A stretch of 63,068 nucleotides of DNA, filler included. It is 6 parts of 6 records of this genome, joined end to end, with 100 filler letters (N's around TTAATTAATTAA, not from the genome) between each part and the next. Parts side by side here need not be neighbours in the genome. Positions count along the whole stretch, not along the records: positions 35,341 to 50,846 come from SRR31156797_16277; 5 more parts are not named here. One strand, written 5' to 3'. The notes beneath the pieces are model-generated. The model did not search any database and was not told the origin of the DNA. It saw only the letters and a program-made list of their open reading frames with translations. Positions within the stretch are counted from its first letter, which is position 1. The number at the start of each line of letters is the position of its first letter. Shown here piece by piece: positions 1 to 63,068 of the stretch. A program made the translations under genes and the position numbers.

Positions 1-166
1 CGCTAAAATTGCTAAGGTCGATCCCTAGAATTTCAACGATTATATTTTTGATAAGCCAAAATAAAGCTTTAAATCATTCTTAACCGAAGATGAGAAATTG
101 TTCGCCTTAGAAAAAAATGCGTAAAAAATCTGCATATTATATTGTTAAAGTTTACTTTACAGCGCA

Positions 167-199
167 GGCCATTGAGCACTTCGACTCCGCTCAGTGACC
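167..199. repeat. REP-like imperfect hairpin
   Basis: Arms GGCCATTGAGC (167-177) and GCTCAGTGACC (189-199) pair with one mismatch and one G-U, loop ACTTCGACTCC. From recall it resembles CTTCGACTCCGCTCAGTGAC-type intergenic repeats of Bacteroidota. Confidence 0.5.
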
Positions 200-495
200 A
201 GTAGGGGTGTTGGAATGTGCGAATCGAAATGGCCTCAATTCATTATTTATCTTTTAGTCTGTAAAAATGAATATTAATATTCTTCCATAATCTTCTCCAT
301 CACAAGCAACACTTATGCAAGCAATAGAAACCCAAGCCTATCAACCTTATTAACAATACATTAAGAAATCATCTTATTATGAATAGTTATAAACAAATAT
401 CATTTTTTATAGAGTGTTTATCAGTATTTTTTATATTTTAGCCATCGCGGAATTTTCATAGCTGATATTCCAAACGAAAATCAAAATCTACTATT

Positions 496-3400
496 ATGTT
501 AAAAAACCTAACGCTTATCGCATCACTACTCGTTATGATGCTTGCAGGTACCAACCTTTCTGTTGCTCAAAACCTGCAGATTTTGAATGAAGATGATGAG
601 AAACAAAATGCTTTCGAACTCGTATCTTCAACAAAATCAAACACTAACTTAAATTTCCAGTTAAATTCTTACTGGTTACAAGAAGTTCAAACACCAAACG
701 GTGCTGAAAAAATTGTCAATGCAATGGAAAGCGCACGCATGCTTCAGACAGGTGCCCCTGACTTACCATTGTTCTCTGCTTCTTTAATTATTCCTGATTA
801 CGGTAAAATGGAAGTTAAAATTATTAACTCCACATATACCGATATTGAGAATATTAATATTGCTCCATCAAAAGGTAATTTGACCAGAGATATCAATCCC
901 GATGAAGTACCTTACGAATACAGTAAAATATACCAGGAAAATACATTCTTCCCCGGCAATCTTGCACAAATCAACAAACCTTATATTGTAAGAGATTTTC
1001 GTGGTAGTGCACTTTGGGTACATCCATTCCAGTACAATCCGGTTACCAAAACCTTAAGAATCTACACAAGCATTGAGCTTGAAGTTGTGGCTACTGATAC
1101 AAAAGGGGAGAACGAATTTAATCGTACAAAAGCACTATCAACAATTGATCGTGAATTCCATCATATTTACAACCGTCAGTTTATTAACTATGACAACACT
1201 AAATATGACCCTGTAGCTGAAAATGGGACCATGTTAATTATTTGTCATGACGATTGGACTGCAGAAATGCAACCATTAGTGGATTGGAAAAACCTTATTG
1301 GTCGCCCAACAGAAATGGTTACTGTAACTGAAGCCGGTGGAACTGCTTCAGCAATTGCCTCATATGTAGAATCTTATTACAACGATAATGGACTAACTCA
1401 TTTATTACTTGTCGGTGATGCTGATCAAGTTCCTACTTTGAGTGGAGGAAGTTTATATGGAGATTCTGATCCAGGTTACGCATACGTAACAGGTGATGAT
1501 CATTATGTAGAATTTTTCGTAGGACGTTTCTCTGCAGAAAGTGCTGATGATGTTACTACACAAGTAGAGCGAACAATTGCTTACGAAGATGGTAGTGCAC
1601 TTCCTTCTGGATTTCTATCAAAAACTATGGGTGTGGCTTCACAAGAAGGTGGATCACAAGCAGACGATGGTGAAATCGATTACGAACATTATAGAAATTT
1701 AGCTACCGACTTATTAGGTTTCACATATACAGAATCACTGGAATTTTTTGAAGGTTCACAAGGTGGCAATGATGCTGCTGGGAATCCATCTGCTACTGAT
1801 GTTGGAGTAGGAATAGATTCTGGTGTTGGTATAATTAACTACACAGGTCACGGAAGTAATACTTCATGGGGTACTTCAGGATTTAGTAATTCAGATATTA
1901 ACGGACTGACCAACGACAACATGCTACCATTTATATGGTCAGTAGCATGTGTGAATGGTAATTTCGTGGACTTAACATGTTTTGGTGAAGCATGGATGCG
2001 TGCTACAAACGGAGACAACCCAACAGGAGCTATTGCAATTTTTGCATCAACTGTAAATCAGCATTGGGCACCTCCAATGGCAGGCCAGGATGAAATGGTT
2101 GATATCTTAATAGAAAGTTACGAAAACAATATCAGACGTACATATGGTGGTATTTCTTACAACGGATGCCACCTCATGAATGATGAATATCTGACCCCCG
2201 GTTTTCAAATGACTGACACATGGATTATTTTCGGTGATCCTTCATTATTGGTACGTACAGAAGATCCAACTGAAATGGTTGTTTCTTATCCAGGTGCTTT
2301 ATTAATCGGACAAGAATCATTTACTGTTACTTGCGATACTGAAGATGCATTAGTTAGTTTAACTATTGATGGTGAGATTTTAGCTACTGCTCCTGTTTCA
2401 GGTGGTACAGCTGAATTATCTTTTACTGCTCCTACAATGCCAGGCGAAATGAAAGTTACCATTACAGGATTCAATAAAGTTACGCATCAGGGAACAGTTG
2501 AAATTACACCTGCTGATGAGCCTTATGTGGTTATTAGCGGAAAAACAATTAATGATGCTGCCGGAAACGGAAACAACATGGCTGACTATGGTGAATCAGT
2601 ACAATTAGACGTTACATTAGAAAACGTTGCTGAAGAAGGTAGTGGATTTGATGCTACAGGAGTTGAAATGACTATTAGTACATCAGACGAATATGTGACT
2701 GTAACTGACAATACTGAAACATTTGGCGATGTTGCTGCCGGAGCAACAGTTGAAATGATTGGTGCATTTGCTTTTGATGTGGCTGAAATGATTCCTGATC
2801 AGCATGTTGTAATGTTTGACGTAGTTATTACAGGAGCAGACAAAACATATACCTGGAATAGCACAATGACTGTTACACTCAATTCACCAGAACTTGAAAT
2901 GATGTCCATGGAAATCATGAATGATGATGATGAAAATGGAAGACTTGATCCAGGTGAAACTGCTGACATTAAATGTGTTGTTGGTAATATTGGTCATGCT
3001 GATGCTAACGAAGTAATGAATACACTTAGTCTTTCAAGTCCTTATGTGACAGTGATGACTAATAACTTAACTGTTGGTGTAACTGCAGATGGTAATAACT
3101 ATGTAATGTATTCAGTTGCTGCCAGCGATGCTACTCCACATGGAACCACAGTAGAATTATATATGGTAAGTGCACAAGGTGAATATACTTGTGATGCAAC
3201 CCACACCATTACAGTTGGTCAACCACCTGAAATTGGTATTGGTGACGGGGAAACAGATTCCGGCAATTACCCATTCTACAGCTATTATGAAAACAACAAA
3301 TCTCAGATACTTTACTTAGGTTCAGAGCTGGGTGCAGGAGAAATCAATATTCAGGAAATTGCTTTTGATTTCAAACAAACTGATCCTGAGATCACAAATA

Positions 3401-4248
3401 TGACTGACCTAACAATTACATTCATTGAAACTTCAATCACAGAAATGGGGTCTGCATATGAGGATAATTCAACTGGTACTGTAGTATTCACAAATGCTTC
3501 TTACGCAATGCCTCAGGAAAACGGATGGCATTCATTCGACATCGAAGACTATGTATTTGACGCCAGTAATAACCTTATAGTTGAAATTACCTGGGGAGAC
3601 AATGGAGCTTATGGTGGATATGACAGTTTTTATAAAGTAAACAGTACAGCTTCAACATTTACATCAGTTACTTACGGTTACGCTGATAGTGAAACTCCTC
3701 CGGCATATGATGGAAACACTGATGTACGTCCAAACGTAATGTTCTACATCGAAGGTGAGCCCTCAGGTGATTCGTATAATGCTACATTCAATGTTACAGC
3801 AGAAGGATCGCCACTTCCTACTGCAGTTGTAATGATTGGTTCAATGGAAGGCGCTGTTGATAATAGCGGTGTAATGACTCATAGCTTAATTGAAGGAACA
3901 TACTATTATTCAGTACATGCTGAAGGTTATGCTCCTGTAGAAAACGTTGAGTTCGTAGTTGATGGTGACGTTACAATTGATATTGACATGGCTGTTGGTA
4001 TTGTAAGTGCTCTTACACAAAATGTAAGCATCTATCCTAACCCGGCTAAAGATCAATTAACAATTGATATGAACGACATCAACAATGCAGTTGTATCAAT
4101 GATTGATTTAAGCGGAAAAACAGTTGTGAACCAGCAATTAAATAGTGATAAAAATACGATTGACCTGTCAGGAATCGCTGCCGGTGTTTACATTGTAAAC
4201 ATTCGCACAGCTAATGACAACGCAATTCACAAAGTGATTGTAGAATAA
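496..4248 (+). CDS. Gingipain-like C25 family cysteine peptidase with propeptide, Ig-like domains and T9SS C-terminal sorting domain
   Basis: Signal peptide; propeptide motifs (GAPDLP, IAPSKG, FQYNPV); catalytic His (YTGHGS) and Cys (SVACVNG); LLLVGD, VGRFS and FGDPSL motifs; C-terminal IYPNPA...GVYIV...KVIVE. Confidence 0.92.
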   Translation: MLKNLTLIASLLVMMLAGTNLSVAQNLQILNEDDEKQNAFELVSSTKSNTNLNFQLNSYWLQEVQTPNGAEKIVNAMESARMLQTGAPDLPLFSASLIIPDYGKMEVKIINSTYTDIENINIAPSKGNLTRDINPDEVPYEYSKIYQENTFFPGNLAQINKPYIVRDFRGSALWVHPFQYNPVTKTLRIYTSIELEVVATDTKGENEFNRTKALSTIDREFHHIYNRQFINYDNTKYDPVAENGTMLIICHDDWTAEMQPLVDWKNLIGRPTEMVTVTEAGGTASAIASYVESYYNDNGLTHLLLVGDADQVPTLSGGSLYGDSDPGYAYVTGDDHYVEFFVGRFSAESADDVTTQVERTIAYEDGSALPSGFLSKTMGVASQEGGSQADDGEIDYEHYRNLATDLLGFTYTESLEFFEGSQGGNDAAGNPSATDVGVGIDSGVGIINYTGHGSNTSWGTSGFSNSDINGLTNDNMLPFIWSVACVNGNFVDLTCFGEAWMRATNGDNPTGAIAIFASTVNQHWAPPMAGQDEMVDILIESYENNIRRTYGGISYNGCHLMNDEYLTPGFQMTDTWIIFGDPSLLVRTEDPTEMVVSYPGALLIGQESFTVTCDTEDALVSLTIDGEILATAPVSGGTAELSFTAPTMPGEMKVTITGFNKVTHQGTVEITPADEPYVVISGKTINDAAGNGNNMADYGESVQLDVTLENVAEEGSGFDATGVEMTISTSDEYVTVTDNTETFGDVAAGATVEMIGAFAFDVAEMIPDQHVVMFDVVITGADKTYTWNSTMTVTLNSPELEMMSMEIMNDDDENGRLDPGETADIKCVVGNIGHADANEVMNTLSLSSPYVTVMTNNLTVGVTADGNNYVMYSVAASDATPHGTTVELYMVSAQGEYTCDATHTITVGQPPEIGIGDGETDSGNYPFYSYYENNKSQILYLGSELGAGEINIQEIAFDFKQTDPEITNMTDLTITFIETSITEMGSAYEDNSTGTVVFTNASYAMPQENGWHSFDIEDYVFDASNNLIVEITWGDNGAYGGYDSFYKVNSTASTFTSVTYGYADSETPPAYDGNTDVRPNVMFYIEGEPSGDSYNATFNVTAEGSPLPTAVVMIGSMEGAVDNSGVMTHSLIEGTYYYSVHAEGYAPVENVEFVVDGDVTIDIDMAVGIVSALTQNVSIYPNPAKDQLTIDMNDINNAVVSMIDLSGKTVVNQQLNSDKNTIDLSGIAAGVYIVNIRTANDNAIHKVIVE

Positions 4249-4269
4249 TACAAATCATATAAATAAATC

Positions 4270-4303
4270 AAAAGTCCCGGCTGGTTGTCGGGACTTTTTT
4301 TTT
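4270..4303 (+). terminator. Rho-independent terminator of the C25 gene
   Basis: AAAGTCCCGGC-TGGTT-GTCGGGACTTT stem-loop followed by a T run. Confidence 0.85.
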
Positions 4304-4458
4304 ATCTGCTGCCCCTTCAGGGCAATTTAAAAACTAATAATGTGTGTGTTCAAAAAGTCCAAATTCTACGTCAATGACGACTTCGAATGTATTTCGGACC
4401 CACTCAATTTGCATCAAACACTTAAGGCTTAATTAAAATAGGCGAAAGCGCAAGAGCA

Positions 4459-5091
4459 CTATTCCACCCACCTTATTAACTCGAAAGACTCGGCGTAAGG
4501 TACCGACATTTGTGTACCACGAACCATAGCAAGGCTAAAGTAGAACTCAGAAGATTTATAAACGCGAGCATTTTGAGACTCATATTGATCAATAGCAGCA
4601 ACTTTAGCTTCGATATGCTCCTTCTCTACCTTTACGTAATAGTTATTCTTAAATTCAATGTCATTCCAGGGCAGCTCATATCCTAAAACACAAGTGTTTT
4701 TAAACGCCCTTACACCCTCATTGTGAACAACTTGATGGTCTTGATGAATATCGACACTATTGGGCAAAAACACTAAATCAGGTTGTATCTTCTTTTTCAA
4801 CACAATCATTTCCTCTAAAATATCCTGTCGTGTTTTAGTAAAATATCGCACTTCGAAATTATAGGTAAACAAATGATCTTTGGGAATACCCAAAATTTCA
4901 GCAGATTTTCGCATTTCATTATATAGACGATGTGGATCACTTCCCGGAGGTAATGATTTAACACATGGTGAAAAAACGGCCCAATATATTTCAGCGCCCT
5001 CTTCTGCATATCTTTTCATGGTTGCACCTGATGAAAATTCTATATCATCAGGATGAGCTCCAAGTGCAAGTATCTTTTTAGCTTTTGTCAT
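4459..5091 (-). CDS. PIG-L/LmbE family deacetylase
   Basis: GAHPDDIE and DIHQDH metal-binding motifs; C-terminal K..AI..Y.SQ and AESF motifs. Confidence 0.9.
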   Translation of the reverse strand: MTKAKKILALGAHPDDIEFSSGATMKRYAEEGAEIYWAVFSPCVKSLPPGSDPHRLYNEMRKSAEILGIPKDHLFTYNFEVRYFTKTRQDILEEMIVLKKKIQPDLVFLPNSVDIHQDHQVVHNEGVRAFKNTCVLGYELPWNDIEFKNNYYVKVEKEHIEAKVAAIDQYESQNARVYKSSEFYFSLAMVRGTQMSVPYAESFELIRWVE

Positions 5092-5160
5092 AATATTGCT
5101 TAATTACAAGTTCTTTCACATCATTTGAAAGAACTCGTAAATTTCATTAATATTTTTGTG

Positions 5161-5194
5161 AAAACAAAAAAGCCACAAGAATTTCCTGTGGCTT
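5161..5194 (-). terminator. Rho-independent terminator
   Basis: Minus strand reads AAGCCACAGG-AAATT-CTTGTGGCTT then a T-rich run, just after the stop at 5214. Confidence 0.75.
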
Positions 5195-5213
5195 CAAATA
5201 TCTATGGTATTAT

Positions 5214-6302
5214 TTATTCTCCAAATGTTACTTCCAAAGCCTCTATCTCAGATGGATTATATGGAACTAAAGCAGGTAACCTTTCTTTAATTGTGATATA
5301 CGTATCATTAGGCAAAGAATCCGAATTGACAAAACCGTCCTGATCCACAAAATATGGTGGTACAATATGGTTTATATAATGTAATACAGCATTATAATTG
5401 TTATTTATATTTGGGTGAATCTGAAACAACTGCTCTGCCAAAACTTTATATGCTGAATGATCTTCAAGGATTTCAATACGGGAAGTGCTGTTGAATGAAC
5501 ATGGTGGCAAACCTATCTCAAATACTCCTTTCCGTTCACTCATATCACCGCTTGCCACAAAACTCCAACTAAACCCTACATCTTCCGTAATAAACTCTGA
5601 ATTTGGCAAATTAAAATTTCCTCGCAAATCAAGATAATGATCTTTCATCCCTGCAAAAATCTTAAATTTATCCATAGGTAATTCATGTGAAACAGATAAG
5701 TTTTCAATTGAAAACTCCATCACTTTGTCATAATCACGGCTATCAGCATGATCATAGTCCAGTCTTGCTTTAAACAGTCGACTTGAATCACCATAGAAGT
5801 AATCATCCAAGATTTGAATTATACCATGATAGATAATGATTCCTTCATTTGGTTCCAAGTTATAGAAATGTTGAAGATAAATTCCATTAGGTTCGTTACC
5901 CTGAGCTCCTATTCGACTTCTTGACACATAGTAATTATATAGATTATCTTCAAACATCACATTTTCCTTATACTCAGTTAGAATCGTATCGTAGTATGTA
6001 TAGCTAGTATCAATGCCTTCTTCGAATTGATATATATAATAAATCTTTTGTTCAATATGTTGAGCTAAAACATCACTGATACCAATATATCTCCTTAAAT
6101 CACGCACTATTTTATCCCCATCTTTCTCATGTTCATAATTACCATAATACTCATCCGGATTGCCCATGTATTCAGGAATAACAATTCTATAAGGCGCATA
6201 TTGGGGATAATATTCTCCAGGTTTAAGCTCTTCATCTTTATGACAAGAACTATAAATTGCAATGGTTAAAGCAAAAATTGATATAATTCTAATAAGCTTC
6301 AT
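5214..6302 (-). CDS. Hypothetical lipoprotein
   Basis: 362-aa ORF; basic N-terminus, hydrophobic stretch, lipobox-like YSSC followed by acidic KDEE; no family recognised. Confidence 0.7.
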   Translation of the reverse strand: MKLIRIISIFALTIAIYSSCHKDEELKPGEYYPQYAPYRIVIPEYMGNPDEYYGNYEHEKDGDKIVRDLRRYIGISDVLAQHIEQKIYYIYQFEEGIDTSYTYYDTILTEYKENVMFEDNLYNYYVSRSRIGAQGNEPNGIYLQHFYNLEPNEGIIIYHGIIQILDDYFYGDSSRLFKARLDYDHADSRDYDKVMEFSIENLSVSHELPMDKFKIFAGMKDHYLDLRGNFNLPNSEFITEDVGFSWSFVASGDMSERKGVFEIGLPPCSFNSTSRIEILEDHSAYKVLAEQLFQIHPNINNNYNAVLHYINHIVPPYFVDQDGFVNSDSLPNDTYITIKERLPALVPYNPSEIEALEVTFGE

Positions 6303-6325
6303 AACATTTTCATTTGTTCAGAATG

Positions 6326-6333
6326 CAAAAATA
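6326..6333 (-). promoter_or_regulatory. Bacteroidota-type -7 promoter element (TAnnTTTG)
   Basis: TATTTTTG on the minus strand 23 nt upstream of the ATG at 6302; no well-spaced -33 TTTG seen. Confidence 0.4.
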
Positions 6334-6382
6334 GTAATTAAAACAAATATAAAAAGAGCTGTCCAAAAAGTTAAAATTCCAC

Positions 6383-6402
6383 GTCATTACGAGGAGGAAC
6401 GA
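6383..6402. repeat. Probable start of an interspersed palindromic repeat cut by the contig end
   Basis: GTCATTACGAGGAGGAACGA resembles, from recall, the left part of GTCATT(A/G)CGAGGAG...GAAG(C/T)AATC repeats; it sits exactly at the contig break. Confidence 0.4.
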
Positions 6403-6502
6403 NNNNNNNNNNNNNNNNNNNNNNNNNNNNNNNNNNNNNNNNNNNNTTAATTAATTAANNNNNNNNNNNNNNNNNNNNNNNNNNNNNNNNNNNNNNNNNN
6501 NN
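6403..6502. other. Artificial contig spacer
   Basis: 44 N + TTAATTAATTAA (stops in all six frames) + 44 N. Confidence 0.99.
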
Positions 6503-7027
6503 AAGGAATACCCGGACTTCAAGTATGACGGGAAACAACTTTCCGATCCGAAGGTTTTCCAGAAGGCGGCGAACATCATCGCCACCAATTACCTTCACGA
6601 CGCACTGGCCATCATCCAGGAACGGGACAAACTGAACCTGGGTGATCTGATGGTAGACAAACTGCTTGCGACGAGAAGCCAGTTCTTCAATCTGCGGAAC
6701 AAGATCCGGACATCGAAGGACAAACTGGAAATCGCAGGCCAGCTCAAGCACCCGATGGCCGCTTGGGCAACGGTTCAGCTTCTGACGATCGAACGTGAAC
6801 TGTACATGGCGGAAATGATGCGGTTGGAGGAATCCCTGGAAAACCCGAGACAACAGAATAACCAGGGACGAAAAAGCAGAGGTAAGGATAGACAACCCAC
6901 TGAACGGGAAATGGAGAAAGCCAGGGAGGCCTACGAGCAGACGAAGAACTGGTTTGAGCAGATCGGGTTTGAAATCGGCAAATTCCAGTTCATGAACTCT
7001 GACCCGTTCATTCAGATACCAGAATAA
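6503..7027 (+). CDS. Hypothetical helical protein, 5'-truncated
   Basis: Frame is open from the contig edge (KEYPDFKYDGKQ...) into the listed 6650 ORF and is followed by a terminator. Confidence 0.7.
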   Translation, partial: KEYPDFKYDGKQLSDPKVFQKAANIIATNYLHDALAIIQERDKLNLGDLMVDKLLATRSQFFNLRNKIRTSKDKLEIAGQLKHPMAAWATVQLLTIERELYMAEMMRLEESLENPRQQNNQGRKSRGKDRQPTEREMEKAREAYEQTKNWFEQIGFEIGKFQFMNSDPFIQIPE

Positions 7028-7049
7028 CGCACAGAACATCAGAAAACGC

Positions 7050-7083
7050 AAAGGCGGATCGTTTTTTCGATCCGCCTTTTTTT
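7050..7083 (+). terminator. Rho-independent terminator
   Basis: AAAGGCGGATCG-TTTTTT-CGATCCGCCTTT followed by a T run. Confidence 0.85.
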
Positions 7084-7128
7084 CAGGTACCCTTACCGAT
7101 CTCCCCCGTTCCAAACATCCGTTTCAAC

Positions 7129-7177
7129 AAAAAAACGCATTCTACCAGTGCAACCTCCGTGCACAGATAGAATGCGT
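7129..7177 (-). terminator. Terminator of the small lipoprotein gene
   Basis: ACGCATTCTA/TAGAATGCGT stem with an inner GTGCA/TGCAC stem; T7 on the minus strand. Confidence 0.65.
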
Positions 7178-7200
7178 GTTTGATTCTGAATAGTGATTGT

Positions 7201-7434
7201 CTACGGAGTCGTCAGGGACGAGCTGCTGCTGGAGCTCGAACTGTCATCCTTATCCAGGCTGACGAAGAACGAAGTAATCAGGGTATCCGCCAGGGCATTC
7301 GAGGTGGATTCCAGACCCGTCAACATTGCATCACGGACGGCGGGATCACAGCCACCGAGTCCGAACATGGTGCCACCCATAGTGGTTGCCGCAAGCATAC
7401 TGAGCCATTTGGTCTTGAGATTGCGTCTTTTCAT
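7201..7434 (-). CDS. Small putative lipoprotein with poly-Ser tail
   Basis: GGAG RBS; basic N-terminus, hydrophobic segment, LGGC lipobox; own terminator downstream. Confidence 0.7.
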   Translation of the reverse strand: MKRRNLKTKWLSMLAATTMGGTMFGLGGCDPAVRDAMLTGLESTSNALADTLITSFFVSLDKDDSSSSSSSSSLTTP

Positions 7435-7592
7435 AATCGCGCTCCATCGTTTGATCAGCAGCCTCTAAAGCTGCCCGTCTATCAATTGTTTGCAAGACTA
7501 TTCTACATCCCATATACGGGCAACCTTTTTTTCAAGGCTCCCATAACATCTTACACATCGGAAGGTGTCCGGGTGCAGTTTAGCTATCGCCG

Positions 7593-7835
7593 TTAATTAT
7601 TTTGAAGGGTTTCGACACCAGGGAGACTCGTCGCCACACCCTCATCCAAGGTGGCAAAAACAGGCTTTTCCGGGCGAATCCGATCCTTCTTCAGCGGCAC
7701 GCTCGTAGTCGGTCGATCAGCAGCTCGCGTCTGGAATAGAGGGCTGGGAAGATCTGAGACGACAACCCGGGTGCTCGAGGAACACCCACCAATAAGAACG
7801 GCAACCGCTATGCAACTCAGTATTCGCCTGTACAC
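7593..7835 (-). CDS. Small putative lipoprotein
   Basis: AGGAG 8 nt before the GTG start; signal peptide with IGGC lipobox. Confidence 0.55.
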   Translation of the reverse strand: MYRRILSCIAVAVLIGGCSSSTRVVVSDLPSPLFQTRAADRPTTSVPLKKDRIRPEKPVFATLDEGVATSLPGVETLQNN

Positions 7836-8050
7836 AACACCATCTCCTGTCTTTCAGCGACACAGAAATATCGGATAAAAGAGGTGACGGAGTAACTGTA
7901 TGGTTGGATAGTTAAACAGGTTATCAGACGTCAGACAGATTTTGACCGAAAAAACCCCCAAGGATTCCCGAAAAACCTCAATTCACTCAGGCTATCGGTC
8001 CGAAAAAACAGGTAGAAACCCCAAGTGGGGAAAACTACGGAGATCGCACT

Positions 8051-8287
8051 ATGTCAGGCTCAGCAAAAACAGTATCGCCGAAAATCGCTGCCGAGCAGCT
8101 TCAACGATGGATCAACTCCATCCGCGATGTGCCTGATCTTCGATGGAGCAAGGTTCAAGCGGTCCGCAAGCTTATCAACCGCCAGCAGTACGATGTCAAC
8201 AGCAAACTGGACGATGTTGCAACAGTCATTACCCGTGAACTGACCTCCGATACCAGGAAAGACAATCCGGATCTGCAGACTCTCTGA
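8051..8287 (+). CDS. FlgM-like anti-sigma factor (C-terminal domain only)
   Basis: GGAG RBS; IRDVPDLRWSKVQAVRKLINRQQYDV fits the FlgM pattern P.vR..kV..i+..I..g.Y.v. Confidence 0.6.
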   Translation: MSGSAKTVSPKIAAEQLQRWINSIRDVPDLRWSKVQAVRKLINRQQYDVNSKLDDVATVITRELTSDTRKDNPDLQTL

Positions 8288-8347
8288 CAAAAACCTACCG
8301 GCTTTTCACGTCTTCAGTTACAATCGTTTTAACCGGTTGTAGATACA

Positions 8348-11047
8348 ATGAGTGAATCGTGTCCGAAATGCTCCACGTCTCTTTCCCAGGACGGGACATG
8401 CCCGCGGTGTAGTGCCGCCAATGCCCCGACAGAGCCACTCCCCGCCTCCGACATTCAGTCCGTTGATTTCCGTGACGCGTTCGGCGACGGAGCCTACTCG
8501 TTCGGTCTCGACATTGGTGATCAGACCGAATCGACGGTCTCGCCCCGCACCGGACTCTGGGGAGCCAATCGTGTTGAAGAAGGCCAGATCCTCGGCGACT
8601 TCCAGATCCTCGGAACCATCGGCCATGGAGGAATGGGGATTGTGTTCAAAGCGAAACAGCAATCCCTCAATCGCATCGTCGCCCTGAAAGTTCTGGCTGC
8701 CTTCACGAGACCGGGGCACTCAGCGGTCAGCCGCTTCCGCAAGGAAGCTCACGCGGCCGCCCGTCTGCATCATACGAATATCGTCGCGATCCACGCCCAC
8801 GGCGAACACGATGGCCACTACTACTACGCCATGGAACTGATCGATGGCACCAGCCTGGATCAGGCTCTCCACACGAACCTGCAACTGCAGTTCGACCAGG
8901 AGAAAAAGCGTGAACACGACGTTGCTGCGGTACCACGGTCCCTGGACGATTATCGTCGGTTCGCCCGTTTAATCGCAGATGTGGCCGACGGACTGGAGTA
9001 TGCTCATCAGGCAGGCGTCATCCATCGCGACATCAAGCCTCAGAACATTCTCCTGGGCAGGGAACAGAGGCTTCACATCACGGACTTCGGGCTTGCCCAT
9101 CTGCAGGACGAACCGCATCTGACGCTCTCCGGCGAGGTGATGGGAACACCCGCGTACATGTCACCCGAGCAGATTCGCCTTGGGATCGGGGGCGTCGACT
9201 GGCGAACGGATATCTACTCTCTCGGGGTTACGCTGTACGAAATTCTGACGCTTAAGCGTCCCTTTGTGGCTGAAAGCCGCGACCAGCTCATCGATGCGAT
9301 CTGTACCCGGGAGCCCGCAAGCCCGAGAAGCCTCGACCGTCGCATCCCTCTCGACCTTGAAACCATCTGCCAGAAGGCAATGGACAAGGAACGCCTGACC
9401 CGATACCAGTCCGCGGGTGATATGGCGGAAGACCTTCGCCGCTTTGCCGATGGTCGTCCGATTCTCAGCCGCCGTACCAGCCGGATCGTCAAAGCCGGTA
9501 AGTGGATGAAACGCCACAAGGCCCTGACCAGTGCGATCTTCGCAACCGTTCTTGTCGTCATCCTGGCCGGTGGTCTGATCCACATGCGACATCGTCATCG
9601 CATCGAACAGGCGAACCTCCTGCAGAAGAAAGCCTATGAAAAACTGGCGTACATCAACCTCCGTGAACCCGGTCCGGATGTGAAGAAAGCAATGGCGACT
9701 GCCAGAAGCCAGGGGGCGGATTCCACACTTACCCTGCTGACCGATGGCCTGGCTCATTCCTACTCGGACAGCGAGAAGGCGATTCAGGCTCTTCAGGAGT
9801 ACATCGGGCAGGAATCCGATCCACAAAAATGCCGGGAAGCACTCTGCGTCCTGGCGCACACCTTCAATATTCACGGTGATAACACCGCCAGTGCCAACGC
9901 CATCCGCAATGCCGAAGCCTATGGCGACCCGACAACTCCCACGGGCTGGTTTTTCTACGGGCTTGCCATCCACTCCAACCGCCCGATCGAGGCGATGGAG
10001 TGTTACCGACGTGCGAATCGTCTTCGCATCAACGACATGTATCCGCAGGCTCTGCTGCACCTGGCCCGTGCACAGAACCAGTTCATGTATATCAACCGGG
10101 ATCTATCCGAGTTTACCGACGCGACCGGGAACCTCCGACAACTCGTTCGGGCGGAGATGTACAAAGCGTATCCCTACTACCTGCTCTCGATCGCCTACCG
10201 ACTGGCCGCAGAAGTCGACCAGGTTTCGGACAATCCACTGGACCGCCAGCGAGCCGAAAGCCGTCTGCAGGAGGCGTTGAAGTGGGCACGCGATGGGCAG
10301 GATCCCGACATCGATCCCGAAGACGACCGACCCATCACCGCCGAAGCCGAAGCCCTGGAAACCGCCGGGCGGTATGAAGAAGCCATCGAAGCCAGGAACC
10401 GCGCGATGACCATCTCGCGCCGTAACAAAAACTCTCTGAACGTCTGGGAAGGATACCACTACCGCTGGCGGCTGTATTACTGGCTGGATCGCCACCGGGA
10501 CGCTCTCTCTGATCTTGATGCACTGGAAACATTTGATTCCAACAGCCCATTCTACTCCACGATCTACCGGGCTCTCGTACTGGAAGCAGCAGGCGACCAC
10601 GAACGCGCCATCACGTTGACACGATCCCTTGCCGGCAATCCGCCCGAAGATGCCATGAATGTCATCTGGGAAGCGACCCTGCTCAGACTTCTCGATGCAT
10701 CCGGGGAAGCGGATCATCTGCTTTCGATTCATGCTCCGACGGTTCGATATAACACTGGGGCGGACGATTTCCAGACAGCCACATGGCTGCGTGAGCTTTA
10801 CTCTCTTGTATCCGGGCAGAGATCGGTGGATGAGGTGGATGCCATGAGCGATTCCGCCACGGTCTCACGCCGCCGCAACGGCGAAAAATTCTTCCATGCC
10901 GCAGTTCTCGAACTAAGCCGGAACAACCGCGACCAGGCCATCCAGCTTCTCGAACGTGCCCGACAGACCTTCGATGGCGAAAACCGGTACACGTTCCATG
11001 CGAAAGTGCTGTCCGTGAAGTTGAACCAGGATCACCCGGTTGAATAA
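8348..11047 (+). CDS. Hanks-type Ser/Thr protein kinase with N-terminal CxxC-x9-CxxC, one TM helix and TPR-like C-terminus
   Basis: GHGGMGIV, VALK, HRDIKPQN, DFG, GTPAYMSPEQ and DIYSLG motifs; hydrophobic AIFATVLVVILAGGLI; TPR-like helices. Confidence 0.93.
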   Translation: MSESCPKCSTSLSQDGTCPRCSAANAPTEPLPASDIQSVDFRDAFGDGAYSFGLDIGDQTESTVSPRTGLWGANRVEEGQILGDFQILGTIGHGGMGIVFKAKQQSLNRIVALKVLAAFTRPGHSAVSRFRKEAHAAARLHHTNIVAIHAHGEHDGHYYYAMELIDGTSLDQALHTNLQLQFDQEKKREHDVAAVPRSLDDYRRFARLIADVADGLEYAHQAGVIHRDIKPQNILLGREQRLHITDFGLAHLQDEPHLTLSGEVMGTPAYMSPEQIRLGIGGVDWRTDIYSLGVTLYEILTLKRPFVAESRDQLIDAICTREPASPRSLDRRIPLDLETICQKAMDKERLTRYQSAGDMAEDLRRFADGRPILSRRTSRIVKAGKWMKRHKALTSAIFATVLVVILAGGLIHMRHRHRIEQANLLQKKAYEKLAYINLREPGPDVKKAMATARSQGADSTLTLLTDGLAHSYSDSEKAIQALQEYIGQESDPQKCREALCVLAHTFNIHGDNTASANAIRNAEAYGDPTTPTGWFFYGLAIHSNRPIEAMECYRRANRLRINDMYPQALLHLARAQNQFMYINRDLSEFTDATGNLRQLVRAEMYKAYPYYLLSIAYRLAAEVDQVSDNPLDRQRAESRLQEALKWARDGQDPDIDPEDDRPITAEAEALETAGRYEEAIEARNRAMTISRRNKNSLNVWEGYHYRWRLYYWLDRHRDALSDLDALETFDSNSPFYSTIYRALVLEAAGDHERAITLTRSLAGNPPEDAMNVIWEATLLRLLDASGEADHLLSIHAPTVRYNTGADDFQTATWLRELYSLVSGQRSVDEVDAMSDSATVSRRRNGEKFFHAAVLELSRNNRDQAIQLLERARQTFDGENRYTFHAKVLSVKLNQDHPVE

Positions 11048-11167
11048 AGGGTGCCTTGAAACGAGAAAACACAAGTATGACACTTCCCCTTTGTGTCTCT
11101 AAAGAACATACTATCATCAGCAACTTGTAGGCTCGTTTATCCGATTGACTCAAGAAGAGCGAACTCA

Positions 11168-12091
11168 ATGTCTCAGGAAGCCCTCTTTGCCCAACACCCT
11201 TTCCTGCTTCTGGAAGCGTCTGTCATCGAACGGATACGCCGAAGCACCCCTGAAATGCTTCACCCGTCTCTTCAGGCGTCGCCGATGGTCTATGATCCGC
11301 GAGGCCGCAGTATTCTTTGTTCGGTTTACGATGAATACATCGCGATTGCCTGCAACGCATCCGTTCCGATCACCCTGTCTACACCCACCTGGCGTGTCGA
11401 CAGAACCCGCGTCGAAAAATGTAAAGTCCCATTCAGCATCAATGAAGATGTTGTCGCCTTCATGAAATCCATCCGTGTCGCTCATTCATCCCAGTCAGAT
11501 TGCTCCATCTACATCAACGGTCTTATGGGCGTCTGCAACGACTGCTACAAACCCGAAGAATCGCTCGACACCACGGAAGCAGAAGAATTCCACGCCTGGC
11601 AGGCTGAGCGACTGGCGGGCAGCGGTGTTGATTTCCTCCTGGCGGCCACCATTCCGTCCGCTCGGGAAGCCCTCGGGATGGCCCGCGCCTTCGCCAGAAC
11701 GAACCTGCCCTGTGTCATCAGCTTCGTTCTGGGTAGGGATGGCAATATCCTGGATGGCACGGCCCCGGAAAAAGCCATCGGTGTAATCGACGATGATCTC
11801 CAGAGCCGGGCTCCCACAGGCTACATGTTTAACTGCTGCTACCCGACCTTCCTGAACACAAAAAACTTCGACCAGGCTCTGCTTACCCGGCTCATCGGCT
11901 TTCAGGCAAACGGATCATCCACCGATCCGCGAGACCTGGATCAGTCTGAAACACTGCAGGAAGAGCCTGTGGAACAATGGGCAAAAGATCTGGTCCGCTT
12001 TCACAAGCAGACGTCAGCCCCTGTTCTCGGCGGTTGCTGTGGGACCGATTGCCGGCATTTAATCGCGATGATCAATCATCTCCAACAATAA
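11168..12091 (+). CDS. Homocysteine S-methyltransferase family protein
   Basis: GVDFLLAAT, Zn ligands in NCC and GGCCG. ATG at 11168 preferred over the GTG at 11093. Confidence 0.88.
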   Translation: MSQEALFAQHPFLLLEASVIERIRRSTPEMLHPSLQASPMVYDPRGRSILCSVYDEYIAIACNASVPITLSTPTWRVDRTRVEKCKVPFSINEDVVAFMKSIRVAHSSQSDCSIYINGLMGVCNDCYKPEESLDTTEAEEFHAWQAERLAGSGVDFLLAATIPSAREALGMARAFARTNLPCVISFVLGRDGNILDGTAPEKAIGVIDDDLQSRAPTGYMFNCCYPTFLNTKNFDQALLTRLIGFQANGSSTDPRDLDQSETLQEEPVEQWAKDLVRFHKQTSAPVLGGCCGTDCRHLIAMINHLQQ

Positions 12092-12243
12092 TGGATGAAA
12101 CCATCAGTGAGGGTATTCCCCGAGACGATTGCCCCATTGAGCAACCTTCGCTTGCCAGAATGGGGGAACCCCGTGATAATCATTGCGTCCCGCCTGCTGA
12201 ACGCTGAAAAAGAAACATCCGTTATCACCAGGGAAGGAGCCCG

Positions 12244-12343
12244 NNNNNNNNNNNNNNNNNNNNNNNNNNNNNNNNNNNNNNNNNNNNTTAATTAATTAAN
12301 NNNNNNNNNNNNNNNNNNNNNNNNNNNNNNNNNNNNNNNNNNN
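12244..12343. other. Artificial contig spacer
   Basis: 44 N + TTAATTAATTAA + 44 N. Confidence 0.99.
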
Positions 12344-12344
12344 A

Positions 12345-13937
12345 AATAACCTTAGTATGCTTGATGTTGCTACCGATGATGCAGTAACCAATAATAAGTT
12401 GAGTGGGTATTTACGATTAGCAACCGGAGAATGGTCGGCTAAGTTTAATCCGCTAAATCAATGGGACGATCAATTGGAAGCAATTGTATATGTAAACCGT
12501 TTTATTGATGAGGTGGTAAATGAGGTTGAATGGAAATGGACCGATAGTGAAATTAATGAGCTGTACGTAAAGCGTTTTACAGGCGAAGCCTATGCTTTAA
12601 GGGCCTTGTTCGAGTATAATTTACTGGTAAATACAGCAGGTTTTGGTTCAAACGGCGAATTATTAGGAATTCCCTTGTATACAACTTTCCCCGAGACCGA
12701 AGAGGAGTTTAATATTCCAAGGGCAAGTTTCTCAAATTCGCTTACGCAAATATATTCCGATATAGATAAAGCACTGGAATATTTAACAATGGACAATTAC
12801 ATTGATATTGACAGTGAAGAGGAATTGCCTTCGGGTTACGAAGGTTACGATGTTTCGAAGTACAACGATGTTTTTGGGCTTAAAGCAAATCAGCGTATTA
12901 ACGGAAGGTTTGCAAAAGCGTTAAGAGCCAGGGTTGCCTTACTGGCTGCTAGTCCGGCCTATTTAAATGGCGAAGGATCATCGTGGAGCGATGCTGCAAA
13001 TTATGCGGCTGACGTGTTGGAAGGTATTGGAGGTATAAGTGGTTTAGATCCTGAAGGGCATATTTTTTATGAAGCATCGGTTATTAGCAAAGTAAATATA
13101 TTAACCGATAATGATCAAGCCGAAATGGTATTGAGGTCTTCAATATCAAATTCCAACGATAGAGAAGAAGACAATTTTCCACCTTCGCTGTTCGGTAATG
13201 GTCTCATTAATCCTTCTCAAAATCTTGTAGATGCTTTTCCAATGGCAAATGGTTATCCAATAAGCCATGCTTCCAGTGGTTTCGACTCTGGAAATCCTTA
13301 TGCTGGAAGAGATCCAAGACTTTCGCTTTATGTAATTTACAATGACAGCAAAATGAAAGAGGATACCATAAGAACCGGCCTTGGTGGAGGGGTTAATGCT
13401 AAAGATTCATTAAGTAATTCTACCCGCACTGGCTATTATGTTCGAAAATTACTTCGAGAAGATGTTAATGTCGATCCTTCCTCTTCAACCACCAAGGAGC
13501 ACTATGAAGCTTATATGCGTTATACCGAGCTATTTCTTATTTACGCTGAAGCTGCTAACGAAGCATGGGGCCCTGATGGAAGTGGAAGTAACTCATTCTC
13601 GGCGCGTGATGTAATTGCTGCTATAAGGGAAAGGGCCGGAATAAGCCAACCCGATAATTATTTGTCGTCATTAAGCAGCAAAGAAGAAATGAGGGAATTA
13701 ATTCGAAATGAAAGAAGGCTTGAGCTTTGTTTTGAAGGATTTAGGTTTTGGGATATCCGAAGATGGAAACTTGATTTAACGGAAAGTGCCCGGGGAGTAA
13801 ATATTGATGCTGAGGATAATTACAACTATGTTGATGTAGAGAGCCGCGCATACGACAACAGTTATATGCATTATGGACCGCTTCCGCATAACGAAGTGCT
13901 GAAGTTTAGTCAACTGATTCAGAATAAGGGATGGTAA
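12345..13937 (+). CDS. susD: RagB/SusD family nutrient uptake lipoprotein, 5'-truncated
   Basis: GEAYALRA, ALRARVALLAASP, GRDPRL, RYTELFLIYAEA, ERRLELCFEGFRFWDIRRW and QNKGW motifs. Confidence 0.95.
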   Translation, partial: NNLSMLDVATDDAVTNNKLSGYLRLATGEWSAKFNPLNQWDDQLEAIVYVNRFIDEVVNEVEWKWTDSEINELYVKRFTGEAYALRALFEYNLLVNTAGFGSNGELLGIPLYTTFPETEEEFNIPRASFSNSLTQIYSDIDKALEYLTMDNYIDIDSEEELPSGYEGYDVSKYNDVFGLKANQRINGRFAKALRARVALLAASPAYLNGEGSSWSDAANYAADVLEGIGGISGLDPEGHIFYEASVISKVNILTDNDQAEMVLRSSISNSNDREEDNFPPSLFGNGLINPSQNLVDAFPMANGYPISHASSGFDSGNPYAGRDPRLSLYVIYNDSKMKEDTIRTGLGGGVNAKDSLSNSTRTGYYVRKLLREDVNVDPSSSTTKEHYEAYMRYTELFLIYAEAANEAWGPDGSGSNSFSARDVIAAIRERAGISQPDNYLSSLSSKEEMRELIRNERRLELCFEGFRFWDIRRWKLDLTESARGVNIDAEDNYNYVDVESRAYDNSYMHYGPLPHNEVLKFSQLIQNKGW

Positions 13938-14056
13938 TTGGTAAATGAATGATAAAAGGTATAATGATGGAACAGACAAGATGGTTTTTACCCAATGCGG
14001 CTAATTAAATTTTGCGAGTTGCTAATTATACCTAAATGAAAAACAATATTAATCAC

Positions 14057-15070
14057 ATGAAAAAAATATTTGGACTATTAATTCTGATTGTTGTTTTGGC
14101 ATCCTGCGAAAACAAGGAAGCTGAGTTTGATGATTTTGAATATACAAGTGCTTATTTCCCTTATCAATTTCCGGTAAGGACATTGATCTTAGGAGATGAC
14201 ATTTATGACAATACGAACGATAATAACCACCTTTTTGTAATATCTGTTGCAATGGGTGGGGTATACGAGAATACGAAGGCCCGGGAGTTTAAATTTGAGA
14301 TAGATGAAAGTTTGTGCGACGATATTCTTTTTAGTACGGACGGCGATACTATCAATATGTTGCCAGTAAATTATTTTACTCTAAGTTCTGAAAATACCAT
14401 AATGATACCTTCGGGAGAACTGCATGGTGGTGTTGAGGTTCAACTTACCGATGCATTTTTTAATGATCCGAATGCTATAAAATTAAACTATGTTGTTCCG
14501 TTAAGGATTACAGAGGCACCGGATATTGACACAGTAATGTCAGGAGAATCATCGATTGCAGATGCCGATCCGCGACTTGCGGATGAATGGGAGGATGCAC
14601 CTATGGATTTTACCATGTTTGCAATTAAATACATTAACGAGTATCACGGAACCTATTTACATTATGGCGAAAGTAATGTACTAAATGCTTCGGGCGAAAA
14701 CATTGAAAATAATGTGTATAGCGAAGAAGACCTTGTAGACAATAGTACTTCGGAACTTTTTACAACGGGTAGGTATCAGGTGCAGTTAAATACCTTTTTG
14801 CAGTCGGACATTATAACAGGGGAGATAAAAATGTTGCTTGATTTTGATGGCGATAATTGTACTATCTCAACAGCAGATGGTTCTGCTTTTCAGGTTACAG
14901 GTGATGGAGTGTTTAAGGCGGATGCTTATGAGTGGGGGAATAAAAGTAGAAATGGTATAGAAATTAACTATACACTTACGGATGGAACCAATACGTATAA
15001 TGCCAACGATGTTTTGGTAATTAGAGACCGTGGGGTAGTATTTGAAACTTATACCCCAGCTACGTTTTAA
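14057..15070 (+). CDS. SusD-associated surface lipoprotein (DUF1735/DUF5627-like)
   Basis: Lipobox LASC; YFPYQFPVRTLILG, QLTDAFFNDP and YVVPLRI motifs; directly after susD. Second Met used as start (upstream ATG at 14036). Confidence 0.8.
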   Translation: MKKIFGLLILIVVLASCENKEAEFDDFEYTSAYFPYQFPVRTLILGDDIYDNTNDNNHLFVISVAMGGVYENTKAREFKFEIDESLCDDILFSTDGDTINMLPVNYFTLSSENTIMIPSGELHGGVEVQLTDAFFNDPNAIKLNYVVPLRITEAPDIDTVMSGESSIADADPRLADEWEDAPMDFTMFAIKYINEYHGTYLHYGESNVLNASGENIENNVYSEEDLVDNSTSELFTTGRYQVQLNTFLQSDIITGEIKMLLDFDGDNCTISTADGSAFQVTGDGVFKADAYEWGNKSRNGIEINYTLTDGTNTYNANDVLVIRDRGVVFETYTPATF

Positions 15071-15241
15071 CTAACTTAAACTCTAAAAAGAAGTACTGGA
15101 ATCTAAAAAAATCAATTACGATCTTTAGTTCATTTGCAAATATATCCTAGGTTTTTGCAAAGTGTAATACTTAGACACACAGCTAGTTAGCTGTTGTGCT
15201 TGGGATTGTATTATCTAATTTATAAACTAAAATTAAAAACA

Positions 15242-16894
15242 ATGAAAAAAAATTTACTTAGCATTTTTGTAATTCTTGCGTTAATCTTTTCTGTAAGTAA
15301 ATTACAAGCACAAACTGAAAAAAAGAAGGTTGCTTATATTACGGCAGATCGCGAATTCATGCTTGGTGCGTCTGAAGTAACAGATGATGCCATAATTAAA
15401 TTGCTTCAAGCTGATGACTTATTTGAAGTTACTGTAATGGCCGTAGCACAGGATTCGGTATTTGACAACTTAGGTGAGTTTGACCTTGCAGTTGTACAGG
15501 AAAGTTTTTACAGTACTGCTGCTATTTTAAAACCTGAAGGATCGGCAGCATTGGCAAAAATTCCAGTTCCGTTTATTTATACCAAAATGTGGGCATTAAA
15601 AACGGGCAGGGCGCTAACCAGTGGCGGTAATAATGGTGGGGCCGAAGCGGCTGGTGTAGCCATTACGGTTGATGCGTCCAATCAATCAAATGAACTATTT
15701 AATGCGATTACTTTTACCGATAATAAGTTTGATATCTTTTTGTCCGGATCTGACGGTAAAGGAGGAGAAGGAGATGTTGCTTTAAACTATGCGGATGGTA
15801 TAAGTTTGTCTGATAAAAATACCTTACTCGGAACTTGTGCTGAAATTACTGAGCCAGATTCAACCATCTTTCTAAATGACTTCCCCTCAGGTAGTCAGGT
15901 AGGTTCTGAAACCCTTGCTGCACGAATGATTGCTATAGGTACAAACTTTGGCGCTGTAATTAAAGACGATGGAAAAAACTTTACCCAAAACGGAATTACG
16001 CTTTGGCGTAATGCATTATACAGTCTTGCCGGATTAACGGTTCCTTCAACACCTGCTGAACTGCCCGACGAGGATGTTGACTTATGTTTTAACATCGATT
16101 TTGGAGCTGGTAGTAATATTACCGATGAACCGGGGTGGAACAACATGTTTATGGAGTCGCTTGAAACCCAGAAAGTAGAGCTAGTAAATTCGCTTGGCGA
16201 CAGTACCGGTATAATGGCTTATTTTCATGATGATATGGCAGGGATTAACTCGGGAGGTACTACAAATCCGCATGAAGACCTTGATTTACCAATAACTGCT
16301 GCATCAGATAATTTGTACTGTAACGGAACTAACCGTACCGCAGGAATCACCTTCGAGAACCTGGATCAGGATTCTGTATATTCATTTGAAATGTTTGCAT
16401 CAAGAATGGGAGCCACGGATAACCGGGAAACCAAATACACCTTTGAGGGGATGAATACCGGAACTGGCTATCTGAATCCTTCTGATAATGATTCGCTTAC
16501 TGCTGTTGTTGAAGGTATTAAACCTAATGCTGAAGGAAAAATAATAATGACCATTGATATCGGTGAAAACCATGAGCAAACCTATTATTATATTTATTTG
16601 GGAGCAATGAGAATTACAATGGGAGGCACACATACGGCTATCAATGATTTCTCGACAGAGGTAGATAGGCTAAAAGTATATCCGGTACCTTTCAGCAATA
16701 AACTAAATATTGCGAATGTTACTTCCAGCAGTCAGGTGTCTGTTTATTCAATTACTGGATCTAAAGTCCTTGAGGTGCAGGCAAGCTCTGATATTGTAGA
16801 GTTAAACACTTCGTCATTACGACCTGGTATTTATACCGTTAGGGTTACTGATGATAGGGCAGTTGTTGGTGCATATAAGGTTATTAAAAAATAA
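15242..16894 (+). CDS. T9SS-secreted protein with two unassigned domains
   Basis: Signal peptide MKKNLL...LQA; C-terminal VYPVPF...GIYTVRV...KVIKK sorting domain. Confidence 0.8.
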   Translation: MKKNLLSIFVILALIFSVSKLQAQTEKKKVAYITADREFMLGASEVTDDAIIKLLQADDLFEVTVMAVAQDSVFDNLGEFDLAVVQESFYSTAAILKPEGSAALAKIPVPFIYTKMWALKTGRALTSGGNNGGAEAAGVAITVDASNQSNELFNAITFTDNKFDIFLSGSDGKGGEGDVALNYADGISLSDKNTLLGTCAEITEPDSTIFLNDFPSGSQVGSETLAARMIAIGTNFGAVIKDDGKNFTQNGITLWRNALYSLAGLTVPSTPAELPDEDVDLCFNIDFGAGSNITDEPGWNNMFMESLETQKVELVNSLGDSTGIMAYFHDDMAGINSGGTTNPHEDLDLPITAASDNLYCNGTNRTAGITFENLDQDSVYSFEMFASRMGATDNRETKYTFEGMNTGTGYLNPSDNDSLTAVVEGIKPNAEGKIIMTIDIGENHEQTYYYIYLGAMRITMGGTHTAINDFSTEVDRLKVYPVPFSNKLNIANVTSSSQVSVYSITGSKVLEVQASSDIVELNTSSLRPGIYTVRVTDDRAVVGAYKVIKK

Positions 16895-16981
16895 GAATTT
16901 CATAGGTAGCTACGGAATAGAACATTTCCGATGAGTAATTTTTAGGATTTGTATCACGTAGTCTAGTTTTAGTATCTTTTA

Positions 16982-17010
16982 AACCTTCCGGGACTGGTTC
17001 CCGGAAGGTT
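16982..17010. terminator. Perfect 12-bp stem-loop (terminator or mRNA stabiliser)
   Basis: AACCTTCCGGGA-CTGGT-TCCCGGAAGGTT; only a weak U tail. Confidence 0.6.
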
Positions 17011-17082
17011 ATTCAAAACTTTTGCACTCAATACAAATCTTCCTTAGGTTCCACTTTTGTCAGGATATTTCAATTAATAATC

Positions 17083-18423
17083 ATGCGCTTAGTAATACTT
17101 TTTTTATTTACTTGTACATCCCTTCTTACAATTCCGGCTTTTAGTGCTCAGGATGAAAAAGTAACGATAGTTGTACTAGGGTCGTCAACAGCTGCAGGGG
17201 CAGGACCTACTTTCAGTTCAAATGCCTGGGTAAACCGTTATCGAAGTTATTTGCAATCAATTAATCAGCAAAACGAGGTAATAAACCTTGCGGTTGGAGG
17301 TTATAAAACATACCAAATAATGCCAACTGGTTTTATTCCCCCATGGGGATCGGTAGATACCGAAAAGAATATTACTAAAGCTTTGAGTTATAATCCTGAT
17401 GCAATTATTATCAATCTTCCCAGTAATGATGCTGTTTCGGGTATTCCGGTAGAAGAACAGTTAAGCAATTATGAGCAGATTTTAGGACTTGCAGATAATG
17501 AGAATATTCCAGTTTGGATAACTACTACACAACCAAGATGGGTATCAAAAACAGCCACACAGAATTTGATGGAAATGAAAGATTCGACCTTTTATTGGTT
17601 TGGAGATAAATCCATTGATTTTTGGAACGGGATTGCAAACGAAGATGGAACCGTAAAATCAAAATACGATAGTGGAGACCATACCCACTTGAATGATGAA
17701 GCACATGGAGTTTTATTTAACAGGATTGTTGATGCACGGATTCTTGAATTTATAACGAATTCTAATTTCCAGGCAGAAGATTATAACCAGGCTACAAATG
17801 TTGAAATAGAAACAGAATATAAACGAAATTCAAACAGAGGATTCGTTAAAATTCAAAAGAAAACGAGCGCATCTGTTTTGTTTAAAGTCAGTGCAAAAAA
17901 TACAACTTCTTTAGATGTGATTTTTAGGCATTCAAATCAAAATGGAACTGTTACGGGGGATTTGTATGTTAACGGTGTTGCTCAATTCAATAAATTACTA
18001 TTCACCCCAACAAAATCTGAAGAAACCTGGGATAAGGTAGCAAGCGAAGTTGAACTTTTGCAAGGTGAGAATACAATTGAAATAAAATTTACCGAACAGG
18101 AAGAAGACATTTTTCTCGATTTTATGGCATGGAACAATGACCTGGTAAGCTACGATATTTCAACTGCGAATAGTTCAATAGCTCAAAAAGAAAAAGAAGT
18201 TGTAGCCTATCCGGTGCCGTTTTGTAATTGCCTTACCCTTAACAATATTCCAGAGAACGCTACAGTTACGCTGTATTCCGTTATGGGTTTAAAAATGATG
18301 GAGACCAAGGTTTTAAACGATAGAACAAACTTGAATACCTCTGAATTTATTCCAGGTGTGTATTTTCTTCAAGTAACAGGGAAAGATTGCGAGACCAAAA
18401 CTTTAAGGCTTGTAAAGAGATAA
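17083..18423 (+). CDS. SGNH/GDSL esterase with CBM35-like module and T9SS sorting domain
   Basis: LGSSTAAG block I, NLAVGG block II, LPSND block III, GDHTHLN block V; beta-rich module with ELLQGENTIEI; AYPVPF C-terminal domain. Confidence 0.82.
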   Translation: MRLVILFLFTCTSLLTIPAFSAQDEKVTIVVLGSSTAAGAGPTFSSNAWVNRYRSYLQSINQQNEVINLAVGGYKTYQIMPTGFIPPWGSVDTEKNITKALSYNPDAIIINLPSNDAVSGIPVEEQLSNYEQILGLADNENIPVWITTTQPRWVSKTATQNLMEMKDSTFYWFGDKSIDFWNGIANEDGTVKSKYDSGDHTHLNDEAHGVLFNRIVDARILEFITNSNFQAEDYNQATNVEIETEYKRNSNRGFVKIQKKTSASVLFKVSAKNTTSLDVIFRHSNQNGTVTGDLYVNGVAQFNKLLFTPTKSEETWDKVASEVELLQGENTIEIKFTEQEEDIFLDFMAWNNDLVSYDISTANSSIAQKEKEVVAYPVPFCNCLTLNNIPENATVTLYSVMGLKMMETKVLNDRTNLNTSEFIPGVYFLQVTGKDCETKTLRLVKR

Positions 18424-18444
18424 TAGAAAAGGCTTTGTAGCAGA

Positions 18445-19584
18445 ATGAAAGGCATAAAAAAATATCAGAATTTGAATAAGAAAGAATTGCTTTGGCGAGT
18501 GATTGCCACAGCTTTTTTATCTCTGATTGTAGTAGTAATTTTTGGTGCTGCCAAACACTCCACTGCGCAGGAGGTAATGTTTAGGGCAACTTTCGAGAAT
18601 AACTCACTGGATGCCGATGTGGGGAAATCATTTGCTCAAACTGATTCCCACGGTATTTTAGAGGTAGTCCAGAATCCGGCACCTGACAGTAGAAATAGTT
18701 CATCATATGTTCTTAAGTCTTCGTTAACTGAAAGTTCGAAGGGCAGGGCCGAGTATAGTAATGCCACTTCTATGAGATATCCTACCGAAGGAGAAACTCA
18801 TATTTATATCTGGAAAAGATATTACCCCAAAGACATGTTTAAAGATTTAAATCTTATCTGGCTTTTAGTCGCTCAATGGAAAACCTGGCCTTGTGAAAAA
18901 AATGGCGAGCATGGAGAATACATTTGTCCGGGTGGTGCAATATTTAATGATGTTGATTTTAAAAGTTGTGAAACAGAAAAATTCCGTTTTAGGGCTTTGC
19001 CCGATTGTAACAACATTTATGTCGATGCCGAAGAAGGAGTTTGGGAAGAATTTACAATGATTATTTATTGGTCTAATTCTCAGGATGGTTATTATCATCT
19101 GTTCAAAAATAATAAACTTGTTGGTGGGGAAACCAATGTAAAAACCATTTACGACAATTTCCCTGAAGACCATAGCTGTGATATCTATTTCACACTCGGT
19201 CTTTATTCCGGATGGAGTAGTTCTGTCAAGGATATAATTTCTTATTATATAGATGATTTTGCGGTATATAAAGCCAACAATAAAGCAGAACTCCAAAATG
19301 TTTGCCCTGAATGCATGAGCCAAATATCTACCTCATCAGTAAAATATGGATTACAGGAAGATGTGTTTGAGATCTATCCAAACCCTTGCAAATCATATGT
19401 AAATGTTTTGCTGAAAAACGATTCAGAGGTAAGCATTTATAACACATTAGGAGAACTGATTTATCAAAAGGAACTGCAGCCAGGAGAAAACAGGGTAGAT
19501 CTGAATTTTCATTCCGGTACATTTTTAATTAAAGTAACCGATTGTGGTTCAAATAATACTTCAATCAAAAAAATTATAATCTGA
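18445..19584 (+). CDS. Polysaccharide lyase-like jelly-roll protein (heparin lyase I/PF14099-like) with T9SS sorting domain
   Basis: RAEY, AQWK, W..F.M.I.WS...DGY and YFTLGLY...YIDDF pattern; IYPNPC C-terminal domain. Confidence 0.62.
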   Translation: MKGIKKYQNLNKKELLWRVIATAFLSLIVVVIFGAAKHSTAQEVMFRATFENNSLDADVGKSFAQTDSHGILEVVQNPAPDSRNSSSYVLKSSLTESSKGRAEYSNATSMRYPTEGETHIYIWKRYYPKDMFKDLNLIWLLVAQWKTWPCEKNGEHGEYICPGGAIFNDVDFKSCETEKFRFRALPDCNNIYVDAEEGVWEEFTMIIYWSNSQDGYYHLFKNNKLVGGETNVKTIYDNFPEDHSCDIYFTLGLYSGWSSSVKDIISYYIDDFAVYKANNKAELQNVCPECMSQISTSSVKYGLQEDVFEIYPNPCKSYVNVLLKNDSEVSIYNTLGELIYQKELQPGENRVDLNFHSGTFLIKVTDCGSNNTSIKKIII

Positions 19585-19600
19585 AGGAAATTTAATATAC

Positions 19601-21130
19601 ATGAAAAAGATTAAAACAATACTCATCGGCTTAGGATTACTAATTTCTACTTTAGGTTTCGCGCAGCCTTTTGCAATTCCTGCAGGAGCTTTAGGACTTG
19701 CAAAAAATGTAAGAGGGGCATATGAGGGTAGCTCAAGTCCAACCATTTTAACAGTTGACAGACTCACCGATGATTTGGGCAATAATGGAGATACTAAAGG
19801 CTCGTTCAGGTGGTGCATGACAAGGAATTACCCCCGTATAATTTTATTTGAAGTATCAGGGTATATAAACCTGACCACTTACCTTCGGGTAACGACTGAT
19901 AACGTTTCTATTTACGGGCAAACAGCACCCAGTCCTGGCATTACAATCTCAGGGGTCGATGTTGTTGATATCCGCTGCGATAATGTAGTAATTCAACATT
20001 TACGTTTCAGGTCTGCTTATGCTGGCTCTGCTCAAATTGATGCAATGTCGTTATACAATGCCGATAATATTTTTGTAGACCACTGTTCATTTAGTTATGC
20101 AAAAGACGAAAGCGTTGGTATTACCGGTACTTCTGATGATATGTCTGGAGATATTACATTTCAGAACTGTATATTTTCAAATCCCTTAGCTGGGAAAGAT
20201 GGTAAAGGCTTATTAGCCGGGAGTAATGTTTTAAATGCTTCGGTATTGCGAAGTGCTTTTATTCATTGTGGCATACGTTCGCCTTATCCAAATGGAGGTA
20301 ATTTTACAAAATGGGAAACTGTAAATACAATTGCCTACAACCCTGCATACTGGGGGCAAGAGCTGAGCGGTGGTAATAATCCTGAATTAAATATAATCGG
20401 AAATGTTTGGAAGGCAGGTCCAAATTCATCCGGGCAAAGACAGGTTGTAAGGTTTAGGAGTGGTTTTAGCACTGGGGCAAAAGTATATATGTATAATAAC
20501 TACTCGCCCAAAAGGGTTGGCAGCTCCGAGTGGGATGGAGTTGCTGTATATCAGGACTCAAGAGACTCCAGCGATTATAAAGCAGATAACCCGTTTTCAT
20601 GGGGCGAAACAAACCATTATGCTTATGATGTTCTTGAGGACAGCTTGGTTGCCAGTGCTGGAGCACGCCCATGGGACAGGGACTCTGTGGATATTATAGC
20701 AATAAACGATATGGTTGATGGTACAGGAAACTGGATCTCTTATCAATCGGAAGCATACTATCCTAAACTGGTTGAAAATAAAGTAGAATTGGACGTTCCG
20801 GATTCACCTCATGCCAATTCAGGAAATGGATATACAAATCTGGAAATGTGGGTGTATAATATTGCGGATAAGGTATATACTTCTAGCAATTTAATTAGAT
20901 CGTCAGAAAACAATATCAAGCTTTACCCAAATCCTGTAGAAGATTATCTTTTTATTGAAGGGAAAGCTAATTGTTCCATAGCAATATATGACATTAATGG
21001 TCAAAAGATGATGAGTAAAACGACGAATAAGGATCAAGTTCAGATAAATGTGAGTGGCTATTCGCCGGGAACATATATTGTTCGCGTGGAGGAAGATGAA
21101 ATTTACTCTTTGAAGTTTGTAAAGCAATAG
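19601..21130 (+). CDS. Pectate lyase-like beta-helix (PL1) with T9SS sorting domain, copy A
   Basis: GSFRW, IILFEVSGYINL, GQTAPSPGIT, QHLRFR, VDHCSFSYAKDE, RSP, GYTNLE; LYPNPV C-terminal domain. Confidence 0.85.
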   Translation: MKKIKTILIGLGLLISTLGFAQPFAIPAGALGLAKNVRGAYEGSSSPTILTVDRLTDDLGNNGDTKGSFRWCMTRNYPRIILFEVSGYINLTTYLRVTTDNVSIYGQTAPSPGITISGVDVVDIRCDNVVIQHLRFRSAYAGSAQIDAMSLYNADNIFVDHCSFSYAKDESVGITGTSDDMSGDITFQNCIFSNPLAGKDGKGLLAGSNVLNASVLRSAFIHCGIRSPYPNGGNFTKWETVNTIAYNPAYWGQELSGGNNPELNIIGNVWKAGPNSSGQRQVVRFRSGFSTGAKVYMYNNYSPKRVGSSEWDGVAVYQDSRDSSDYKADNPFSWGETNHYAYDVLEDSLVASAGARPWDRDSVDIIAINDMVDGTGNWISYQSEAYYPKLVENKVELDVPDSPHANSGNGYTNLEMWVYNIADKVYTSSNLIRSSENNIKLYPNPVEDYLFIEGKANCSIAIYDINGQKMMSKTTNKDQVQINVSGYSPGTYIVRVEEDEIYSLKFVKQ

Positions 21131-21161
21131 TATACCACTGAAAATAAACAATTTTAATAGT

Positions 21162-22697
21162 ATGAAAATCTCAAAAATAGTTTTTTTAGGATTGTCATTA
21201 TTCGCATGTACTTTGGCGTATTCTCAGCCTTATGCAATTCCTGAAGATGCTTTGGGTTTTGCTAAAAACGTAAGAGGCGCTTACGAAGGTAGTTTAAGCC
21301 CAACCATATTAACAGTAGATAGGCTCACCGATGATATGAGCAATGACGGAGATGCCAAAGGTTCGCTTAGATGGTGTCTTACAAGGAATTATTCCCGTAT
21401 AATTTTATTTGAAGTGTCCGGTTATATAAACTTATCAACATCTCTTAGGGTAGAGAATGATTATGTTTCGATATACGGACAAACAGCACCAAGCCCGGGA
21501 ATAACAGTTTCGGGAGTTGATGTTATTGATTTTAGATGCAATTATGTCGTATTACAGCATTTAAGGTTTCGTTCAAAATATGATGGAAGCAGTCAGATAG
21601 ATGCATTAACCGTTCTAAGGGGATCTAATGTTTTTATCGATCATTGTTCCTTTAGTTATGCCGAAGATGAATGCCTTGGGATTGGTGGCTCAACAGGCAC
21701 ATTTAAAGGGCCTTTAACGGTGCAGAATTGTATTTTCTACCAAGGCTTGAATTATAACCATAGCAAAGGCTTGCTACTTGGGGGATTATTTGATAGTACA
21801 ACAGTTGCCCGAAGTGCTTTTGTTCATTGTGCCGACAGAACTCCTTTTCCTGGAGATGATAACTACACCTCTTTCGAAGTATTAAATACCTTATCATACA
21901 ACTGCGCTTATTTTGGAATGAGTTTTTCAAAATCGAATGCTGCAAAGGTTCATGTTATTGGAAACGAATGGAGAATAGGACCAAATTCTTCGGGACAAAG
22001 GCAGGTTGTTCGAATTCGCACAGCGATGGATGATGATGCTCAGTTTTATCTGTACGACAATTATTCTCCCAAAAGAGTTGGGAATTCAGAATGGAATGGT
22101 GTGGTTTATTATGAAGGAGGAGGAAGAGATTCTTCAGATTTCAAGTCGGAAAGTAAGTTCCCGGGTTATGAAGAAAATTATTATTCGGTATCATCGCTTG
22201 ATGAAAATCTTAAAGCATCATCTGGCGCCCGACCATGGGACAGAGACTCTGTGGATATTATCGCTTTAAACGACATGGTGAATGGCACAGGGCATTGGAT
22301 AACTAATCAATCGGAAGCTTACTTTCCTAAACTTGCTGAGAATAAAGTGGAACTGGATGTGCCGGATTCACCACATGCCGATTCTGGCAATGGCTATACA
22401 AACCTGGAAATGTGGGTATTTAACATGGCCGATAAAATTTATACCGGAAGCAATTCAATTAAATATAGAGATGAAGAATTGTTCTTGTACCCTAATCCTG
22501 TGAAAGATTTGCTTTTTGTAAAAGGAAGACCTAATAGTTCTTATTCAATATACAATATTAACGGGCAGTTAATGTGTAGTGCTATAATGGGACCGGGCGA
22601 TGTGGGGATAGATGTAAGTGCCTATAAGCCTGGTATTTATTTCGCAAGGATTGAAGGTGTAAAAAATAGATGTTCATTAAAATTTATTAAACAATAA
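21162..22697 (+). CDS. Pectate lyase-like beta-helix (PL1) with T9SS sorting domain, copy B
   Basis: Same motifs as copy A (IDHCSFSYAEDE, HSKG, RTP, GYTNLE); LYPNPV C-terminal domain. Confidence 0.85.
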   Translation: MKISKIVFLGLSLFACTLAYSQPYAIPEDALGFAKNVRGAYEGSLSPTILTVDRLTDDMSNDGDAKGSLRWCLTRNYSRIILFEVSGYINLSTSLRVENDYVSIYGQTAPSPGITVSGVDVIDFRCNYVVLQHLRFRSKYDGSSQIDALTVLRGSNVFIDHCSFSYAEDECLGIGGSTGTFKGPLTVQNCIFYQGLNYNHSKGLLLGGLFDSTTVARSAFVHCADRTPFPGDDNYTSFEVLNTLSYNCAYFGMSFSKSNAAKVHVIGNEWRIGPNSSGQRQVVRIRTAMDDDAQFYLYDNYSPKRVGNSEWNGVVYYEGGGRDSSDFKSESKFPGYEENYYSVSSLDENLKASSGARPWDRDSVDIIALNDMVNGTGHWITNQSEAYFPKLAENKVELDVPDSPHADSGNGYTNLEMWVFNMADKIYTGSNSIKYRDEELFLYPNPVKDLLFVKGRPNSSYSIYNINGQLMCSAIMGPGDVGIDVSAYKPGIYFARIEGVKNRCSLKFIKQ

Positions 22698-22707
22698 AAT
22701 ACAGAAT

Positions 22708-24007
22708 ATGTCAATTAAGGGTAGGTTATTAATTGTACTTCTTAGTATCTGTTTTGGGGGATATTGTTCTCCTGAAGAGAAGGATAGCATCCAGATTATC
22801 GATGCCTGCCATTACAGTAATGTCTTTGGTGAGATTAGGAATTATCGCATTTTTTTACCAAAAAGTTATGATGAAAGTAACCCCGATAAAAAATTTCCGG
22901 TAATCTATTTCCTGCATGGATGGGATCAACGCTATTTTGGCAGCGGACAATGGGCTTATGCATCATACGAAATGGGAGAGGATAACAATGGCGACAACAT
23001 TACCAACTTCGTTTCAGGGCATGATGTAATAGTTGTAAAATCGGATGGTTATAACCGACGTAGCGATGAAGATTATTACAGAAGTCCATACAATATTGGA
23101 GGGAAACCACCAATCGGAACCTATCGCCAGTTCCCAATTTACTATCCCGAATTGATAGACTACATCGATGCAAATTACCATACCATAGCCGACAGGCAAC
23201 ATCGTGGAATTTCCGGTTTGTCGATGGGAGGGTTTACAGCAAGTTGGATTGGCGGCAAATATCCCCACCTGTTTTGTGCAGTTGGCAATTTTTGCGGCTC
23301 GCCTGAGTTTTATACAGGGCCGCAAACCATCCCTGTTTTGTACCGCCACCTCGATATGTTCGATAATTACGGGGGAATGAAATACCGCCTAAACAATGGC
23401 GATGAAGATTTTATCCGTGATTACCATGCTGATGTAAACCGAGTGTGGACGCAGGTAATGGATAATTACCAATATCAAATGTACCCGGCCGATCATTCCA
23501 CCTGCGGATTAAGCGACATGTTTTCATTTCTGATGGAAACTTTCGAAGAAGAGTTGCAAAAACCTGAACGCTGGAACCACATTGATGTTTACCCTGCATT
23601 TCAGGTTTGGGCTTATGAAGTTCATTCAGATCGGGATGTATCCGGGTTTACGATCCTGGAGAATGTTGATCAAAATGGATTCAGAAGTTCGGTAAGGGAA
23701 TTTCTCCCTGATGGACAAATACTCTCATTTGTAAATGTAGCTATTACAACTGCACCCATTTATAAAAAAAATACCACCTACGTAGTTAACGATATCAATC
23801 GAACAAGCTCTGAAGTAATTCAAAAGGAAATTAAAAGTGATGATGAAGGGAAACTGAAAATTACGATCGATGGAAGTATCCACGAGATTGGGATATGTGA
23901 ATTGGGTGGAAAACCCGAGTTGACAGTGGCTTCATTCAAACTGCTTAATGCTGGCTGGGTAACGCCCGGAAAAGATACCGAACTGAGCTTGTCGGTATTA
24001 AACAAAG
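22708..24007 (+). CDS. Alpha/beta hydrolase esterase (CE1-like), 3'-truncated
   Basis: FPVIYFLHG, ELIDYIDANY, nucleophile GLSMGG; runs into the contig end. Confidence 0.85.
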
Positions 24008-24107
24008 NNNNNNNNNNNNNNNNNNNNNNNNNNNNNNNNNNNNNNNNNNNNTTAATTAATTAANNNNNNNNNNNNNNNNNNNNNNNNNNNNNNNNNNNNN
24101 NNNNNNN
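24008..24107. other. Artificial contig spacer
   Basis: 44 N + TTAATTAATTAA + 44 N. Confidence 0.99.
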
Positions 24108-24743
24108 TCTGATTTCATGGCTCATGTTGGCCAGAAAATTACTTTTGGCCTGGGTGGCGGATTCCGCCTGTTTTTTTGCGTCATCAAGATCGTCCATGAT
24201 ATTGAGCATGGCGCGTTTGGCACGGGCCAGCTCTGCCACCTGGTCCTTAAGTTCCAGGGTTGCATTTTCCGTTTTCTGGTGGGCTGTTTTCAGTTCCTGA
24301 TTTTTTTTTAACAGATCATTGAACAGTTCTTGTCTGGGCGGTCGGCTCAGCATTTTCCGGGCTTTTTCAATCAAGGAATCCGATGGATAAAAGTCCAAAT
24401 CCGGCAGCTTTTTTACACCGGTGAACCATGACGCTTTTTGGTCGGTTCCAGATAGGGCACTATGGCTGAAAAAACTTGCGGCCAAGGGCTTTTTGGCATG
24501 GTCAAACGGTTCGATCCTGACGTGTATGGCATGCCCGTCTTCCTGGCGATCCAGCAACAAGGATGTTTGGGGTTTTTTATCCCCCGGTACATTTCCCAAG
24601 GAGACCAACTCAGTAAAAACCGTTGCGAATTTGGCTGCTTGAATATCATCAAAACCAAACCAGGTTGACATTTTGTAAAGCTTTAATGCGGTTTCCTTCA
24701 AACCTGATTTCGTACCCAATGAAAATTTCGCAAGTAGGATCAT
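24108..24743 (-). CDS. Histidine kinase with degenerate RsbT-like N-terminal domain, 3'-truncated
   Basis: ATGA overlap with the rsbX stop; FGFDDIQAAKFATVFTEL resembles the RsbT N-terminus; coiled coil; H-box AKSNFLANMSHEIR at the contig edge. Confidence 0.85.
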
Positions 24744-25342
24744 ATCCCGAACCTCAATGTAATACATGATAGATCATCAGATTCTTTTCCAAGGTGCGTG
24801 ATGAAATTGTTGCAGATCTCCTTTGCCTGGCCCTTAGTGATATCCGGATAGGCATTCGGATCAAAATGCTCCTTTATCCCGTCGGAGGTCATAACCAGAA
24901 TATCTCCGGGCATCAGCCGGGTCTGTGCCTGGGCCGGGGAGGGCATCATGTAGCCGACAATCCCGTCTTTTGTGACAAGGGTTTCGTGTCTTGTGCCAAA
25001 TAATCGCAGATGAATATTTCCCATCCCTGCGTATTCAAGAACGCCGGTATATAGATCCAGCCTGCAGGCGGCCGCCACTGCGCCCCGGGTTCCCTTTAAC
25101 CACCCATGCAACCCGGTGATAATTTCGGTTAATTGTTTTGTATAATTTTGGGCCAGGTAATCTTTTGAAAGTACCGCCACCTCAGCCGCAGACTTTCCAT
25201 GCCCCAGCACATCCACTAGGGACAGAAAACAAAAATTGTCGTACATTTTGATGAAGCCTATGTCTCCGCACTCGTCCGGTTCCCCGGTCAATGCTTTTTT
25301 TTCAATGTGAAAATCAATGATCTGCCCACTTGATTTCATCAA
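24740..25342 (-). CDS. rsbX: RsbX-like PP2C/SpoIIE phosphatase
   Basis: ECGD, DVLGHG, TRGAV, GIVG, TSDG and DD motifs; follows rsbT. Confidence 0.88.
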   Translation of the reverse strand: MMKSSGQIIDFHIEKKALTGEPDECGDIGFIKMYDNFCFLSLVDVLGHGKSAAEVAVLSKDYLAQNYTKQLTEIITGLHGWLKGTRGAVAAACRLDLYTGVLEYAGMGNIHLRLFGTRHETLVTKDGIVGYMMPSPAQAQTRLMPGDILVMTSDGIKEHFDPNAYPDITKGQAKEICNNFITHLGKESDDLSCITLRFGI

Positions 25343-25795
25343 TTAATCCATCCATTTTATCGCTGTTATCCAGGTGCCGACGCCCGGGGTCGATTGGATT
25401 TCAAATTCATCCATAATCCGTTTAACGCTGGGCAGTCCGAGTCCAAGTCCATTTCCGGAACTGTAATTTTCTTTCATGGCATTTTCCATATCGCTGATGC
25501 CCGGCCCCTGGTCCCGGGCATTGACTTCAAATCCAGCCTTGTCACCATTGTAAATTACGCTTAAGGTAATTTTCCCCTTTTGGGCATACCGGATAATATT
25601 AGTGGATACTTCTGAAACTGCTGATGCAATCAGGTACTGTTCGGTTTCTCCAAAATTCATTCCGGCTAAAATTTTTCTGGCACTGTATACGACCTGGGCG
25701 TTGTCCGAAGGCTCATGCAAATCAAAGGTTATCCGTTCATTTATAAAATCCCTGGGATCCGTCATTTTGTTCAGGACCTTTCCGGCACGATTCAA
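25343..25795 (-). CDS. rsbT: RsbT-like Ser/Thr kinase (anti-sigma regulatory factor)
   Basis: SEVSTNIIRYA N-box, DQGPGI, GLGLGLPSVKRIMDEFEI. Confidence 0.92.
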   Translation of the reverse strand: MNRAGKVLNKMTDPRDFINERITFDLHEPSDNAQVVYSARKILAGMNFGETEQYLIASAVSEVSTNIIRYAQKGKITLSVIYNGDKAGFEVNARDQGPGISDMENAMKENYSSGNGLGLGLPSVKRIMDEFEIQSTPGVGTWITAIKWMD

Positions 25796-26169
25796 TCTAA
25801 TCTGTGTTTGGTTAACATTTCAAAGGCGTCGTCTATGTTTCGTGCCGTTATGATATCATCGAAATCGGTATCCAAAGCCACCAATGAGGCTGCAACACCC
25901 GGTTGAAATCCGACAAATAACGGGGGCGTCCCCATCATGGCAACGGACCTGGCCACATTTTTAAGGACGGCAAATTCGCTTGAGCTAAGAATCCTTACGT
26001 CGGATACATCAATGATCACGCCTTTAGCCGGTTTTGTTTTCAGCTGCTTTAAAAGCTCTTTTCCTGTCCTGGAAAAGCTATTTTCATCCGCGTAACTGCT
26101 CAACGATGCAATCAGGCAGTTTCCCACCTGATGAACAGATGAACCGGATTCGTTCGCATCTTCATTCAT
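25792..26169 (-). CDS. rsbS: RsbS-like STAS protein
   Basis: 125-aa STAS domain (GVIIDVS, VGFQPGVAASLV) between rsbR and rsbT with overlapping stop/start codons. Confidence 0.85.
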   Translation of the reverse strand: MNEDANESGSSVHQVGNCLIASLSSYADENSFSRTGKELLKQLKTKPAKGVIIDVSDVRILSSSEFAVLKNVARSVAMMGTPPLFVGFQPGVAASLVALDTDFDDIITARNIDDAFEMLTKHRLD

Positions 26170-26971
26170 TCGCGCTCTTTTGTTTTACCTCTAGTTCCAT
26201 CAGCCTGAACGCATCTGACAGTGCATCCTGAAGCGTGGAATTGGTGGCGATATCCCCAAGCTCAATACCTAATTGAACAAGGGTTTCTGCAACCGCAGGA
26301 GAAATGCCTGAGATTATGCAGCGGCATCCCATCAATTTAGTGGCTTTGGCGATTTTAATCAGATGATTGGCCACGGCCGTATCCACAGCCGCCACTCCCT
26401 GGATATCCAGAATAATCACCTTTGCCGCAGTCTCCATGATCTTGGTTAGCATGGTATTCATCATTTGCTGGGCCCGCAGGGAATCCACCACCCCCACCAC
26501 CGGAAGAATCACTACCCTGTCCCAAAGTTTGATGGCAGGTGTTGAAATTTCCATGATGGTCCGGCTCTGTTCTTTAAGCTTTTTTTCCTGTCTCACCCGC
26601 TCGGTAATATCAAGGATATACTCCAAACCACCTACAATATTCCCGTTACTGTCTTTCATTGCCGTGGCGGTGTATTCAATGGGAATGTTTCTGCCGTTTA
26701 CTTTGATTTCATTGCGGGTGGTAAAGGCCTGTCCCCCATCAATGACTTGTTTCATCCGGCAATCATCGGTGCCGCAATGGCGGGATTTGATAATATCCCG
26801 GCATGGCATCCCCTTAATTTCCTCCCAGGGTTTACCAATCATCTTCAGTCCTGGTTTATTTAAAAAAATCAACGACATTTCACGGTTGACCGCCATGATC
26901 GGCGTGGGGACCTGCTGCAAAATGTTAAGCGCCAGAGCGTTGTCGATTTGATCAATATCTGAAGTATTCAT
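26162..26971 (-). CDS. rsbR: RsbR-like PAS-STAS stressosome sensor
   Basis: AGGAG RBS; PAS domain then EISTP...LPVVGVVDSLRA...VDTAVA...SGISPAVAETLV. Confidence 0.92.
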   Translation of the reverse strand: MNTSDIDQIDNALALNILQQVPTPIMAVNREMSLIFLNKPGLKMIGKPWEEIKGMPCRDIIKSRHCGTDDCRMKQVIDGGQAFTTRNEIKVNGRNIPIEYTATAMKDSNGNIVGGLEYILDITERVRQEKKLKEQSRTIMEISTPAIKLWDRVVILPVVGVVDSLRAQQMMNTMLTKIMETAAKVIILDIQGVAAVDTAVANHLIKIAKATKLMGCRCIISGISPAVAETLVQLGIELGDIATNSTLQDALSDAFRLMELEVKQKSANE

Positions 26972-27089
26972 CAGATTGTCTCCTTTGGTTTTTTTTATAA
27001 GAAAGGCTGTGTAACCTACACAGATCTTTCTCCTTTCATTGTGGACTGAACCACGGTGAAAAATCAGGTCAGCCCATGGCTGTTTTTGA

Positions 27090-30000
27090 TTATCTGACGA
27101 TATATTTTTCTTTTTGTCCCGTTTGCATTAAAAGGTGATTGACCTCTGCTTTGAGATCAATCATTTTTTCTTCGCGATCTATTGCCATCTTGTAAAAACG
27201 TTCCAGCTCTTTTAAGTTCTCATGACGCTCTTTTTCGGCCTCTTTTTGGCTGGTCAGGTCCACAAAGCTTTGCAGCACCATCTTTTTCCCATCAAGCATC
27301 ACCGGAACGACTGCATTGAGAATCGGCACTTTTGTGTTGTCCGCGGCAATCAATTCCCATTCGGCGTTAGTGTTCTGGTTATCGGGGTTCAAAACAGGAC
27401 AATTTTCATCGCCTTTGGCGCTGATGAACCGCTGGTACTGCTGTCCGACAATCTGATTCTTAGGCAGGCCGATCATTTTTGCCGCAACCGGATTAATATC
27501 CGCAATGGTCCGACTCGCAGGATCAATAATGATCGTACCTGTGTTGATTGCATTCAAAATGGTTTTAATTCGTTTCTCACTTTCTTTTAGCGCTTTCCGG
27601 GTTTTCCTTTTTTCGGTGATATCATCCATGACCCATATAACACCTTTGTTCAGATCCGTTGGGGTCCGTGCATCAAGGGCTTTGCCGGAAAGAGAACATT
27701 AGACAGCGGTGCCGTTTTTATTTTTGAGCTGATATTCCATTTGGACCTGTTCACCCTTGGCCAGCTGCGAATAAGCTTTTCCAATGAATGCATCGTGTTT
27801 ATTGGAGGTAAGATGCAATTGTGACATATTCATACCGCACATTTGTTGTGGTGAGTCATATCCCAGTATCTGTGCTGTTCGTTCATTACATCGCTGAATT
27901 TGGTTTCCTCTTATAAATAAAAGGAGGCCCACATGGGTGTTGTCAAAAATCTGCTGCAATTCGGCTTGAATCGCATTGACCGTCTCCTGGGCTTTCAAAC
28001 GGTCTGTAATATCCCGCAGGGTGCCCACAGCGTACCAGTTCTCTCCCATCTGGAAGGCCGACACCCCGACCTCAACGGGGATCGTGCTTCCATCGTTGTG
28101 ACGGGCCGTTAGCTCCTGCACTTTACCGACCACCGCTCCTTGGCCGGTTTCGGCAAAACGCTTCAGTCCGGTTTTTGCCTTTTCAATGTATTTTTCCGGC
28201 GCAATCAAGCCGTGTAAGTCCTTTCCCAAGGCCTGTTTCGCACTGATTCCGAACAATTTTTCAGCTGCGTGGTTCCAGTACATCACTCTCGCGTTTTCAT
28301 CAATCATCACCAGTCCGTCATGGATGGCTTCACTCATGGCGCGGGTTTTACGTTCGCTTTCTATCAGGCGCTGCTCGGTTCGTTTGCGTTCAGTCACCTC
28401 TTGGGACAATTTGCGATTCCAATAAAGGACAAACCCCAGAAAAAGGACTGCCCCGGTAATCACTTTTAAAACCAGCGAATAATCAATGCCTTTTTCATAA
28501 TGGACGCTGAGCCAGCGATTATAGATCTTTTGATGCTCCTGCTGCCCCATGGTATCCAGAACTTTATTAATGATTGAGACTGCCATGGGGTACTGGGGAT
28601 CTACACCAATACAGTGCTCCATCGTATAATCTGTTTCTCCGGCAATTTTAAGATTTGTGAACCCATTTTCCTGGATGCAGTTGGTGACAACCGCCATATG
28701 ACCTACAAAAGCTGATACGTTAAGATTGGCCAGCAGCAGTAGCCCGGATTTCACATCATCGGTCTGAACAAGCTCAAGATCCGGGTAATTGTTTTTTAAA
28801 TAATGATAACTGGTATATCCTTTGCCGACGGCGACCTTGCGGTTTTTTAAATGGGATATATCTGATATGTGAGTAACATTGTCCAGAGTCACAATTACAA
28901 AGGGAAATCGTACAAACGGTTTGGAAAGAAGTATGGGTTTGTCAATTTTATCTGTTTTCCCTAAGGCCGGCACCACATTAATATCCCCGTCAACGTATTG
29001 CTGGAGAACCTGATCCCAGGTGTCACTTTTATGAAACTTAAACTCAAGACCACTGCGCTGTGTAATGAGCTTGATATAATCGGCGATAATACCGTCAAAA
29101 TGATCGGGGTCATCAACAATTGACATCGGTTTCCAGTTCGCTTCACTGAAAATTAATGGCGAATGATCTGCCAGGAAATTTTTTTCTTTTTCTGTTAAGA
29201 CCAGCGTTTGGGGCTGCGCAGAGTAATACCGGTTCTCGCTTCTGGGAATCCATCTGCTTTCAACTTCGGCCAGTTTCTTTTGCGGGATGGCTGCAAACCC
29301 TTTATTAATAAGTTCCAGCATTTTTTTGTTTTGCTTTGTTACACTGGCGTGGATAGCATTGTTCAGCACATTTTGGGACCCTTTTTTCAGTTTCCCGGAC
29401 AAGCCCAGACGGTTCAAATCTGCTTCCACCGTCATGGTTTCATGAAGAATGGCTGCTACATCTCCTTTTAAAAGAGAGAAGATCAGTGCCTCTCCATCGC
29501 GTTTAAGTAGCGTTTTGATTTTAGGGTAATGTCGGGTTAGATAGCTTGCCTGATATGAACCCGACATTACCCCGACCCGGGAATCAGCAAGATCCTTCAA
29601 GGATAAATCCGGGGCTGGATTTTTGAAGAAAAGAGCGGTTTTAGACCGGTGAATAGGCATGGAAAAGGCCATCCATTGGGATCTTTCTTTATTCTTGAAT
29701 AATCCTGCGTGTATATCCGCTTCTCCGTTTTTTACCGCGTCAACGCTCTCCTGCCAACTGGATGGACGGAATGTAATCGGGGTTTGGGTCTTTTTACTCC
29801 ATAACTGCCACATCTCCACCAGAAGTCCGCTGGGGTTGCCTTGGGTGTCCATCATTGTCAAGGGCGGAAAGTGTCTGTCAATTGCAATGATCAATGTGTC
29901 GGCATCTGATTTTTTTTGTCCGGAGGCCCATTCTCTGGCAATATGCCGGGACTCACTGGGAGAAATCTGTTTCATGCCGGCCATGATGACCTTCAACAGT

Positions 30001-30767
30001 TCTGTGTTTCCTTGTTTTACGGCAGGAAAAAATTCATTGCTGTAAATCGGTGCGTTGGGTTGGAATTTAAACTGTGTCCGTAAATCATATTTTTGCAGAT
30101 AGTGTAGTGCAGTCAATGTGTCCGCCGCGAATACCAGGATTTTATTTTGTTGAATTGCAGACATCATTTCGTCATTATTGTTAAACGTAATCAAATGAAG
30201 CCCCGGCATATGGGTTTGTAACCATGCCTGCGCAAAATCTGCTTTAAGGACGCCTACGCAAAATGCCTTAAGCGTATTTAAATCCGCAGAAAGCGGGAGA
30301 CGTTTGTTCCAGAAAATATGGGACTGACTTGTTAACAGCGGCGGTCCATAATCAAGATATGCGTCTCTTTGTGTGTTGAAAAACAGGCCTGCATGGACAT
30401 CGGCACTACCGTTTTCTACCATTCTTAAGGTATCTTCCCATGGGGCCGGCGTGAATGTGATGTTAATCCCGGTTTTTTGTGAAAATAATTTCCATTTGTC
30501 AATGATGATTCCGTCAGGTTCTTTTTCATTATTTTGAAAATGGAATGGAACACAGTCTATGCTGTAAACAATGGCTATTGATTCCGATGCGTCGTGCGAT
30601 GCCGAAAGGGCGATCGGGGTGAAAAAAAGAAAAAGAAAAACCCAAAAGAGCCCCCATTGGCACAGTCTAAAAGAACCACGCTTCCCTTTGCGCTCAAACA
30701 TGACATTGACCATTATTGAATAAAAATACTGTAAAATTATGATGGTTTTCGTAACATCGATACCCAT
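27090..30767 (-). pseudogene. Membrane sensor (3 periplasmic solute-binding domains, TM, 3 PAS, C-terminal coiled coil) interrupted by an in-frame TAA at 27699-27701
   Basis: ORFs 27699-30767 and 27090-27629 share a frame; the read-through NGTAV*CSLSGKALD...GVIWVMDDIT is a complete PAC motif where Trp is expected at the stop. True start may be 30701. Confidence 0.82.
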
Positions 30768-31031
30768 TCATAACATTCGGTTCTGGATCTTTCAACATTA
30801 AAAAAGTCACGAATTATACCGGTAATATGTGGCTTTTGGGCACAAAGACGCCGGCGTCGTCATCGGGAAATTTTAAAATAGTTCTTTTTTTGTGTGACAG
30901 GTGTGTTCATAACTGTGTTGAAAACGTGTCAATAAGTTGCCTGGGTGTTCAAAACCTGATTGGAAATGTTTAAAACGCCAGAGCCTTCTATCTGCGCAGT
31001 TTCCTATGAAGGTCTACTAAGATTTTGTACA

Positions 31032-31046
31032 TGGCAAAATTTATGC
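31032..31046 (+). promoter_or_regulatory. Putative sigma-54 promoter
   Basis: TGGCAAAATTTATGC (GG-N10-GC) about 130 nt upstream of the response regulator. Confidence 0.45.
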
Positions 31047-31176
31047 GATTCCCCTGATTCGTAATTTTAGTCTCTTGAGAAAAAATTTAAAATGACTTAA
31101 ACTCATTCCCAGGTAATAAATTTCACGAAAAATTATCCGAATTAATGCGTCTAATACCATTCTATATGGGAGCCAA

Positions 31177-31911
31177 ATGACCAAGCGGTTTAATCATACA
31201 ATTCTGATCGTTGATGATGAGAAACCAATCGGGAAAGCGCTTGGGCGTTTGATTAAAAAAATCGGAATCCGTTCTTTTTACGCGGCTTCCGGTTCCCAGG
31301 CACTTGATCTAATTCAAAACTCAGAGGAGCCTTTCTCCATGATACTTTCGGATCAGAGGATGCCGGGAATGGAAGGCACCCAATTTTTGGAGAAGGCCAG
31401 GACCATCACCCCGGAGACTGTCCGATTCCTGATCACCGGTTATGCAGATATCGATGCGGTTTCAGATGCTGTGAATCGAGGCGCTGTTCACCGGTTTATT
31501 ACAAAACCCTGGGACAATGATAATTTATTGGAGATGATAAAGTCAGGGTTACAATATTACGAATTGGTTGTTGAAAACCGAAATCTGTTTGCGTTGGCTA
31601 AAAAACAAAACACCCTCCTGTATAATTTAAGCCAGGAGCTTAAACAAAAGGCGGCTGCGCATAAAGGGGTGATTGTGCGAAAAGAAAAACAGATCATTCA
31701 GTTAAAAAAACGATTGGAAAAAGGGGTTGATGAGGCAGATCATTTTGAGCAGATAGAAAAATTGCTTGAGGAAAACCAAATGCTTGAAAAAGACAGGATC
31801 GCCTTATGTTACCGGACTGTGATGAAAGGTTTTTTTCTAAGATTTAAAGACCTTGCTGCCCGTAACGGTTTTTTTATGCCGGCAGACAACGAACCGGGTC
31901 ATAAAGTATAA
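31177..31911 (+). CDS. Response regulator (receiver plus coiled coil)
   Basis: ILIVDDE, SDQRMPGMEG, ITGY and KPW motifs; GGAG RBS. Confidence 0.92.
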   Translation: MTKRFNHTILIVDDEKPIGKALGRLIKKIGIRSFYAASGSQALDLIQNSEEPFSMILSDQRMPGMEGTQFLEKARTITPETVRFLITGYADIDAVSDAVNRGAVHRFITKPWDNDNLLEMIKSGLQYYELVVENRNLFALAKKQNTLLYNLSQELKQKAAAHKGVIVRKEKQIIQLKKRLEKGVDEADHFEQIEKLLEENQMLEKDRIALCYRTVMKGFFLRFKDLAARNGFFMPADNEPGHKV

Positions 31912-31985
31912 TTTTATTTTGCAGTGAAGGGATTCGGAAAAAAGGAAAGCTTTTTTCGCGTTCCTAATGAAAAGGGGCATTTACC

Positions 31986-34454
31986 ATCGAAACCGAACAA
32001 CAGGAAAATAAAATCCTGATAATTGACCCCCAGGGGATACTTGAAAAGAAAACCGGTATTTTATTGGAAAAAGGATTTCGGGTAGATTATTTTACATCTT
32101 TCGCTGACGGCAGGCAATGCCTGGCCCAGGATTCCGCCTCCCCATATTTTTTGATTATTGAGGGATATGTTGAAAGAGGAAATGAACAAAAGACCATCCT
32201 GTCAGAGGCTAAAGAAATATCTCCGGAAACCCAGAGACTTCTGGTGGCAGAACCTTCCGCACTGCCCTCTTTTGTTAACGCAATAAATTCTACCGGGATT
32301 CATGCCTGCCTGCCCCTGCCGTTTACGGATGAAGACCTTTTTGTTCAAGTCAGACTGCGGCATGATGAATACGAAGCCGGCAGAAAAATAAAAAACCTGC
32401 AGAAAACCATCCAGCGTCAGAATAAGCAGCTGTTTCAGATAGCCCGCAATCTAAGAAAAAAAGAAACGCTGTATGCGGACCAAATTCAACAAAAAGAACA
32501 GGAAATAAGAGTTCTGGAATCCAGGCTCAAGAGCCTTTTTGGGGATGATGGGCTAGAACTTGGCCCGGAGCTTAAAACTCTTTTGGAAAAAGAAAATATC
32601 AGTTTTAATTCATTGGGCTTCAGACAGGCATTTGATGATATAAAAAAACGTGTCTGGGATATTTTTTTAAGTATTCTTTCAAAAAGAGGGCAATCCGAGG
32701 CATTTACGCTTTCACAAAGCGATCTCGTCGACGCTGTGACACCCAATATCGATCAATTGGATGAAATCATTGATGTCTCTGAATACGAATCCCTTGCCGG
32801 TCAACTGGTCCCGGCGTTTTTGAATGTAATGGTTTGGCGGGCCAATCGTGAACCAGAACGCGTTTCGGACGCAAAACAGCTAAATGCCCTAAAATATTTT
32901 ACCATTGAATTATCAGATAATAGGATAAGTGCATATATCCGGCTTGAAAAAAATACTCCTGAAACGGTGACGGTTTACATGATAGAACAGCTTCTTCACA
33001 AAAACGGGATTATTTTTGGCATCGTAGAAAAATCGTCCATCGAAGAATGGCTTTATGGGAATGCCAAAAAAGGAGATAAACTGCTTATTGCTGAAGGAAA
33101 ACAGGCTGTTCCGTCAACCCATGGAAAAATTCACTATTATTTTCCAATCAATTTCAGACGCGCAGGCAGATTAAACCCGGATGGAAGCATAGATTACAGG
33201 GACAGAGGAGAAGTTCCCCATGTGGAAGAGAACATTATGCTGGCCTCCAAAATCTTTCCGGAGCTGGGAAAACCCGGCCTGGATGTTAAAGGCGCGGAAA
33301 TACCAGTGACAGAGCCTGTGGACCCGACTTTTTCTGCCGGCCCGGGTACCCGGTTTAACGAAGAAAAGACTGCAATTTTTTCAACCACACGGGGCGAACC
33401 CCATTTGGATGTTATGGGGGTTGTCTCGGTCAATAAGGAATTCAAGGTAGAAGGTGATGTGGGGTTTGAAACCGGTAATATTGACTTCAATGGCAATGTC
33501 ATTGTCCCGGGTACGGTTAAGGAAGGTTTTAAGGTCAAGTGTGTTTCTCTCACAGCCAAGGAAATTTACGGCGCACAGGTCGATTTGTCAGGGGATTTGA
33601 ACGTTTCAATGGGTATTAGGGATACAAAGCTTGTCAATGTTAAAGGAAATATCCAGGCCAAATACATTCACAACTCAACAATAAATTCATTTGGAAATTT
33701 GACGGTTCAAAAAGAAATTGTTGATTCTACCATTTATCTGAGTGGAGCCTGCAACAATGAAAGGGGTGCCATTCTCAACTCGACCTTGTCGGCAAAGCTT
33801 GGGATTAAGGCCGGAACAGTGGGCAATGAATCTGCAGCGCCATCGGTTTTGACTGTGGGGGTGGATGAACATTTGATCCGTTTGGGGGATAAAATAAAAT
33901 CCAAGCTTTCAATGAACAGGAATATAATTCAAGAGCTTTCATCCGAGATCAGTCAGATGAAAGAGGTGGACAAGTGGCTTCACGGAACCATAACCGAGAA
34001 TGCACATATTCAGGATCGTGCCCAGATAGAGATTCGGGAATTTGAGAAAGAGCGGTCTGCTTTAAACGAAACAAACGATGTTGCTGCATTAAAAAGCATT
34101 TCAGATGCGATTCGAAAACTGGAAAAAAAAGCGAAAAATGCAGGGCAAAAAATTAATGAATGGTTTGAACGTCAGGACCAGATACATCATGATATCTTAG
34201 CAAAAGAGCTTAAAATAGAGGCATTTGAAAATTCAAACAAACAGCTTGTTGAAGAACTGGAAAATCTGGAACAGATTTCAAATAAGTTTGAGCCCATATC
34301 TAGGTTAGATATATCGAAGCATATTCAATGCAAGACAAAAATTAAGGCACCTCATTCGTATAAAATCGTTGATAGGTCCTGTTCTCGATGTGTCATAAAG
34401 GAGAAGCGTAAGGATGAAGGGGGGATTGTCTATTATGTAATGGACATTAATTAA
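31986..34454 (+). CDS. fapA: FapA/DUF342 family protein with degenerate N-terminal receiver domain
   Basis: DGSIDYRD, GDVGFETGNIDFNGNVIVPGTVKEGFKV are DUF342 motifs. The frame is open from 31971 and includes NKILIID upstream of the listed TTG (32064), so the start is uncertain. Confidence 0.85.
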   Translation: METEQQENKILIIDPQGILEKKTGILLEKGFRVDYFTSFADGRQCLAQDSASPYFLIIEGYVERGNEQKTILSEAKEISPETQRLLVAEPSALPSFVNAINSTGIHACLPLPFTDEDLFVQVRLRHDEYEAGRKIKNLQKTIQRQNKQLFQIARNLRKKETLYADQIQQKEQEIRVLESRLKSLFGDDGLELGPELKTLLEKENISFNSLGFRQAFDDIKKRVWDIFLSILSKRGQSEAFTLSQSDLVDAVTPNIDQLDEIIDVSEYESLAGQLVPAFLNVMVWRANREPERVSDAKQLNALKYFTIELSDNRISAYIRLEKNTPETVTVYMIEQLLHKNGIIFGIVEKSSIEEWLYGNAKKGDKLLIAEGKQAVPSTHGKIHYYFPINFRRAGRLNPDGSIDYRDRGEVPHVEENIMLASKIFPELGKPGLDVKGAEIPVTEPVDPTFSAGPGTRFNEEKTAIFSTTRGEPHLDVMGVVSVNKEFKVEGDVGFETGNIDFNGNVIVPGTVKEGFKVKCVSLTAKEIYGAQVDLSGDLNVSMGIRDTKLVNVKGNIQAKYIHNSTINSFGNLTVQKEIVDSTIYLSGACNNERGAILNSTLSAKLGIKAGTVGNESAAPSVLTVGVDEHLIRLGDKIKSKLSMNRNIIQELSSEISQMKEVDKWLHGTITENAHIQDRAQIEIREFEKERSALNETNDVAALKSISDAIRKLEKKAKNAGQKINEWFERQDQIHHDILAKELKIEAFENSNKQLVEELENLEQISNKFEPISRLDISKHIQCKTKIKAPHSYKIVDRSCSRCVIKEKRKDEGGIVYYVMDIN

Positions 34455-34552
34455 AAAAACAACCACACCGGACAACAGCACCAACGCCTCTTTGACTGGG
34501 CTGTTCCGGGAAATATTGTCGTTGTTTTCGGACCGCGTCGGCTTATAATCCA

Positions 34553-34990
34553 TCAGTTTTGTTCAAAATCAACAGCCGTACCAAAGGCCAGGACCTCCAC
34601 CTGTTTTCTTTTGCCCTTGCAAATGGATGAGGTTTCCAGGCGTATATTTATGATTTCGTCTGTATCGCTGCAGGATTCATGCAATCGCAGCAACGCCTCT
34701 TGTCGGGCCCGGTCCACCAGCGTTTCATACACGCGGAACTCACCACCGAAAAGATTTCGCAGGCCTGCTGCGAAGCGTTTGAAATAATCCACGCAGATGC
34801 CCACATTGCCGGAGACCAGTTCGCTTTTCCGGATGCTGCGCCAGGATGCCTTATCATACAGGGCAAAAAATTTGGCATGCCCGGCCCTCCATTTTGACAA
34901 TGAATATTCCTGTATTAACCACAGCCATGCAGGCCAACACGTCTTGATTAAATCATTTTTTCCTTTTTTCAACCCTGTTTTTTCAGTCAC
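34553..34990 (-). pseudogene. YbjQ (UPF0145) family, probably degraded at the 5' end
   Basis: DYFKRFAAGLRNLFGGE, DRARQEALLRL and EVLAFGTA are YbjQ-like; the first ~55 aa do not look like the family and no clear RBS/start is seen. Confidence 0.55.
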
Positions 34991-35084
34991 TTATATGATA
35001 TGTTTCTTTGCTTTATCAGGATGGTAGTGATAAAAAAGATACGGCAAAAAGAACAAGGCTACTGCTTAAGGAGAATTAACCCAT

Positions 35085-35240
35085 ATGGCACGTTTAAATG
35101 AGTTTGAACTGTCGTTTACAAAAGTTAGTGACAGTCCATTAATATACAAGGTACAGATCCCTTCGGAATGCACTTTTTTCCAGGATGTCCGACGCTACCA
35201 GAGTGTTGGGCCCCAGATGGAAATCCGGATTATTCCGGTG
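35085..35240 (+). CDS. Hypothetical protein, 3'-truncated
   Basis: AAGGAG RBS before the ATG; open to the contig end. Confidence 0.5.
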
Positions 35241-35340
35241 NNNNNNNNNNNNNNNNNNNNNNNNNNNNNNNNNNNNNNNNNNNNTTAATTAATTAANNNN
35301 NNNNNNNNNNNNNNNNNNNNNNNNNNNNNNNNNNNNNNNN
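35241..35340. other. Artificial contig spacer
   Basis: 44 N + TTAATTAATTAA + 44 N. Confidence 0.99.
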
Positions 35341-35401
35341 TTAAGAACCCTTTTCAAAGGGTTCTTAAGCATCTCTTAAACTTTTTGGTGCGCCTTCGGC
35401 G
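35341..35401. repeat. REP-like palindromic element at the contig edge
   Basis: TTAAGAACCCTTT-TC-AAAGGGTTCTTAA perfect inverted repeat plus a CGCC-TTC-GGCG mini-hairpin. Confidence 0.55.
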
Positions 35402-35428
35402 AAGTGGATTGTTTGGGGAATTCGGGTG

Positions 35429-36835
35429 TTATTCGATCGTATCAAGGTCCCAAGGTTTGCGGATGAACATGCCGGGTTTGATGTCCGGGTGGTCGCAGAT
35501 CAGCAGTCCCTTTTGGCCGGGATGGGATACGTCGAGGCCGATACCTTGGTCATTTTCTACACCGTAGTCTTCGCGAGAAAGGCGTGGGCGGATCATGCCG
35601 GGGATGAGAAGTTCCATATCTTCGGATGTGGTCCAGCGTGACTTTGTTTGGATAAGCCATTTGCCATCGCCAGCCGGTTCAAGAATACGGCCAAGAACTG
35701 AGCGTTTTTCGCCGGGAGCCGGTGGCTCGGCAATAGCTCCTCGATTTTGAGGGTCGAAGAAGCCGGTGGTCAAAGGACGGGTCGCTGCATTAACCAGTTC
35801 AGTCAGATATTTTTCAGCTTGAAATTGGTTGGCTGCGACATCGTTCAGGCCAGTCCGGTATGCATCCACAACCTGCGCGAGATATGCAGAACTTTTGGTG
35901 CGGCCTTCCAGCTTTATGGAGGCGACTTTCATGCGCGAAAACCATTCCAGATAATGCAGGAGACACAGGTCTTCAGCTGCGAAAAATTTGGTCCACCGTT
36001 CATTGTCTAATGCCAAGGACAAAGCCGGATCAGCCGGAGGAGTTGTCTTTTCTTCATCACCAAGTGGTGCAAAAGTAAAGTCTTCGGACGGTGTCTCAAA
36101 GGTGAAGTCGTTTGCCGGAGCTTCGCCTTCTTCGCGGATTTCCCAGAGGTTCTCCCCGGGACGGGTGCGTTCTTCAAAGGTGATGGCAGTGGGGCGGTAT
36201 TCATAACGACACGGGTGCGAACATTCTCCGAGATTGCCGGGGCGGTCGTTGAGCAGGGCGGACATGTAACACCGGCCTGATATGGCCATGCACATGGAGC
36301 CGTGGACAAAGACTTCAAGTTCCATATTTGGCATCTTTTTTCGAACCGCATCGAGCATCTCTGTCAACTCACCGGAACGAAGCTCTCGGGCAACATTGAC
36401 CCGCCTCGCACCGTTTTCCCGCCAGAAACGGACGGATTCGGAATTGGATGTGTTGGCCTGTGTCGAAACATGGACCGGAATTTCCGGTAATTCACGGCGT
36501 AATAAGCGAATGACGCCGGGGTCGGCTGCAATCACGCCGTCAGGCTGGAGTTCGCCCAAAGTCTCTATTTGTTCACGGACTTGTGCCATCATTGATTCAC
36601 GTGGGTACACGTTCAATGTATAATAGGCTTTTACCCCTGCTTTTTTGGCTTTTGCCAACCCTAAAGCGAGGCTTTCCTTGTCAAAACCGCCAGCCCCTGC
36701 ACGCAGGTTCAGGCCGTCGCCGCCAAGATAGACAGCGTCCGCACCATACAAAATGGCGGTTTCCAATTTTTCCATGTCGCCCGCAGGCGCCAACAATTCC
36801 GGTATATATGTACGAGTCTCAGGCATGGTCGCCAC
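35429..36835 (-). CDS. Peptidase U32 family protein (TrhP/YegQ-like tRNA hydroxylation)
   Basis: ELLAPAG, GADAVYLG, HVSTQAN, Fe-S Cys motifs HGSMCMAISGRC and CSHPCR, KLEGRTKS. Confidence 0.9.
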   Translation of the reverse strand: MATMPETRTYIPELLAPAGDMEKLETAILYGADAVYLGGDGLNLRAGAGGFDKESLALGLAKAKKAGVKAYYTLNVYPRESMMAQVREQIETLGELQPDGVIAADPGVIRLLRRELPEIPVHVSTQANTSNSESVRFWRENGARRVNVARELRSGELTEMLDAVRKKMPNMELEVFVHGSMCMAISGRCYMSALLNDRPGNLGECSHPCRYEYRPTAITFEERTRPGENLWEIREEGEAPANDFTFETPSEDFTFAPLGDEEKTTPPADPALSLALDNERWTKFFAAEDLCLLHYLEWFSRMKVASIKLEGRTKSSAYLAQVVDAYRTGLNDVAANQFQAEKYLTELVNAATRPLTTGFFDPQNRGAIAEPPAPGEKRSVLGRILEPAGDGKWLIQTKSRWTTSEDMELLIPGMIRPRLSREDYGVENDQGIGLDVSHPGQKGLLICDHPDIKPGMFIRKPWDLDTIE

Positions 36836-36984
36836 GCTACATTAAACTGCACAGGTGCGCTAGGTGGAATTTTGGAGGTTCCCGGCGGCTTCCTTTCTTC
36901 TCCTTTTCCTCAACCTTTTGTGTCGCTTTGTGAAGTGTGAGGTTGGAAATCAGGATCTTTATGAAATATAAAATATGTTGGAAT

Positions 36985-37020
36985 AAAAAAGCGAGACCAG
37001 AGTTGCATCCTGGTCTCGCT
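36985..37020 (-). terminator. Rho-independent terminator
   Basis: AGCGAGACCAG/CTGGTCTCGCT stem with T6 on the minus strand, after the PHP gene. Confidence 0.8.
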
Positions 37021-37049
37021 GAAAATGTTTTTGAAGTCAGGTGGCAAGA

Positions 37050-37910
37050 TTATACGGGGAGTCCTTTTGAGCGGCGATCCTCTTTCATCTTTTCAAGGAG
37101 TTCCGTGGGGACGTGAAGGCCTCCTTTTCCTTTGCCGAGTCTGATTTTTGGTTTGACTGAACCATGAAAATCCGAGCCTCCGCTGATGAGCAGGCCGAGG
37201 CGTTCGGCCATTTCTTTATATGCTTTTACTTCGGCGTCGCTGTGTTCTGTATAATAGACTTCTATGCCGTCCAGACCGAATTCCATGAGATCTTTAACTA
37301 CTTTTTCTGTGTCCTTAAGGTTGAGACCAAGGGCAAAGGGATGGGCGAGAATGGACGTTGCACCAATTTTATTGAGAATGGGAAATGCCTGCGCAGGCGT
37401 GAGCTTGCGTTTGGGAATATACGCCCGTCCATTGTCACCGAGCCAGACCTTGAATGCTTCGTCAACGGATGAAACCACGCCGAGTGCCATGAGTTCCTGC
37501 GCGAAGTGAGGGCGACCAATGGTCCCCTTGGCGCGGGCGGCAACATTTTCATAGGTGATGCTTATGCCCAAAGACCGGAGTTTTTCGACTATTTCGCGGT
37601 TGCGATTCTTGCGGCCTTCCTGCACCCAGTCAAAGGCTTCCTGAAGTTCTGTAGCACTTTCAGGCAACCACAGAGCAACCACATGAATCCAGCCAGCGCC
37701 TTCTGGGGACTCAAGGCTTAATTCAGCACCCGGAATAACTTCGATGCCGTATTTTTTGCCTGCGGCCAAAGCTTCTTGAACGCCTTGAAAGGTGTCATGA
37801 TCAGTGATGGCAATGGCATCAAGACCGGACTCCTTGGCCAATTTGATCAATTCGGTAGGGGACAAAGTGCCGTCCGAAGCCGTGGAATGGGAGTGTAAAT
37901 CTATGCTCAT
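37050..37910 (-). CDS. PHP domain phosphoesterase (TrpH/YciV-like)
   Basis: DLHSHS, ITDHD, GRPH, LAHP and GGSDFHG motifs. Confidence 0.93.
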   Translation of the reverse strand: MSIDLHSHSTASDGTLSPTELIKLAKESGLDAIAITDHDTFQGVQEALAAGKKYGIEVIPGAELSLESPEGAGWIHVVALWLPESATELQEAFDWVQEGRKNRNREIVEKLRSLGISITYENVAARAKGTIGRPHFAQELMALGVVSSVDEAFKVWLGDNGRAYIPKRKLTPAQAFPILNKIGATSILAHPFALGLNLKDTEKVVKDLMEFGLDGIEVYYTEHSDAEVKAYKEMAERLGLLISGGSDFHGSVKPKIRLGKGKGGLHVPTELLEKMKEDRRSKGLPV

Positions 37911-38056
37911 GATTTTGGGTGTGGTTTATGGTTTAAGGGACAGTCTGTAACTGAACGCCGTAGTGTATCGTTTCCATGGTGTCTGGTAAAGTGAACAAAG
38001 GCAGTTGCCAGTGAGCGGTACGGCGGGTAGTGTCCTGACAGTACAAGGAGGAATTG

Positions 38057-38245
38057 ATGTCTTTGAATAAAGAACTTTTGGATATACTGGCTTGCCCTCA
38101 ATGTAAGGGAGAGCTTGAATTGAAGCCCGGTGAAGATGGACTGGCCTGCGTCAAGTGCAAGATTGTGTATCCTGTGCAGGACGATATTCCGATTATGTTG
38201 GTCGATGAGGCCATTCCTGAAAAGGAGTGGACTGGTTCTAAATAA
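38057..38245 (+). CDS. Trm112/YcaR family protein
   Basis: AGGAGG RBS; LLDILACPQCKGEL...YPVQDDIPIMLVDEA. Confidence 0.92.
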   Translation: MSLNKELLDILACPQCKGELELKPGEDGLACVKCKIVYPVQDDIPIMLVDEAIPEKEWTGSK

Positions 38246-38270
38246 GAAAATGTAATCACTGTGATTATTG

Positions 38271-38311
38271 TTGCTCCGTGTCCTTGGAAAAAGGTGCGGA
38301 GCAAATTTTTT
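38271..38311 (+). terminator. Terminator after the Trm112-like gene
   Basis: TTGCTCCG/CGGAGCAA stem followed by ATTTTTT. Confidence 0.6.
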
Positions 38312-38322
38312 CCACAAGTGGA

Positions 38323-38351
38323 CTTGACGACAAAAAAAACGTGCCTACTTT
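38323..38351 (+). promoter_or_regulatory. Promoter of the hsp20 operon (RpoH-like or sigma-70-like)
   Basis: CTTG-N17-CCTACTT, also readable as TTGACG-N16-TACTTT, about 33 nt before the ATG at 38384. Confidence 0.55.
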
Positions 38352-38383
38352 TTTGTGGAACGCAAGAAAAGGAGGTACCTTTC

Positions 38384-38797
38384 ATGGTTATTGATTTTAA
38401 TACTCTCTATAATTTCCCGTCCCGGTTCGACCGGGTTTTTGAAGAGTTTTTGCGGTCACCCATGGGCGATGATCGCCGTCTGGCTTATCCTCCGCTCAAT
38501 CTGAGCAATGATCAGGAAAATATTTATGTGCGGGCAGAAGTCCCTGGCGTATCCATCGACGATGTTGAATTGACGTTGACTGACAAAACTTTGGTCATCA
38601 AGGGTGAGCGCAAAGCTCCACAAGGAAAATACTTTCGACAGGAACGTCCAAGTGGTGTTTTCCACAGAGTTGTCAACATCTCAGTCCCCGTGGATAGAGA
38701 TGCAGTCACAGCGTCTATGAAGGATGGTGTTTTGACTGTGTCTTTGCCTAAGTCCGAGGAAGTAAAACCGAAGAACATCAGCATCAGCGTGGAGTAA
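38384..38797 (+). CDS. Hsp20/alpha-crystallin small heat shock protein
   Basis: AAGGAGG RBS; AEVPGV, IKGERK, ERPSGVFHR, ASMKDGVLTVSLPK. Confidence 0.95.
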   Translation: MVIDFNTLYNFPSRFDRVFEEFLRSPMGDDRRLAYPPLNLSNDQENIYVRAEVPGVSIDDVELTLTDKTLVIKGERKAPQGKYFRQERPSGVFHRVVNISVPVDRDAVTASMKDGVLTVSLPKSEEVKPKNISISVE

Positions 38798-38805
38798 GGG
38801 AGGGC

Positions 38806-39177
38806 ATGGCTATGAGCAATATTATGAAGAAAGAAGATAAGAGCATGGCTCGCTATCGTCCGGCCACGGATATTCTGGAATGCGAGGATGGATTTTATAT
38901 TTATATGGATATGCCCGGTGTCCGACGCGAGGACATGACTATTGATCTGCAAGAAGGTGAGTTGACAGTCACGGGCAGGACCAGTCTGGTCCGGCATCCC
39001 AATGAGCAGTATGTGGAGATGCAATTCGGCGATTGTGAATACGTTCGTTCCGTTTCCATTACCGATATTGTTGATCGAGAACGGATTAAAGCCAACCTTG
39101 ACGGCGGCGTGCTTGAGTTGCATCTGCCCAAGGTGGAGAAGATCCAGCCTAAGAGGATTTCCATCTCTCAAGGGTAA
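38806..39177 (+). CDS. Hsp20/alpha-crystallin small heat shock protein
   Basis: PATDILE, DMPGV, IKANLDGGVLELHLPK; GGAGG RBS. Confidence 0.95.
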   Translation: MAMSNIMKKEDKSMARYRPATDILECEDGFYIYMDMPGVRREDMTIDLQEGELTVTGRTSLVRHPNEQYVEMQFGDCEYVRSVSITDIVDRERIKANLDGGVLELHLPKVEKIQPKRISISQG

Positions 39178-39200
39178 TTCTTTTTGATACCATTGCCTGC

Positions 39201-39239
39201 GAGAAGCCCCCCGGTGACACTGTCTCTGGGGGGCTTCTC
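39201..39239. terminator. Stem-loop between convergent genes (likely bidirectional terminator)
   Basis: GAGAAGCCCCCC/GGGGGGCTTCTC 12-bp stem. Confidence 0.7.
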
Positions 39240-39259
39240 TGATATGTTTCTACTTTGCG

Positions 39260-39925
39260 TTAGATGGCCCAGGTTTCTATATCGATGAGGCCGAGCCGGG
39301 CCGCGTAACGAACAAGTTCCACCGTACTCTTCAGGCCAAGCTTTTTCATCAGGTTGGTGCGGTGATTTTCAACGGTTTTAGGACTGATGAAGAGCTTTTC
39401 CGCCACACCTTTAGCAGTCAGTCCTTCCGCCAACATGCGCATGACTTCCTGTTCTCGGGGGGTCAGGGTGGAGTATGGATCGCTGCTGCCGCCGGGGCTG
39501 TCTGGCTTTGATTGCAAAAGTTTGAATACCACTTCTTGAGACAGTGCGTTGTCCAGAAAAAGCTCTCCTGCGGCGACGGTATCCAGTCCTTTGATGAGTT
39601 GGGACGAAGCAGATTCCTTGATCATGTATCCAGTAGCTCCGGCCCGGAAAGCTTCCACTATATAGTCGGCCTCGGAGTGCATGGAGATGATGATGAACTG
39701 TGTGTCCGGCAAAGAGGATTTGAGTTCCCGGATCATCTGGACACCATTCTTTTCAGGCATGGAAATATCCACCAGCATGATGTCCGGCTGACGTTCCTTG
39801 GCGATGGCAATGCCTTCCCTGCCATTCCCGGCTTCAGCACAAACCGTGTACTTATTGTCCCGGTTGACGATGGTTTTGAGACCTTCCCTGAACAGGGGGT
39901 GGTCATCAACAATCATGATATTCAT
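39260..39925 (-). CDS. NarL/LuxR family response regulator
   Basis: VDDHPLFREG, DISMP, LTPREQEV and LFISPKTVENHRTNLMKKL. Confidence 0.96.
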   Translation of the reverse strand: MNIMIVDDHPLFREGLKTIVNRDNKYTVCAEAGNGREGIAIAKERQPDIMLVDISMPEKNGVQMIRELKSSLPDTQFIIISMHSEADYIVEAFRAGATGYMIKESASSQLIKGLDTVAAGELFLDNALSQEVVFKLLQSKPDSPGGSSDPYSTLTPREQEVMRMLAEGLTAKGVAEKLFISPKTVENHRTNLMKKLGLKSTVELVRYAARLGLIDIETWAI

Positions 39926-39926
39926 A

Positions 39927-42365
39927 TTATGTGTGTCTCCTGGAATGGTGTGTAGGCAGTCGGAAGATTATGCGGGTTCCTGTTCCGACCAGTGATTGGA
40001 TTTCCATGGAGCCGCCGATCAGGCGCGCCCGTTCCTCCATGCTACGCAATCCCATGCGTTTTTCAGTCAAGGCTTTTGCCTGGCGTTCCCGAACTTTGAA
40101 TCCCTGCCCATTGTCTTCAATGCGAATAAAGATGTCAGGGTGGCTTCTTACGAGGCGGATAGTAGCCTTATCCGCGTAAGCGTGGCGTATAATGTTCCTG
40201 ACTGCTTCCTGAATCATTCGATAAATGTTGATTTCACTGTCGAAATCCATACTGAAGTCTTCGACACCTGTGGCGACGAAGTCCACTGCAAAACCGTGCT
40301 TATTACCTGCTTCGAGACAAAGGTTTTGCAAAGATTTTACCAGACCGAGCTGGTCCAGTGCAGGTGGTCGTAGTCCATATGCGATATCCCGTACCGAGGC
40401 GACGACTTCTTTGAGAATGTCTGTCACGGATTCGCCCCGTTTGCGAAGTTTTTCGTCCACACATGAGTGGTCGTCAAACAACGTTTCCATTTTTAACATA
40501 ATGGAAGAAATATTTTGAGCGACGTTGTCGTGAAGATCCCGGGCAATGCGCTGCCGTTCGTCTTCTTGGATGCGAATGAGTTCTTGGGTCAAAGCAACAA
40601 TGCGTTGTTGTGCTTTGCCTTGTTCTTCAGCCTGTGCCTTGAGTTGAATATTGGCTTCGGAAAGTTCTGCGGTCCTTTTTGAAATGCGGTCTTCCATTTG
40701 GGCATGGGTGGATAACAGCTCTCGTTCCAGTGTTTTGTAGTGTGTGATATCTGTGAGAATTTCCAGTTGAGCCTCTTGGCCTTCCCACATAATGGGTTTG
40801 ACCGAGATCGTGAGCCATTTGATATCGCCATGATGTGTTATGACCCTGAATGTGGCAAATCCTTCGTTTTCTTTGCCCGCATACATGCTTCTGAATTGCT
40901 CATTGATGAAGGCTTTGTCTTCTGGGTGAACCATTTCAAGGGGATGAATTTGTTCAAGTTCTTCGGTTGAGAGACCAAATATTTCACTCATGCTTTCATT
41001 AATATATTTGATTTCTCGATTTTGAATGACGACGACACCTTCCTGAGAATTTTCCGCCAGTACACGGTATCGTTCTTCGGAATCCATAAGAGCCTGCTCT
41101 GCTCGCTTCCGTGGGGTGACGTCCAGCAATGACACGATGACGCGAGCCAGAGAATCTTTGTACTCAGGGGGAACAAAGAAGTGGACTACCACCCAAATTG
41201 TTTCCCCTTCAAGCGTACGGTTAGTAATCTCTCCGCAGTATTCACACCCGCCGGAGGCGAGAAGAATCATTTCTTCTGTGAAAGCGGCCATGGAGCTTTC
41301 TGTCAGGACTTTTTCCAAGTTGCCGAACAGGTCTTCTTTGGATTTTGCAGCTAACAGATCCAACGTGGCCTTGTTCACATCCACGACGGTCACCAGCGTG
41401 GCGCATTTGGCTAAGGCGTCCGGGTTGTCGTAGAAATATTGTCGAAAGTCGGTGATTCCGTCTTTTTTGAGAGCGTCGAAATATGTTTTAAGGCGGGAAA
41501 GGTCTTCTTCCCAGAGAGAGATGGGAGAGTCCTCAAAGAGTGTGCGATATCGGAATTCTCGCTCAAACAACGCGGCTTCAGTCTGTTTGCGAAGGGTAAT
41601 ATCGCGGGAAACACCTTGGTATCCTCCGGGTTTGCCGTTCTCGGTAAAGAGTCGTCTGACGGCGGTTTCAACCCAGATAGTTCCGCCCTTGCCGTGATAA
41701 TGTTCCATTTCCAGCCGATTAATGTGATCGAAGTCGCCTTGTGCTTCGGCTGTGGCGCGGTCTTGTTCGGCTTTTTTGAGGCTTTTATGAGATTCGGGTA
41801 GTGTGATTTGGAGCAGGGATAACCCTTTAAGTTCTTCGAGAGCATAGCCCCAAACATCTTGAACGGATGGAGTGGCATACGTGAAGTTGTATGCATCATC
41901 CATTGTCCAAATGACATCGGTGATATTTTCGGCGAGTAGACGGAATTTGTCTTCACTGACTTTGAGAGCTTTGGCGGTTTGGCTGCAGGCCAGATTGTCC
42001 TGCATAATGGAAATGACATTGGTCAGGTTGCCGGATGCGTCGAGTACAGGATCAAATCGTCCCCAGACCAGAATGACTTCATTGTTTGCTTGACGGATGA
42101 AGTATTCGCCTTCCCAGCTTTGTCCGGCATTGAGTGCTGGTCGGATATGCGTTGCATACAACGCTCGGGTTTCTTCCGGAAGCGCGTTTTCCTGAGGCAG
42201 GGAAAACATTTCGGGGATCGTATATCCAAAAAAAACGGCAAAAGCCTTGTTCACGAAGATCGGTTTCAGATCTGCGGTCCGAATAGCCATGGCCACTCCC
42301 GAAGCTTCGAGAACATGCTCGAATAATTGAGGGCTTGGCTTAAGAAATTCGTGATTCCGATTCAT
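39927..42365 (-). CDS. Cytoplasmic multi-PAS sensor histidine kinase (HisKA_3 type)
   Basis: Four PAS/PAC-like repeats; QEDERQRIARDLHD, QEAVRN, EDNGQGF, GLRSMEERA. Confidence 0.94.
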   Translation of the reverse strand: MNRNHEFLKPSPQLFEHVLEASGVAMAIRTADLKPIFVNKAFAVFFGYTIPEMFSLPQENALPEETRALYATHIRPALNAGQSWEGEYFIRQANNEVILVWGRFDPVLDASGNLTNVISIMQDNLACSQTAKALKVSEDKFRLLAENITDVIWTMDDAYNFTYATPSVQDVWGYALEELKGLSLLQITLPESHKSLKKAEQDRATAEAQGDFDHINRLEMEHYHGKGGTIWVETAVRRLFTENGKPGGYQGVSRDITLRKQTEAALFEREFRYRTLFEDSPISLWEEDLSRLKTYFDALKKDGITDFRQYFYDNPDALAKCATLVTVVDVNKATLDLLAAKSKEDLFGNLEKVLTESSMAAFTEEMILLASGGCEYCGEITNRTLEGETIWVVVHFFVPPEYKDSLARVIVSLLDVTPRKRAEQALMDSEERYRVLAENSQEGVVVIQNREIKYINESMSEIFGLSTEELEQIHPLEMVHPEDKAFINEQFRSMYAGKENEGFATFRVITHHGDIKWLTISVKPIMWEGQEAQLEILTDITHYKTLERELLSTHAQMEDRISKRTAELSEANIQLKAQAEEQGKAQQRIVALTQELIRIQEDERQRIARDLHDNVAQNISSIMLKMETLFDDHSCVDEKLRKRGESVTDILKEVVASVRDIAYGLRPPALDQLGLVKSLQNLCLEAGNKHGFAVDFVATGVEDFSMDFDSEINIYRMIQEAVRNIIRHAYADKATIRLVRSHPDIFIRIEDNGQGFKVRERQAKALTEKRMGLRSMEERARLIGGSMEIQSLVGTGTRIIFRLPTHHSRRHT

Positions 42366-42495
42366 GTCTGGCGTATTTTAGTATGGCTGTAAGTCTGATT
42401 TTATAGAGACGGTTCGCAGGAAATCGTCATTCTATCAACCATAGCGTATTCGCATGACAAATGGAAGGTGAGAGATATCCCCTTATGGGTAAAAT

Positions 42496-43953
42496 CTATT
42501 TTTTCAGGTTGTGAATCCAAGAGGCCGCAAGCGAGGCGTGGTCGTCGGCGACCTGTTCTACCCAGGCGGATTGTTCTCCTTCCGCATCAAGCACGTCCTG
42601 GCTTGCCTTGAGCGGGGCGACAATGATTGAAAATGGACGCTTGTCCTTGTCGCGGAAGGCTTCAAGAGTGCGGATCAGTGATGCCCATTTTGCGGTGTTT
42701 CTGCCTGTAATCAGCCACAAGACAGGGATTTTCAATTCAGCAAGGGTTTTGTGATTTGGGATATCATTGGTCTTGACGGAATCTGTAAGAACACAAACCA
42801 AAAAAGCGGGCTTGCTTTGACTTGCGGTCATGATTGCGGCGGGCGCCCCCAGACCATTGCCCCATATTCCGACATGGTTTGCATCGATTTCCTTACGATT
42901 GGCAAAGTAATCCAGCGCGGCAGCTGTATCCTGTACCAGATCTTCCGTGGTGCCAGGAGTCGGCTCTTCATTCATGCAACCGCGAGAGATAAAGTGCAGG
43001 GTGGCAAGATCATGCATGGACAAAGTACGGGTAAAGCCTTGCACCAGCCCCGGATTGACGCAGCCAGGGCCATGGATGACGATGACCCCTTCATGGCCTT
43101 CGCCATAGGGTGGTCTGGATATCCCCGCTTCAATTTTCTCGGCTGGACCGGGAATTGTGACTTCTTCTTCCCGGACATGAACCTTGCGTGGATAATGAGC
43201 GATGCGGTCATCGTCGGTCATGAGAATGAATCGTTCGATACGGTCGTTCTTGGCCAAAAAGGTGACTGAACCTGTGACCGGTTCGTCTGCGTAGACTGAC
43301 GGTCCGATGGTGTACACATATTTACCGAAGGATTGCTTAAGGCGTCGCAGGGTCTTGTTTTTTGAGTCGTAGATCAGGAATCGCCCGTATTTGGTGTTGC
43401 GAGCGTCGATGATGGAAACGACCCGATCGTCCTTGGTGCGGAACTGGCCTGAAAATTCTTTAGTTGAATAGGAAAAATAGTCTCCCATCATGGCGCGGCC
43501 AAAACGCGCTTCGTGTCCACGGTGGACAGTAAAATCTTTGCGAATGACAATTTTTTTCGGTTTGCCGTCTTCTTCAAGCTCCTCTTCCGGTGGAAGTGTC
43601 TTGTTGGGACTGATTTCGATCACATCGGGTTCCGGCTCAGGTTCCGGCTCGGGAGCGAGCTCCGGTTCTGGCGGTGGCGGGAGTTCGTTTGCAAGAACCA
43701 CGGTCTTGTCCATGGGCAGAGGAGCTGCCATGGCTGGTTCTTCAGGGGCGGGCATTTCCGCCATGGGGTCTGGAGCGGGAATCTTCTGCGGCTCCGGCAT
43801 GGGCATGATCGGTTGCGGTTCTTCTACCTCGGTCAGATCCACTTGCATAATATCCTCGGGTAGCAACGGTTCAAGGTCGACCGATTGCAGCAATGCCACC
43901 ACCAGAATGGCATGAAAGAGGATAGAGAGGAACCAACTCAGAGCGTGTCGCAT
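42496..43953 (-). CDS. TonB/TolA-like membrane anchor and Pro/Glu linker fused to a degenerate alpha/beta hydrolase fold
   Basis: TM helix with SILFH (SxxxH); EPEPEP linker; REEEVTI...VIVIHGPG...DTAAALDYF...IDANHVGIWGNGLG...IPVLW; lies 6 nt after tolR. Confidence 0.75.
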   Translation of the reverse strand: MRHALSWFLSILFHAILVVALLQSVDLEPLLPEDIMQVDLTEVEEPQPIMPMPEPQKIPAPDPMAEMPAPEEPAMAAPLPMDKTVVLANELPPPPEPELAPEPEPEPEPDVIEISPNKTLPPEEELEEDGKPKKIVIRKDFTVHRGHEARFGRAMMGDYFSYSTKEFSGQFRTKDDRVVSIIDARNTKYGRFLIYDSKNKTLRRLKQSFGKYVYTIGPSVYADEPVTGSVTFLAKNDRIERFILMTDDDRIAHYPRKVHVREEEVTIPGPAEKIEAGISRPPYGEGHEGVIVIHGPGCVNPGLVQGFTRTLSMHDLATLHFISRGCMNEEPTPGTTEDLVQDTAAALDYFANRKEIDANHVGIWGNGLGAPAAIMTASQSKPAFLVCVLTDSVKTNDIPNHKTLAELKIPVLWLITGRNTAKWASLIRTLEAFRDKDKRPFSIIVAPLKASQDVLDAEGEQSAWVEQVADDHASLAASWIHNLKK

Positions 43954-43959
43954 AGAAGT

Positions 43960-44382
43960 TTACTTTTTATCTTTTTTTAGATTTGTGGACTTTTCCGCCA
44001 CAATGCCCAGCCGGTCAATGCCGGCACCTTTGATTTCGCCCATGATCATGACCACGGTGCCATAAGCCACTTCCTTGTCGGCACGAAGGAACAGTTGCTT
44101 TTTCTGTTTCGCGACCAGTCGTTTCAGATGATCTTGCAATTCATCCAGAGCCACCTGATATTCGTCAAGAAATAAGGTGCCGTCTTTTTTCACCGACAAG
44201 ACCAGATGTTCGGAATCCTGTGGCAGATTTTTGACCGTTTTGGTCACAGGAAGATCCACTTCGACTCCTTGAGTCATGAGCGGGGCCGTGACCATAAAAA
44301 TGATCAGCAACACCAGCATCACATCCACAAAGGGCGTGACATTGATTTCGTTGAGGAAGCCTCCGCCGGTCTTGATTGCCAT
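43960..44382 (-). CDS. tolR: TolR/ExbD family protein
   Basis: EINVTPFVDVMLVLLIIFMVTAP, LFLRADKEVAYG. Confidence 0.93.
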   Translation of the reverse strand: MAIKTGGGFLNEINVTPFVDVMLVLLIIFMVTAPLMTQGVEVDLPVTKTVKNLPQDSEHLVLSVKKDGTLFLDEYQVALDELQDHLKRLVAKQKKQLFLRADKEVAYGTVVMIMGEIKGAGIDRLGIVAEKSTNLKKDKK

Positions 44383-44391
44383 GGGCTGCTC

Positions 44392-45096
44392 CTATCTCTT
44401 TTCCATTTTGGAGGCCCACGTTATTTCACGTTCAGCCCGATTCAGAAAGGCTCCCGCGAAATCGATCATGCCGGTTTCAACTTCACCGAGTTTGCCGAGG
44501 AAGTAATTATAGAAAATGGTGGCCGGGATAGCGACCAGAAGCCCGATGGCTGTGGCAATAAGCGCTTCAGAAATACCGGGAGCCACGGTTGCCAGAGCAG
44601 CTGACTGGGCCAGCCCGATAGAGTGAAAAGAATGCATTATGCCCCAAACCGTACCGAACAGGCCGATGAATGGCGCTGCGTTGGCACAGGTGGCGAGGAA
44701 GGGGAGGTTGCGTGTTAATACACGCATTTCCTTGGTTATACCTTGTTTGAGTACACGACGCAGAGTGTCTTTGACGAGCAGGCGTTTTCGCTCCCGGTTG
44801 ACCTCCGCTTTTTCCAGTAGCCGGAATTCCTGCACCGCCAAGGTCGAGACACGGGCCAGAGGAGAATGGTCTTTATCTCCTAAACTTTTGAGGCCGCTGG
44901 TCAAGTCTTGAGCCTCCATGAAGGCGTCATATCCCTGCATGACTTTTTTTCGAGCTGAGCCAATGGTGAAGAATTTGAAAAAAATGATGGTCCAGCTCCA
45001 CACTGACATCAGGGCGAGAAAAATCATAACCATTTTTACGGCCAGAGTTGCTCCTGTCAGGAGAGTCAGCATGTCGCTTTCAGGTAAAAAATTCAT
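44392..45096 (-). CDS. tolQ: TolQ/ExbB (MotA family) proton channel protein
   Basis: APFIGLFGTVWGIMHSF, VAPGISEALIATAIGLLVAIPA; start placed at ATG 45096 (AGGT RBS). Confidence 0.93.
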   Translation of the reverse strand: MNFLPESDMLTLLTGATLAVKMVMIFLALMSVWSWTIIFFKFFTIGSARKKVMQGYDAFMEAQDLTSGLKSLGDKDHSPLARVSTLAVQEFRLLEKAEVNRERKRLLVKDTLRRVLKQGITKEMRVLTRNLPFLATCANAAPFIGLFGTVWGIMHSFHSIGLAQSAALATVAPGISEALIATAIGLLVAIPATIFYNYFLGKLGEVETGMIDFAGAFLNRAEREITWASKMEKR

Positions 45097-45372
45097 GGTG
45101 GCACCTATGGAGATTAGTGGTCGATGTTCACTTTTTGTGAACCTTGCTGTGTGTGTAAACCTCGTGACTAGAGAAAGCAAGGGGTAGTTCGACTGGAAGA
45201 ACTGTCTTTTCAGACGGTTGCAATTTGTAGTCGGCACATGCTTTTGACCATATATGATGTGTGAAGCGATGATATTTATTTGAAAAAACTTGTCCAGAAG
45301 ATCTGTTGAGCGTATGAATCATGGGTAAATATTTGATAAAGAGCATGTTGTGTTGGATATGCGGAGGCAAAT

Positions 45373-48243
45373 TTGAAGCTGTTGGTCTTGGCCGGGAAAA
45401 ATGTGGAGTCGGCTTTCATTACCCCTATAGTGCAGGGATATGAATACTCATTGGTTCATCTGGCATCTGTCTCGCGCGGTGTACGTCGGTTAGAGAAAGA
45501 AGATGCAGATTGTGTTCTTCTTGTTCCCGACAAAGGAGATACCACGTGGACACGGGCTGTTCAGCGTATTCGTAAGGAGTATGGTGTCCATGTCATCGTT
45601 GTGACGGATGAAGGGGATGAGGATAAAGCCCGTTCATTAGGGCTTTTTGATTTTTTTTCTCGTGCACAGGCTATACCGGAAAATATGGCCCGAAGCCTTC
45701 GGCATCTGGAAAGCCGCATGGCATTGGAAAGGCAACTGTTCAAGAAACGTTTCATGCACGAGTGGATGGAAGAGACAGACCGTTTTGGCCATTGGGAAAT
45801 GGATAGTCGGAACCGGGTGAAATGGTCGAGAGGCTTCCGTCGGATTATGGAACGTGGCTGTCATTCTCTTACTGAAGATTTCGATTCGATTCGGGCTTGT
45901 GTTCACCCTGACGATGTTGAGGTTTTTGATCGAGCCAATGAAGCGACCTTTGAACAAGGCTGGCCGCTTGATTTTGAATACCGGACTTTGGGCAAAGATA
46001 ACACGATCAACTATCTGCATGCTAACCGGGAAGTCGAACTTGATGATGCCGGGAATCTTCGGCGGGCTTACGGCATGGTACGAGATGTTTCCTTGCAAAA
46101 GGAACTGGAAGAGATGCTATTCCGTAGGGATGCTATTTTGCAGGTTTTAACTTCTTTTGCGGGTCGGTTTTTGCGTAAGGCGGATTGGGAAGAAGGAATT
46201 GGTAACGCGCTTGATGAGCTGGGTAAAGCTGCTGATATCACGAGAGTTTTTCTTTTTAGCAAGAGTGATGAAGGTTCCTCGGAGGAAACCCTGTCGTTGA
46301 ATCATGAATGGGTGGCTGATGGTTTCCCGAGTATTGTAGGAAGGCCGGAATTCATCAATCAGAGTTTTTCTCCGCACTATGATTCGTGGCGTATCCCCTT
46401 GCTCAGGCGCAAGATTATTTGTGGTCACGTCAAAGATTTTCGCAAAGGAGAACGTGGTTTTTTTGAGGCGACTGGAGCAAAGTCCGTCATGATTGTTCCC
46501 GTGTTTGCCGGGAATACATGGTGGGGGTTCTTGGGGTTTTCCGAACATCGTTCGGAGAGAGATTGGTTGCCCGTGGAAATCGAATCCTTGACCCTTGCGG
46601 CCAACCTTTTTGGTTCAGCCATTCATTATGGCCGTATGGGAGAAAAGTTGGTCTCCGCAAATCGATCTGCGGAAGAGGCTTCGGCGGTTGCGCTTGAAGC
46701 AAATTTGGCTAAGTCCATGTTCTTGGCGAACATGAGTCATGAGATCAGGACCCCCATTAGTGGAATTCTTGGCATGGCGGAAATGGTTGTCACAACTGGA
46801 CTCACGGATGAACAACGGGAACATATGGATATGATCCGTGATGCCGCTGGTTCATTGCTGCATATTGTCAATGACATTCTCGATATCTCAAAGATTGAAG
46901 CGGGCAAGATGGAACTCAAGCCTGTGGATTTCGATTTTCGGTCTGCGCTTGAGACAAGTGTCCGGTCTTTTGGGCCGCAGGCTGATGTGAATAACATTGC
47001 TTTTCGGTATTCCGTAAGCAAGGACATCCCGACCGTACTCAATGGTGATTCTGATCGGTTGGGGCAGATTCTATGGAACCTTTTGGGTAATGCTCTCAAA
47101 TTTACTGAACGAGGATTGGTCGAGTTGACGGTCAGTGTGACCCGCCAAGAAGCGGGCCGCGTTTGTCTGTTGTTTAAGGTTCGGGATACCGGTGCAGGTA
47201 TTTCTGAAGATAAACTTGAAAGCATTTTTGATAGTTTCACTCAGGCGGACAGTTCCCTGCGGAAGAAACATCAGGGGACAGGGTTGGGGCTGACAATTTC
47301 CCGACAATTGGTAAACATGATGGGTGGGGAAATCGGTGTTGAAAGCGAACAGGGTTTTGGCTCAACTTTCCATTTTACAGCCTGGTTTGGTGTCGCGGAA
47401 GAACAGGAGATGGAAGAAGTGCGTACGCCTTCGACTCCCAAAACGTTGCATTTGAATATATTGTTGGCTGAAGACAATCCGCTGAACCGGAAGTATTTGA
47501 CTCATTTCCTTTCCATGTTTGGGCATACCATTACCACCGCTGAGAATGGGATCGAGGCGTTGAGCGTCCTTGAGACACAAGGGAGGGCCGTTGATCTTGT
47601 TCTTATGGATGTTCAGATGCCAGAAATGAGTGGCATTGAGGCTACTCAGGCCATACGGGAATCAGATGGCAAATTGTATGATCGATCAATTCCGATTATT
47701 GCCCTGACAGCGTATGCCATGAAGGGTGACAAGGAACGGATGCTGGATTCCGGTATGAACGATTACGTGAGCAAGCCTGTTGATATGCACGAACTTTCAG
47801 ATGCAATTGTTCGTAGTATGGGCACTCGGCACCCTCAAGGAATAACGGCTGGGACCTCTTCCACGTCATCAACCGGGAAAAAAGTTGGGGAAGAGGTCAT
47901 CCCGATCAAACTCGATATGCAAGCCTTGATTGACAGATTTGAGGGCAACATGGCTTTGCTCAAGGATATTCTTGATCTGTTTGTGGTGGAGGCGGAAGAG
48001 AAAATTGTCAATCTTGATAAAGCTACAGAAAATCGTGATGCAAAGGTGATGGGGGCTTCTTTGCATTCGATCACGAATATTGCCAGTCACGTGTTGGCGA
48101 TGGAGTTGGTTAAGAAATCAAGAGAGTTGGAAAAACGTTGTTATCTTGGTCGATTGGATTCCGTTATAGAGGAACTTGGACCTTTGAAGTCTAGTTTTAA
48201 AGAGTTGGTCAAAGTTGTCAGTGCGGAAGCGGTAAAACTGTAA
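45373..48243 (+). CDS. Hybrid sensor kinase (degenerate REC, PAS, GAF, HisKA, HATPase, REC, HPt)
   Basis: GGAGG RBS with TTG start; FLANMSHEIRTP, NALKFT, DTGAGI, GTGLGL, MDVQMP; HPt-like LHSITN. Confidence 0.93.
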   Translation: MKLLVLAGKNVESAFITPIVQGYEYSLVHLASVSRGVRRLEKEDADCVLLVPDKGDTTWTRAVQRIRKEYGVHVIVVTDEGDEDKARSLGLFDFFSRAQAIPENMARSLRHLESRMALERQLFKKRFMHEWMEETDRFGHWEMDSRNRVKWSRGFRRIMERGCHSLTEDFDSIRACVHPDDVEVFDRANEATFEQGWPLDFEYRTLGKDNTINYLHANREVELDDAGNLRRAYGMVRDVSLQKELEEMLFRRDAILQVLTSFAGRFLRKADWEEGIGNALDELGKAADITRVFLFSKSDEGSSEETLSLNHEWVADGFPSIVGRPEFINQSFSPHYDSWRIPLLRRKIICGHVKDFRKGERGFFEATGAKSVMIVPVFAGNTWWGFLGFSEHRSERDWLPVEIESLTLAANLFGSAIHYGRMGEKLVSANRSAEEASAVALEANLAKSMFLANMSHEIRTPISGILGMAEMVVTTGLTDEQREHMDMIRDAAGSLLHIVNDILDISKIEAGKMELKPVDFDFRSALETSVRSFGPQADVNNIAFRYSVSKDIPTVLNGDSDRLGQILWNLLGNALKFTERGLVELTVSVTRQEAGRVCLLFKVRDTGAGISEDKLESIFDSFTQADSSLRKKHQGTGLGLTISRQLVNMMGGEIGVESEQGFGSTFHFTAWFGVAEEQEMEEVRTPSTPKTLHLNILLAEDNPLNRKYLTHFLSMFGHTITTAENGIEALSVLETQGRAVDLVLMDVQMPEMSGIEATQAIRESDGKLYDRSIPIIALTAYAMKGDKERMLDSGMNDYVSKPVDMHELSDAIVRSMGTRHPQGITAGTSSTSSTGKKVGEEVIPIKLDMQALIDRFEGNMALLKDILDLFVVEAEEKIVNLDKATENRDAKVMGASLHSITNIASHVLAMELVKKSRELEKRCYLGRLDSVIEELGPLKSSFKELVKVVSAEAVKL

Positions 48244-48324
48244 CTTCCATTGCAATTCGTTTCCTGAACACGTAAGCTCTACCGATCATTTTCATTCTGG
48301 AAAAGCTCATGCAGGAGGTGGAGA

Positions 48325-49002
48325 ATGCTGGTCAGAGATTGGATGACGATCAATGTCATTTCTTTGGGGGTTAACTCGTCTGTTCTGGACGCTGCTGAAT
48401 TTCTGCGTGAGAAAAATATTCGACAATTTCCGGTTATCGACAGTCAAGGTGCCTTGGTCGGCATCGTGTCTGATCGGGATATCCGTGACGCCATGCCTTC
48501 CAAGTTTATTCCTGGCGACCTTGCGACTGAGCAAGGTGGGGGCCTGTATACATTGACCGCGAGTGACATCATGACTTCGGATCCCATTAGTGTGCATTCG
48601 GATGCAGCCATGACTGAAGTCGCCGAAACATTGGTGAAGAACAAGGTTGGTGGTTTGCCGGTTGTTGATGGCGGTCAACTGAAGGGCATTATTACTCAAG
48701 CCGACGTGCTGCGCTTTTTGTGTACGGCGTCTGGTTCTCTGCGGGGTGGAGCACAATTTGCCATCCGCATGGATGGGCGGCCAGAGCTTTTGGCAGAACT
48801 GTTGTGCGAGATTAGGAATGTGGGAATTATTTTTACAAGCGTGTTCACGGCGCACGATCCGGTTCAATCCGGATTTACCAACGCTTATGTCACAGTGGCC
48901 GACATGGGCGATATGTCTGTGGAAGAGGTCGTGGGAATTCTTCAGGATAAATATGAACTGCTTTTTTACGTCGTTGAAGGTGTGACTGTCGATATGGAAT
49001 AA
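48325..49002 (+). CDS. CBS-pair plus ACT-like domain protein (AcuB-like)
   Basis: LVGIVSDRDIR and GGLPVVD..LKGIITQADV; GGAGG RBS. Confidence 0.88.
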   Translation: MLVRDWMTINVISLGVNSSVLDAAEFLREKNIRQFPVIDSQGALVGIVSDRDIRDAMPSKFIPGDLATEQGGGLYTLTASDIMTSDPISVHSDAAMTEVAETLVKNKVGGLPVVDGGQLKGIITQADVLRFLCTASGSLRGGAQFAIRMDGRPELLAELLCEIRNVGIIFTSVFTAHDPVQSGFTNAYVTVADMGDMSVEEVVGILQDKYELLFYVVEGVTVDME

Positions 49003-49020
49003 ATCATTTTTGAGTTTCAT

Positions 49021-49074
49021 CCCACGCAACAACGCCCTGCCTGATTTTAATCAGGCAGGGCGTTGTTGCGTGGG
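49021..49074. terminator. Perfect 26-bp inverted repeat between convergent genes
   Basis: CCCACGCAACAACGCCCTGCCTGATT-TT-AATCAGGCAGGGCGTTGTTGCGTGGG. Confidence 0.7.
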
Positions 49075-49081
49075 GCGTTTA

Positions 49082-49450
49082 TTAGTCCGCCAAGGCCTTG
49101 TTGACGACACGCACCATTTTGCGGGTATCAATGGGTTTGGTGAAGGTGTCGACCACGTCATATACCTTGGCCAGTTCGACAATGGCTTCCGGGTTGAAGG
49201 CCTCGCCGCCGGATATGGCAATGAACTTGTGGGAACTGTCTGCTTTGATGAGTTCTCCCATGACTTGAAGTCCGCCTTTTTTGGGCAGGAAAATATCAAT
49301 GATGGAAAGATCTATCTTGGTTTCTTGACATATATGAATGGCTTCTTCGCCGTCCACAGCTTCAACAACGTTGTATCCTTCTGCTTCGAGTACGGATTTG
49401 AGTAACTCGCGAATCATGGGGGCATCGTCTACGACAAGTATGGTTTTCAT
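49082..49450 (-). CDS. Single-domain response regulator
   Basis: ILVVDD, IDIFLP, ISGG and KP motifs; AGGAG RBS. Confidence 0.92.
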   Translation of the reverse strand: MKTILVVDDAPMIRELLKSVLEAEGYNVVEAVDGEEAIHICQETKIDLSIIDIFLPKKGGLQVMGELIKADSSHKFIAISGGEAFNPEAIVELAKVYDVVDTFTKPIDTRKMVRVVNKALAD

Positions 49451-49478
49451 TTCATGCTCCTTAGGCTGGGTGGTTCTT

Positions 49479-50846
49479 TTACGCCGAACCTTGCGTCAGA
49501 TTAATATACTGTAGCGCAGATTTAACTTCAGATTCAAGGCTTTTAAGTTCTTTCTTGGCAGAGGAGGCGTCTTGGTGCCTGCACAAGTATTCAACTTGTT
49601 CGGCAACCGCACCGGCTTTGAGTGCCCCAACAGTTCTGGATGATCCTTTGATAGAGTGGGCAAGTCGCATGGCAGTATCCCAGTCGCGGCTCTCGAAGGC
49701 CGTTGTTAATTCAGTCATTTCACCGGGGACGTCTCGAAGGAAAATTGTATCCATACGGGCCAGCAACTCCTTTTTGCCTCCGAGCATGTCCAAGGCCGTT
49801 ACTCGATCATAGGGCTGGCCGTTATTCGGTTTGGGTTGAGGCGTACGATGTAAATTTTTCTTAACCAGCCCTTTGTCTACGTTTCGGGCAATGGCGTTGT
49901 AAAAATTGTTCATGGTAATGGGTTTGGCAATGTAATCATCCATTCCCGCATCCAGAAAACGTTCGCGATCGCCTTTGAGGGCGTGGGCGGTCAGGGCCAG
50001 AATGGGAACTGAAGGATCGACGACGCCGGATTGTGGCGCACGGATGGCCCGTGTGGCCGAAACTCCGTCCATGATGGGCATCTGGACATCCATGAGGATA
50101 AGGTCAAAACGTTCTTCCTTGAGAGCTTCCAAGGCTTGGATGCCGTTTTCTACAGCCGTGACGGTGTGACCACGTTCAGTCAGTAGAGTTGTGGCAAGTT
50201 CCCGGTTAAGCGGGTTGTCGTCGGCCAACAAGACTTTGAGTTCGGGAATTTCCGGGATGGATGCATTCATCAGGTTTTGCTCTTGAGCTTGCAGAGCCTT
50301 CTGGTTGCCAACGCGGAGATTGGCGGTGAAGGAAAATGCGCTTCCTTTGCCCTCTTCACTTTGGAGTGAGAATTCTCCTCCCATGAGTTTTACCAACAAC
50401 GTGCAGATGGCGAGCCCTAGGCCGGTGCCCCCGTGTTTGCGGGTGATGGAGTCGTCAGCCTGAAGAAATGAACCGAAAATGGTTTTTTGTTTGTCAATGG
50501 GGATGCCTATACCCGTATCTCGTACTGTAAACGTCACGGTCACCGGAGTTCCTGGCTTCATATCAGAAGGTGGTTCTTGTGCTGTCACGTCGACATGGAC
50601 ACTGCCGGTTTCAGTGAATTTGATGGCGTTTGAAATGAGATTGATAAGGATTTGGCGTAGCCGTGATGAGTCCCCTTCCAGTACAGCAGGAACGGAGTCG
50701 TCCACCGTGGATGTTAAATTCAATCCTTTGTCGGCTGCCAAGAGCATGTGTAGATCCATGGTAGAATCCACGGTTTTTTTTACATCGAAATCAATGGCCT
50801 CAAGAGCCAGTTTGCGGGCTTCGATTTTGGAAAAATCAAGGATGTC
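49479..50846 (-). CDS. Hybrid histidine kinase (HATPase, REC, HPt), 5'-truncated
   Basis: Open from the contig edge (DILDFSKIEA); NAIKFT, DTGIGI, GGTGLGL, MDVQMP, AHSIKG. Confidence 0.93.
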   Translation of the reverse strand, partial: DILDFSKIEARKLALEAIDFDVKKTVDSTMDLHMLLAADKGLNLTSTVDDSVPAVLEGDSSRLRQILINLISNAIKFTETGSVHVDVTAQEPPSDMKPGTPVTVTFTVRDTGIGIPIDKQKTIFGSFLQADDSITRKHGGTGLGLAICTLLVKLMGGEFSLQSEEGKGSAFSFTANLRVGNQKALQAQEQNLMNASIPEIPELKVLLADDNPLNRELATTLLTERGHTVTAVENGIQALEALKEERFDLILMDVQMPIMDGVSATRAIRAPQSGVVDPSVPILALTAHALKGDRERFLDAGMDDYIAKPITMNNFYNAIARNVDKGLVKKNLHRTPQPKPNNGQPYDRVTALDMLGGKKELLARMDTIFLRDVPGEMTELTTAFESRDWDTAMRLAHSIKGSSRTVGALKAGAVAEQVEYLCRHQDASSAKKELKSLESEVKSALQYINLTQGSA

Positions 50847-50946
50847 NNNNNNNNNNNNNNNNNNNNNNNNNNNNNNNNNNNNNNNNNNNNTTAATTAATT
50901 AANNNNNNNNNNNNNNNNNNNNNNNNNNNNNNNNNNNNNNNNNNNN
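50847..50946. other. Artificial contig spacer
   Basis: 44 N + TTAATTAATTAA + 44 N. Confidence 0.99.
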
Positions 50947-53808
50947 GGCAAAGGAGTCAAGGGTCCAGTGCCAGTCGGAAAGCCGTTCTCCCGTGGGCTG
51001 GCCCTCGTCATTCACGGATTTGGCCTGGCCTGTCCCGTCCGTTGAGATGGTGAACACATCTCCGTCAAACAACGTGCCGTCGGAAAACACCAGGGTCATG
51101 CCGTCCACATCCACCTCAATGGGCGCCTCCGGCGTAATGGGGGGATCGGACCCCTCGATCTCAAAACTGCCCGAGCCATTGCTGTTCTTCCAGTTGATCA
51201 CAAGCGGCGGCTCCCCGGGTCCCGGCAGATGCCCCACCTTTCCGCCGGATTCCACCGTAAAGGTGTAGGTGTCGTTGATGCTGTTGCCCTTGCCCCTGAT
51301 CCTGAAATCCAGGGGATCGACTTTGCCCGATTCATCGGTATTGATGGTCATGGTGTTGCCCGCCACAAGGGAACCGGCACCGACATTAAAGGACAGAGTC
51401 TTCACGCCCCCCTCCTTGATCTCCACCCTGCCGTCGTCCGGCACCTCGATAAGCCCTTCCTCTCCGGTCAGGAACCCTTCCGCATCCAGCTTTTCCCACT
51501 TAATCACCGGGGTTTTGTCATACAACGTGGAGGAGGTACTGTTCCGGATAGGTACACCCGGCGAAATCTCTTTACCCGATTCGAGCAAATCATTGACCGG
51601 CTGCTTGGTGGTGCTTCCCGTGCCGGTGGAGACCCTGAGAGTTGCGTTATTACTTCCGGCTTCGGTAAATTTGGTAATCTCAATGGGCTCTTCAAGCATC
51701 TTGCTCTTCACAACGGATACGGACGCACCGGTGACAAAAACAGTATAATCGGACCCAAGTCCTGCCGCATCAATTGCCGTCTTAAGATTATTTGCATACA
51801 CCTCATCGCTTAAACCGGCAGCACCTGTCGCATAGTTAACCGTGGTCCCGTCAATATCAAAGGAAATTGGATCACCATTTAGATTGCCAAATCCGCCTTT
51901 TCCACCCAAGGTGATGATGGAGCTACCAGATACGGCATTCCCGTTGGCAAAGATCTCCCCGTTGTTGGGTCCTGACTTACTGCTGGCAAAGGACATGCCC
52001 GGATCGTGGAGCATGGTGACCGTGCCAGTGATGACAGCGGCCTTGTTCGGGCCTGCCGCGGATGTTTCCACAATGGTTTGACCTTCAAAATCGATGGTAT
52101 GAACCCCGCCGGTGATATCAAGGTCCTGGACCCCGATATTCCTGCCGGACTTGCTGGCCACGGTCAATCCGCTTGCGGAAAAATCCTCGTCGGAATTGGT
52201 CTCGTTGATTTTTTGGGCGGCATCCCTTAAGGAATCTTCAAACTGTTTCTGATAGGTACCCACGGTGGAATCCACGGTAAAGGTCTGCTCCTGCTCGATA
52301 CCGTCAACCACCAGGGTATACTTGACCACATCGCCATCGGCCGGGTCGGCACCAAGGCCAAATTCGGCTGTTGTCTTGGAGGCATGGGCCTCTACCCCAG
52401 GAATCTTATTCAACTCCTCGCTGATGGAGGCGGCCGATCTGAAGGCGTCTCCGCCGTTATCCTTTACATTGATCTTCTTGGTGCCAATGGGACTGCCGTA
52501 GATGGTGAGGGTCTGATCGGCAATGGAATTGCCCAGGGCGGCGGAGACACTGGCCCCGGTCTGCACCTCCCCAAGGCGGGAACCGTCGAACTCGGCCACT
52601 TCCCGGTCCCCGACGGTGGCGCCCTCCACAACGGTCATCTTATACCGGGCCTGCTGGCTCCCCAGGGCGGTTCCCTCCCAGGCGGAGAGTTTCGCTTCCG
52701 ATATGCCCATGTCCACTTCAGCGGACCGGTAGGCCGCGGACGTGCCTGACTGATCCTTGATCCACATCTTAAAATCTTTGGCGTAGTCGATACGGTCTCC
52801 AAAGGCAAGGCTTGACATTAGCCTGCTGGGATCGGACTCATAGGTACCGGTCACCGGTTCCGAAAAATAGTTCAGCCCGGCGCCCTGGGAATGCTGATAA
52901 TTCATTGCCCAGATCATATTTTCCGCAAGCACATCCAGGTCGGCCTGGTATTTGGGAATCACCTCATCCCGGATATCGAGCCACCCCCCGAGCTTTCCGC
53001 CCTGAATCTTATCGGTGATATCGATTTTCGAGCCGTAGGACCCCTGCCACATGACCTGGTTCTCAACCATGGACACCTCATAATTATCCACCCCGTTCAC
53101 CAGGGAGAATCCATTGGCGGCATTGACGATGATGGCGCCGTTGGATTGTTCAAAGGTGTCGATATCCATAAGGCTTGCCAGCTCGTCCACCAGGGCGTTT
53201 CGCTGGTCCCGCTGATCATTGGCCGTTCGGTTCAGCTCCGTGCCGGTGATCTCCCGGTTCATGTCGGCAATCTGCCGGGTGATGGAATTGATCTGTCCGA
53301 GGCTTGAGGAGATTTCATCATTCAGGTCCGTGGTGAGGCGCATGAGATCCGCGTTTACGGAATTATAGCGTTCTGCAAGGTTTTTGGCGTTATCAACTAC
53401 CGCCACCCGCTCGGAAGAGCCCAGGGGATTGATGGACAGGTTGCTCCAGGAATTCCAGAACTTGGAGGTGAGGCTGTTGATGCTGCTGTCCGACGACTCG
53501 TCGAAATAGCTCTCCACGATGTTCAGATAGGCCTCGGCCTCTTCAAATGCGGCCTGGGAGGCTTTTGCGTCGGTGAGCCGGTTTTCAAGGAGCTGGTCCA
53601 CCTGCTGTTTGATCTGATCGACGCCCACGCCCGTACCGAACAGAAAACCGGAATAGAGCGCCGGTCTGTTGGCCCTGTGATCGGCCAGCTGGCGGCTGTA
53701 GTCCGGGTTGTTGACATTGGCGATGTTGTGGCCCGTAACATTAAGGCTGTACTGCTGGGCGGCAATGGCGCCCTGGGCGATGTTCAAGGTTGAGGAAATT
53801 CCTGACAT
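50947..53808 (-). CDS. flgK: Flagellar hook-associated protein FlgK, very long, 3'-truncated
   Basis: GHNIANVNNPDYSRQ, GTGV, DQRDQRNALVDELA, GGKLGG; follows flgN. Confidence 0.93.
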
Positions 53809-53810
53809 GA

Positions 53811-54314
53811 CTACACCTCTGCCTGTATAAAATGGTTGGGTTGTTTACTCTCGCAGAGCTTACCGGGGATCTCATACTGCTCAGGGCCCGTCAACGTGAC
53901 AATGGTGGAGAGCACATCGTGAATCACCTCCAGATATTCCCCCACATAGCGTTGATTTTCCGAGGCAAGCACCTGTATCTCATCCTTTTGCCCATCAATG
54001 GCAACCCGTGCGGCTTCAACACCGGCTTTCTCCCTGGGCGATCCAGGAATCAGGCGCACCAATTGGGACAGACGAAACGAATTCAGATCCATGCCATGCT
54101 CCATGTCATGCTCGTCAAGCACATTGATCATCCGCCCTCTCAAGGCTTCGATCGCTTTGACGATCTCATTCTTTTCCCCAGTGACCTGCCACAGGGTATC
54201 GACATCCATGGCGATGATCACCTCTCGTTCCCGTTTTAAAAGCTCTATCAGTTGCTCATAACACGTACGCTTCTCTTGAAGCAGGTCTTTAATCTTATCG
54301 GCAAATTTTTCCAT
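53811..54314 (-). CDS. flgN: Flagellar export chaperone FlgN
   Basis: Helical protein (YEQLIELLKRER...KNEIV...ENQRY) directly before flgK; ATG 54314 has a GGGAG RBS. Confidence 0.8.
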   Translation of the reverse strand: MEKFADKIKDLLQEKRTCYEQLIELLKREREVIIAMDVDTLWQVTGEKNEIVKAIEALRGRMINVLDEHDMEHGMDLNSFRLSQLVRLIPGSPREKAGVEAARVAIDGQKDEIQVLASENQRYVGEYLEVIHDVLSTIVTLTGPEQYEIPGKLCESKQPNHFIQAEV

Positions 54315-54337
54315 GTCAGCTCCCATTTTATTGTTTT

Positions 54338-54364
54338 CTATCGGCATCAACGGATTTCACCTGA
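54338..54364 (-). promoter_or_regulatory. Sigma-28 (FliA) promoter for flgN-flgK
   Basis: TCAG-N15-GCCGATAG on the minus strand. Confidence 0.7.
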
Positions 54365-54442
54365 AATTTAAATCAAAAACCTTGGTTGACCGTGGGTGAC
54401 CGGGAATTTTTTTCCTCCCCAAATGCCGTTATGTTACAAGAC

Positions 54443-54458
54443 AGCAACATCCATGCCA
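54443..54458 (-). promoter_or_regulatory. Sigma-54 promoter upstream of flgN
   Basis: TGGCAT-GGATG-TTGCT on the minus strand. Confidence 0.7.
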
Positions 54459-54466
54459 TCGACTAT

Positions 54467-54772
54467 CTACTTTTCTGAATCCTCCAGCTCCCTGTAGAAA
54501 AAATCCGCGATACCCACCCCCCTGCCGGAAGCGGCAAGCTTATCGGCCAGGTGCTGGTCATACATGGATTTGTAAATGTCCATGCCTTGCCCGTTCCCAA
54601 ACAGGCCGTCCCCGGGCAGGGTCTGCCGCATGGATTTCAGCATGGAGGAAAGAAAGATCGCCTCAAACCCCTGGCAGGCTTCCTTCAGCTTCTGTTTATC
54701 ATTGTTTCCGGCTTGGTTTCCCTTTACCTGATGAACCCGTGCGGACGAAAGGGCCTGGTCGATTGCATCCAT
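54467..54772 (-). CDS. flgJ: FlgJ rod-binding domain protein (no muramidase domain)
   Basis: LKEACQGFEAIFLSSMLKSMR...MYDQHLA...GIAD. Confidence 0.9.
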   Translation of the reverse strand: MDAIDQALSSARVHQVKGNQAGNNDKQKLKEACQGFEAIFLSSMLKSMRQTLPGDGLFGNGQGMDIYKSMYDQHLADKLAASGRGVGIADFFYRELEDSEK

Positions 54773-54792
54773 TTATAACTCCTTTGCTATTA

Positions 54793-55926
54793 TCATATGA
54801 TTTCCAGGTCGGCCTGGAGGGCCCCCGCCGCCTTGATGCTCTGGAGGATGGTGATCAGATCCCTGGGAGAGACGCCAATGGAGTTGAGCCCCTTGACAAG
54901 CTCACCAATGGTCGCGCTTCCCGGAAGGGGCATCACCTGGACCTCCTCCTCCTCCACAGTCACCTCGGCCTGGGGCGTCACCACGGTCTCCCCTTCGGTA
55001 AAGGGCTCCGGTTGGGACACATCTGCAGACTTCTTGACAGTGACGGTGAGGTTGCCATGGGCAACGGCAACGGTGGAGATGGTGACGTTCTCCCCGATCA
55101 CAACGGTGCCGGTCTTTTCGTTGACCACCACCTTGGCCTTTGTATCCGGGACGATGGAAAGGGTCTCGATGTCGGCCAGGAACTCGGCCACATCGTTCTG
55201 CTGCATGTTTTCCGGAATGTTCAGGCGAAGGGCGCTGGAATCGACGGTTTCAGCGACCCCCTCGCCAACGGAGGCGTTGATGGTGTCCGCCACCCGCTTG
55301 GCTGTTGTAAAATCCGGGTTGAACAGGGAGAGGATCAGCTCCTTCTTGCCGTCAAGGATCACCGGGATTTCCCGTTCCACACTGGCGCCGTTGGCGATCC
55401 TGGCCACCTGGAGGTGGTTCTTCTGGGTCCTGCCACCGGCCGCCCCGGCCCCCGTGCCGCCGAGGGTCACAGGGCCCTGGGCCAGGGCATACACCCTTCC
55501 GTCGACGCCCTTGAGGGGCGTCAAAAGCAAAGTGCCGCCGGCAAGGCTCTTGGCATCCCCGATGGAGGAGGCAACAACGTCTATTTTGTTACCGATCCTG
55601 GCAAATGCGGGTATTTCAGCCGTGACGATAACGGCGGCAATGTTCTTGACATTGAGCTGGTTCTTGTCCACATGGATTCCCATGCGATCCATCATGTTGG
55701 CCAGGGCCTGGGTGGTAAAATCGGACCCGGACTTGTCCCCGGTGCCGTCCAGTCCCACAATGAGGCCGTAACCCGTTAGCTGGTTGCTCCGGATGCCCTT
55801 GATCGCCGCAAGGTCCTTGATCCGGGCCGCCTGGGCCGTATGCCCCCCAGGGAACAGGATAAACGCGAAAAAAAAGATGCCCAGGACCGCAAACAAGCCC
55901 TTTGAGTCAATTTTAAAATGCTTCAT
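54793..55926 (-). CDS. flgI: Flagellar P-ring protein FlgI
   Basis: RIKDL, NQLTGYGLIVGLDGTGD, GDAKSLAGGTLL, ILQSIKAAGALQADLEII. Confidence 0.97.
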   Translation of the reverse strand: MKHFKIDSKGLFAVLGIFFFAFILFPGGHTAQAARIKDLAAIKGIRSNQLTGYGLIVGLDGTGDKSGSDFTTQALANMMDRMGIHVDKNQLNVKNIAAVIVTAEIPAFARIGNKIDVVASSIGDAKSLAGGTLLLTPLKGVDGRVYALAQGPVTLGGTGAGAAGGRTQKNHLQVARIANGASVEREIPVILDGKKELILSLFNPDFTTAKRVADTINASVGEGVAETVDSSALRLNIPENMQQNDVAEFLADIETLSIVPDTKAKVVVNEKTGTVVIGENVTISTVAVAHGNLTVTVKKSADVSQPEPFTEGETVVTPQAEVTVEEEEVQVMPLPGSATIGELVKGLNSIGVSPRDLITILQSIKAAGALQADLEII

Positions 55927-55941
55927 AAGAACACTTCCTTT

Positions 55942-56643
55942 TTAAAAGGGCCACAGATTATCCATGATCCGGGTACCCCACCCCGGTTTCTGCTTGTCCG
56001 CAAGCACCCCCTTGCCGTAATACTCGATCCTGGAGTCCGCAAGATAGGTGGACTTCACCCGGTTGTCAGCAGTGATATCGCTGGGTCTCACCACCCCTGT
56101 CACGCTGATATACTGGACCTCGCCGTTCACCTTCATGGCCTTTCTGCCAAACAGGCTCAGATTGCCGTTGGGCAGTATCTCGGTGATCCGTGCGGCAACG
56201 GAGCCCGTAATCCTGCCGCTACGGTCACTCTTTGCCTCTCCGGTAAAATCGTTTTTATACTCACCACCGACGAGCTTGCCGGTGTTGGTGGCGCCAAGGG
56301 CGGTCACGGTCCCGAACAGGTTGGAAATACCGGCATTGACCTCGGTCTCCCTGGAGGTCTCGGTGTTCACATCCATCTCGGAGGAGGTGTTCTCCACGAT
56401 ATCAACAATCACGGTGTCCCCCACCATGGCCGCCTTGGTATCCTCAAAAAAACGGCTCCGTGAATCCGAGGTCCACAGGGAACCCTCGGCCGGAGGAAGG
56501 GGGGCGTACTTTGGCTGAAGCGCGGGCTGGTCGGACAGCCCCTCGGGCAGCACGGCCATGGTGTCGTTTTGGGTTGTTGTGGCGGCCGTGCACCCCGATA
56601 CCACCAGGGCGGCGAGGAACAGGCCGATCATTTTTTGTTTCAT
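55942..56643 (-). CDS. flgH: Flagellar L-ring lipoprotein FlgH
   Basis: Lipobox VSGC; GSLW, LPNGNL, GVVRPSDI, QKPGW...WPF. Confidence 0.96.
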   Translation of the reverse strand: MKQKMIGLFLAALVVSGCTAATTTQNDTMAVLPEGLSDQPALQPKYAPLPPAEGSLWTSDSRSRFFEDTKAAMVGDTVIVDIVENTSSEMDVNTETSRETEVNAGISNLFGTVTALGATNTGKLVGGEYKNDFTGEAKSDRSGRITGSVAARITEILPNGNLSLFGRKAMKVNGEVQYISVTGVVRPSDITADNRVKSTYLADSRIEYYGKGVLADKQKPGWGTRIMDNLWPF

Positions 56644-56651
56644 AATTTCTC

Positions 56652-57620
56652 CTAGAAAAAGACATCCACGGTTTGGGGTCCCGAGATCCTGCCGAAAACG
56701 GTCTTGCCGGTGGTGATATTCTTGACCAGGATCTGGTCCCCCAGGCTTCCTGCCTGGGTGGCGATCCCGATGGCTTTGATGCGCATCTCGCCCTTGCTGG
56801 CCACCAGGGTCACGCTGTCTCCCTTTTTCACCAGGGGCGGATTCTCCAGCATGCTCTCCCGAAGGTACCCCCCGGATTTGATATTCTGTTTCACCCGCAT
56901 GCCCGGGATACGGCCGATCCGGGTCAGGTAGTTTTCGGGGACTTTCGAGACATTAAGCCGTTTGAGACAAAGATCCCCCGGCTGGAGGATATCTCCCCGG
57001 GACAGACTCCGGGTTGCACAGACCACCGTATCAAAGATGTCCACCCACCCGGAAAGAGACACCCGCCCGCAGGAAACGTTGTCCACGGAAACATCCACAT
57101 GGAGGCTCACCCTGCCCTTGGCCCTTCCCTGTCGCGGCGACCGGACGGAAAACGCCATATGGCCCACGGGATAGAGATCGAGTCCCCTCACCCTGAAGTC
57201 CCTTATTTCAAACGCCTGGTCTCCGAGACGCTCCCGGATGTGATCACGATAAAGTTCCCTGAGGTTCTCTTCAGGCACTTCCTGACTGACCCGTTTGATG
57301 AACACGGAGTCAGGAAAGTTTATCTCCGCGGTTTCAGGCAGCCAGGAAATGGATCGCAGCTTTGACGCAAGACGTTCCCCGGACAGCCTTTTGACTTCGC
57401 CAAGGGCCGGTGAAAATCCCATGGTAAAGGATTCAAGCTCCTCCTTCATCATTCCCGGCGCCCGGACCCGGGCAACATCCTTTAACCGATACTCCCTGGC
57501 ATTGACCCGGGCGTCGGAGTTGATATGGATCTCAATCCCCTTGGACGCACCGCCCTGAACCATGGTGGCTACGACCACCAGGGGCAGTACAAGACCGATT
57601 ATTTTAGCAAGGATTCTCAA
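56652..57620 (-). CDS. flgA: Flagellar P-ring formation chaperone FlgA
   Basis: C-terminal SAF domain and PPLVKKGDSV...G..GDQILVKN; between flgG and flgH. Confidence 0.9.
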   Translation of the reverse strand: MRILAKIIGLVLPLVVVATMVQGGASKGIEIHINSDARVNAREYRLKDVARVRAPGMMKEELESFTMGFSPALGEVKRLSGERLASKLRSISWLPETAEINFPDSVFIKRVSQEVPEENLRELYRDHIRERLGDQAFEIRDFRVRGLDLYPVGHMAFSVRSPRQGRAKGRVSLHVDVSVDNVSCGRVSLSGWVDIFDTVVCATRSLSRGDILQPGDLCLKRLNVSKVPENYLTRIGRIPGMRVKQNIKSGGYLRESMLENPPLVKKGDSVTLVASKGEMRIKAIGIATQAGSLGDQILVKNITTGKTVFGRISGPQTVDVFF

Positions 57621-57638
57621 ACCGGAACATCCCCTTGC

Positions 57639-58421
57639 TTAACGTTTGATACCATTGGCAATACCGAGCATGGCGTCGGCCGTCTGGACCGACTTGGAGT
57701 TTGCTTCATAGGCCCGCTGGCCCACGATCATGTTCACCATCTCCTCCACAACACTCACATTGGACATCTCAAGCCAGTTGTTTACCACCGTACCAAGGGG
57801 CTCTTCCCCCGGGATACCCTCGGTGGCGGGCCCCGAGCCTTCCGTGGGCCGGAAGAGATTCTCCCCCACGGCAAACAGGCCGGCAGGGTTGACGAAGGAG
57901 GAGAGGTTAACCTGCTCGGTGGCAAGGATCTGGTCCTGGGCACCGTGCACGGTCAGGGTGCCGTTGTCCTGGAGGGTGACGAGGGTCGCCTCCACCGGGA
58001 TGGAGATCTCGGGCTGGAGCCGGTCGCCTGCGGCGGTGGTGATGAACCCTTCACTATCCAGGGTGAAGTTGCCGGCACGGGTATAGAGATCCTCGTCCCC
58101 GTGGAGCACCCGAAAGAAGCCCTCTCCCTGGATGAGGAAATCGAGCTCGTTTCCCGTCTGGGTAAAATCCCCCTGGGTGAAGACCTTCTGGACCCCGGAG
58201 GGCCTGACGCCCATTCCTATCTGGATACCCGTGGGAACCTGCCCGCCACCGGGGGTGGTGGCCCCCGCTACCAGCATGGTCTGGTACATGAGATCCTGAA
58301 AATTGGCCCGGCTCTTTTTGAATCCGACGGTGCTGGAGTTGGCCAGGTTATTGGCAACCACATCGGTCTGTGTCTGCTGGGCGTTCATGCCGGTGGCAGA
58401 CGTCCATAGCGCTCGTATCAT
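57639..58421 (-). CDS. flgG: Flagellar basal-body rod protein FlgG
   Basis: ATGMNAQQ..DVVANNLAN, FQDLMYQ, YTRAGNF, LEMSNVSVVEEMVNMIVGQRAYEANSK. Confidence 0.97.
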   Translation of the reverse strand: MIRALWTSATGMNAQQTQTDVVANNLANSSTVGFKKSRANFQDLMYQTMLVAGATTPGGGQVPTGIQIGMGVRPSGVQKVFTQGDFTQTGNELDFLIQGEGFFRVLHGDEDLYTRAGNFTLDSEGFITTAAGDRLQPEISIPVEATLVTLQDNGTLTVHGAQDQILATEQVNLSSFVNPAGLFAVGENLFRPTEGSGPATEGIPGEEPLGTVVNNWLEMSNVSVVEEMVNMIVGQRAYEANSKSVQTADAMLGIANGIKR

Positions 58422-58440
58422 AATGTTCTCCCTTACATTT

Positions 58441-59121
58441 TTACTGGAGTTTACCCAGAGAGTTTATCGCCTGACCATCAACCTCGTCAAAGGTGATCAT
58501 CATCTTCTGAAACGTCTCGTACATCCTGTGGTGGTCGATCATGTTCACCATCTCCTCCACAGGCTTTACCCCGGAAAGCTCAAGGGCTCCCTGGGCAACG
58601 GCCACGTTGACAGGCGCCGCTTCATCCGCTGCATCGCCCTTGTAAACAAAATTGTTCACGCCCTCTTTCTGGAGTTTTTCCAGATCGCCAAAGGTGACGA
58701 TGTCGAGCTGATCAATAATGGCACCGTCCCCGCGGATCTCGCCTGCGGCATTGATATCGACAACCGCCGCGTCAATGGTGATGGGACCGGCCTGACCCAG
58801 GACGGCATCACCGTTCTGATCCACCAGCACCCCCTGGTTGTTAAGGGAGAATGCACCGTTCCGGGTGTATCTGACGCCGGCAGCGGTATCAACCTTGAAA
58901 AAGCCCTCATCGGTCAAGGCGATATCCAGGGGATTTCCCGTATGTTTCACCCCTGCCTGGGTCAGATCGGTGTTGAGTTTGGCCTTGAACACCTTGTCAA
59001 AACTGACAACGTCCTTTTTAAAACCTGCGGTATCCGTATTGGCCAGATGATTGGATGTCACCTCAAGTTTTCTCTCCTGCCGCAGGCCGCCCTGGACAGG
59101 TCGTGTCATCTCAAGAATCAT
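58441..59121 (-). CDS. flgF: Flagellar basal-body rod protein FlgF
   Basis: LANTDTAGFK, TGNPLDIAL, YTRNGAF, QGALELS; directly upstream of flgG. Confidence 0.88.
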   Translation of the reverse strand: MILEMTRPVQGGLRQERKLEVTSNHLANTDTAGFKKDVVSFDKVFKAKLNTDLTQAGVKHTGNPLDIALTDEGFFKVDTAAGVRYTRNGAFSLNNQGVLVDQNGDAVLGQAGPITIDAAVVDINAAGEIRGDGAIIDQLDIVTFGDLEKLQKEGVNNFVYKGDAADEAAPVNVAVAQGALELSGVKPVEEMVNMIDHHRMYETFQKMMITFDEVDGQAINSLGKLQ

Positions 59122-59163
59122 GATCGTTTCCTTTCCCTAATCTAACGTTTTTAGCTTAACAGT

Positions 59164-59179
59164 AGCAATAACGGTGCCA
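59164..59179 (-). promoter_or_regulatory. Sigma-54 promoter of the flgF operon
   Basis: Consensus TGGCAC-CGTTA-TTGCT about 42 nt upstream of the flgF ATG. Confidence 0.85.
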
Positions 59180-59296
59180 GGACTTTAACAATCTCAAAAA
59201 ATCACCCGCCGTCTATGTAGGGAAAGACCGGGGACAGGCATAAAAAACCGCAAATACAGGGGGGAAAAGCGGTGGGCGGCCGACTTTAGAAACCGT

Positions 59297-59453
59297 AAAA
59301 AAAAGGGGTCAGGCTTAGCTTATTGGTGAATATTGCTCTGTCCTTTGAGTGTATTTTCAATAAGCTAAGCCTGAGCCCGAAGGTATGAGCCTGCCCCCGG
59401 AGGTATGCCCCCCGGAGGATGTGCCCCCGAAAATATGAGCTAAGCCTTCCCCC
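59297..59453. repeat. Long hairpin plus short degenerate tandem repeats (REP-like cluster, possible terminator on the minus strand)
   Basis: 17-bp perfect arms TCAGGCTTAGCTTATTG (59309-59325) and CAATAAGCTAAGCCTGA (59358-59374); four GCCC(CC)GrAGGTATG-like units; a third partial arm at 59438. Confidence 0.65.
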
Positions 59454-59527
59454 TAAGGGGAGGATGCAAAAAGACGGATTCATGACACTGGAAAGCTGTG
59501 ATCTTGACGCCCGACGGAAAAAACTGC

Positions 59528-59803
59528 CTAGCGCTTTGGCCGGGTCTTGTTGATGGAATATACAAAGGCAAGGAGTTCGGCCACGGCCACATAGACATCC
59601 TGGGGAATCTCTTCGTCCAGATCCATGCCCGAGAGCACTTCCACAAGATCAGGGTCCTCATGGACCGGGACGTTGTGCTTTTCGGCAATCTCAATGATCT
59701 TTTCTGCAACGACTCCCCTTCCCTTGGCCGTGACCCGGGGGGCGCCTGCGATTTCAGGATCGTATTTCAGTGCCGTGGCTTTTTTTCGTTTATCACGGTT
59801 CAT
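59528..59803 (-). CDS. FlhB cytoplasmic-domain-like protein (EscU/YscU/HrcU family, FlhX/YlqH-like)
   Basis: ALKYD...APRVTAKGRG..AEKII...EEIP..VYVAVAELLAFVY; 91 aa with no TM region. Confidence 0.9.
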   Translation of the reverse strand: MNRDKRKKATALKYDPEIAGAPRVTAKGRGVVAEKIIEIAEKHNVPVHEDPDLVEVLSGMDLDEEIPQDVYVAVAELLAFVYSINKTRPKR

Positions 59804-59819
59804 GGCATTTCCTCAAGAT

Positions 59820-61049
59820 TCACACCACCAGATCCAGGCTCCCGGATCCGTCCTCCCCCCCCCTGTCAACAAGGGCGGCTTCGGAGACAGGTTCCGGAGT
59901 TCCCCTGCGGCACTCCACTTGAAGCACCTGAAAACCATGGGTTCCCAACCGCTTTCGAAGGGTCGGTATCATGGTCCTGATAAAGGAGACAACACCTTCA
60001 TCTTCCACCTGAAAAATGGCTGAAATATCCTTGTCCAACACGGAGAGATCGACCCGTAAAGGCCCCAGGTTTGTCATGGTCAAAAACACCGACACCCGGA
60101 CCAGGCGGGGGGCGTCTTGTCGCGACTCCTTTTTTTTCCCGCCAAGATCAAAAAAAAGCTGGCCAAAACTGAATGAATTGCTGCTGAAGATTGGAAACGG
60201 GATCAGGTATTTTGCCGATTCCGACGAGTGGCTGTTCAACACCTGGAATTTTTCAATGGCATCTACAAACTCCCGAAGGGGCAGAAGCTGCTCCTTTTCC
60301 TCCGGTTCGGCCTGGGACAGGAGGGATAGCAAAAAACCCTTGAGGTCATTTTGCCGGACCCTTTGGAGATCCGCCGGATGCACATCCTTTGGCAGAAGAT
60401 CGGCCTTGCCGGATAAAGCCGGTTCATCCGTAACAAGGGTTGCCAGGCTCTTCTCCCACAAAAGCCCGCTTTTTTCCAGAAGGCGGGGTACAAACCGGGT
60501 ATCCGCGTCACCGGACTTGAGGGATAATGAAAGGAGCAGGTCCCTTAAATGATTGAGCCGGGCCGGGGTCAACCCCCTCTTCGACGTTACGATTGTTTTT
60601 TCCGCCATGGAAGCGTTTGCAGCATCTGAGTCATCGACACTGCCGGGAAGATTTGGCCCATCCGGACCGCTGGAAGGCATGGTGAGCAGAGGAAGGACAA
60701 GTTTTGCAAGCCCTGCAAAGGGACTCTGCCCGGTAAGGGAACCAAGGGCGGCGAGCACCGGGCCCGGGAGCTGGAAAGGCTTGGCCACGGAGGCCATGGG
60801 CTTCAAAACCTCGAATCCGCCCTTGCCGGTCACCTTGAGCTGAAGGGTCTCGCCCTGGACGAGGAGATGCGAGGTGTCCGCCGTCACCCTTTTTCCGGCG
60901 ACCATCAGTTCCGCCCGGGTGGAAGAGAGAACCTTCAGGACGGTCGCATCCACGACCTGGTTTTTAACGAACAGGGGCACACCCGCTTTTCCCCGGCCCT
61001 GCTGCTGCTTAAAAAGCTCAGGGGAAAAGATCTGCACCCCCTGTATCAC
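59820..61049 (-). CDS. FliK-like hook-length control domain protein
   Basis: C-terminal FLTMTNLGPLRVDL...LRKRLGTHGFQV matches Flg_hook-type domains; paired with the FlhB-like gene. Confidence 0.7.
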   Translation of the reverse strand: MIQGVQIFSPELFKQQQGRGKAGVPLFVKNQVVDATVLKVLSSTRAELMVAGKRVTADTSHLLVQGETLQLKVTGKGGFEVLKPMASVAKPFQLPGPVLAALGSLTGQSPFAGLAKLVLPLLTMPSSGPDGPNLPGSVDDSDAANASMAEKTIVTSKRGLTPARLNHLRDLLLSLSLKSGDADTRFVPRLLEKSGLLWEKSLATLVTDEPALSGKADLLPKDVHPADLQRVRQNDLKGFLLSLLSQAEPEEKEQLLPLREFVDAIEKFQVLNSHSSESAKYLIPFPIFSSNSFSFGQLFFDLGGKKKESRQDAPRLVRVSVFLTMTNLGPLRVDLSVLDKDISAIFQVEDEGVVSFIRTMIPTLRKRLGTHGFQVLQVECRRGTPEPVSEAALVDRGGEDGSGSLDLVV

Positions 61050-61621
61050 TCGAGGGTCTCCATCGCCACGAACTTCTTCTTAAGATTGATGACGATCTTC
61101 ACCTCGCCCTTTGGCATGGAAAGGCGGGAAGCGATGGCATCCACGTCAAGACCCTGTTCATAGAGATCGACGATGCTCTGTTGCTGGTCAAAGACATCCT
61201 CCTCAAAGGCATCACGGACCGTGGCCATGGGAGTGGACCCGCCGCCAGGGGCGGACTGGGAAGCGTTCGTTGCCCGGTCAAGCATGGCTTCGGCCCTGGA
61301 AAGCAGAAGGTTGATACTGATGATCCTGGAATCAAGGGAGTCGTTCAACCCCCCTATCAGATTTTTCTTGTCCCGGATCTGCTGGTCAAAGCTGGTGGCG
61401 GCAGCGTCGGCTTCCTTCACCAGGGGTTCAAGCATATCAATGATCTGGGATGCCGTCCGGCCGGCCTCGTCTGCAACCCCCGCCATGTCTTCCTGGACAG
61501 GTTTCTCCTCTTTGCCCAGGCTTTTCAGCCGTTTGAACAGAACCATGAAGAGCCCCAGTAATACAAGATCAATAAAGAGCTGAATCCCTACCCCAATTTC
61601 GCTTAAAAACGGTGTTGTCAT
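61046..61621 (-). CDS. Flagella-associated membrane protein with C-terminal HTH (DUF6115/DUF2802-like)
   Basis: N-terminal TM helix, coiled coil, LYEQGLDVDAIASRLSMPKGEVKIVINL. Confidence 0.7.
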   Translation of the reverse strand: MTTPFLSEIGVGIQLFIDLVLLGLFMVLFKRLKSLGKEEKPVQEDMAGVADEAGRTASQIIDMLEPLVKEADAAATSFDQQIRDKKNLIGGLNDSLDSRIISINLLLSRAEAMLDRATNASQSAPGGGSTPMATVRDAFEEDVFDQQQSIVDLYEQGLDVDAIASRLSMPKGEVKIVINLKKKFVAMETLE

Positions 61622-61914
61622 GCTACGGTATCAAGCAGATTCCCGGTGTCGTCAGGTCGCTGCTTCCTTTCCATTTTTTTCTTTGCCTTGGTTTTTGTTG
61701 ACCGTTCCCCGGGCCGTTTCTCTTTTTCCTTGTCGGCCGCTAACCTCTCGGAACTGGTGGGCTCCTGGACCTTTGTCTTTTCAACGGCCACCACTTCAGC
61801 CTGCAGGTTTGCAAACTGTTCCGGATTTGGCCTGTTGGGTTTAACATGCTGGGTTGCCTCGTGCAGAACCCCAGCCTGCTGAATAACGATGTTGTGACCT
61901 GGTATGGTAGTCAT
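61618..61914 (-). CDS. Hypothetical flagellar operon protein
   Basis: GGAGG RBS; Lys-rich tail ending in TGNLLDTVA; ATGA overlap with the next gene. Confidence 0.7.
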   Translation of the reverse strand: MTTIPGHNIVIQQAGVLHEATQHVKPNRPNPEQFANLQAEVVAVEKTKVQEPTSSERLAADKEKEKRPGERSTKTKAKKKMERKQRPDDTGNLLDTVA

Positions 61915-61925
61915 CTCAACCCTCC

Positions 61926-63068
61926 TTAGCCGGTGCTAAAGGTGGTAAATGTCACCCGGTCAATGTACTGACCCGGCAGAACCCGGTTCAACGCCTCTTT
62001 TATATTCCCCAGAAGATCTGCCTCGGTGACCTTGTCCCCCTTTTTCGATCCAAGGGCACTGCCCATGGCATCAAAAATGAGATCCCTGTAAAGGGGTAAA
62101 TGTTTGTTAATCGCTGTAAGCGCCCTGTGGTCGGAGTAATCGATGGAGACACTTGCAGTGACATAGGATAACTCGGACTTCTTGCCGGGAACCAGCAGAA
62201 AGAAATCTTTCAGAACGATATTGCCCGGTCCCTCAACCTTGGGTGGAGATGTCGTCAGATCAATATCCACGGTCGCCACCTGGGGTTCCGGCAAAGGTGC
62301 TACCTCCGCCACCGTCTCCAGGGGAACCGGGACCGGCTCCTTGGCTGTAAAAAACTTGAGATAGCCCACCGGCAGGATCACCGCCAGAAGCAAACCGGCC
62401 GCGCAGCAGGCCAGGACCTTTTTGGATTGGTACCATTTCCCGGCGGGCACAGCCTCGTCACGGTCTGGCTCAAGCTGAGCCACCTCGGCCAACGCCTCTT
62501 CCGCCTCTTCCAGGATCACCTGGTGGTCATCCAGGTCAAGCTCATCCGAATCCACGGTGAAGTCCAGGTCCGGCTCCACCTCCCCGTCCAGACTACCTAG
62601 GATATCTTCATCCGCCTCTTCGGAATCCATCAAGAGCTCATCAATGTCATCCTGGGAGATGAGATCGCCCCCGGTATCAGCGCCGAGCTCGTCACCCTTG
62701 AGCAGATCATCAATATCGTCCTGGGTCACGTCCTGCTCTTCCGCGACAGCAGGTTCTGGAACGGGTTCCGGCCCCAGAAGCTGGTCCAGATCAATTTCAG
62801 GCTCCGGCTCCGGTTCCGGCTCAGGTACTGGCTCGGGCTCGGGCTCGGGTACTGGCTCGGGCTCGGGCTCGGATACTGGCTCCGGCTCCGGCTCGGGTGC
62901 TTCGGCCAGCAGCCGGTCAATGGTTTCCTGGGTAACCAGGCACTCCTCCGCATCAACAGCCTCGGACTCGTCAATCACGATATCCTGGGTATCCGCCGGT
63001 TCAGGAACCGCTGAAGCAGGGGCGTCCTCCTCGCCAGACATGAGCCGGTCGATATCATCCTGGGACAC
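61926..63068 (-). CDS. fliL: FliL family protein with long acidic cytoplasmic N-terminal extension, 5'-truncated
   Basis: Single TM helix then FliL-like domain (LKDFFLLV...SYVTASVSI...YRDLIF...IKEALNRVL....IDRVTFTTF). Confidence 0.8.
62796..62897 (-). repeat. Coding tandem repeat encoding a (Pro-Glu)n linker
   Basis: About three 24-bp units like TACTGGCTCGGGCTCGGGCTCGGG, built from 6-bp subunits. Confidence 0.85.

What the first reader, a model, noticed from the sequence alone, without database searches (positions are those of the whole stretch)
42496..45096. TolQ-TolR motor coupled to a TonB/TolA-like protein ending in a catalytically dead alpha/beta hydrolase
Seen: a tight tolQ-tolR-orf3 operon. 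Orf3 has the SxxxH transmembrane motif and Pro/Glu spacer of TonB/TolA but no TonB/TolA C-terminal domain. It carries instead a beta-rich domain and a hydrolase fold in which the nucleophile elbow reads GNGLG (no Ser), the acid position reads ITGRN, and no catalytic His motif is evident. No tolB, pal or TonB-dependent receptor is adjacent. Known: SxxxH couples TonB/TolA to the proton motor. Inference: a PMF-driven periplasmic machine using a pseudoenzyme as its binding or pulling head, with an unknown target. I do not know of a description of this architecture.
Basis: partly seen in the sequence, partly recalled or inferred. Interest (0 to 1): 0.75.

Follow-up and report, generated by a model that had tools for sequence, protein, structure and literature searches.

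The report
TolA-like protein with dead hydrolase head
A sulfate-reducer carries a second copy of the proton-driven TolQ-TolR motor joined to a TolA-like membrane protein whose outer end is a small beta-barrel plus an inactive hydrolase domain, which looks like an undescribed variant of the machines that carry energy from the inner membrane across the cell envelope.

Summary
On the minus strand lie tolQ (44392-45096), tolR (43960-44382) and orf3 (42496-43953), 9 and 6 nt apart. Orf3 has a TolA-like N-terminus: S10-x3-H14-x6-L21, then a 'VDL' box, homologous to the genus's own TolA (hhalign E 7.5e-12). A Pro/Glu linker follows, then a DUF3471-like eight-stranded beta-barrel and a capless alpha/beta-hydrolase fold. 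No homologue examined keeps the catalytic Ser or His (0 of 35, 0 of 49).

The nearest genome has a separate tolQ-tolR-tolA-tolB-pal locus. The orf3 head occurs in 41 of 42 genomes of the genus. All 19 two-copy genomes examined have tolQR-tolA and tolQR-orf3. In 12 of them the two tolQR cassettes are 95-100% identical in DNA (gene conversion). In the window's clade they have diverged at silent sites (77-81% DNA, 94-96% protein).

In other Desulfovibrionaceae genera a short form, anchor plus barrel only, follows a different, divergent tolQR. The barrel, not the pseudoenzyme, is therefore the conserved head.

Best reading: a proton-motive-force-coupled TolA paralogue of unknown target, a new variant beside the published vWA transducers. 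Function is inferred, not shown.

The parts
45269..45296 (-). promoter-like site (TGGACA, 16 nt, TATCAT) about 170 nt upstream of tolQ, in the divergent region shared with the hybrid histidine kinase gene
   Evidence: Consensus scan, 10 of 12 positions. A pattern match only, not evidence of function.
44392..45096 (-). tolQ (234 aa), second copy of the stator pentamer gene
   Evidence: MotA_ExbB E 2.9e-36; TIGR02796 219.7 bits against a cut-off of 221. 94% protein and 77% DNA identity to the tol-pal-linked TolQ of G001. Nested in the genus's canonical TolQ clade.
43960..44382 (-). tolR (140 aa), stator dimer gene; the Asp20 of the transmembrane helix is kept
   Evidence: TIGR02801 132.1 bits, above the cut-off of 127.3. 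96% protein and 81% DNA identity to canonical TolR. D20 invariant in 26 of 26 rows.
42496..43953 (-). orf3 (485 aa): TolA-like anchor, linker, beta-barrel and pseudo-hydrolase
43882..43950 (-). N-terminal transmembrane helix (residues 2-24) with S10-x3-H14-x6-L21
   Evidence: Predicted helix 2-24, pLDDT 85-93. S10 in 34 of 35, H14 in 35 of 35, L21 in 34 of 35. hhalign against the genus's TolA: probability 97.5%, E 7.5e-12.
43825..43851 (-). [quoted passage not shown]
   Evidence: L40 invariant in 35 of 35. Aligned by hhalign to TolA 'VYTVDLVSL'. Position matches the review's description of the D-/R-box (PMC12905483, passages seen). Binding to TolR was not tested.
43552..43824 (-). Pro/Glu-rich disordered linker (residues 44-134) holding the conserved motifs PLPMDKTVVL (78-87) and ISPNK (114-118; 43600-43614)
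   Evidence: Residues 44-135: 29% Pro, 21% Glu. pLDDT below 50. ISPxK in 26 of 35 orf3 homologues and 20 of 20 TolA of the genus; about 1 expected in shuffles.
43144..43551 (-). conserved beta-barrel domain (residues 135-270), DUF3471/lipocalin-like; the core head of the family
   Evidence: Domain model pLDDT 79. VIA-align: Z 10.5, rmsd 1.8 A over 76 residues to 1ei5 residues 343-419, then other C-terminal domains of PBP-fold enzymes. The profile reaches DUF3471-bearing hydrolases. 77% mean identity within the family.
42499..43143 (-). alpha/beta-hydrolase-like domain (residues 271-485) without triad or cap; elbow GNGLG at 42847-42861, acid loop ITGRNTA at 42691-42711, His position APLKASQ at 42598-42618
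   Evidence: Foldseek E about 1e-10 to S9 peptidases and dienelactone hydrolases. PDB profile alignments put the Ser at G367. Comparison with active relatives. Counts. Coordinates checked.

Best explanation
Orf3 is a paralogue of TolA in which the TolA/TonB C-terminal domain has been replaced by a two-domain module: an eight-stranded DUF3471-like barrel plus an alpha/beta-hydrolase fold. The module comes from a family of secreted serine hydrolases and has since lost its cap and its catalytic Ser and His; the acid position is no longer conserved.

Proposed mechanism:
- The N-terminal helix (S10, H14, L21) docks on the rim of a TolQ5-TolR2 stator, as TolA does.
- The 'VDL' box about 10 residues after the helix engages the TolR periplasmic dimer.
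- The roughly 90-residue Pro/Glu linker spans the periplasm.
- The barrel, helped in this genus by the pseudo-hydrolase, binds an unknown envelope target.
- Proton flow through the stator then pulls on or repositions that target.

The second tolQR cassette supplies stators for this transducer. The cassette is kept identical or nearly identical in protein to the Tol-Pal one, so one type of stator drives two different transducers.

Shown: the architecture, the homology of the N-terminus to TolA, the loss of the triad, the conservation, the operon linkage and the evolution of the cassette.
Inferred: docking on TolQR, energisation, and the head acting as a binding module.
Unknown: the target.
For: 1. 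N-terminus. S10 is kept in 34 of 35 homologues, H14 in 35 of 35, L21 in 34 of 35 and L40 in 35 of 35. Profile-profile comparison with the genus's own TolA gives probability 97.5% and E 7.5e-12 over residues 1-46 against 1-49. A further shared ISPxK motif lies at about residue 100-120 in 26 of 35 orf3 and 20 of 20 TolA, against about 1 in shuffles. There is a weak hit to solved TonB, 9ddo_F, at E 0.064.

2. Linkage to stators arose twice.
- In the genus, all 19 two-copy genomes examined carry tolQR-tolA and tolQR-orf3.
- In other genera, 8 of 20 loci fetched with 4-kb flanks have a short form directly behind a different tolQR. That tolQR is only 33-39% (whole-length matches, 7 of the 8 loci) and 43-55% identical to the window's TolQ and TolR.
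- That divergent tolQR forms its own clade: 6 of 7 rows, aLRT 100.
- The four such genomes checked also have a tolQ..tolB locus.

3. Both stator copies are under strong purifying selection. Between the paralogues, dN is 0.02-0.04 while pS is 0.73-0.83. TolR D20 is invariant in 26 of 26.

4. In 12 of 19 genomes the cassettes are 95-100% identical in DNA. In the 7 of those 12 pairs laid by blastn, the identical tract runs from about 10-20 nt before tolQ to the end of tolR and stops before gene 3.

5. The head is a fold used for binding, and it is dead as an enzyme. There is 0 Ser at position 367 and 0 His at position 451 in 35 and in 49 homologues. Active relatives keep GxSxG, GxD and H, and carry a cap of about 90-110 residues that orf3 lacks.

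6. A precedent for SHLS-type anchors with a non-TonB head is published: the vWA type (PMC12204202, section 8, read).
Against: - No experiment or expression data was available.
- Docking of orf3 on TolQR or TolR was not tested here, because the complex prediction tool never ran.
- The last Ser of the Ser-3X-His-6X-Leu-3X-Ser motif is not in register. Position 25 is V/I; Ser or Thr sits at position 24 in 25 of 35.
- In at least five closed or nearly closed genomes of the genus (G121, G153, G193, G210, G213), orf3 lies more than 1 Mb from the only tolQ found at E <= 1e-40. A dedicated motor is therefore not required, and coupling there would need the Tol-Pal stator or another of the 6 to 10 MotA/ExbB-family matches per genome in the six genomes searched.
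- None of the 28 loci from the family search with 1.5-kb flanks, apart from G174, showed tolQ/tolR beside the gene.
- No partner or target is evident in the neighbourhood.
- The structural models are predictions (pLDDT 74 and 79). The best fold match of the barrel (Z 10.5) is only moderately above the tool's stated background of 7-8.
Confidence: 0.6

Rival explanations
1. Orf3 is a passive, membrane-anchored periplasmic binding protein or scaffold. Its TolA-like helix is a relic of descent from tolA, and its place behind tolQR is left over from a tolQRA duplication. It is not energised.
For: - Orf3 stands far from any tolQ in five closed or nearly closed genomes of the genus.
- Most loci of other genera lack an adjacent tolQR: 12 of 20 with 4-kb flanks and all 27 other-genome loci with 1.5-kb flanks.
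- The shared ISPxK motif and N-terminus fit descent from TolA.
Against: - A relic helix would not keep H14 in 35 of 35, S10 in 34 of 35 and L21 in 34 of 35 while the rest of the N-terminal 43 residues averages 48% identity.
- The SxxxH pattern also persists in distant genera.
- Linkage to two different tolQR lineages is hard to explain as a leftover.
- The orf3-linked tolQR is under strong purifying selection.
Confidence: 0.17
2. Orf3 is a modulator of Tol-Pal rather than a transducer with its own target. It competes with TolA for stators, or recruits and positions TolQR (for example at the division site or at peptidoglycan). The extra tolQR cassette compensates for the stators it occupies.
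For: - The stator proteins are identical or nearly identical to those of Tol-Pal, so mixed complexes are expected.
- Orf3 and TolA share the helix, the VDL box and ISPxK, that is, the same docking determinants.
- No separate target gene lies nearby.
Against: - A strongly conserved globular head (barrel at 77% mean identity) suggests a specific ligand.
- In other genera the short form has its own divergent tolQR, which argues for a separate machine.
Confidence: 0.15
3. The C-terminal domain is still an enzyme that uses non-canonical residues, for example the invariant Cys298 and Cys326. Orf3 would then be a membrane-tethered periplasmic hydrolase.
For: - C298 and C326 are invariant in 35 of 35, and kept in 44 and 45 of 49 in the wider set.
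- Sources label homologues 'alpha/beta hydrolase' or 'dienelactone hydrolase'.
Against: - The nucleophile elbow holds Gly in 33 of 35 and never Ser or Cys. The His position never holds His. The acid position varies: D 10, E 6, N 7, K 8, S 2, R 1, H 1 of 35.
- The cap found in active relatives is missing.
- Short forms lack the domain entirely.
- Two invariant Cys in a periplasmic domain are more simply read as a disulfide (inference).
Confidence: 0.05

Closest known systems
TolA of the Tol-Pal system (here the genus's own TolA, L016:6605-7477, with a TonB_2/TonB_C C-terminal domain)
   Same: N-terminal helix with S-x3-H, a 'VDL' box about 10 residues after it, a Pro-rich linker with ISPxK, and a position directly behind tolQ-tolR.
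   Different: No TolA_C/TonB_C domain, and no tolB, pal or cpoB downstream. The head is a barrel plus a pseudo-hydrolase. The canonical locus exists elsewhere in the nearest genome.
TonB (ExbB-ExbD-TonB)
   Same: Same three-part plan and the SHLS-type helix. Weak profile hit to solved TonB 9ddo_F, E 0.064, residues 8-124. A D-box-like strand at the same distance from the membrane (review PMC12905483, passages).
   Different: No TonB_C domain and no TonB-dependent receptor nearby. The stator is of the TolQR lineage, not ExbBD: the TolQ and TolR models score best.
[quoted passage not shown] 2025, PMC12204202, section 8, read)
   Same: A TolA/TonB-like helix with the SHLS motif, a disordered linker with a motor box, a globular C-terminal domain unrelated to TonB/TolA, synteny with tolQR-like genes, and unknown function.
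   Different: The head there is a von Willebrand A fold, found in Proteobacteria, the PVC group, Bacteroidetes and Rhodothermaeota. Here the head is a DUF3471-like barrel, with or without a dead alpha/beta hydrolase, and the named homologues are Desulfovibrionaceae. In that paper 'hydrolase' occurs once, in the TolB context, and 'Desulfo' not at all. Its supplements were not seen.
Secreted DUF3471 + alpha/beta-hydrolase enzymes (P0171, P0177, P0178, P0195, P0197, P0198, P0200)
   Same: Same order of the two domains. The barrel profile reaches them at E 2.9e-8 to 6e-4, in the region where P0171 matches Pfam DUF3471 at 33.2 bits against a cut-off of 29.3.
   Different: They start with a signal-peptide-like segment rather than a TolA-like anchor. 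P0171, P0177, P0195, P0197 and P0198 keep GxSxG, GxD and His, and all carry a cap of about 90-110 residues between strands 6 and 7.

Membership tests
TolA/TonB periplasmic force transducers | N-terminal transmembrane helix with Ser-3X-His-6X-Leu-3X-Ser (definition from PMC12905483, passages) | tested here: inconclusive
   S10, H14 and L21 are in register and kept in 34, 35 and 34 of 35. The last Ser is displaced: Ser or Thr at position 24 in 25 of 35, and V/I at position 25. The genus's own TolA also lacks the Leu in register (sequence).
TolA/TonB periplasmic force transducers | D-box / R-box strand 10-15 residues after the helix | tested here: met
   'IMQVDLTEV' at residues 35-43, L40 in 35 of 35, aligned to TolA 'VYTVDLVSL' by hhalign (E 7.5e-12). 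Only sequence likeness is met; binding to TolR was not tested.
TolA/TonB periplasmic force transducers | periplasm-spanning domain II (Pro-rich or helical) | tested here: met
   Residues 44-135 are 29% Pro and 21% Glu, with pLDDT below 50.
TolA/TonB periplasmic force transducers | C-terminal TonB_C/TolA_C domain that binds its target by strand addition | tested here: not met
   No TonB_C, TonB_2 or TolA_C match at E <= 0.1. The C-terminal 350 residues are accounted for by a barrel and an alpha/beta-hydrolase fold. The genus's TolA does match TonB_2 at E 2.9e-11.
TolA/TonB periplasmic force transducers | gene linked to exbBD or tolQR | tested here: met
   Met in the window and in all 19 two-copy genomes of the genus examined. 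A short form follows a divergent tolQR in 8 of 20 loci of other genera. Not linked in at least five closed or nearly closed genomes of the genus.
TolA/TonB periplasmic force transducers | PMF-dependent action through the stator | not testable with these tools
   Needs genetics or biochemistry.
catalytic alpha/beta hydrolases (S9/S15/S33/DLH-like) | alpha/beta-hydrolase fold | tested here: met
   Foldseek E 2e-11 to 1e-9 to S9 peptidases and dienelactone hydrolases. PDB profile hits down to E 3.7e-8.
catalytic alpha/beta hydrolases (S9/S15/S33/DLH-like) | nucleophile in a G-x-S/C-x-G elbow | tested here: not met
   The elbow reads GNGLG. Position 367 is Gly in 33 of 35, with 0 Ser or Cys in 35 and in 49.
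catalytic alpha/beta hydrolases (S9/S15/S33/DLH-like) | acid and His of the triad | tested here: not met
   The acid position 419 is N in the window and varies (D 10, E 6, N 7, K 8, S 2, R 1, H 1 of 35). The His position 451 holds 0 His in 35 and in 49. H472 is Y/F outside the genus.
TolQ / TolR stator | match to the TolQ and TolR models, and the proton-binding Asp in TolR | tested here: met
   TolR scores 132.1 bits against a cut-off of 127.3. TolQ scores 219.7 against 221, marginally under. TolR D20 is invariant in 26 of 26. Both are 94-96% identical to the tol-pal-linked pair of G001.
DUF3471 (PF11954) beta-barrel | match to the Pfam model | tested here: inconclusive
   The window's domain has no direct Pfam match even at E <= 1. 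Its family profile reaches proteins whose matched region is DUF3471 (P0171 at 33.2 bits, above 29.3). The fold matches the C-terminal barrels of PBP-fold enzymes at Z 9-10.5.

The most novel reading that the evidence does not exclude
Desulfovibrionaceae have a third kind of Tol/Ton-type envelope machine. A TolA-derived transducer carries a DUF3471-like barrel as its working head, joined in Pseudodesulfovibrio to a long-dead serine hydrolase. This transducer has recruited a TolQR stator at least twice independently. In Pseudodesulfovibrio the recruited cassette is held identical to the Tol-Pal stator by gene conversion, so one stator design powers two different pulling devices.
Probability: 0.45. 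Interest if true: 0.75.

Novelty: new variant of a known kind. Interest (0 to 1): 0.66.

Why it matters
Only two outputs of the ExbBD/TolQR class of proton-driven motors are understood: TonB-dependent import and Tol-Pal outer-membrane stabilisation. vWA-headed transducers were proposed in 2025 (PMC12204202).

A second, unrelated head on the same anchor would show that the TolA/TonB N-terminal module is a portable adaptor that can put different periplasmic domains under motor control. This one is conserved in nearly every genome of a genus and linked to stators twice over.

The system also gives a clean natural experiment on stator specificity. Two transducers share one stator sequence, kept identical by gene conversion in most species and by selection on the protein in the window's clade.

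It also documents a serine hydrolase turned into a non-catalytic module. The family is 'hypothetical' or 'alpha/beta hydrolase' in current annotation, which is misleading.

Tried and rejected
The tool was then declared unavailable. Nothing was folded.
- The window's own assembly is not held. G001, whose orf3 is 99% identical, served as proxy.
- Expression: no RNA holder was listed for the stretch.
- The ESM Atlas gave no usable hit for the barrel.
- Foldseek on the barrel alone gave no match at E <= 0.001; the best was 1ei5 at E 0.087.
- The idea that the duplication extended beyond tolQR was rejected. The PHP-domain genes near both loci share only 37% identity over 75 residues. The identical tract ends at tolR.
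- The first impression that only the window's small clade had the operon came from 7 sampled genomes. It was corrected by the genus-wide search.
- The weak NCBIfam hits to GltJ, SglT, RfaY and others were set aside. All lie far below their cut-offs, and the GltJ hit (residues 36-126) lies within the Pro-rich linker.
- H472 was considered as the catalytic His and rejected. It lies in the last helix and is Y/F outside the genus.
- MAFFT placed the acid-loop strand of active relatives in a gap. By eye, 'PVLWLITGRN' matches their 'P(I/V)L...G(R/E/K)D', so the acid position is taken as N419. This is my reading of the alignment, not a tool result.
- Literature:
  - 0 papers hold Pseudodesulfovibrio and TolQ together.
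  - 0 hold DUF3471 and TonB together.
  - The search on force transducer/TolQ/hydrolase/SHLS gave 5 papers, none describing this architecture by title or abstract.
  - The 10 papers listed for tolQ/gene conversion/concerted evolution hold no 'tolQ'.


Full report
**What is there.** The minus strand between 42496 and 45096 holds three abutting genes.
- tolQ runs from ATG 45096 to the stop at 44392 (234 aa).
- tolR starts at ATG 44382, 9 nt later, behind a GGAG, and stops at 43960 (140 aa).
- orf3 starts at ATG 43953, 6 nt after the tolR stop, and ends at 42496 (485 aa).

The longer GTG frame from 45237 is not supported, because homologous TolQ proteins start at the ATG. TolQ matches MotA_ExbB (E 2.9e-36) and the tolQ equivalog at 219.7 bits, against a cut-off of 221. 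TolR matches ExbD (E 3.8e-30) and the tolR equivalog at 132.1 bits, against a cut-off of 127.3. A promoter-like site lies about 170 nt upstream. No terminator-like site was found on the minus strand after orf3.

The neighbours are a divergent hybrid histidine kinase (45373-48243) and, 130 nt downstream on the same strand, a cytoplasmic PAS/HisKA_3 kinase and a LuxR-type regulator. None of the 17 neighbours scanned between 27.7 and 57.6 kb is TolB, Pal or a TonB-dependent receptor.

**Anatomy of orf3.** AlphaFold2 with 35 homologues (mean pLDDT 73.8) gives four parts:
- a helix at residues 2-24;
- a mostly disordered stretch at 31-162 (pLDDT under 50 over 31-53, 61-74 and 90-162);
- a beta domain at 169-267;
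- an alpha/beta fold at 274-485.

The helix reads S10-x3-H14-x6-L21. These residues are kept in 34, 35 and 34 of 35 homologues. The review PMC12905483 (passages seen) defines the motif as Ser-3X-His-6X-Leu-3X-Ser. The last Ser is out of register here: Ser or Thr sits at position 24 in 25 of 35.

About 10 residues after the helix lies 'IMQVDLTEV', with L40 invariant. The same review places the TonB D-box and TolA R-box 10-15 residues from the helix. A profile-profile comparison with 20 TolA proteins of the same genus aligns residues 1-46 to TolA 1-49 at probability 97.5% and E 7.5e-12. The alignment covers both the helix and the VDL box.

The linker (residues 44-135) is 29% Pro and 21% Glu. It holds an ISPxK motif at about residue 100-130 in 26 of 35 homologues. 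The same motif is present in 20 of 20 TolA of the genus, where about one is expected by chance. The N-terminal third of orf3 is therefore TolA-like by homology, not only by resemblance.

**The head.** The middle domain is the best conserved part, at 77% mean identity against 48% for each other part. It has no Pfam or NCBIfam match.

Folded alone with 44 diverse homologues (pLDDT 79.1), it gave no Foldseek match at E <= 0.001. VIA-align against 48,161 chains put the small barrel that follows PBP/beta-lactamase-fold enzymes on top:
- 1ei5 residues 343-419: Z 10.5, rmsd 1.8 A, 76 residues;
- 8fek: Z 10.1;
- 7spn: Z 9.8;
- 2qmi: Z 9.6;
- 4whi: Z 9.2;
- then a designed beta-barrel and PliC-type inhibitors.

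The tool's stated background is Z 7-8, so this is a moderate signal.

An independent result supports it. A profile of the domain, searched over 1.84 billion representatives, found only 111 proteins at E <= 0.001. The weaker hits are proteins of 400-550 residues with a signal-peptide-like start, the matched region, and then a genuine alpha/beta hydrolase (Hydrolase_4, Peptidase_S15/S9, DLH). In P0171 the matched region is Pfam DUF3471 at 33.2 bits, above the cut-off of 29.3.

The C-terminal domain of orf3 matches S9 peptidases and dienelactone hydrolases by Foldseek (E 2e-11 to 1e-9) and several solved hydrolases by profile (down to E 3.7e-8). Neither part has a TonB_C/TolA_C fold.

**A dead enzyme, and long dead.** In the PDB alignments the nucleophile Ser falls on G367 of GNGLG. 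Aligned with the active DUF3471-hydrolase relatives, orf3 lacks their cap of about 90-110 residues. It has S451 where they have the catalytic His, and N419 where, by my reading of 'PVLWLITGRN' against their 'P(I/V)L...G(R/E/K)D', they have the Asp.

Counts across homologues:
- Position 367 is never Ser or Cys: 0 of 35 in the genus-level set, 0 of 49 in the set that adds other genera.
- Position 451 is never His: 0 of 35, 0 of 49.
- Position 419 is D 10, E 6, N 7, K 8, S 2, R 1, H 1 of 35.

H472, which the alignment first suggested, lies in the last helix and is Y or F outside the genus.

Two cysteines, C298 and C326, are invariant in 35 of 35. I read them as a periplasmic disulfide, which is an inference.

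**Is there a canonical Tol-Pal?** The window's assembly is not held. G001 carries orf3 at 99% identity. It has a separate locus 1.6 Mb away with tolQ, tolR, a TolA with a TonB_2 domain, a TolB match (265 bits, under the equivalog cut-off of 343, but a PD40 propeller) and an OmpA-family Pal candidate.

The window's TolQ and TolR are 94% and 96% identical in protein to that pair, but only 77% and 81% in DNA. By Nei-Gojobori counting, dN is 0.02-0.04 and pS is 0.73-0.83, which is saturated. Both copies are therefore old and both are strongly constrained.

**Distribution in the genus.** The named homologues are almost all Pseudodesulfovibrio, labelled hypothetical, alpha/beta hydrolase or dienelactone hydrolase. 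The head is found in 41 of 42 genomes of the genus of G001; the miss, G211, is 99% complete.

At E <= 1e-40, 39 of 42 genomes have TolQ and 21 have two copies. I fetched 19 of those 21, leaving out G223 and G225, whose copies are cut by contig ends. In 19 of 19, one copy is tolQ-tolR-tolA and the other is tolQ-tolR-orf3.

DNA identity between the two cassettes within a genome:
- In 12 genomes it is 95-100%.
- In G233 and G236 it is 91-97%.
- In the window's clade (G001, G209, G174, G218) and in G219 it is 72-82%, with 85-96% protein identity.

In the seven genomes checked by blastn, the identical tract is 1.12-1.15 kb. It runs from about 10-20 nt before tolQ to the end of tolR and stops before the third gene.

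In a quick maximum-likelihood tree of 54 TolQ rows, paralogues pair by genome in 13 genomes (5 of them identical in protein). The five orf3-linked copies of the window's clade form their own group (aLRT 99) beside the canonical copies of the same species. All 43 rows of the genus form one clade (aLRT 92). The careful search did not finish, so supports are SH-aLRT only.

This is concerted evolution of a stator cassette by gene conversion, which has ceased in the window's clade.

Five closed or nearly closed genomes (G121, G153, G193, G210, G213) have a single TolQ more than 1 Mb from orf3. In G153 and G193, orf3 sits directly between the same hybrid kinase and PAS kinase genes as in the window. 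The cassette is therefore an insertion into a conserved neighbourhood.

**Beyond the genus.** A search of 201 Desulfovibrionaceae genomes found matches in 65, in 28 of 72 genera. In two of these genomes only the Pro-rich N-terminus matched. The SxxxH-type helix recurs in most of them, sometimes with Thr or Ala for the Ser.

Two architectures exist: long forms of about 440-550 residues, and short forms of about 217-265 residues that end after the barrel.

Of 20 loci fetched with 4-kb flanks, 8 have the gene directly behind tolQ-tolR: L048, L051, L052, L053, L054, L055, L061 and L062. Seven of these are short forms and one (L062) is a long form.

That tolQR belongs to another lineage:
- It is 33-39% (whole-length matches, 7 of the 8 loci) and 43-55% identical to the window's TolQ and TolR. 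The canonical, tolB-linked pairs of the same genomes are 53-64% and 49-67% identical.
- It scores under the cut-offs of the TolQ/TolR models.
- It forms a separate clade, 6 of 7 rows, aLRT 100; the seventh row is a very long branch.

The four such genomes checked also have a tolQ..tolB locus.

The barrel-headed, TolA-like protein has therefore been joined to a stator at least twice. One joining was to a divergent dedicated tolQR. The other, in Pseudodesulfovibrio, was to a copy of the Tol-Pal cassette. I regard this as the strongest argument available here that the protein works with such a motor.

**Mechanism proposed.**
- Shown: the architecture, the homology of the anchor to TolA, the loss of catalysis, the conservation, the linkage and the cassette evolution.
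- Inferred: the helix docks on TolQ as the TolA helix does in the solved complexes described in PMC12905483; the VDL box binds the TolR dimer; the linker crosses the periplasm; the barrel, with the former hydrolase pocket in this genus, binds a target on which the motor acts.
- Unknown: the target. No candidate partner is encoded nearby.

**Rivals.** The rivals are a passive anchored binding protein, a modulator that competes with TolA for stators, and a non-canonical enzyme. They are weighed in their own sections.

**Comparison with the literature.** Williams-Jones et al. 2025 (PMC12204202; outline, term search and section 8 read) describe TolA/TonB-like proteins with an SHLS helix, a motor box and a vWA head beside tolQR-like genes. 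They call them a new class of force transducers of unknown function. That paper does not mention this architecture in its main text: 'hydrolase' occurs once, in the TolB context, and 'Desulfo' does not occur. Its supplements were not seen and could list such loci.

Searches for Pseudodesulfovibrio with TolQ, and for DUF3471 with TonB, found no paper. A search on force transducer/TolQ/hydrolase/SHLS found five, none on this architecture by title or abstract.

I therefore file the finding as a new variant of a known kind.

**Limits.**
- No expression data: no RNA holder was listed.
- No access to model coordinates, so distances in the former active site and between the cysteines were not measured.
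- G001 stands in for the window's own genome.
- The genomes are samples of their groups, so 'not found' means not found in those searched.

Noticed in passing
window 43960-45096, and L067-L102 (19 genomes of the genus): The tolQ-tolR cassette exists twice per genome. In 12 of 19 genomes it is 95-100% identical in DNA, over a tract that ends exactly at tolR in the 7 pairs laid by blastn. In the window's clade the copies are saturated at silent sites but 94-96% identical in protein. This is concerted evolution that has stopped in one clade.
   Followed up: yes
window 43600-43614 (ISPNK), and TolA of the genus (alignment A5, about residue 100): An ISPxK motif sits in the middle of the linker of both orf3 (26 of 35) and the genus's TolA (20 of 20), where about 1 is expected by chance. 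Variants of it also appear in short forms of other genera. Its role is unknown.
   Followed up: partly
window 43693-43722 (orf3 residues 78-87, PLPMDKTVVL): A second conserved island lies inside the disordered linker (P80, T84 and L87 in at least 90% of 35). It has a short predicted strand at residues 84-86. It could be another docking strand.
   Followed up: no
window 43060-43062 and 42976-42978 (Cys298, Cys326): Two cysteines in the loops after strands 3 and 4 of the hydrolase-like fold are invariant in 35 of 35, and kept in 44 and 45 of 49 in the wider set. A disulfide is likely, though distances could not be measured.
   Followed up: partly
G217, G221, G223, G225, G227 (draft genomes of the genus; places): In several draft assemblies the contig that bears orf3 starts within a few hundred bases of the gene's start, and the TolQ matches lie at contig ends. 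This is as expected if the repeated cassette broke the assembly. The count of 21 two-copy genomes of 42 is therefore probably a lower bound.
   Followed up: no
window 39260-42365 and 45373-48243; L019, L020: The hybrid PAS-GAF kinase upstream (divergent) and the PAS/HisKA_3 kinase plus LuxR regulator downstream flank orf3. This also holds in the two genomes without the cassette that were checked for both flanks (G153, G193), which hints at a regulatory link.
   Followed up: partly
window 50899-57620 and 32064-34454: A flagellar gene block (FlgK, FlgN, FlgI, FlgH, FlgA) and a FapA-family gene lie near the operon. The window is also rich in two-component genes.
   Followed up: no
window 37050-37910 and L016:8765-9580: A PHP-domain gene lies near both tolQR loci, but the two proteins share only 37% identity over 75 residues. 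The duplication therefore did not include it.
   Followed up: yes
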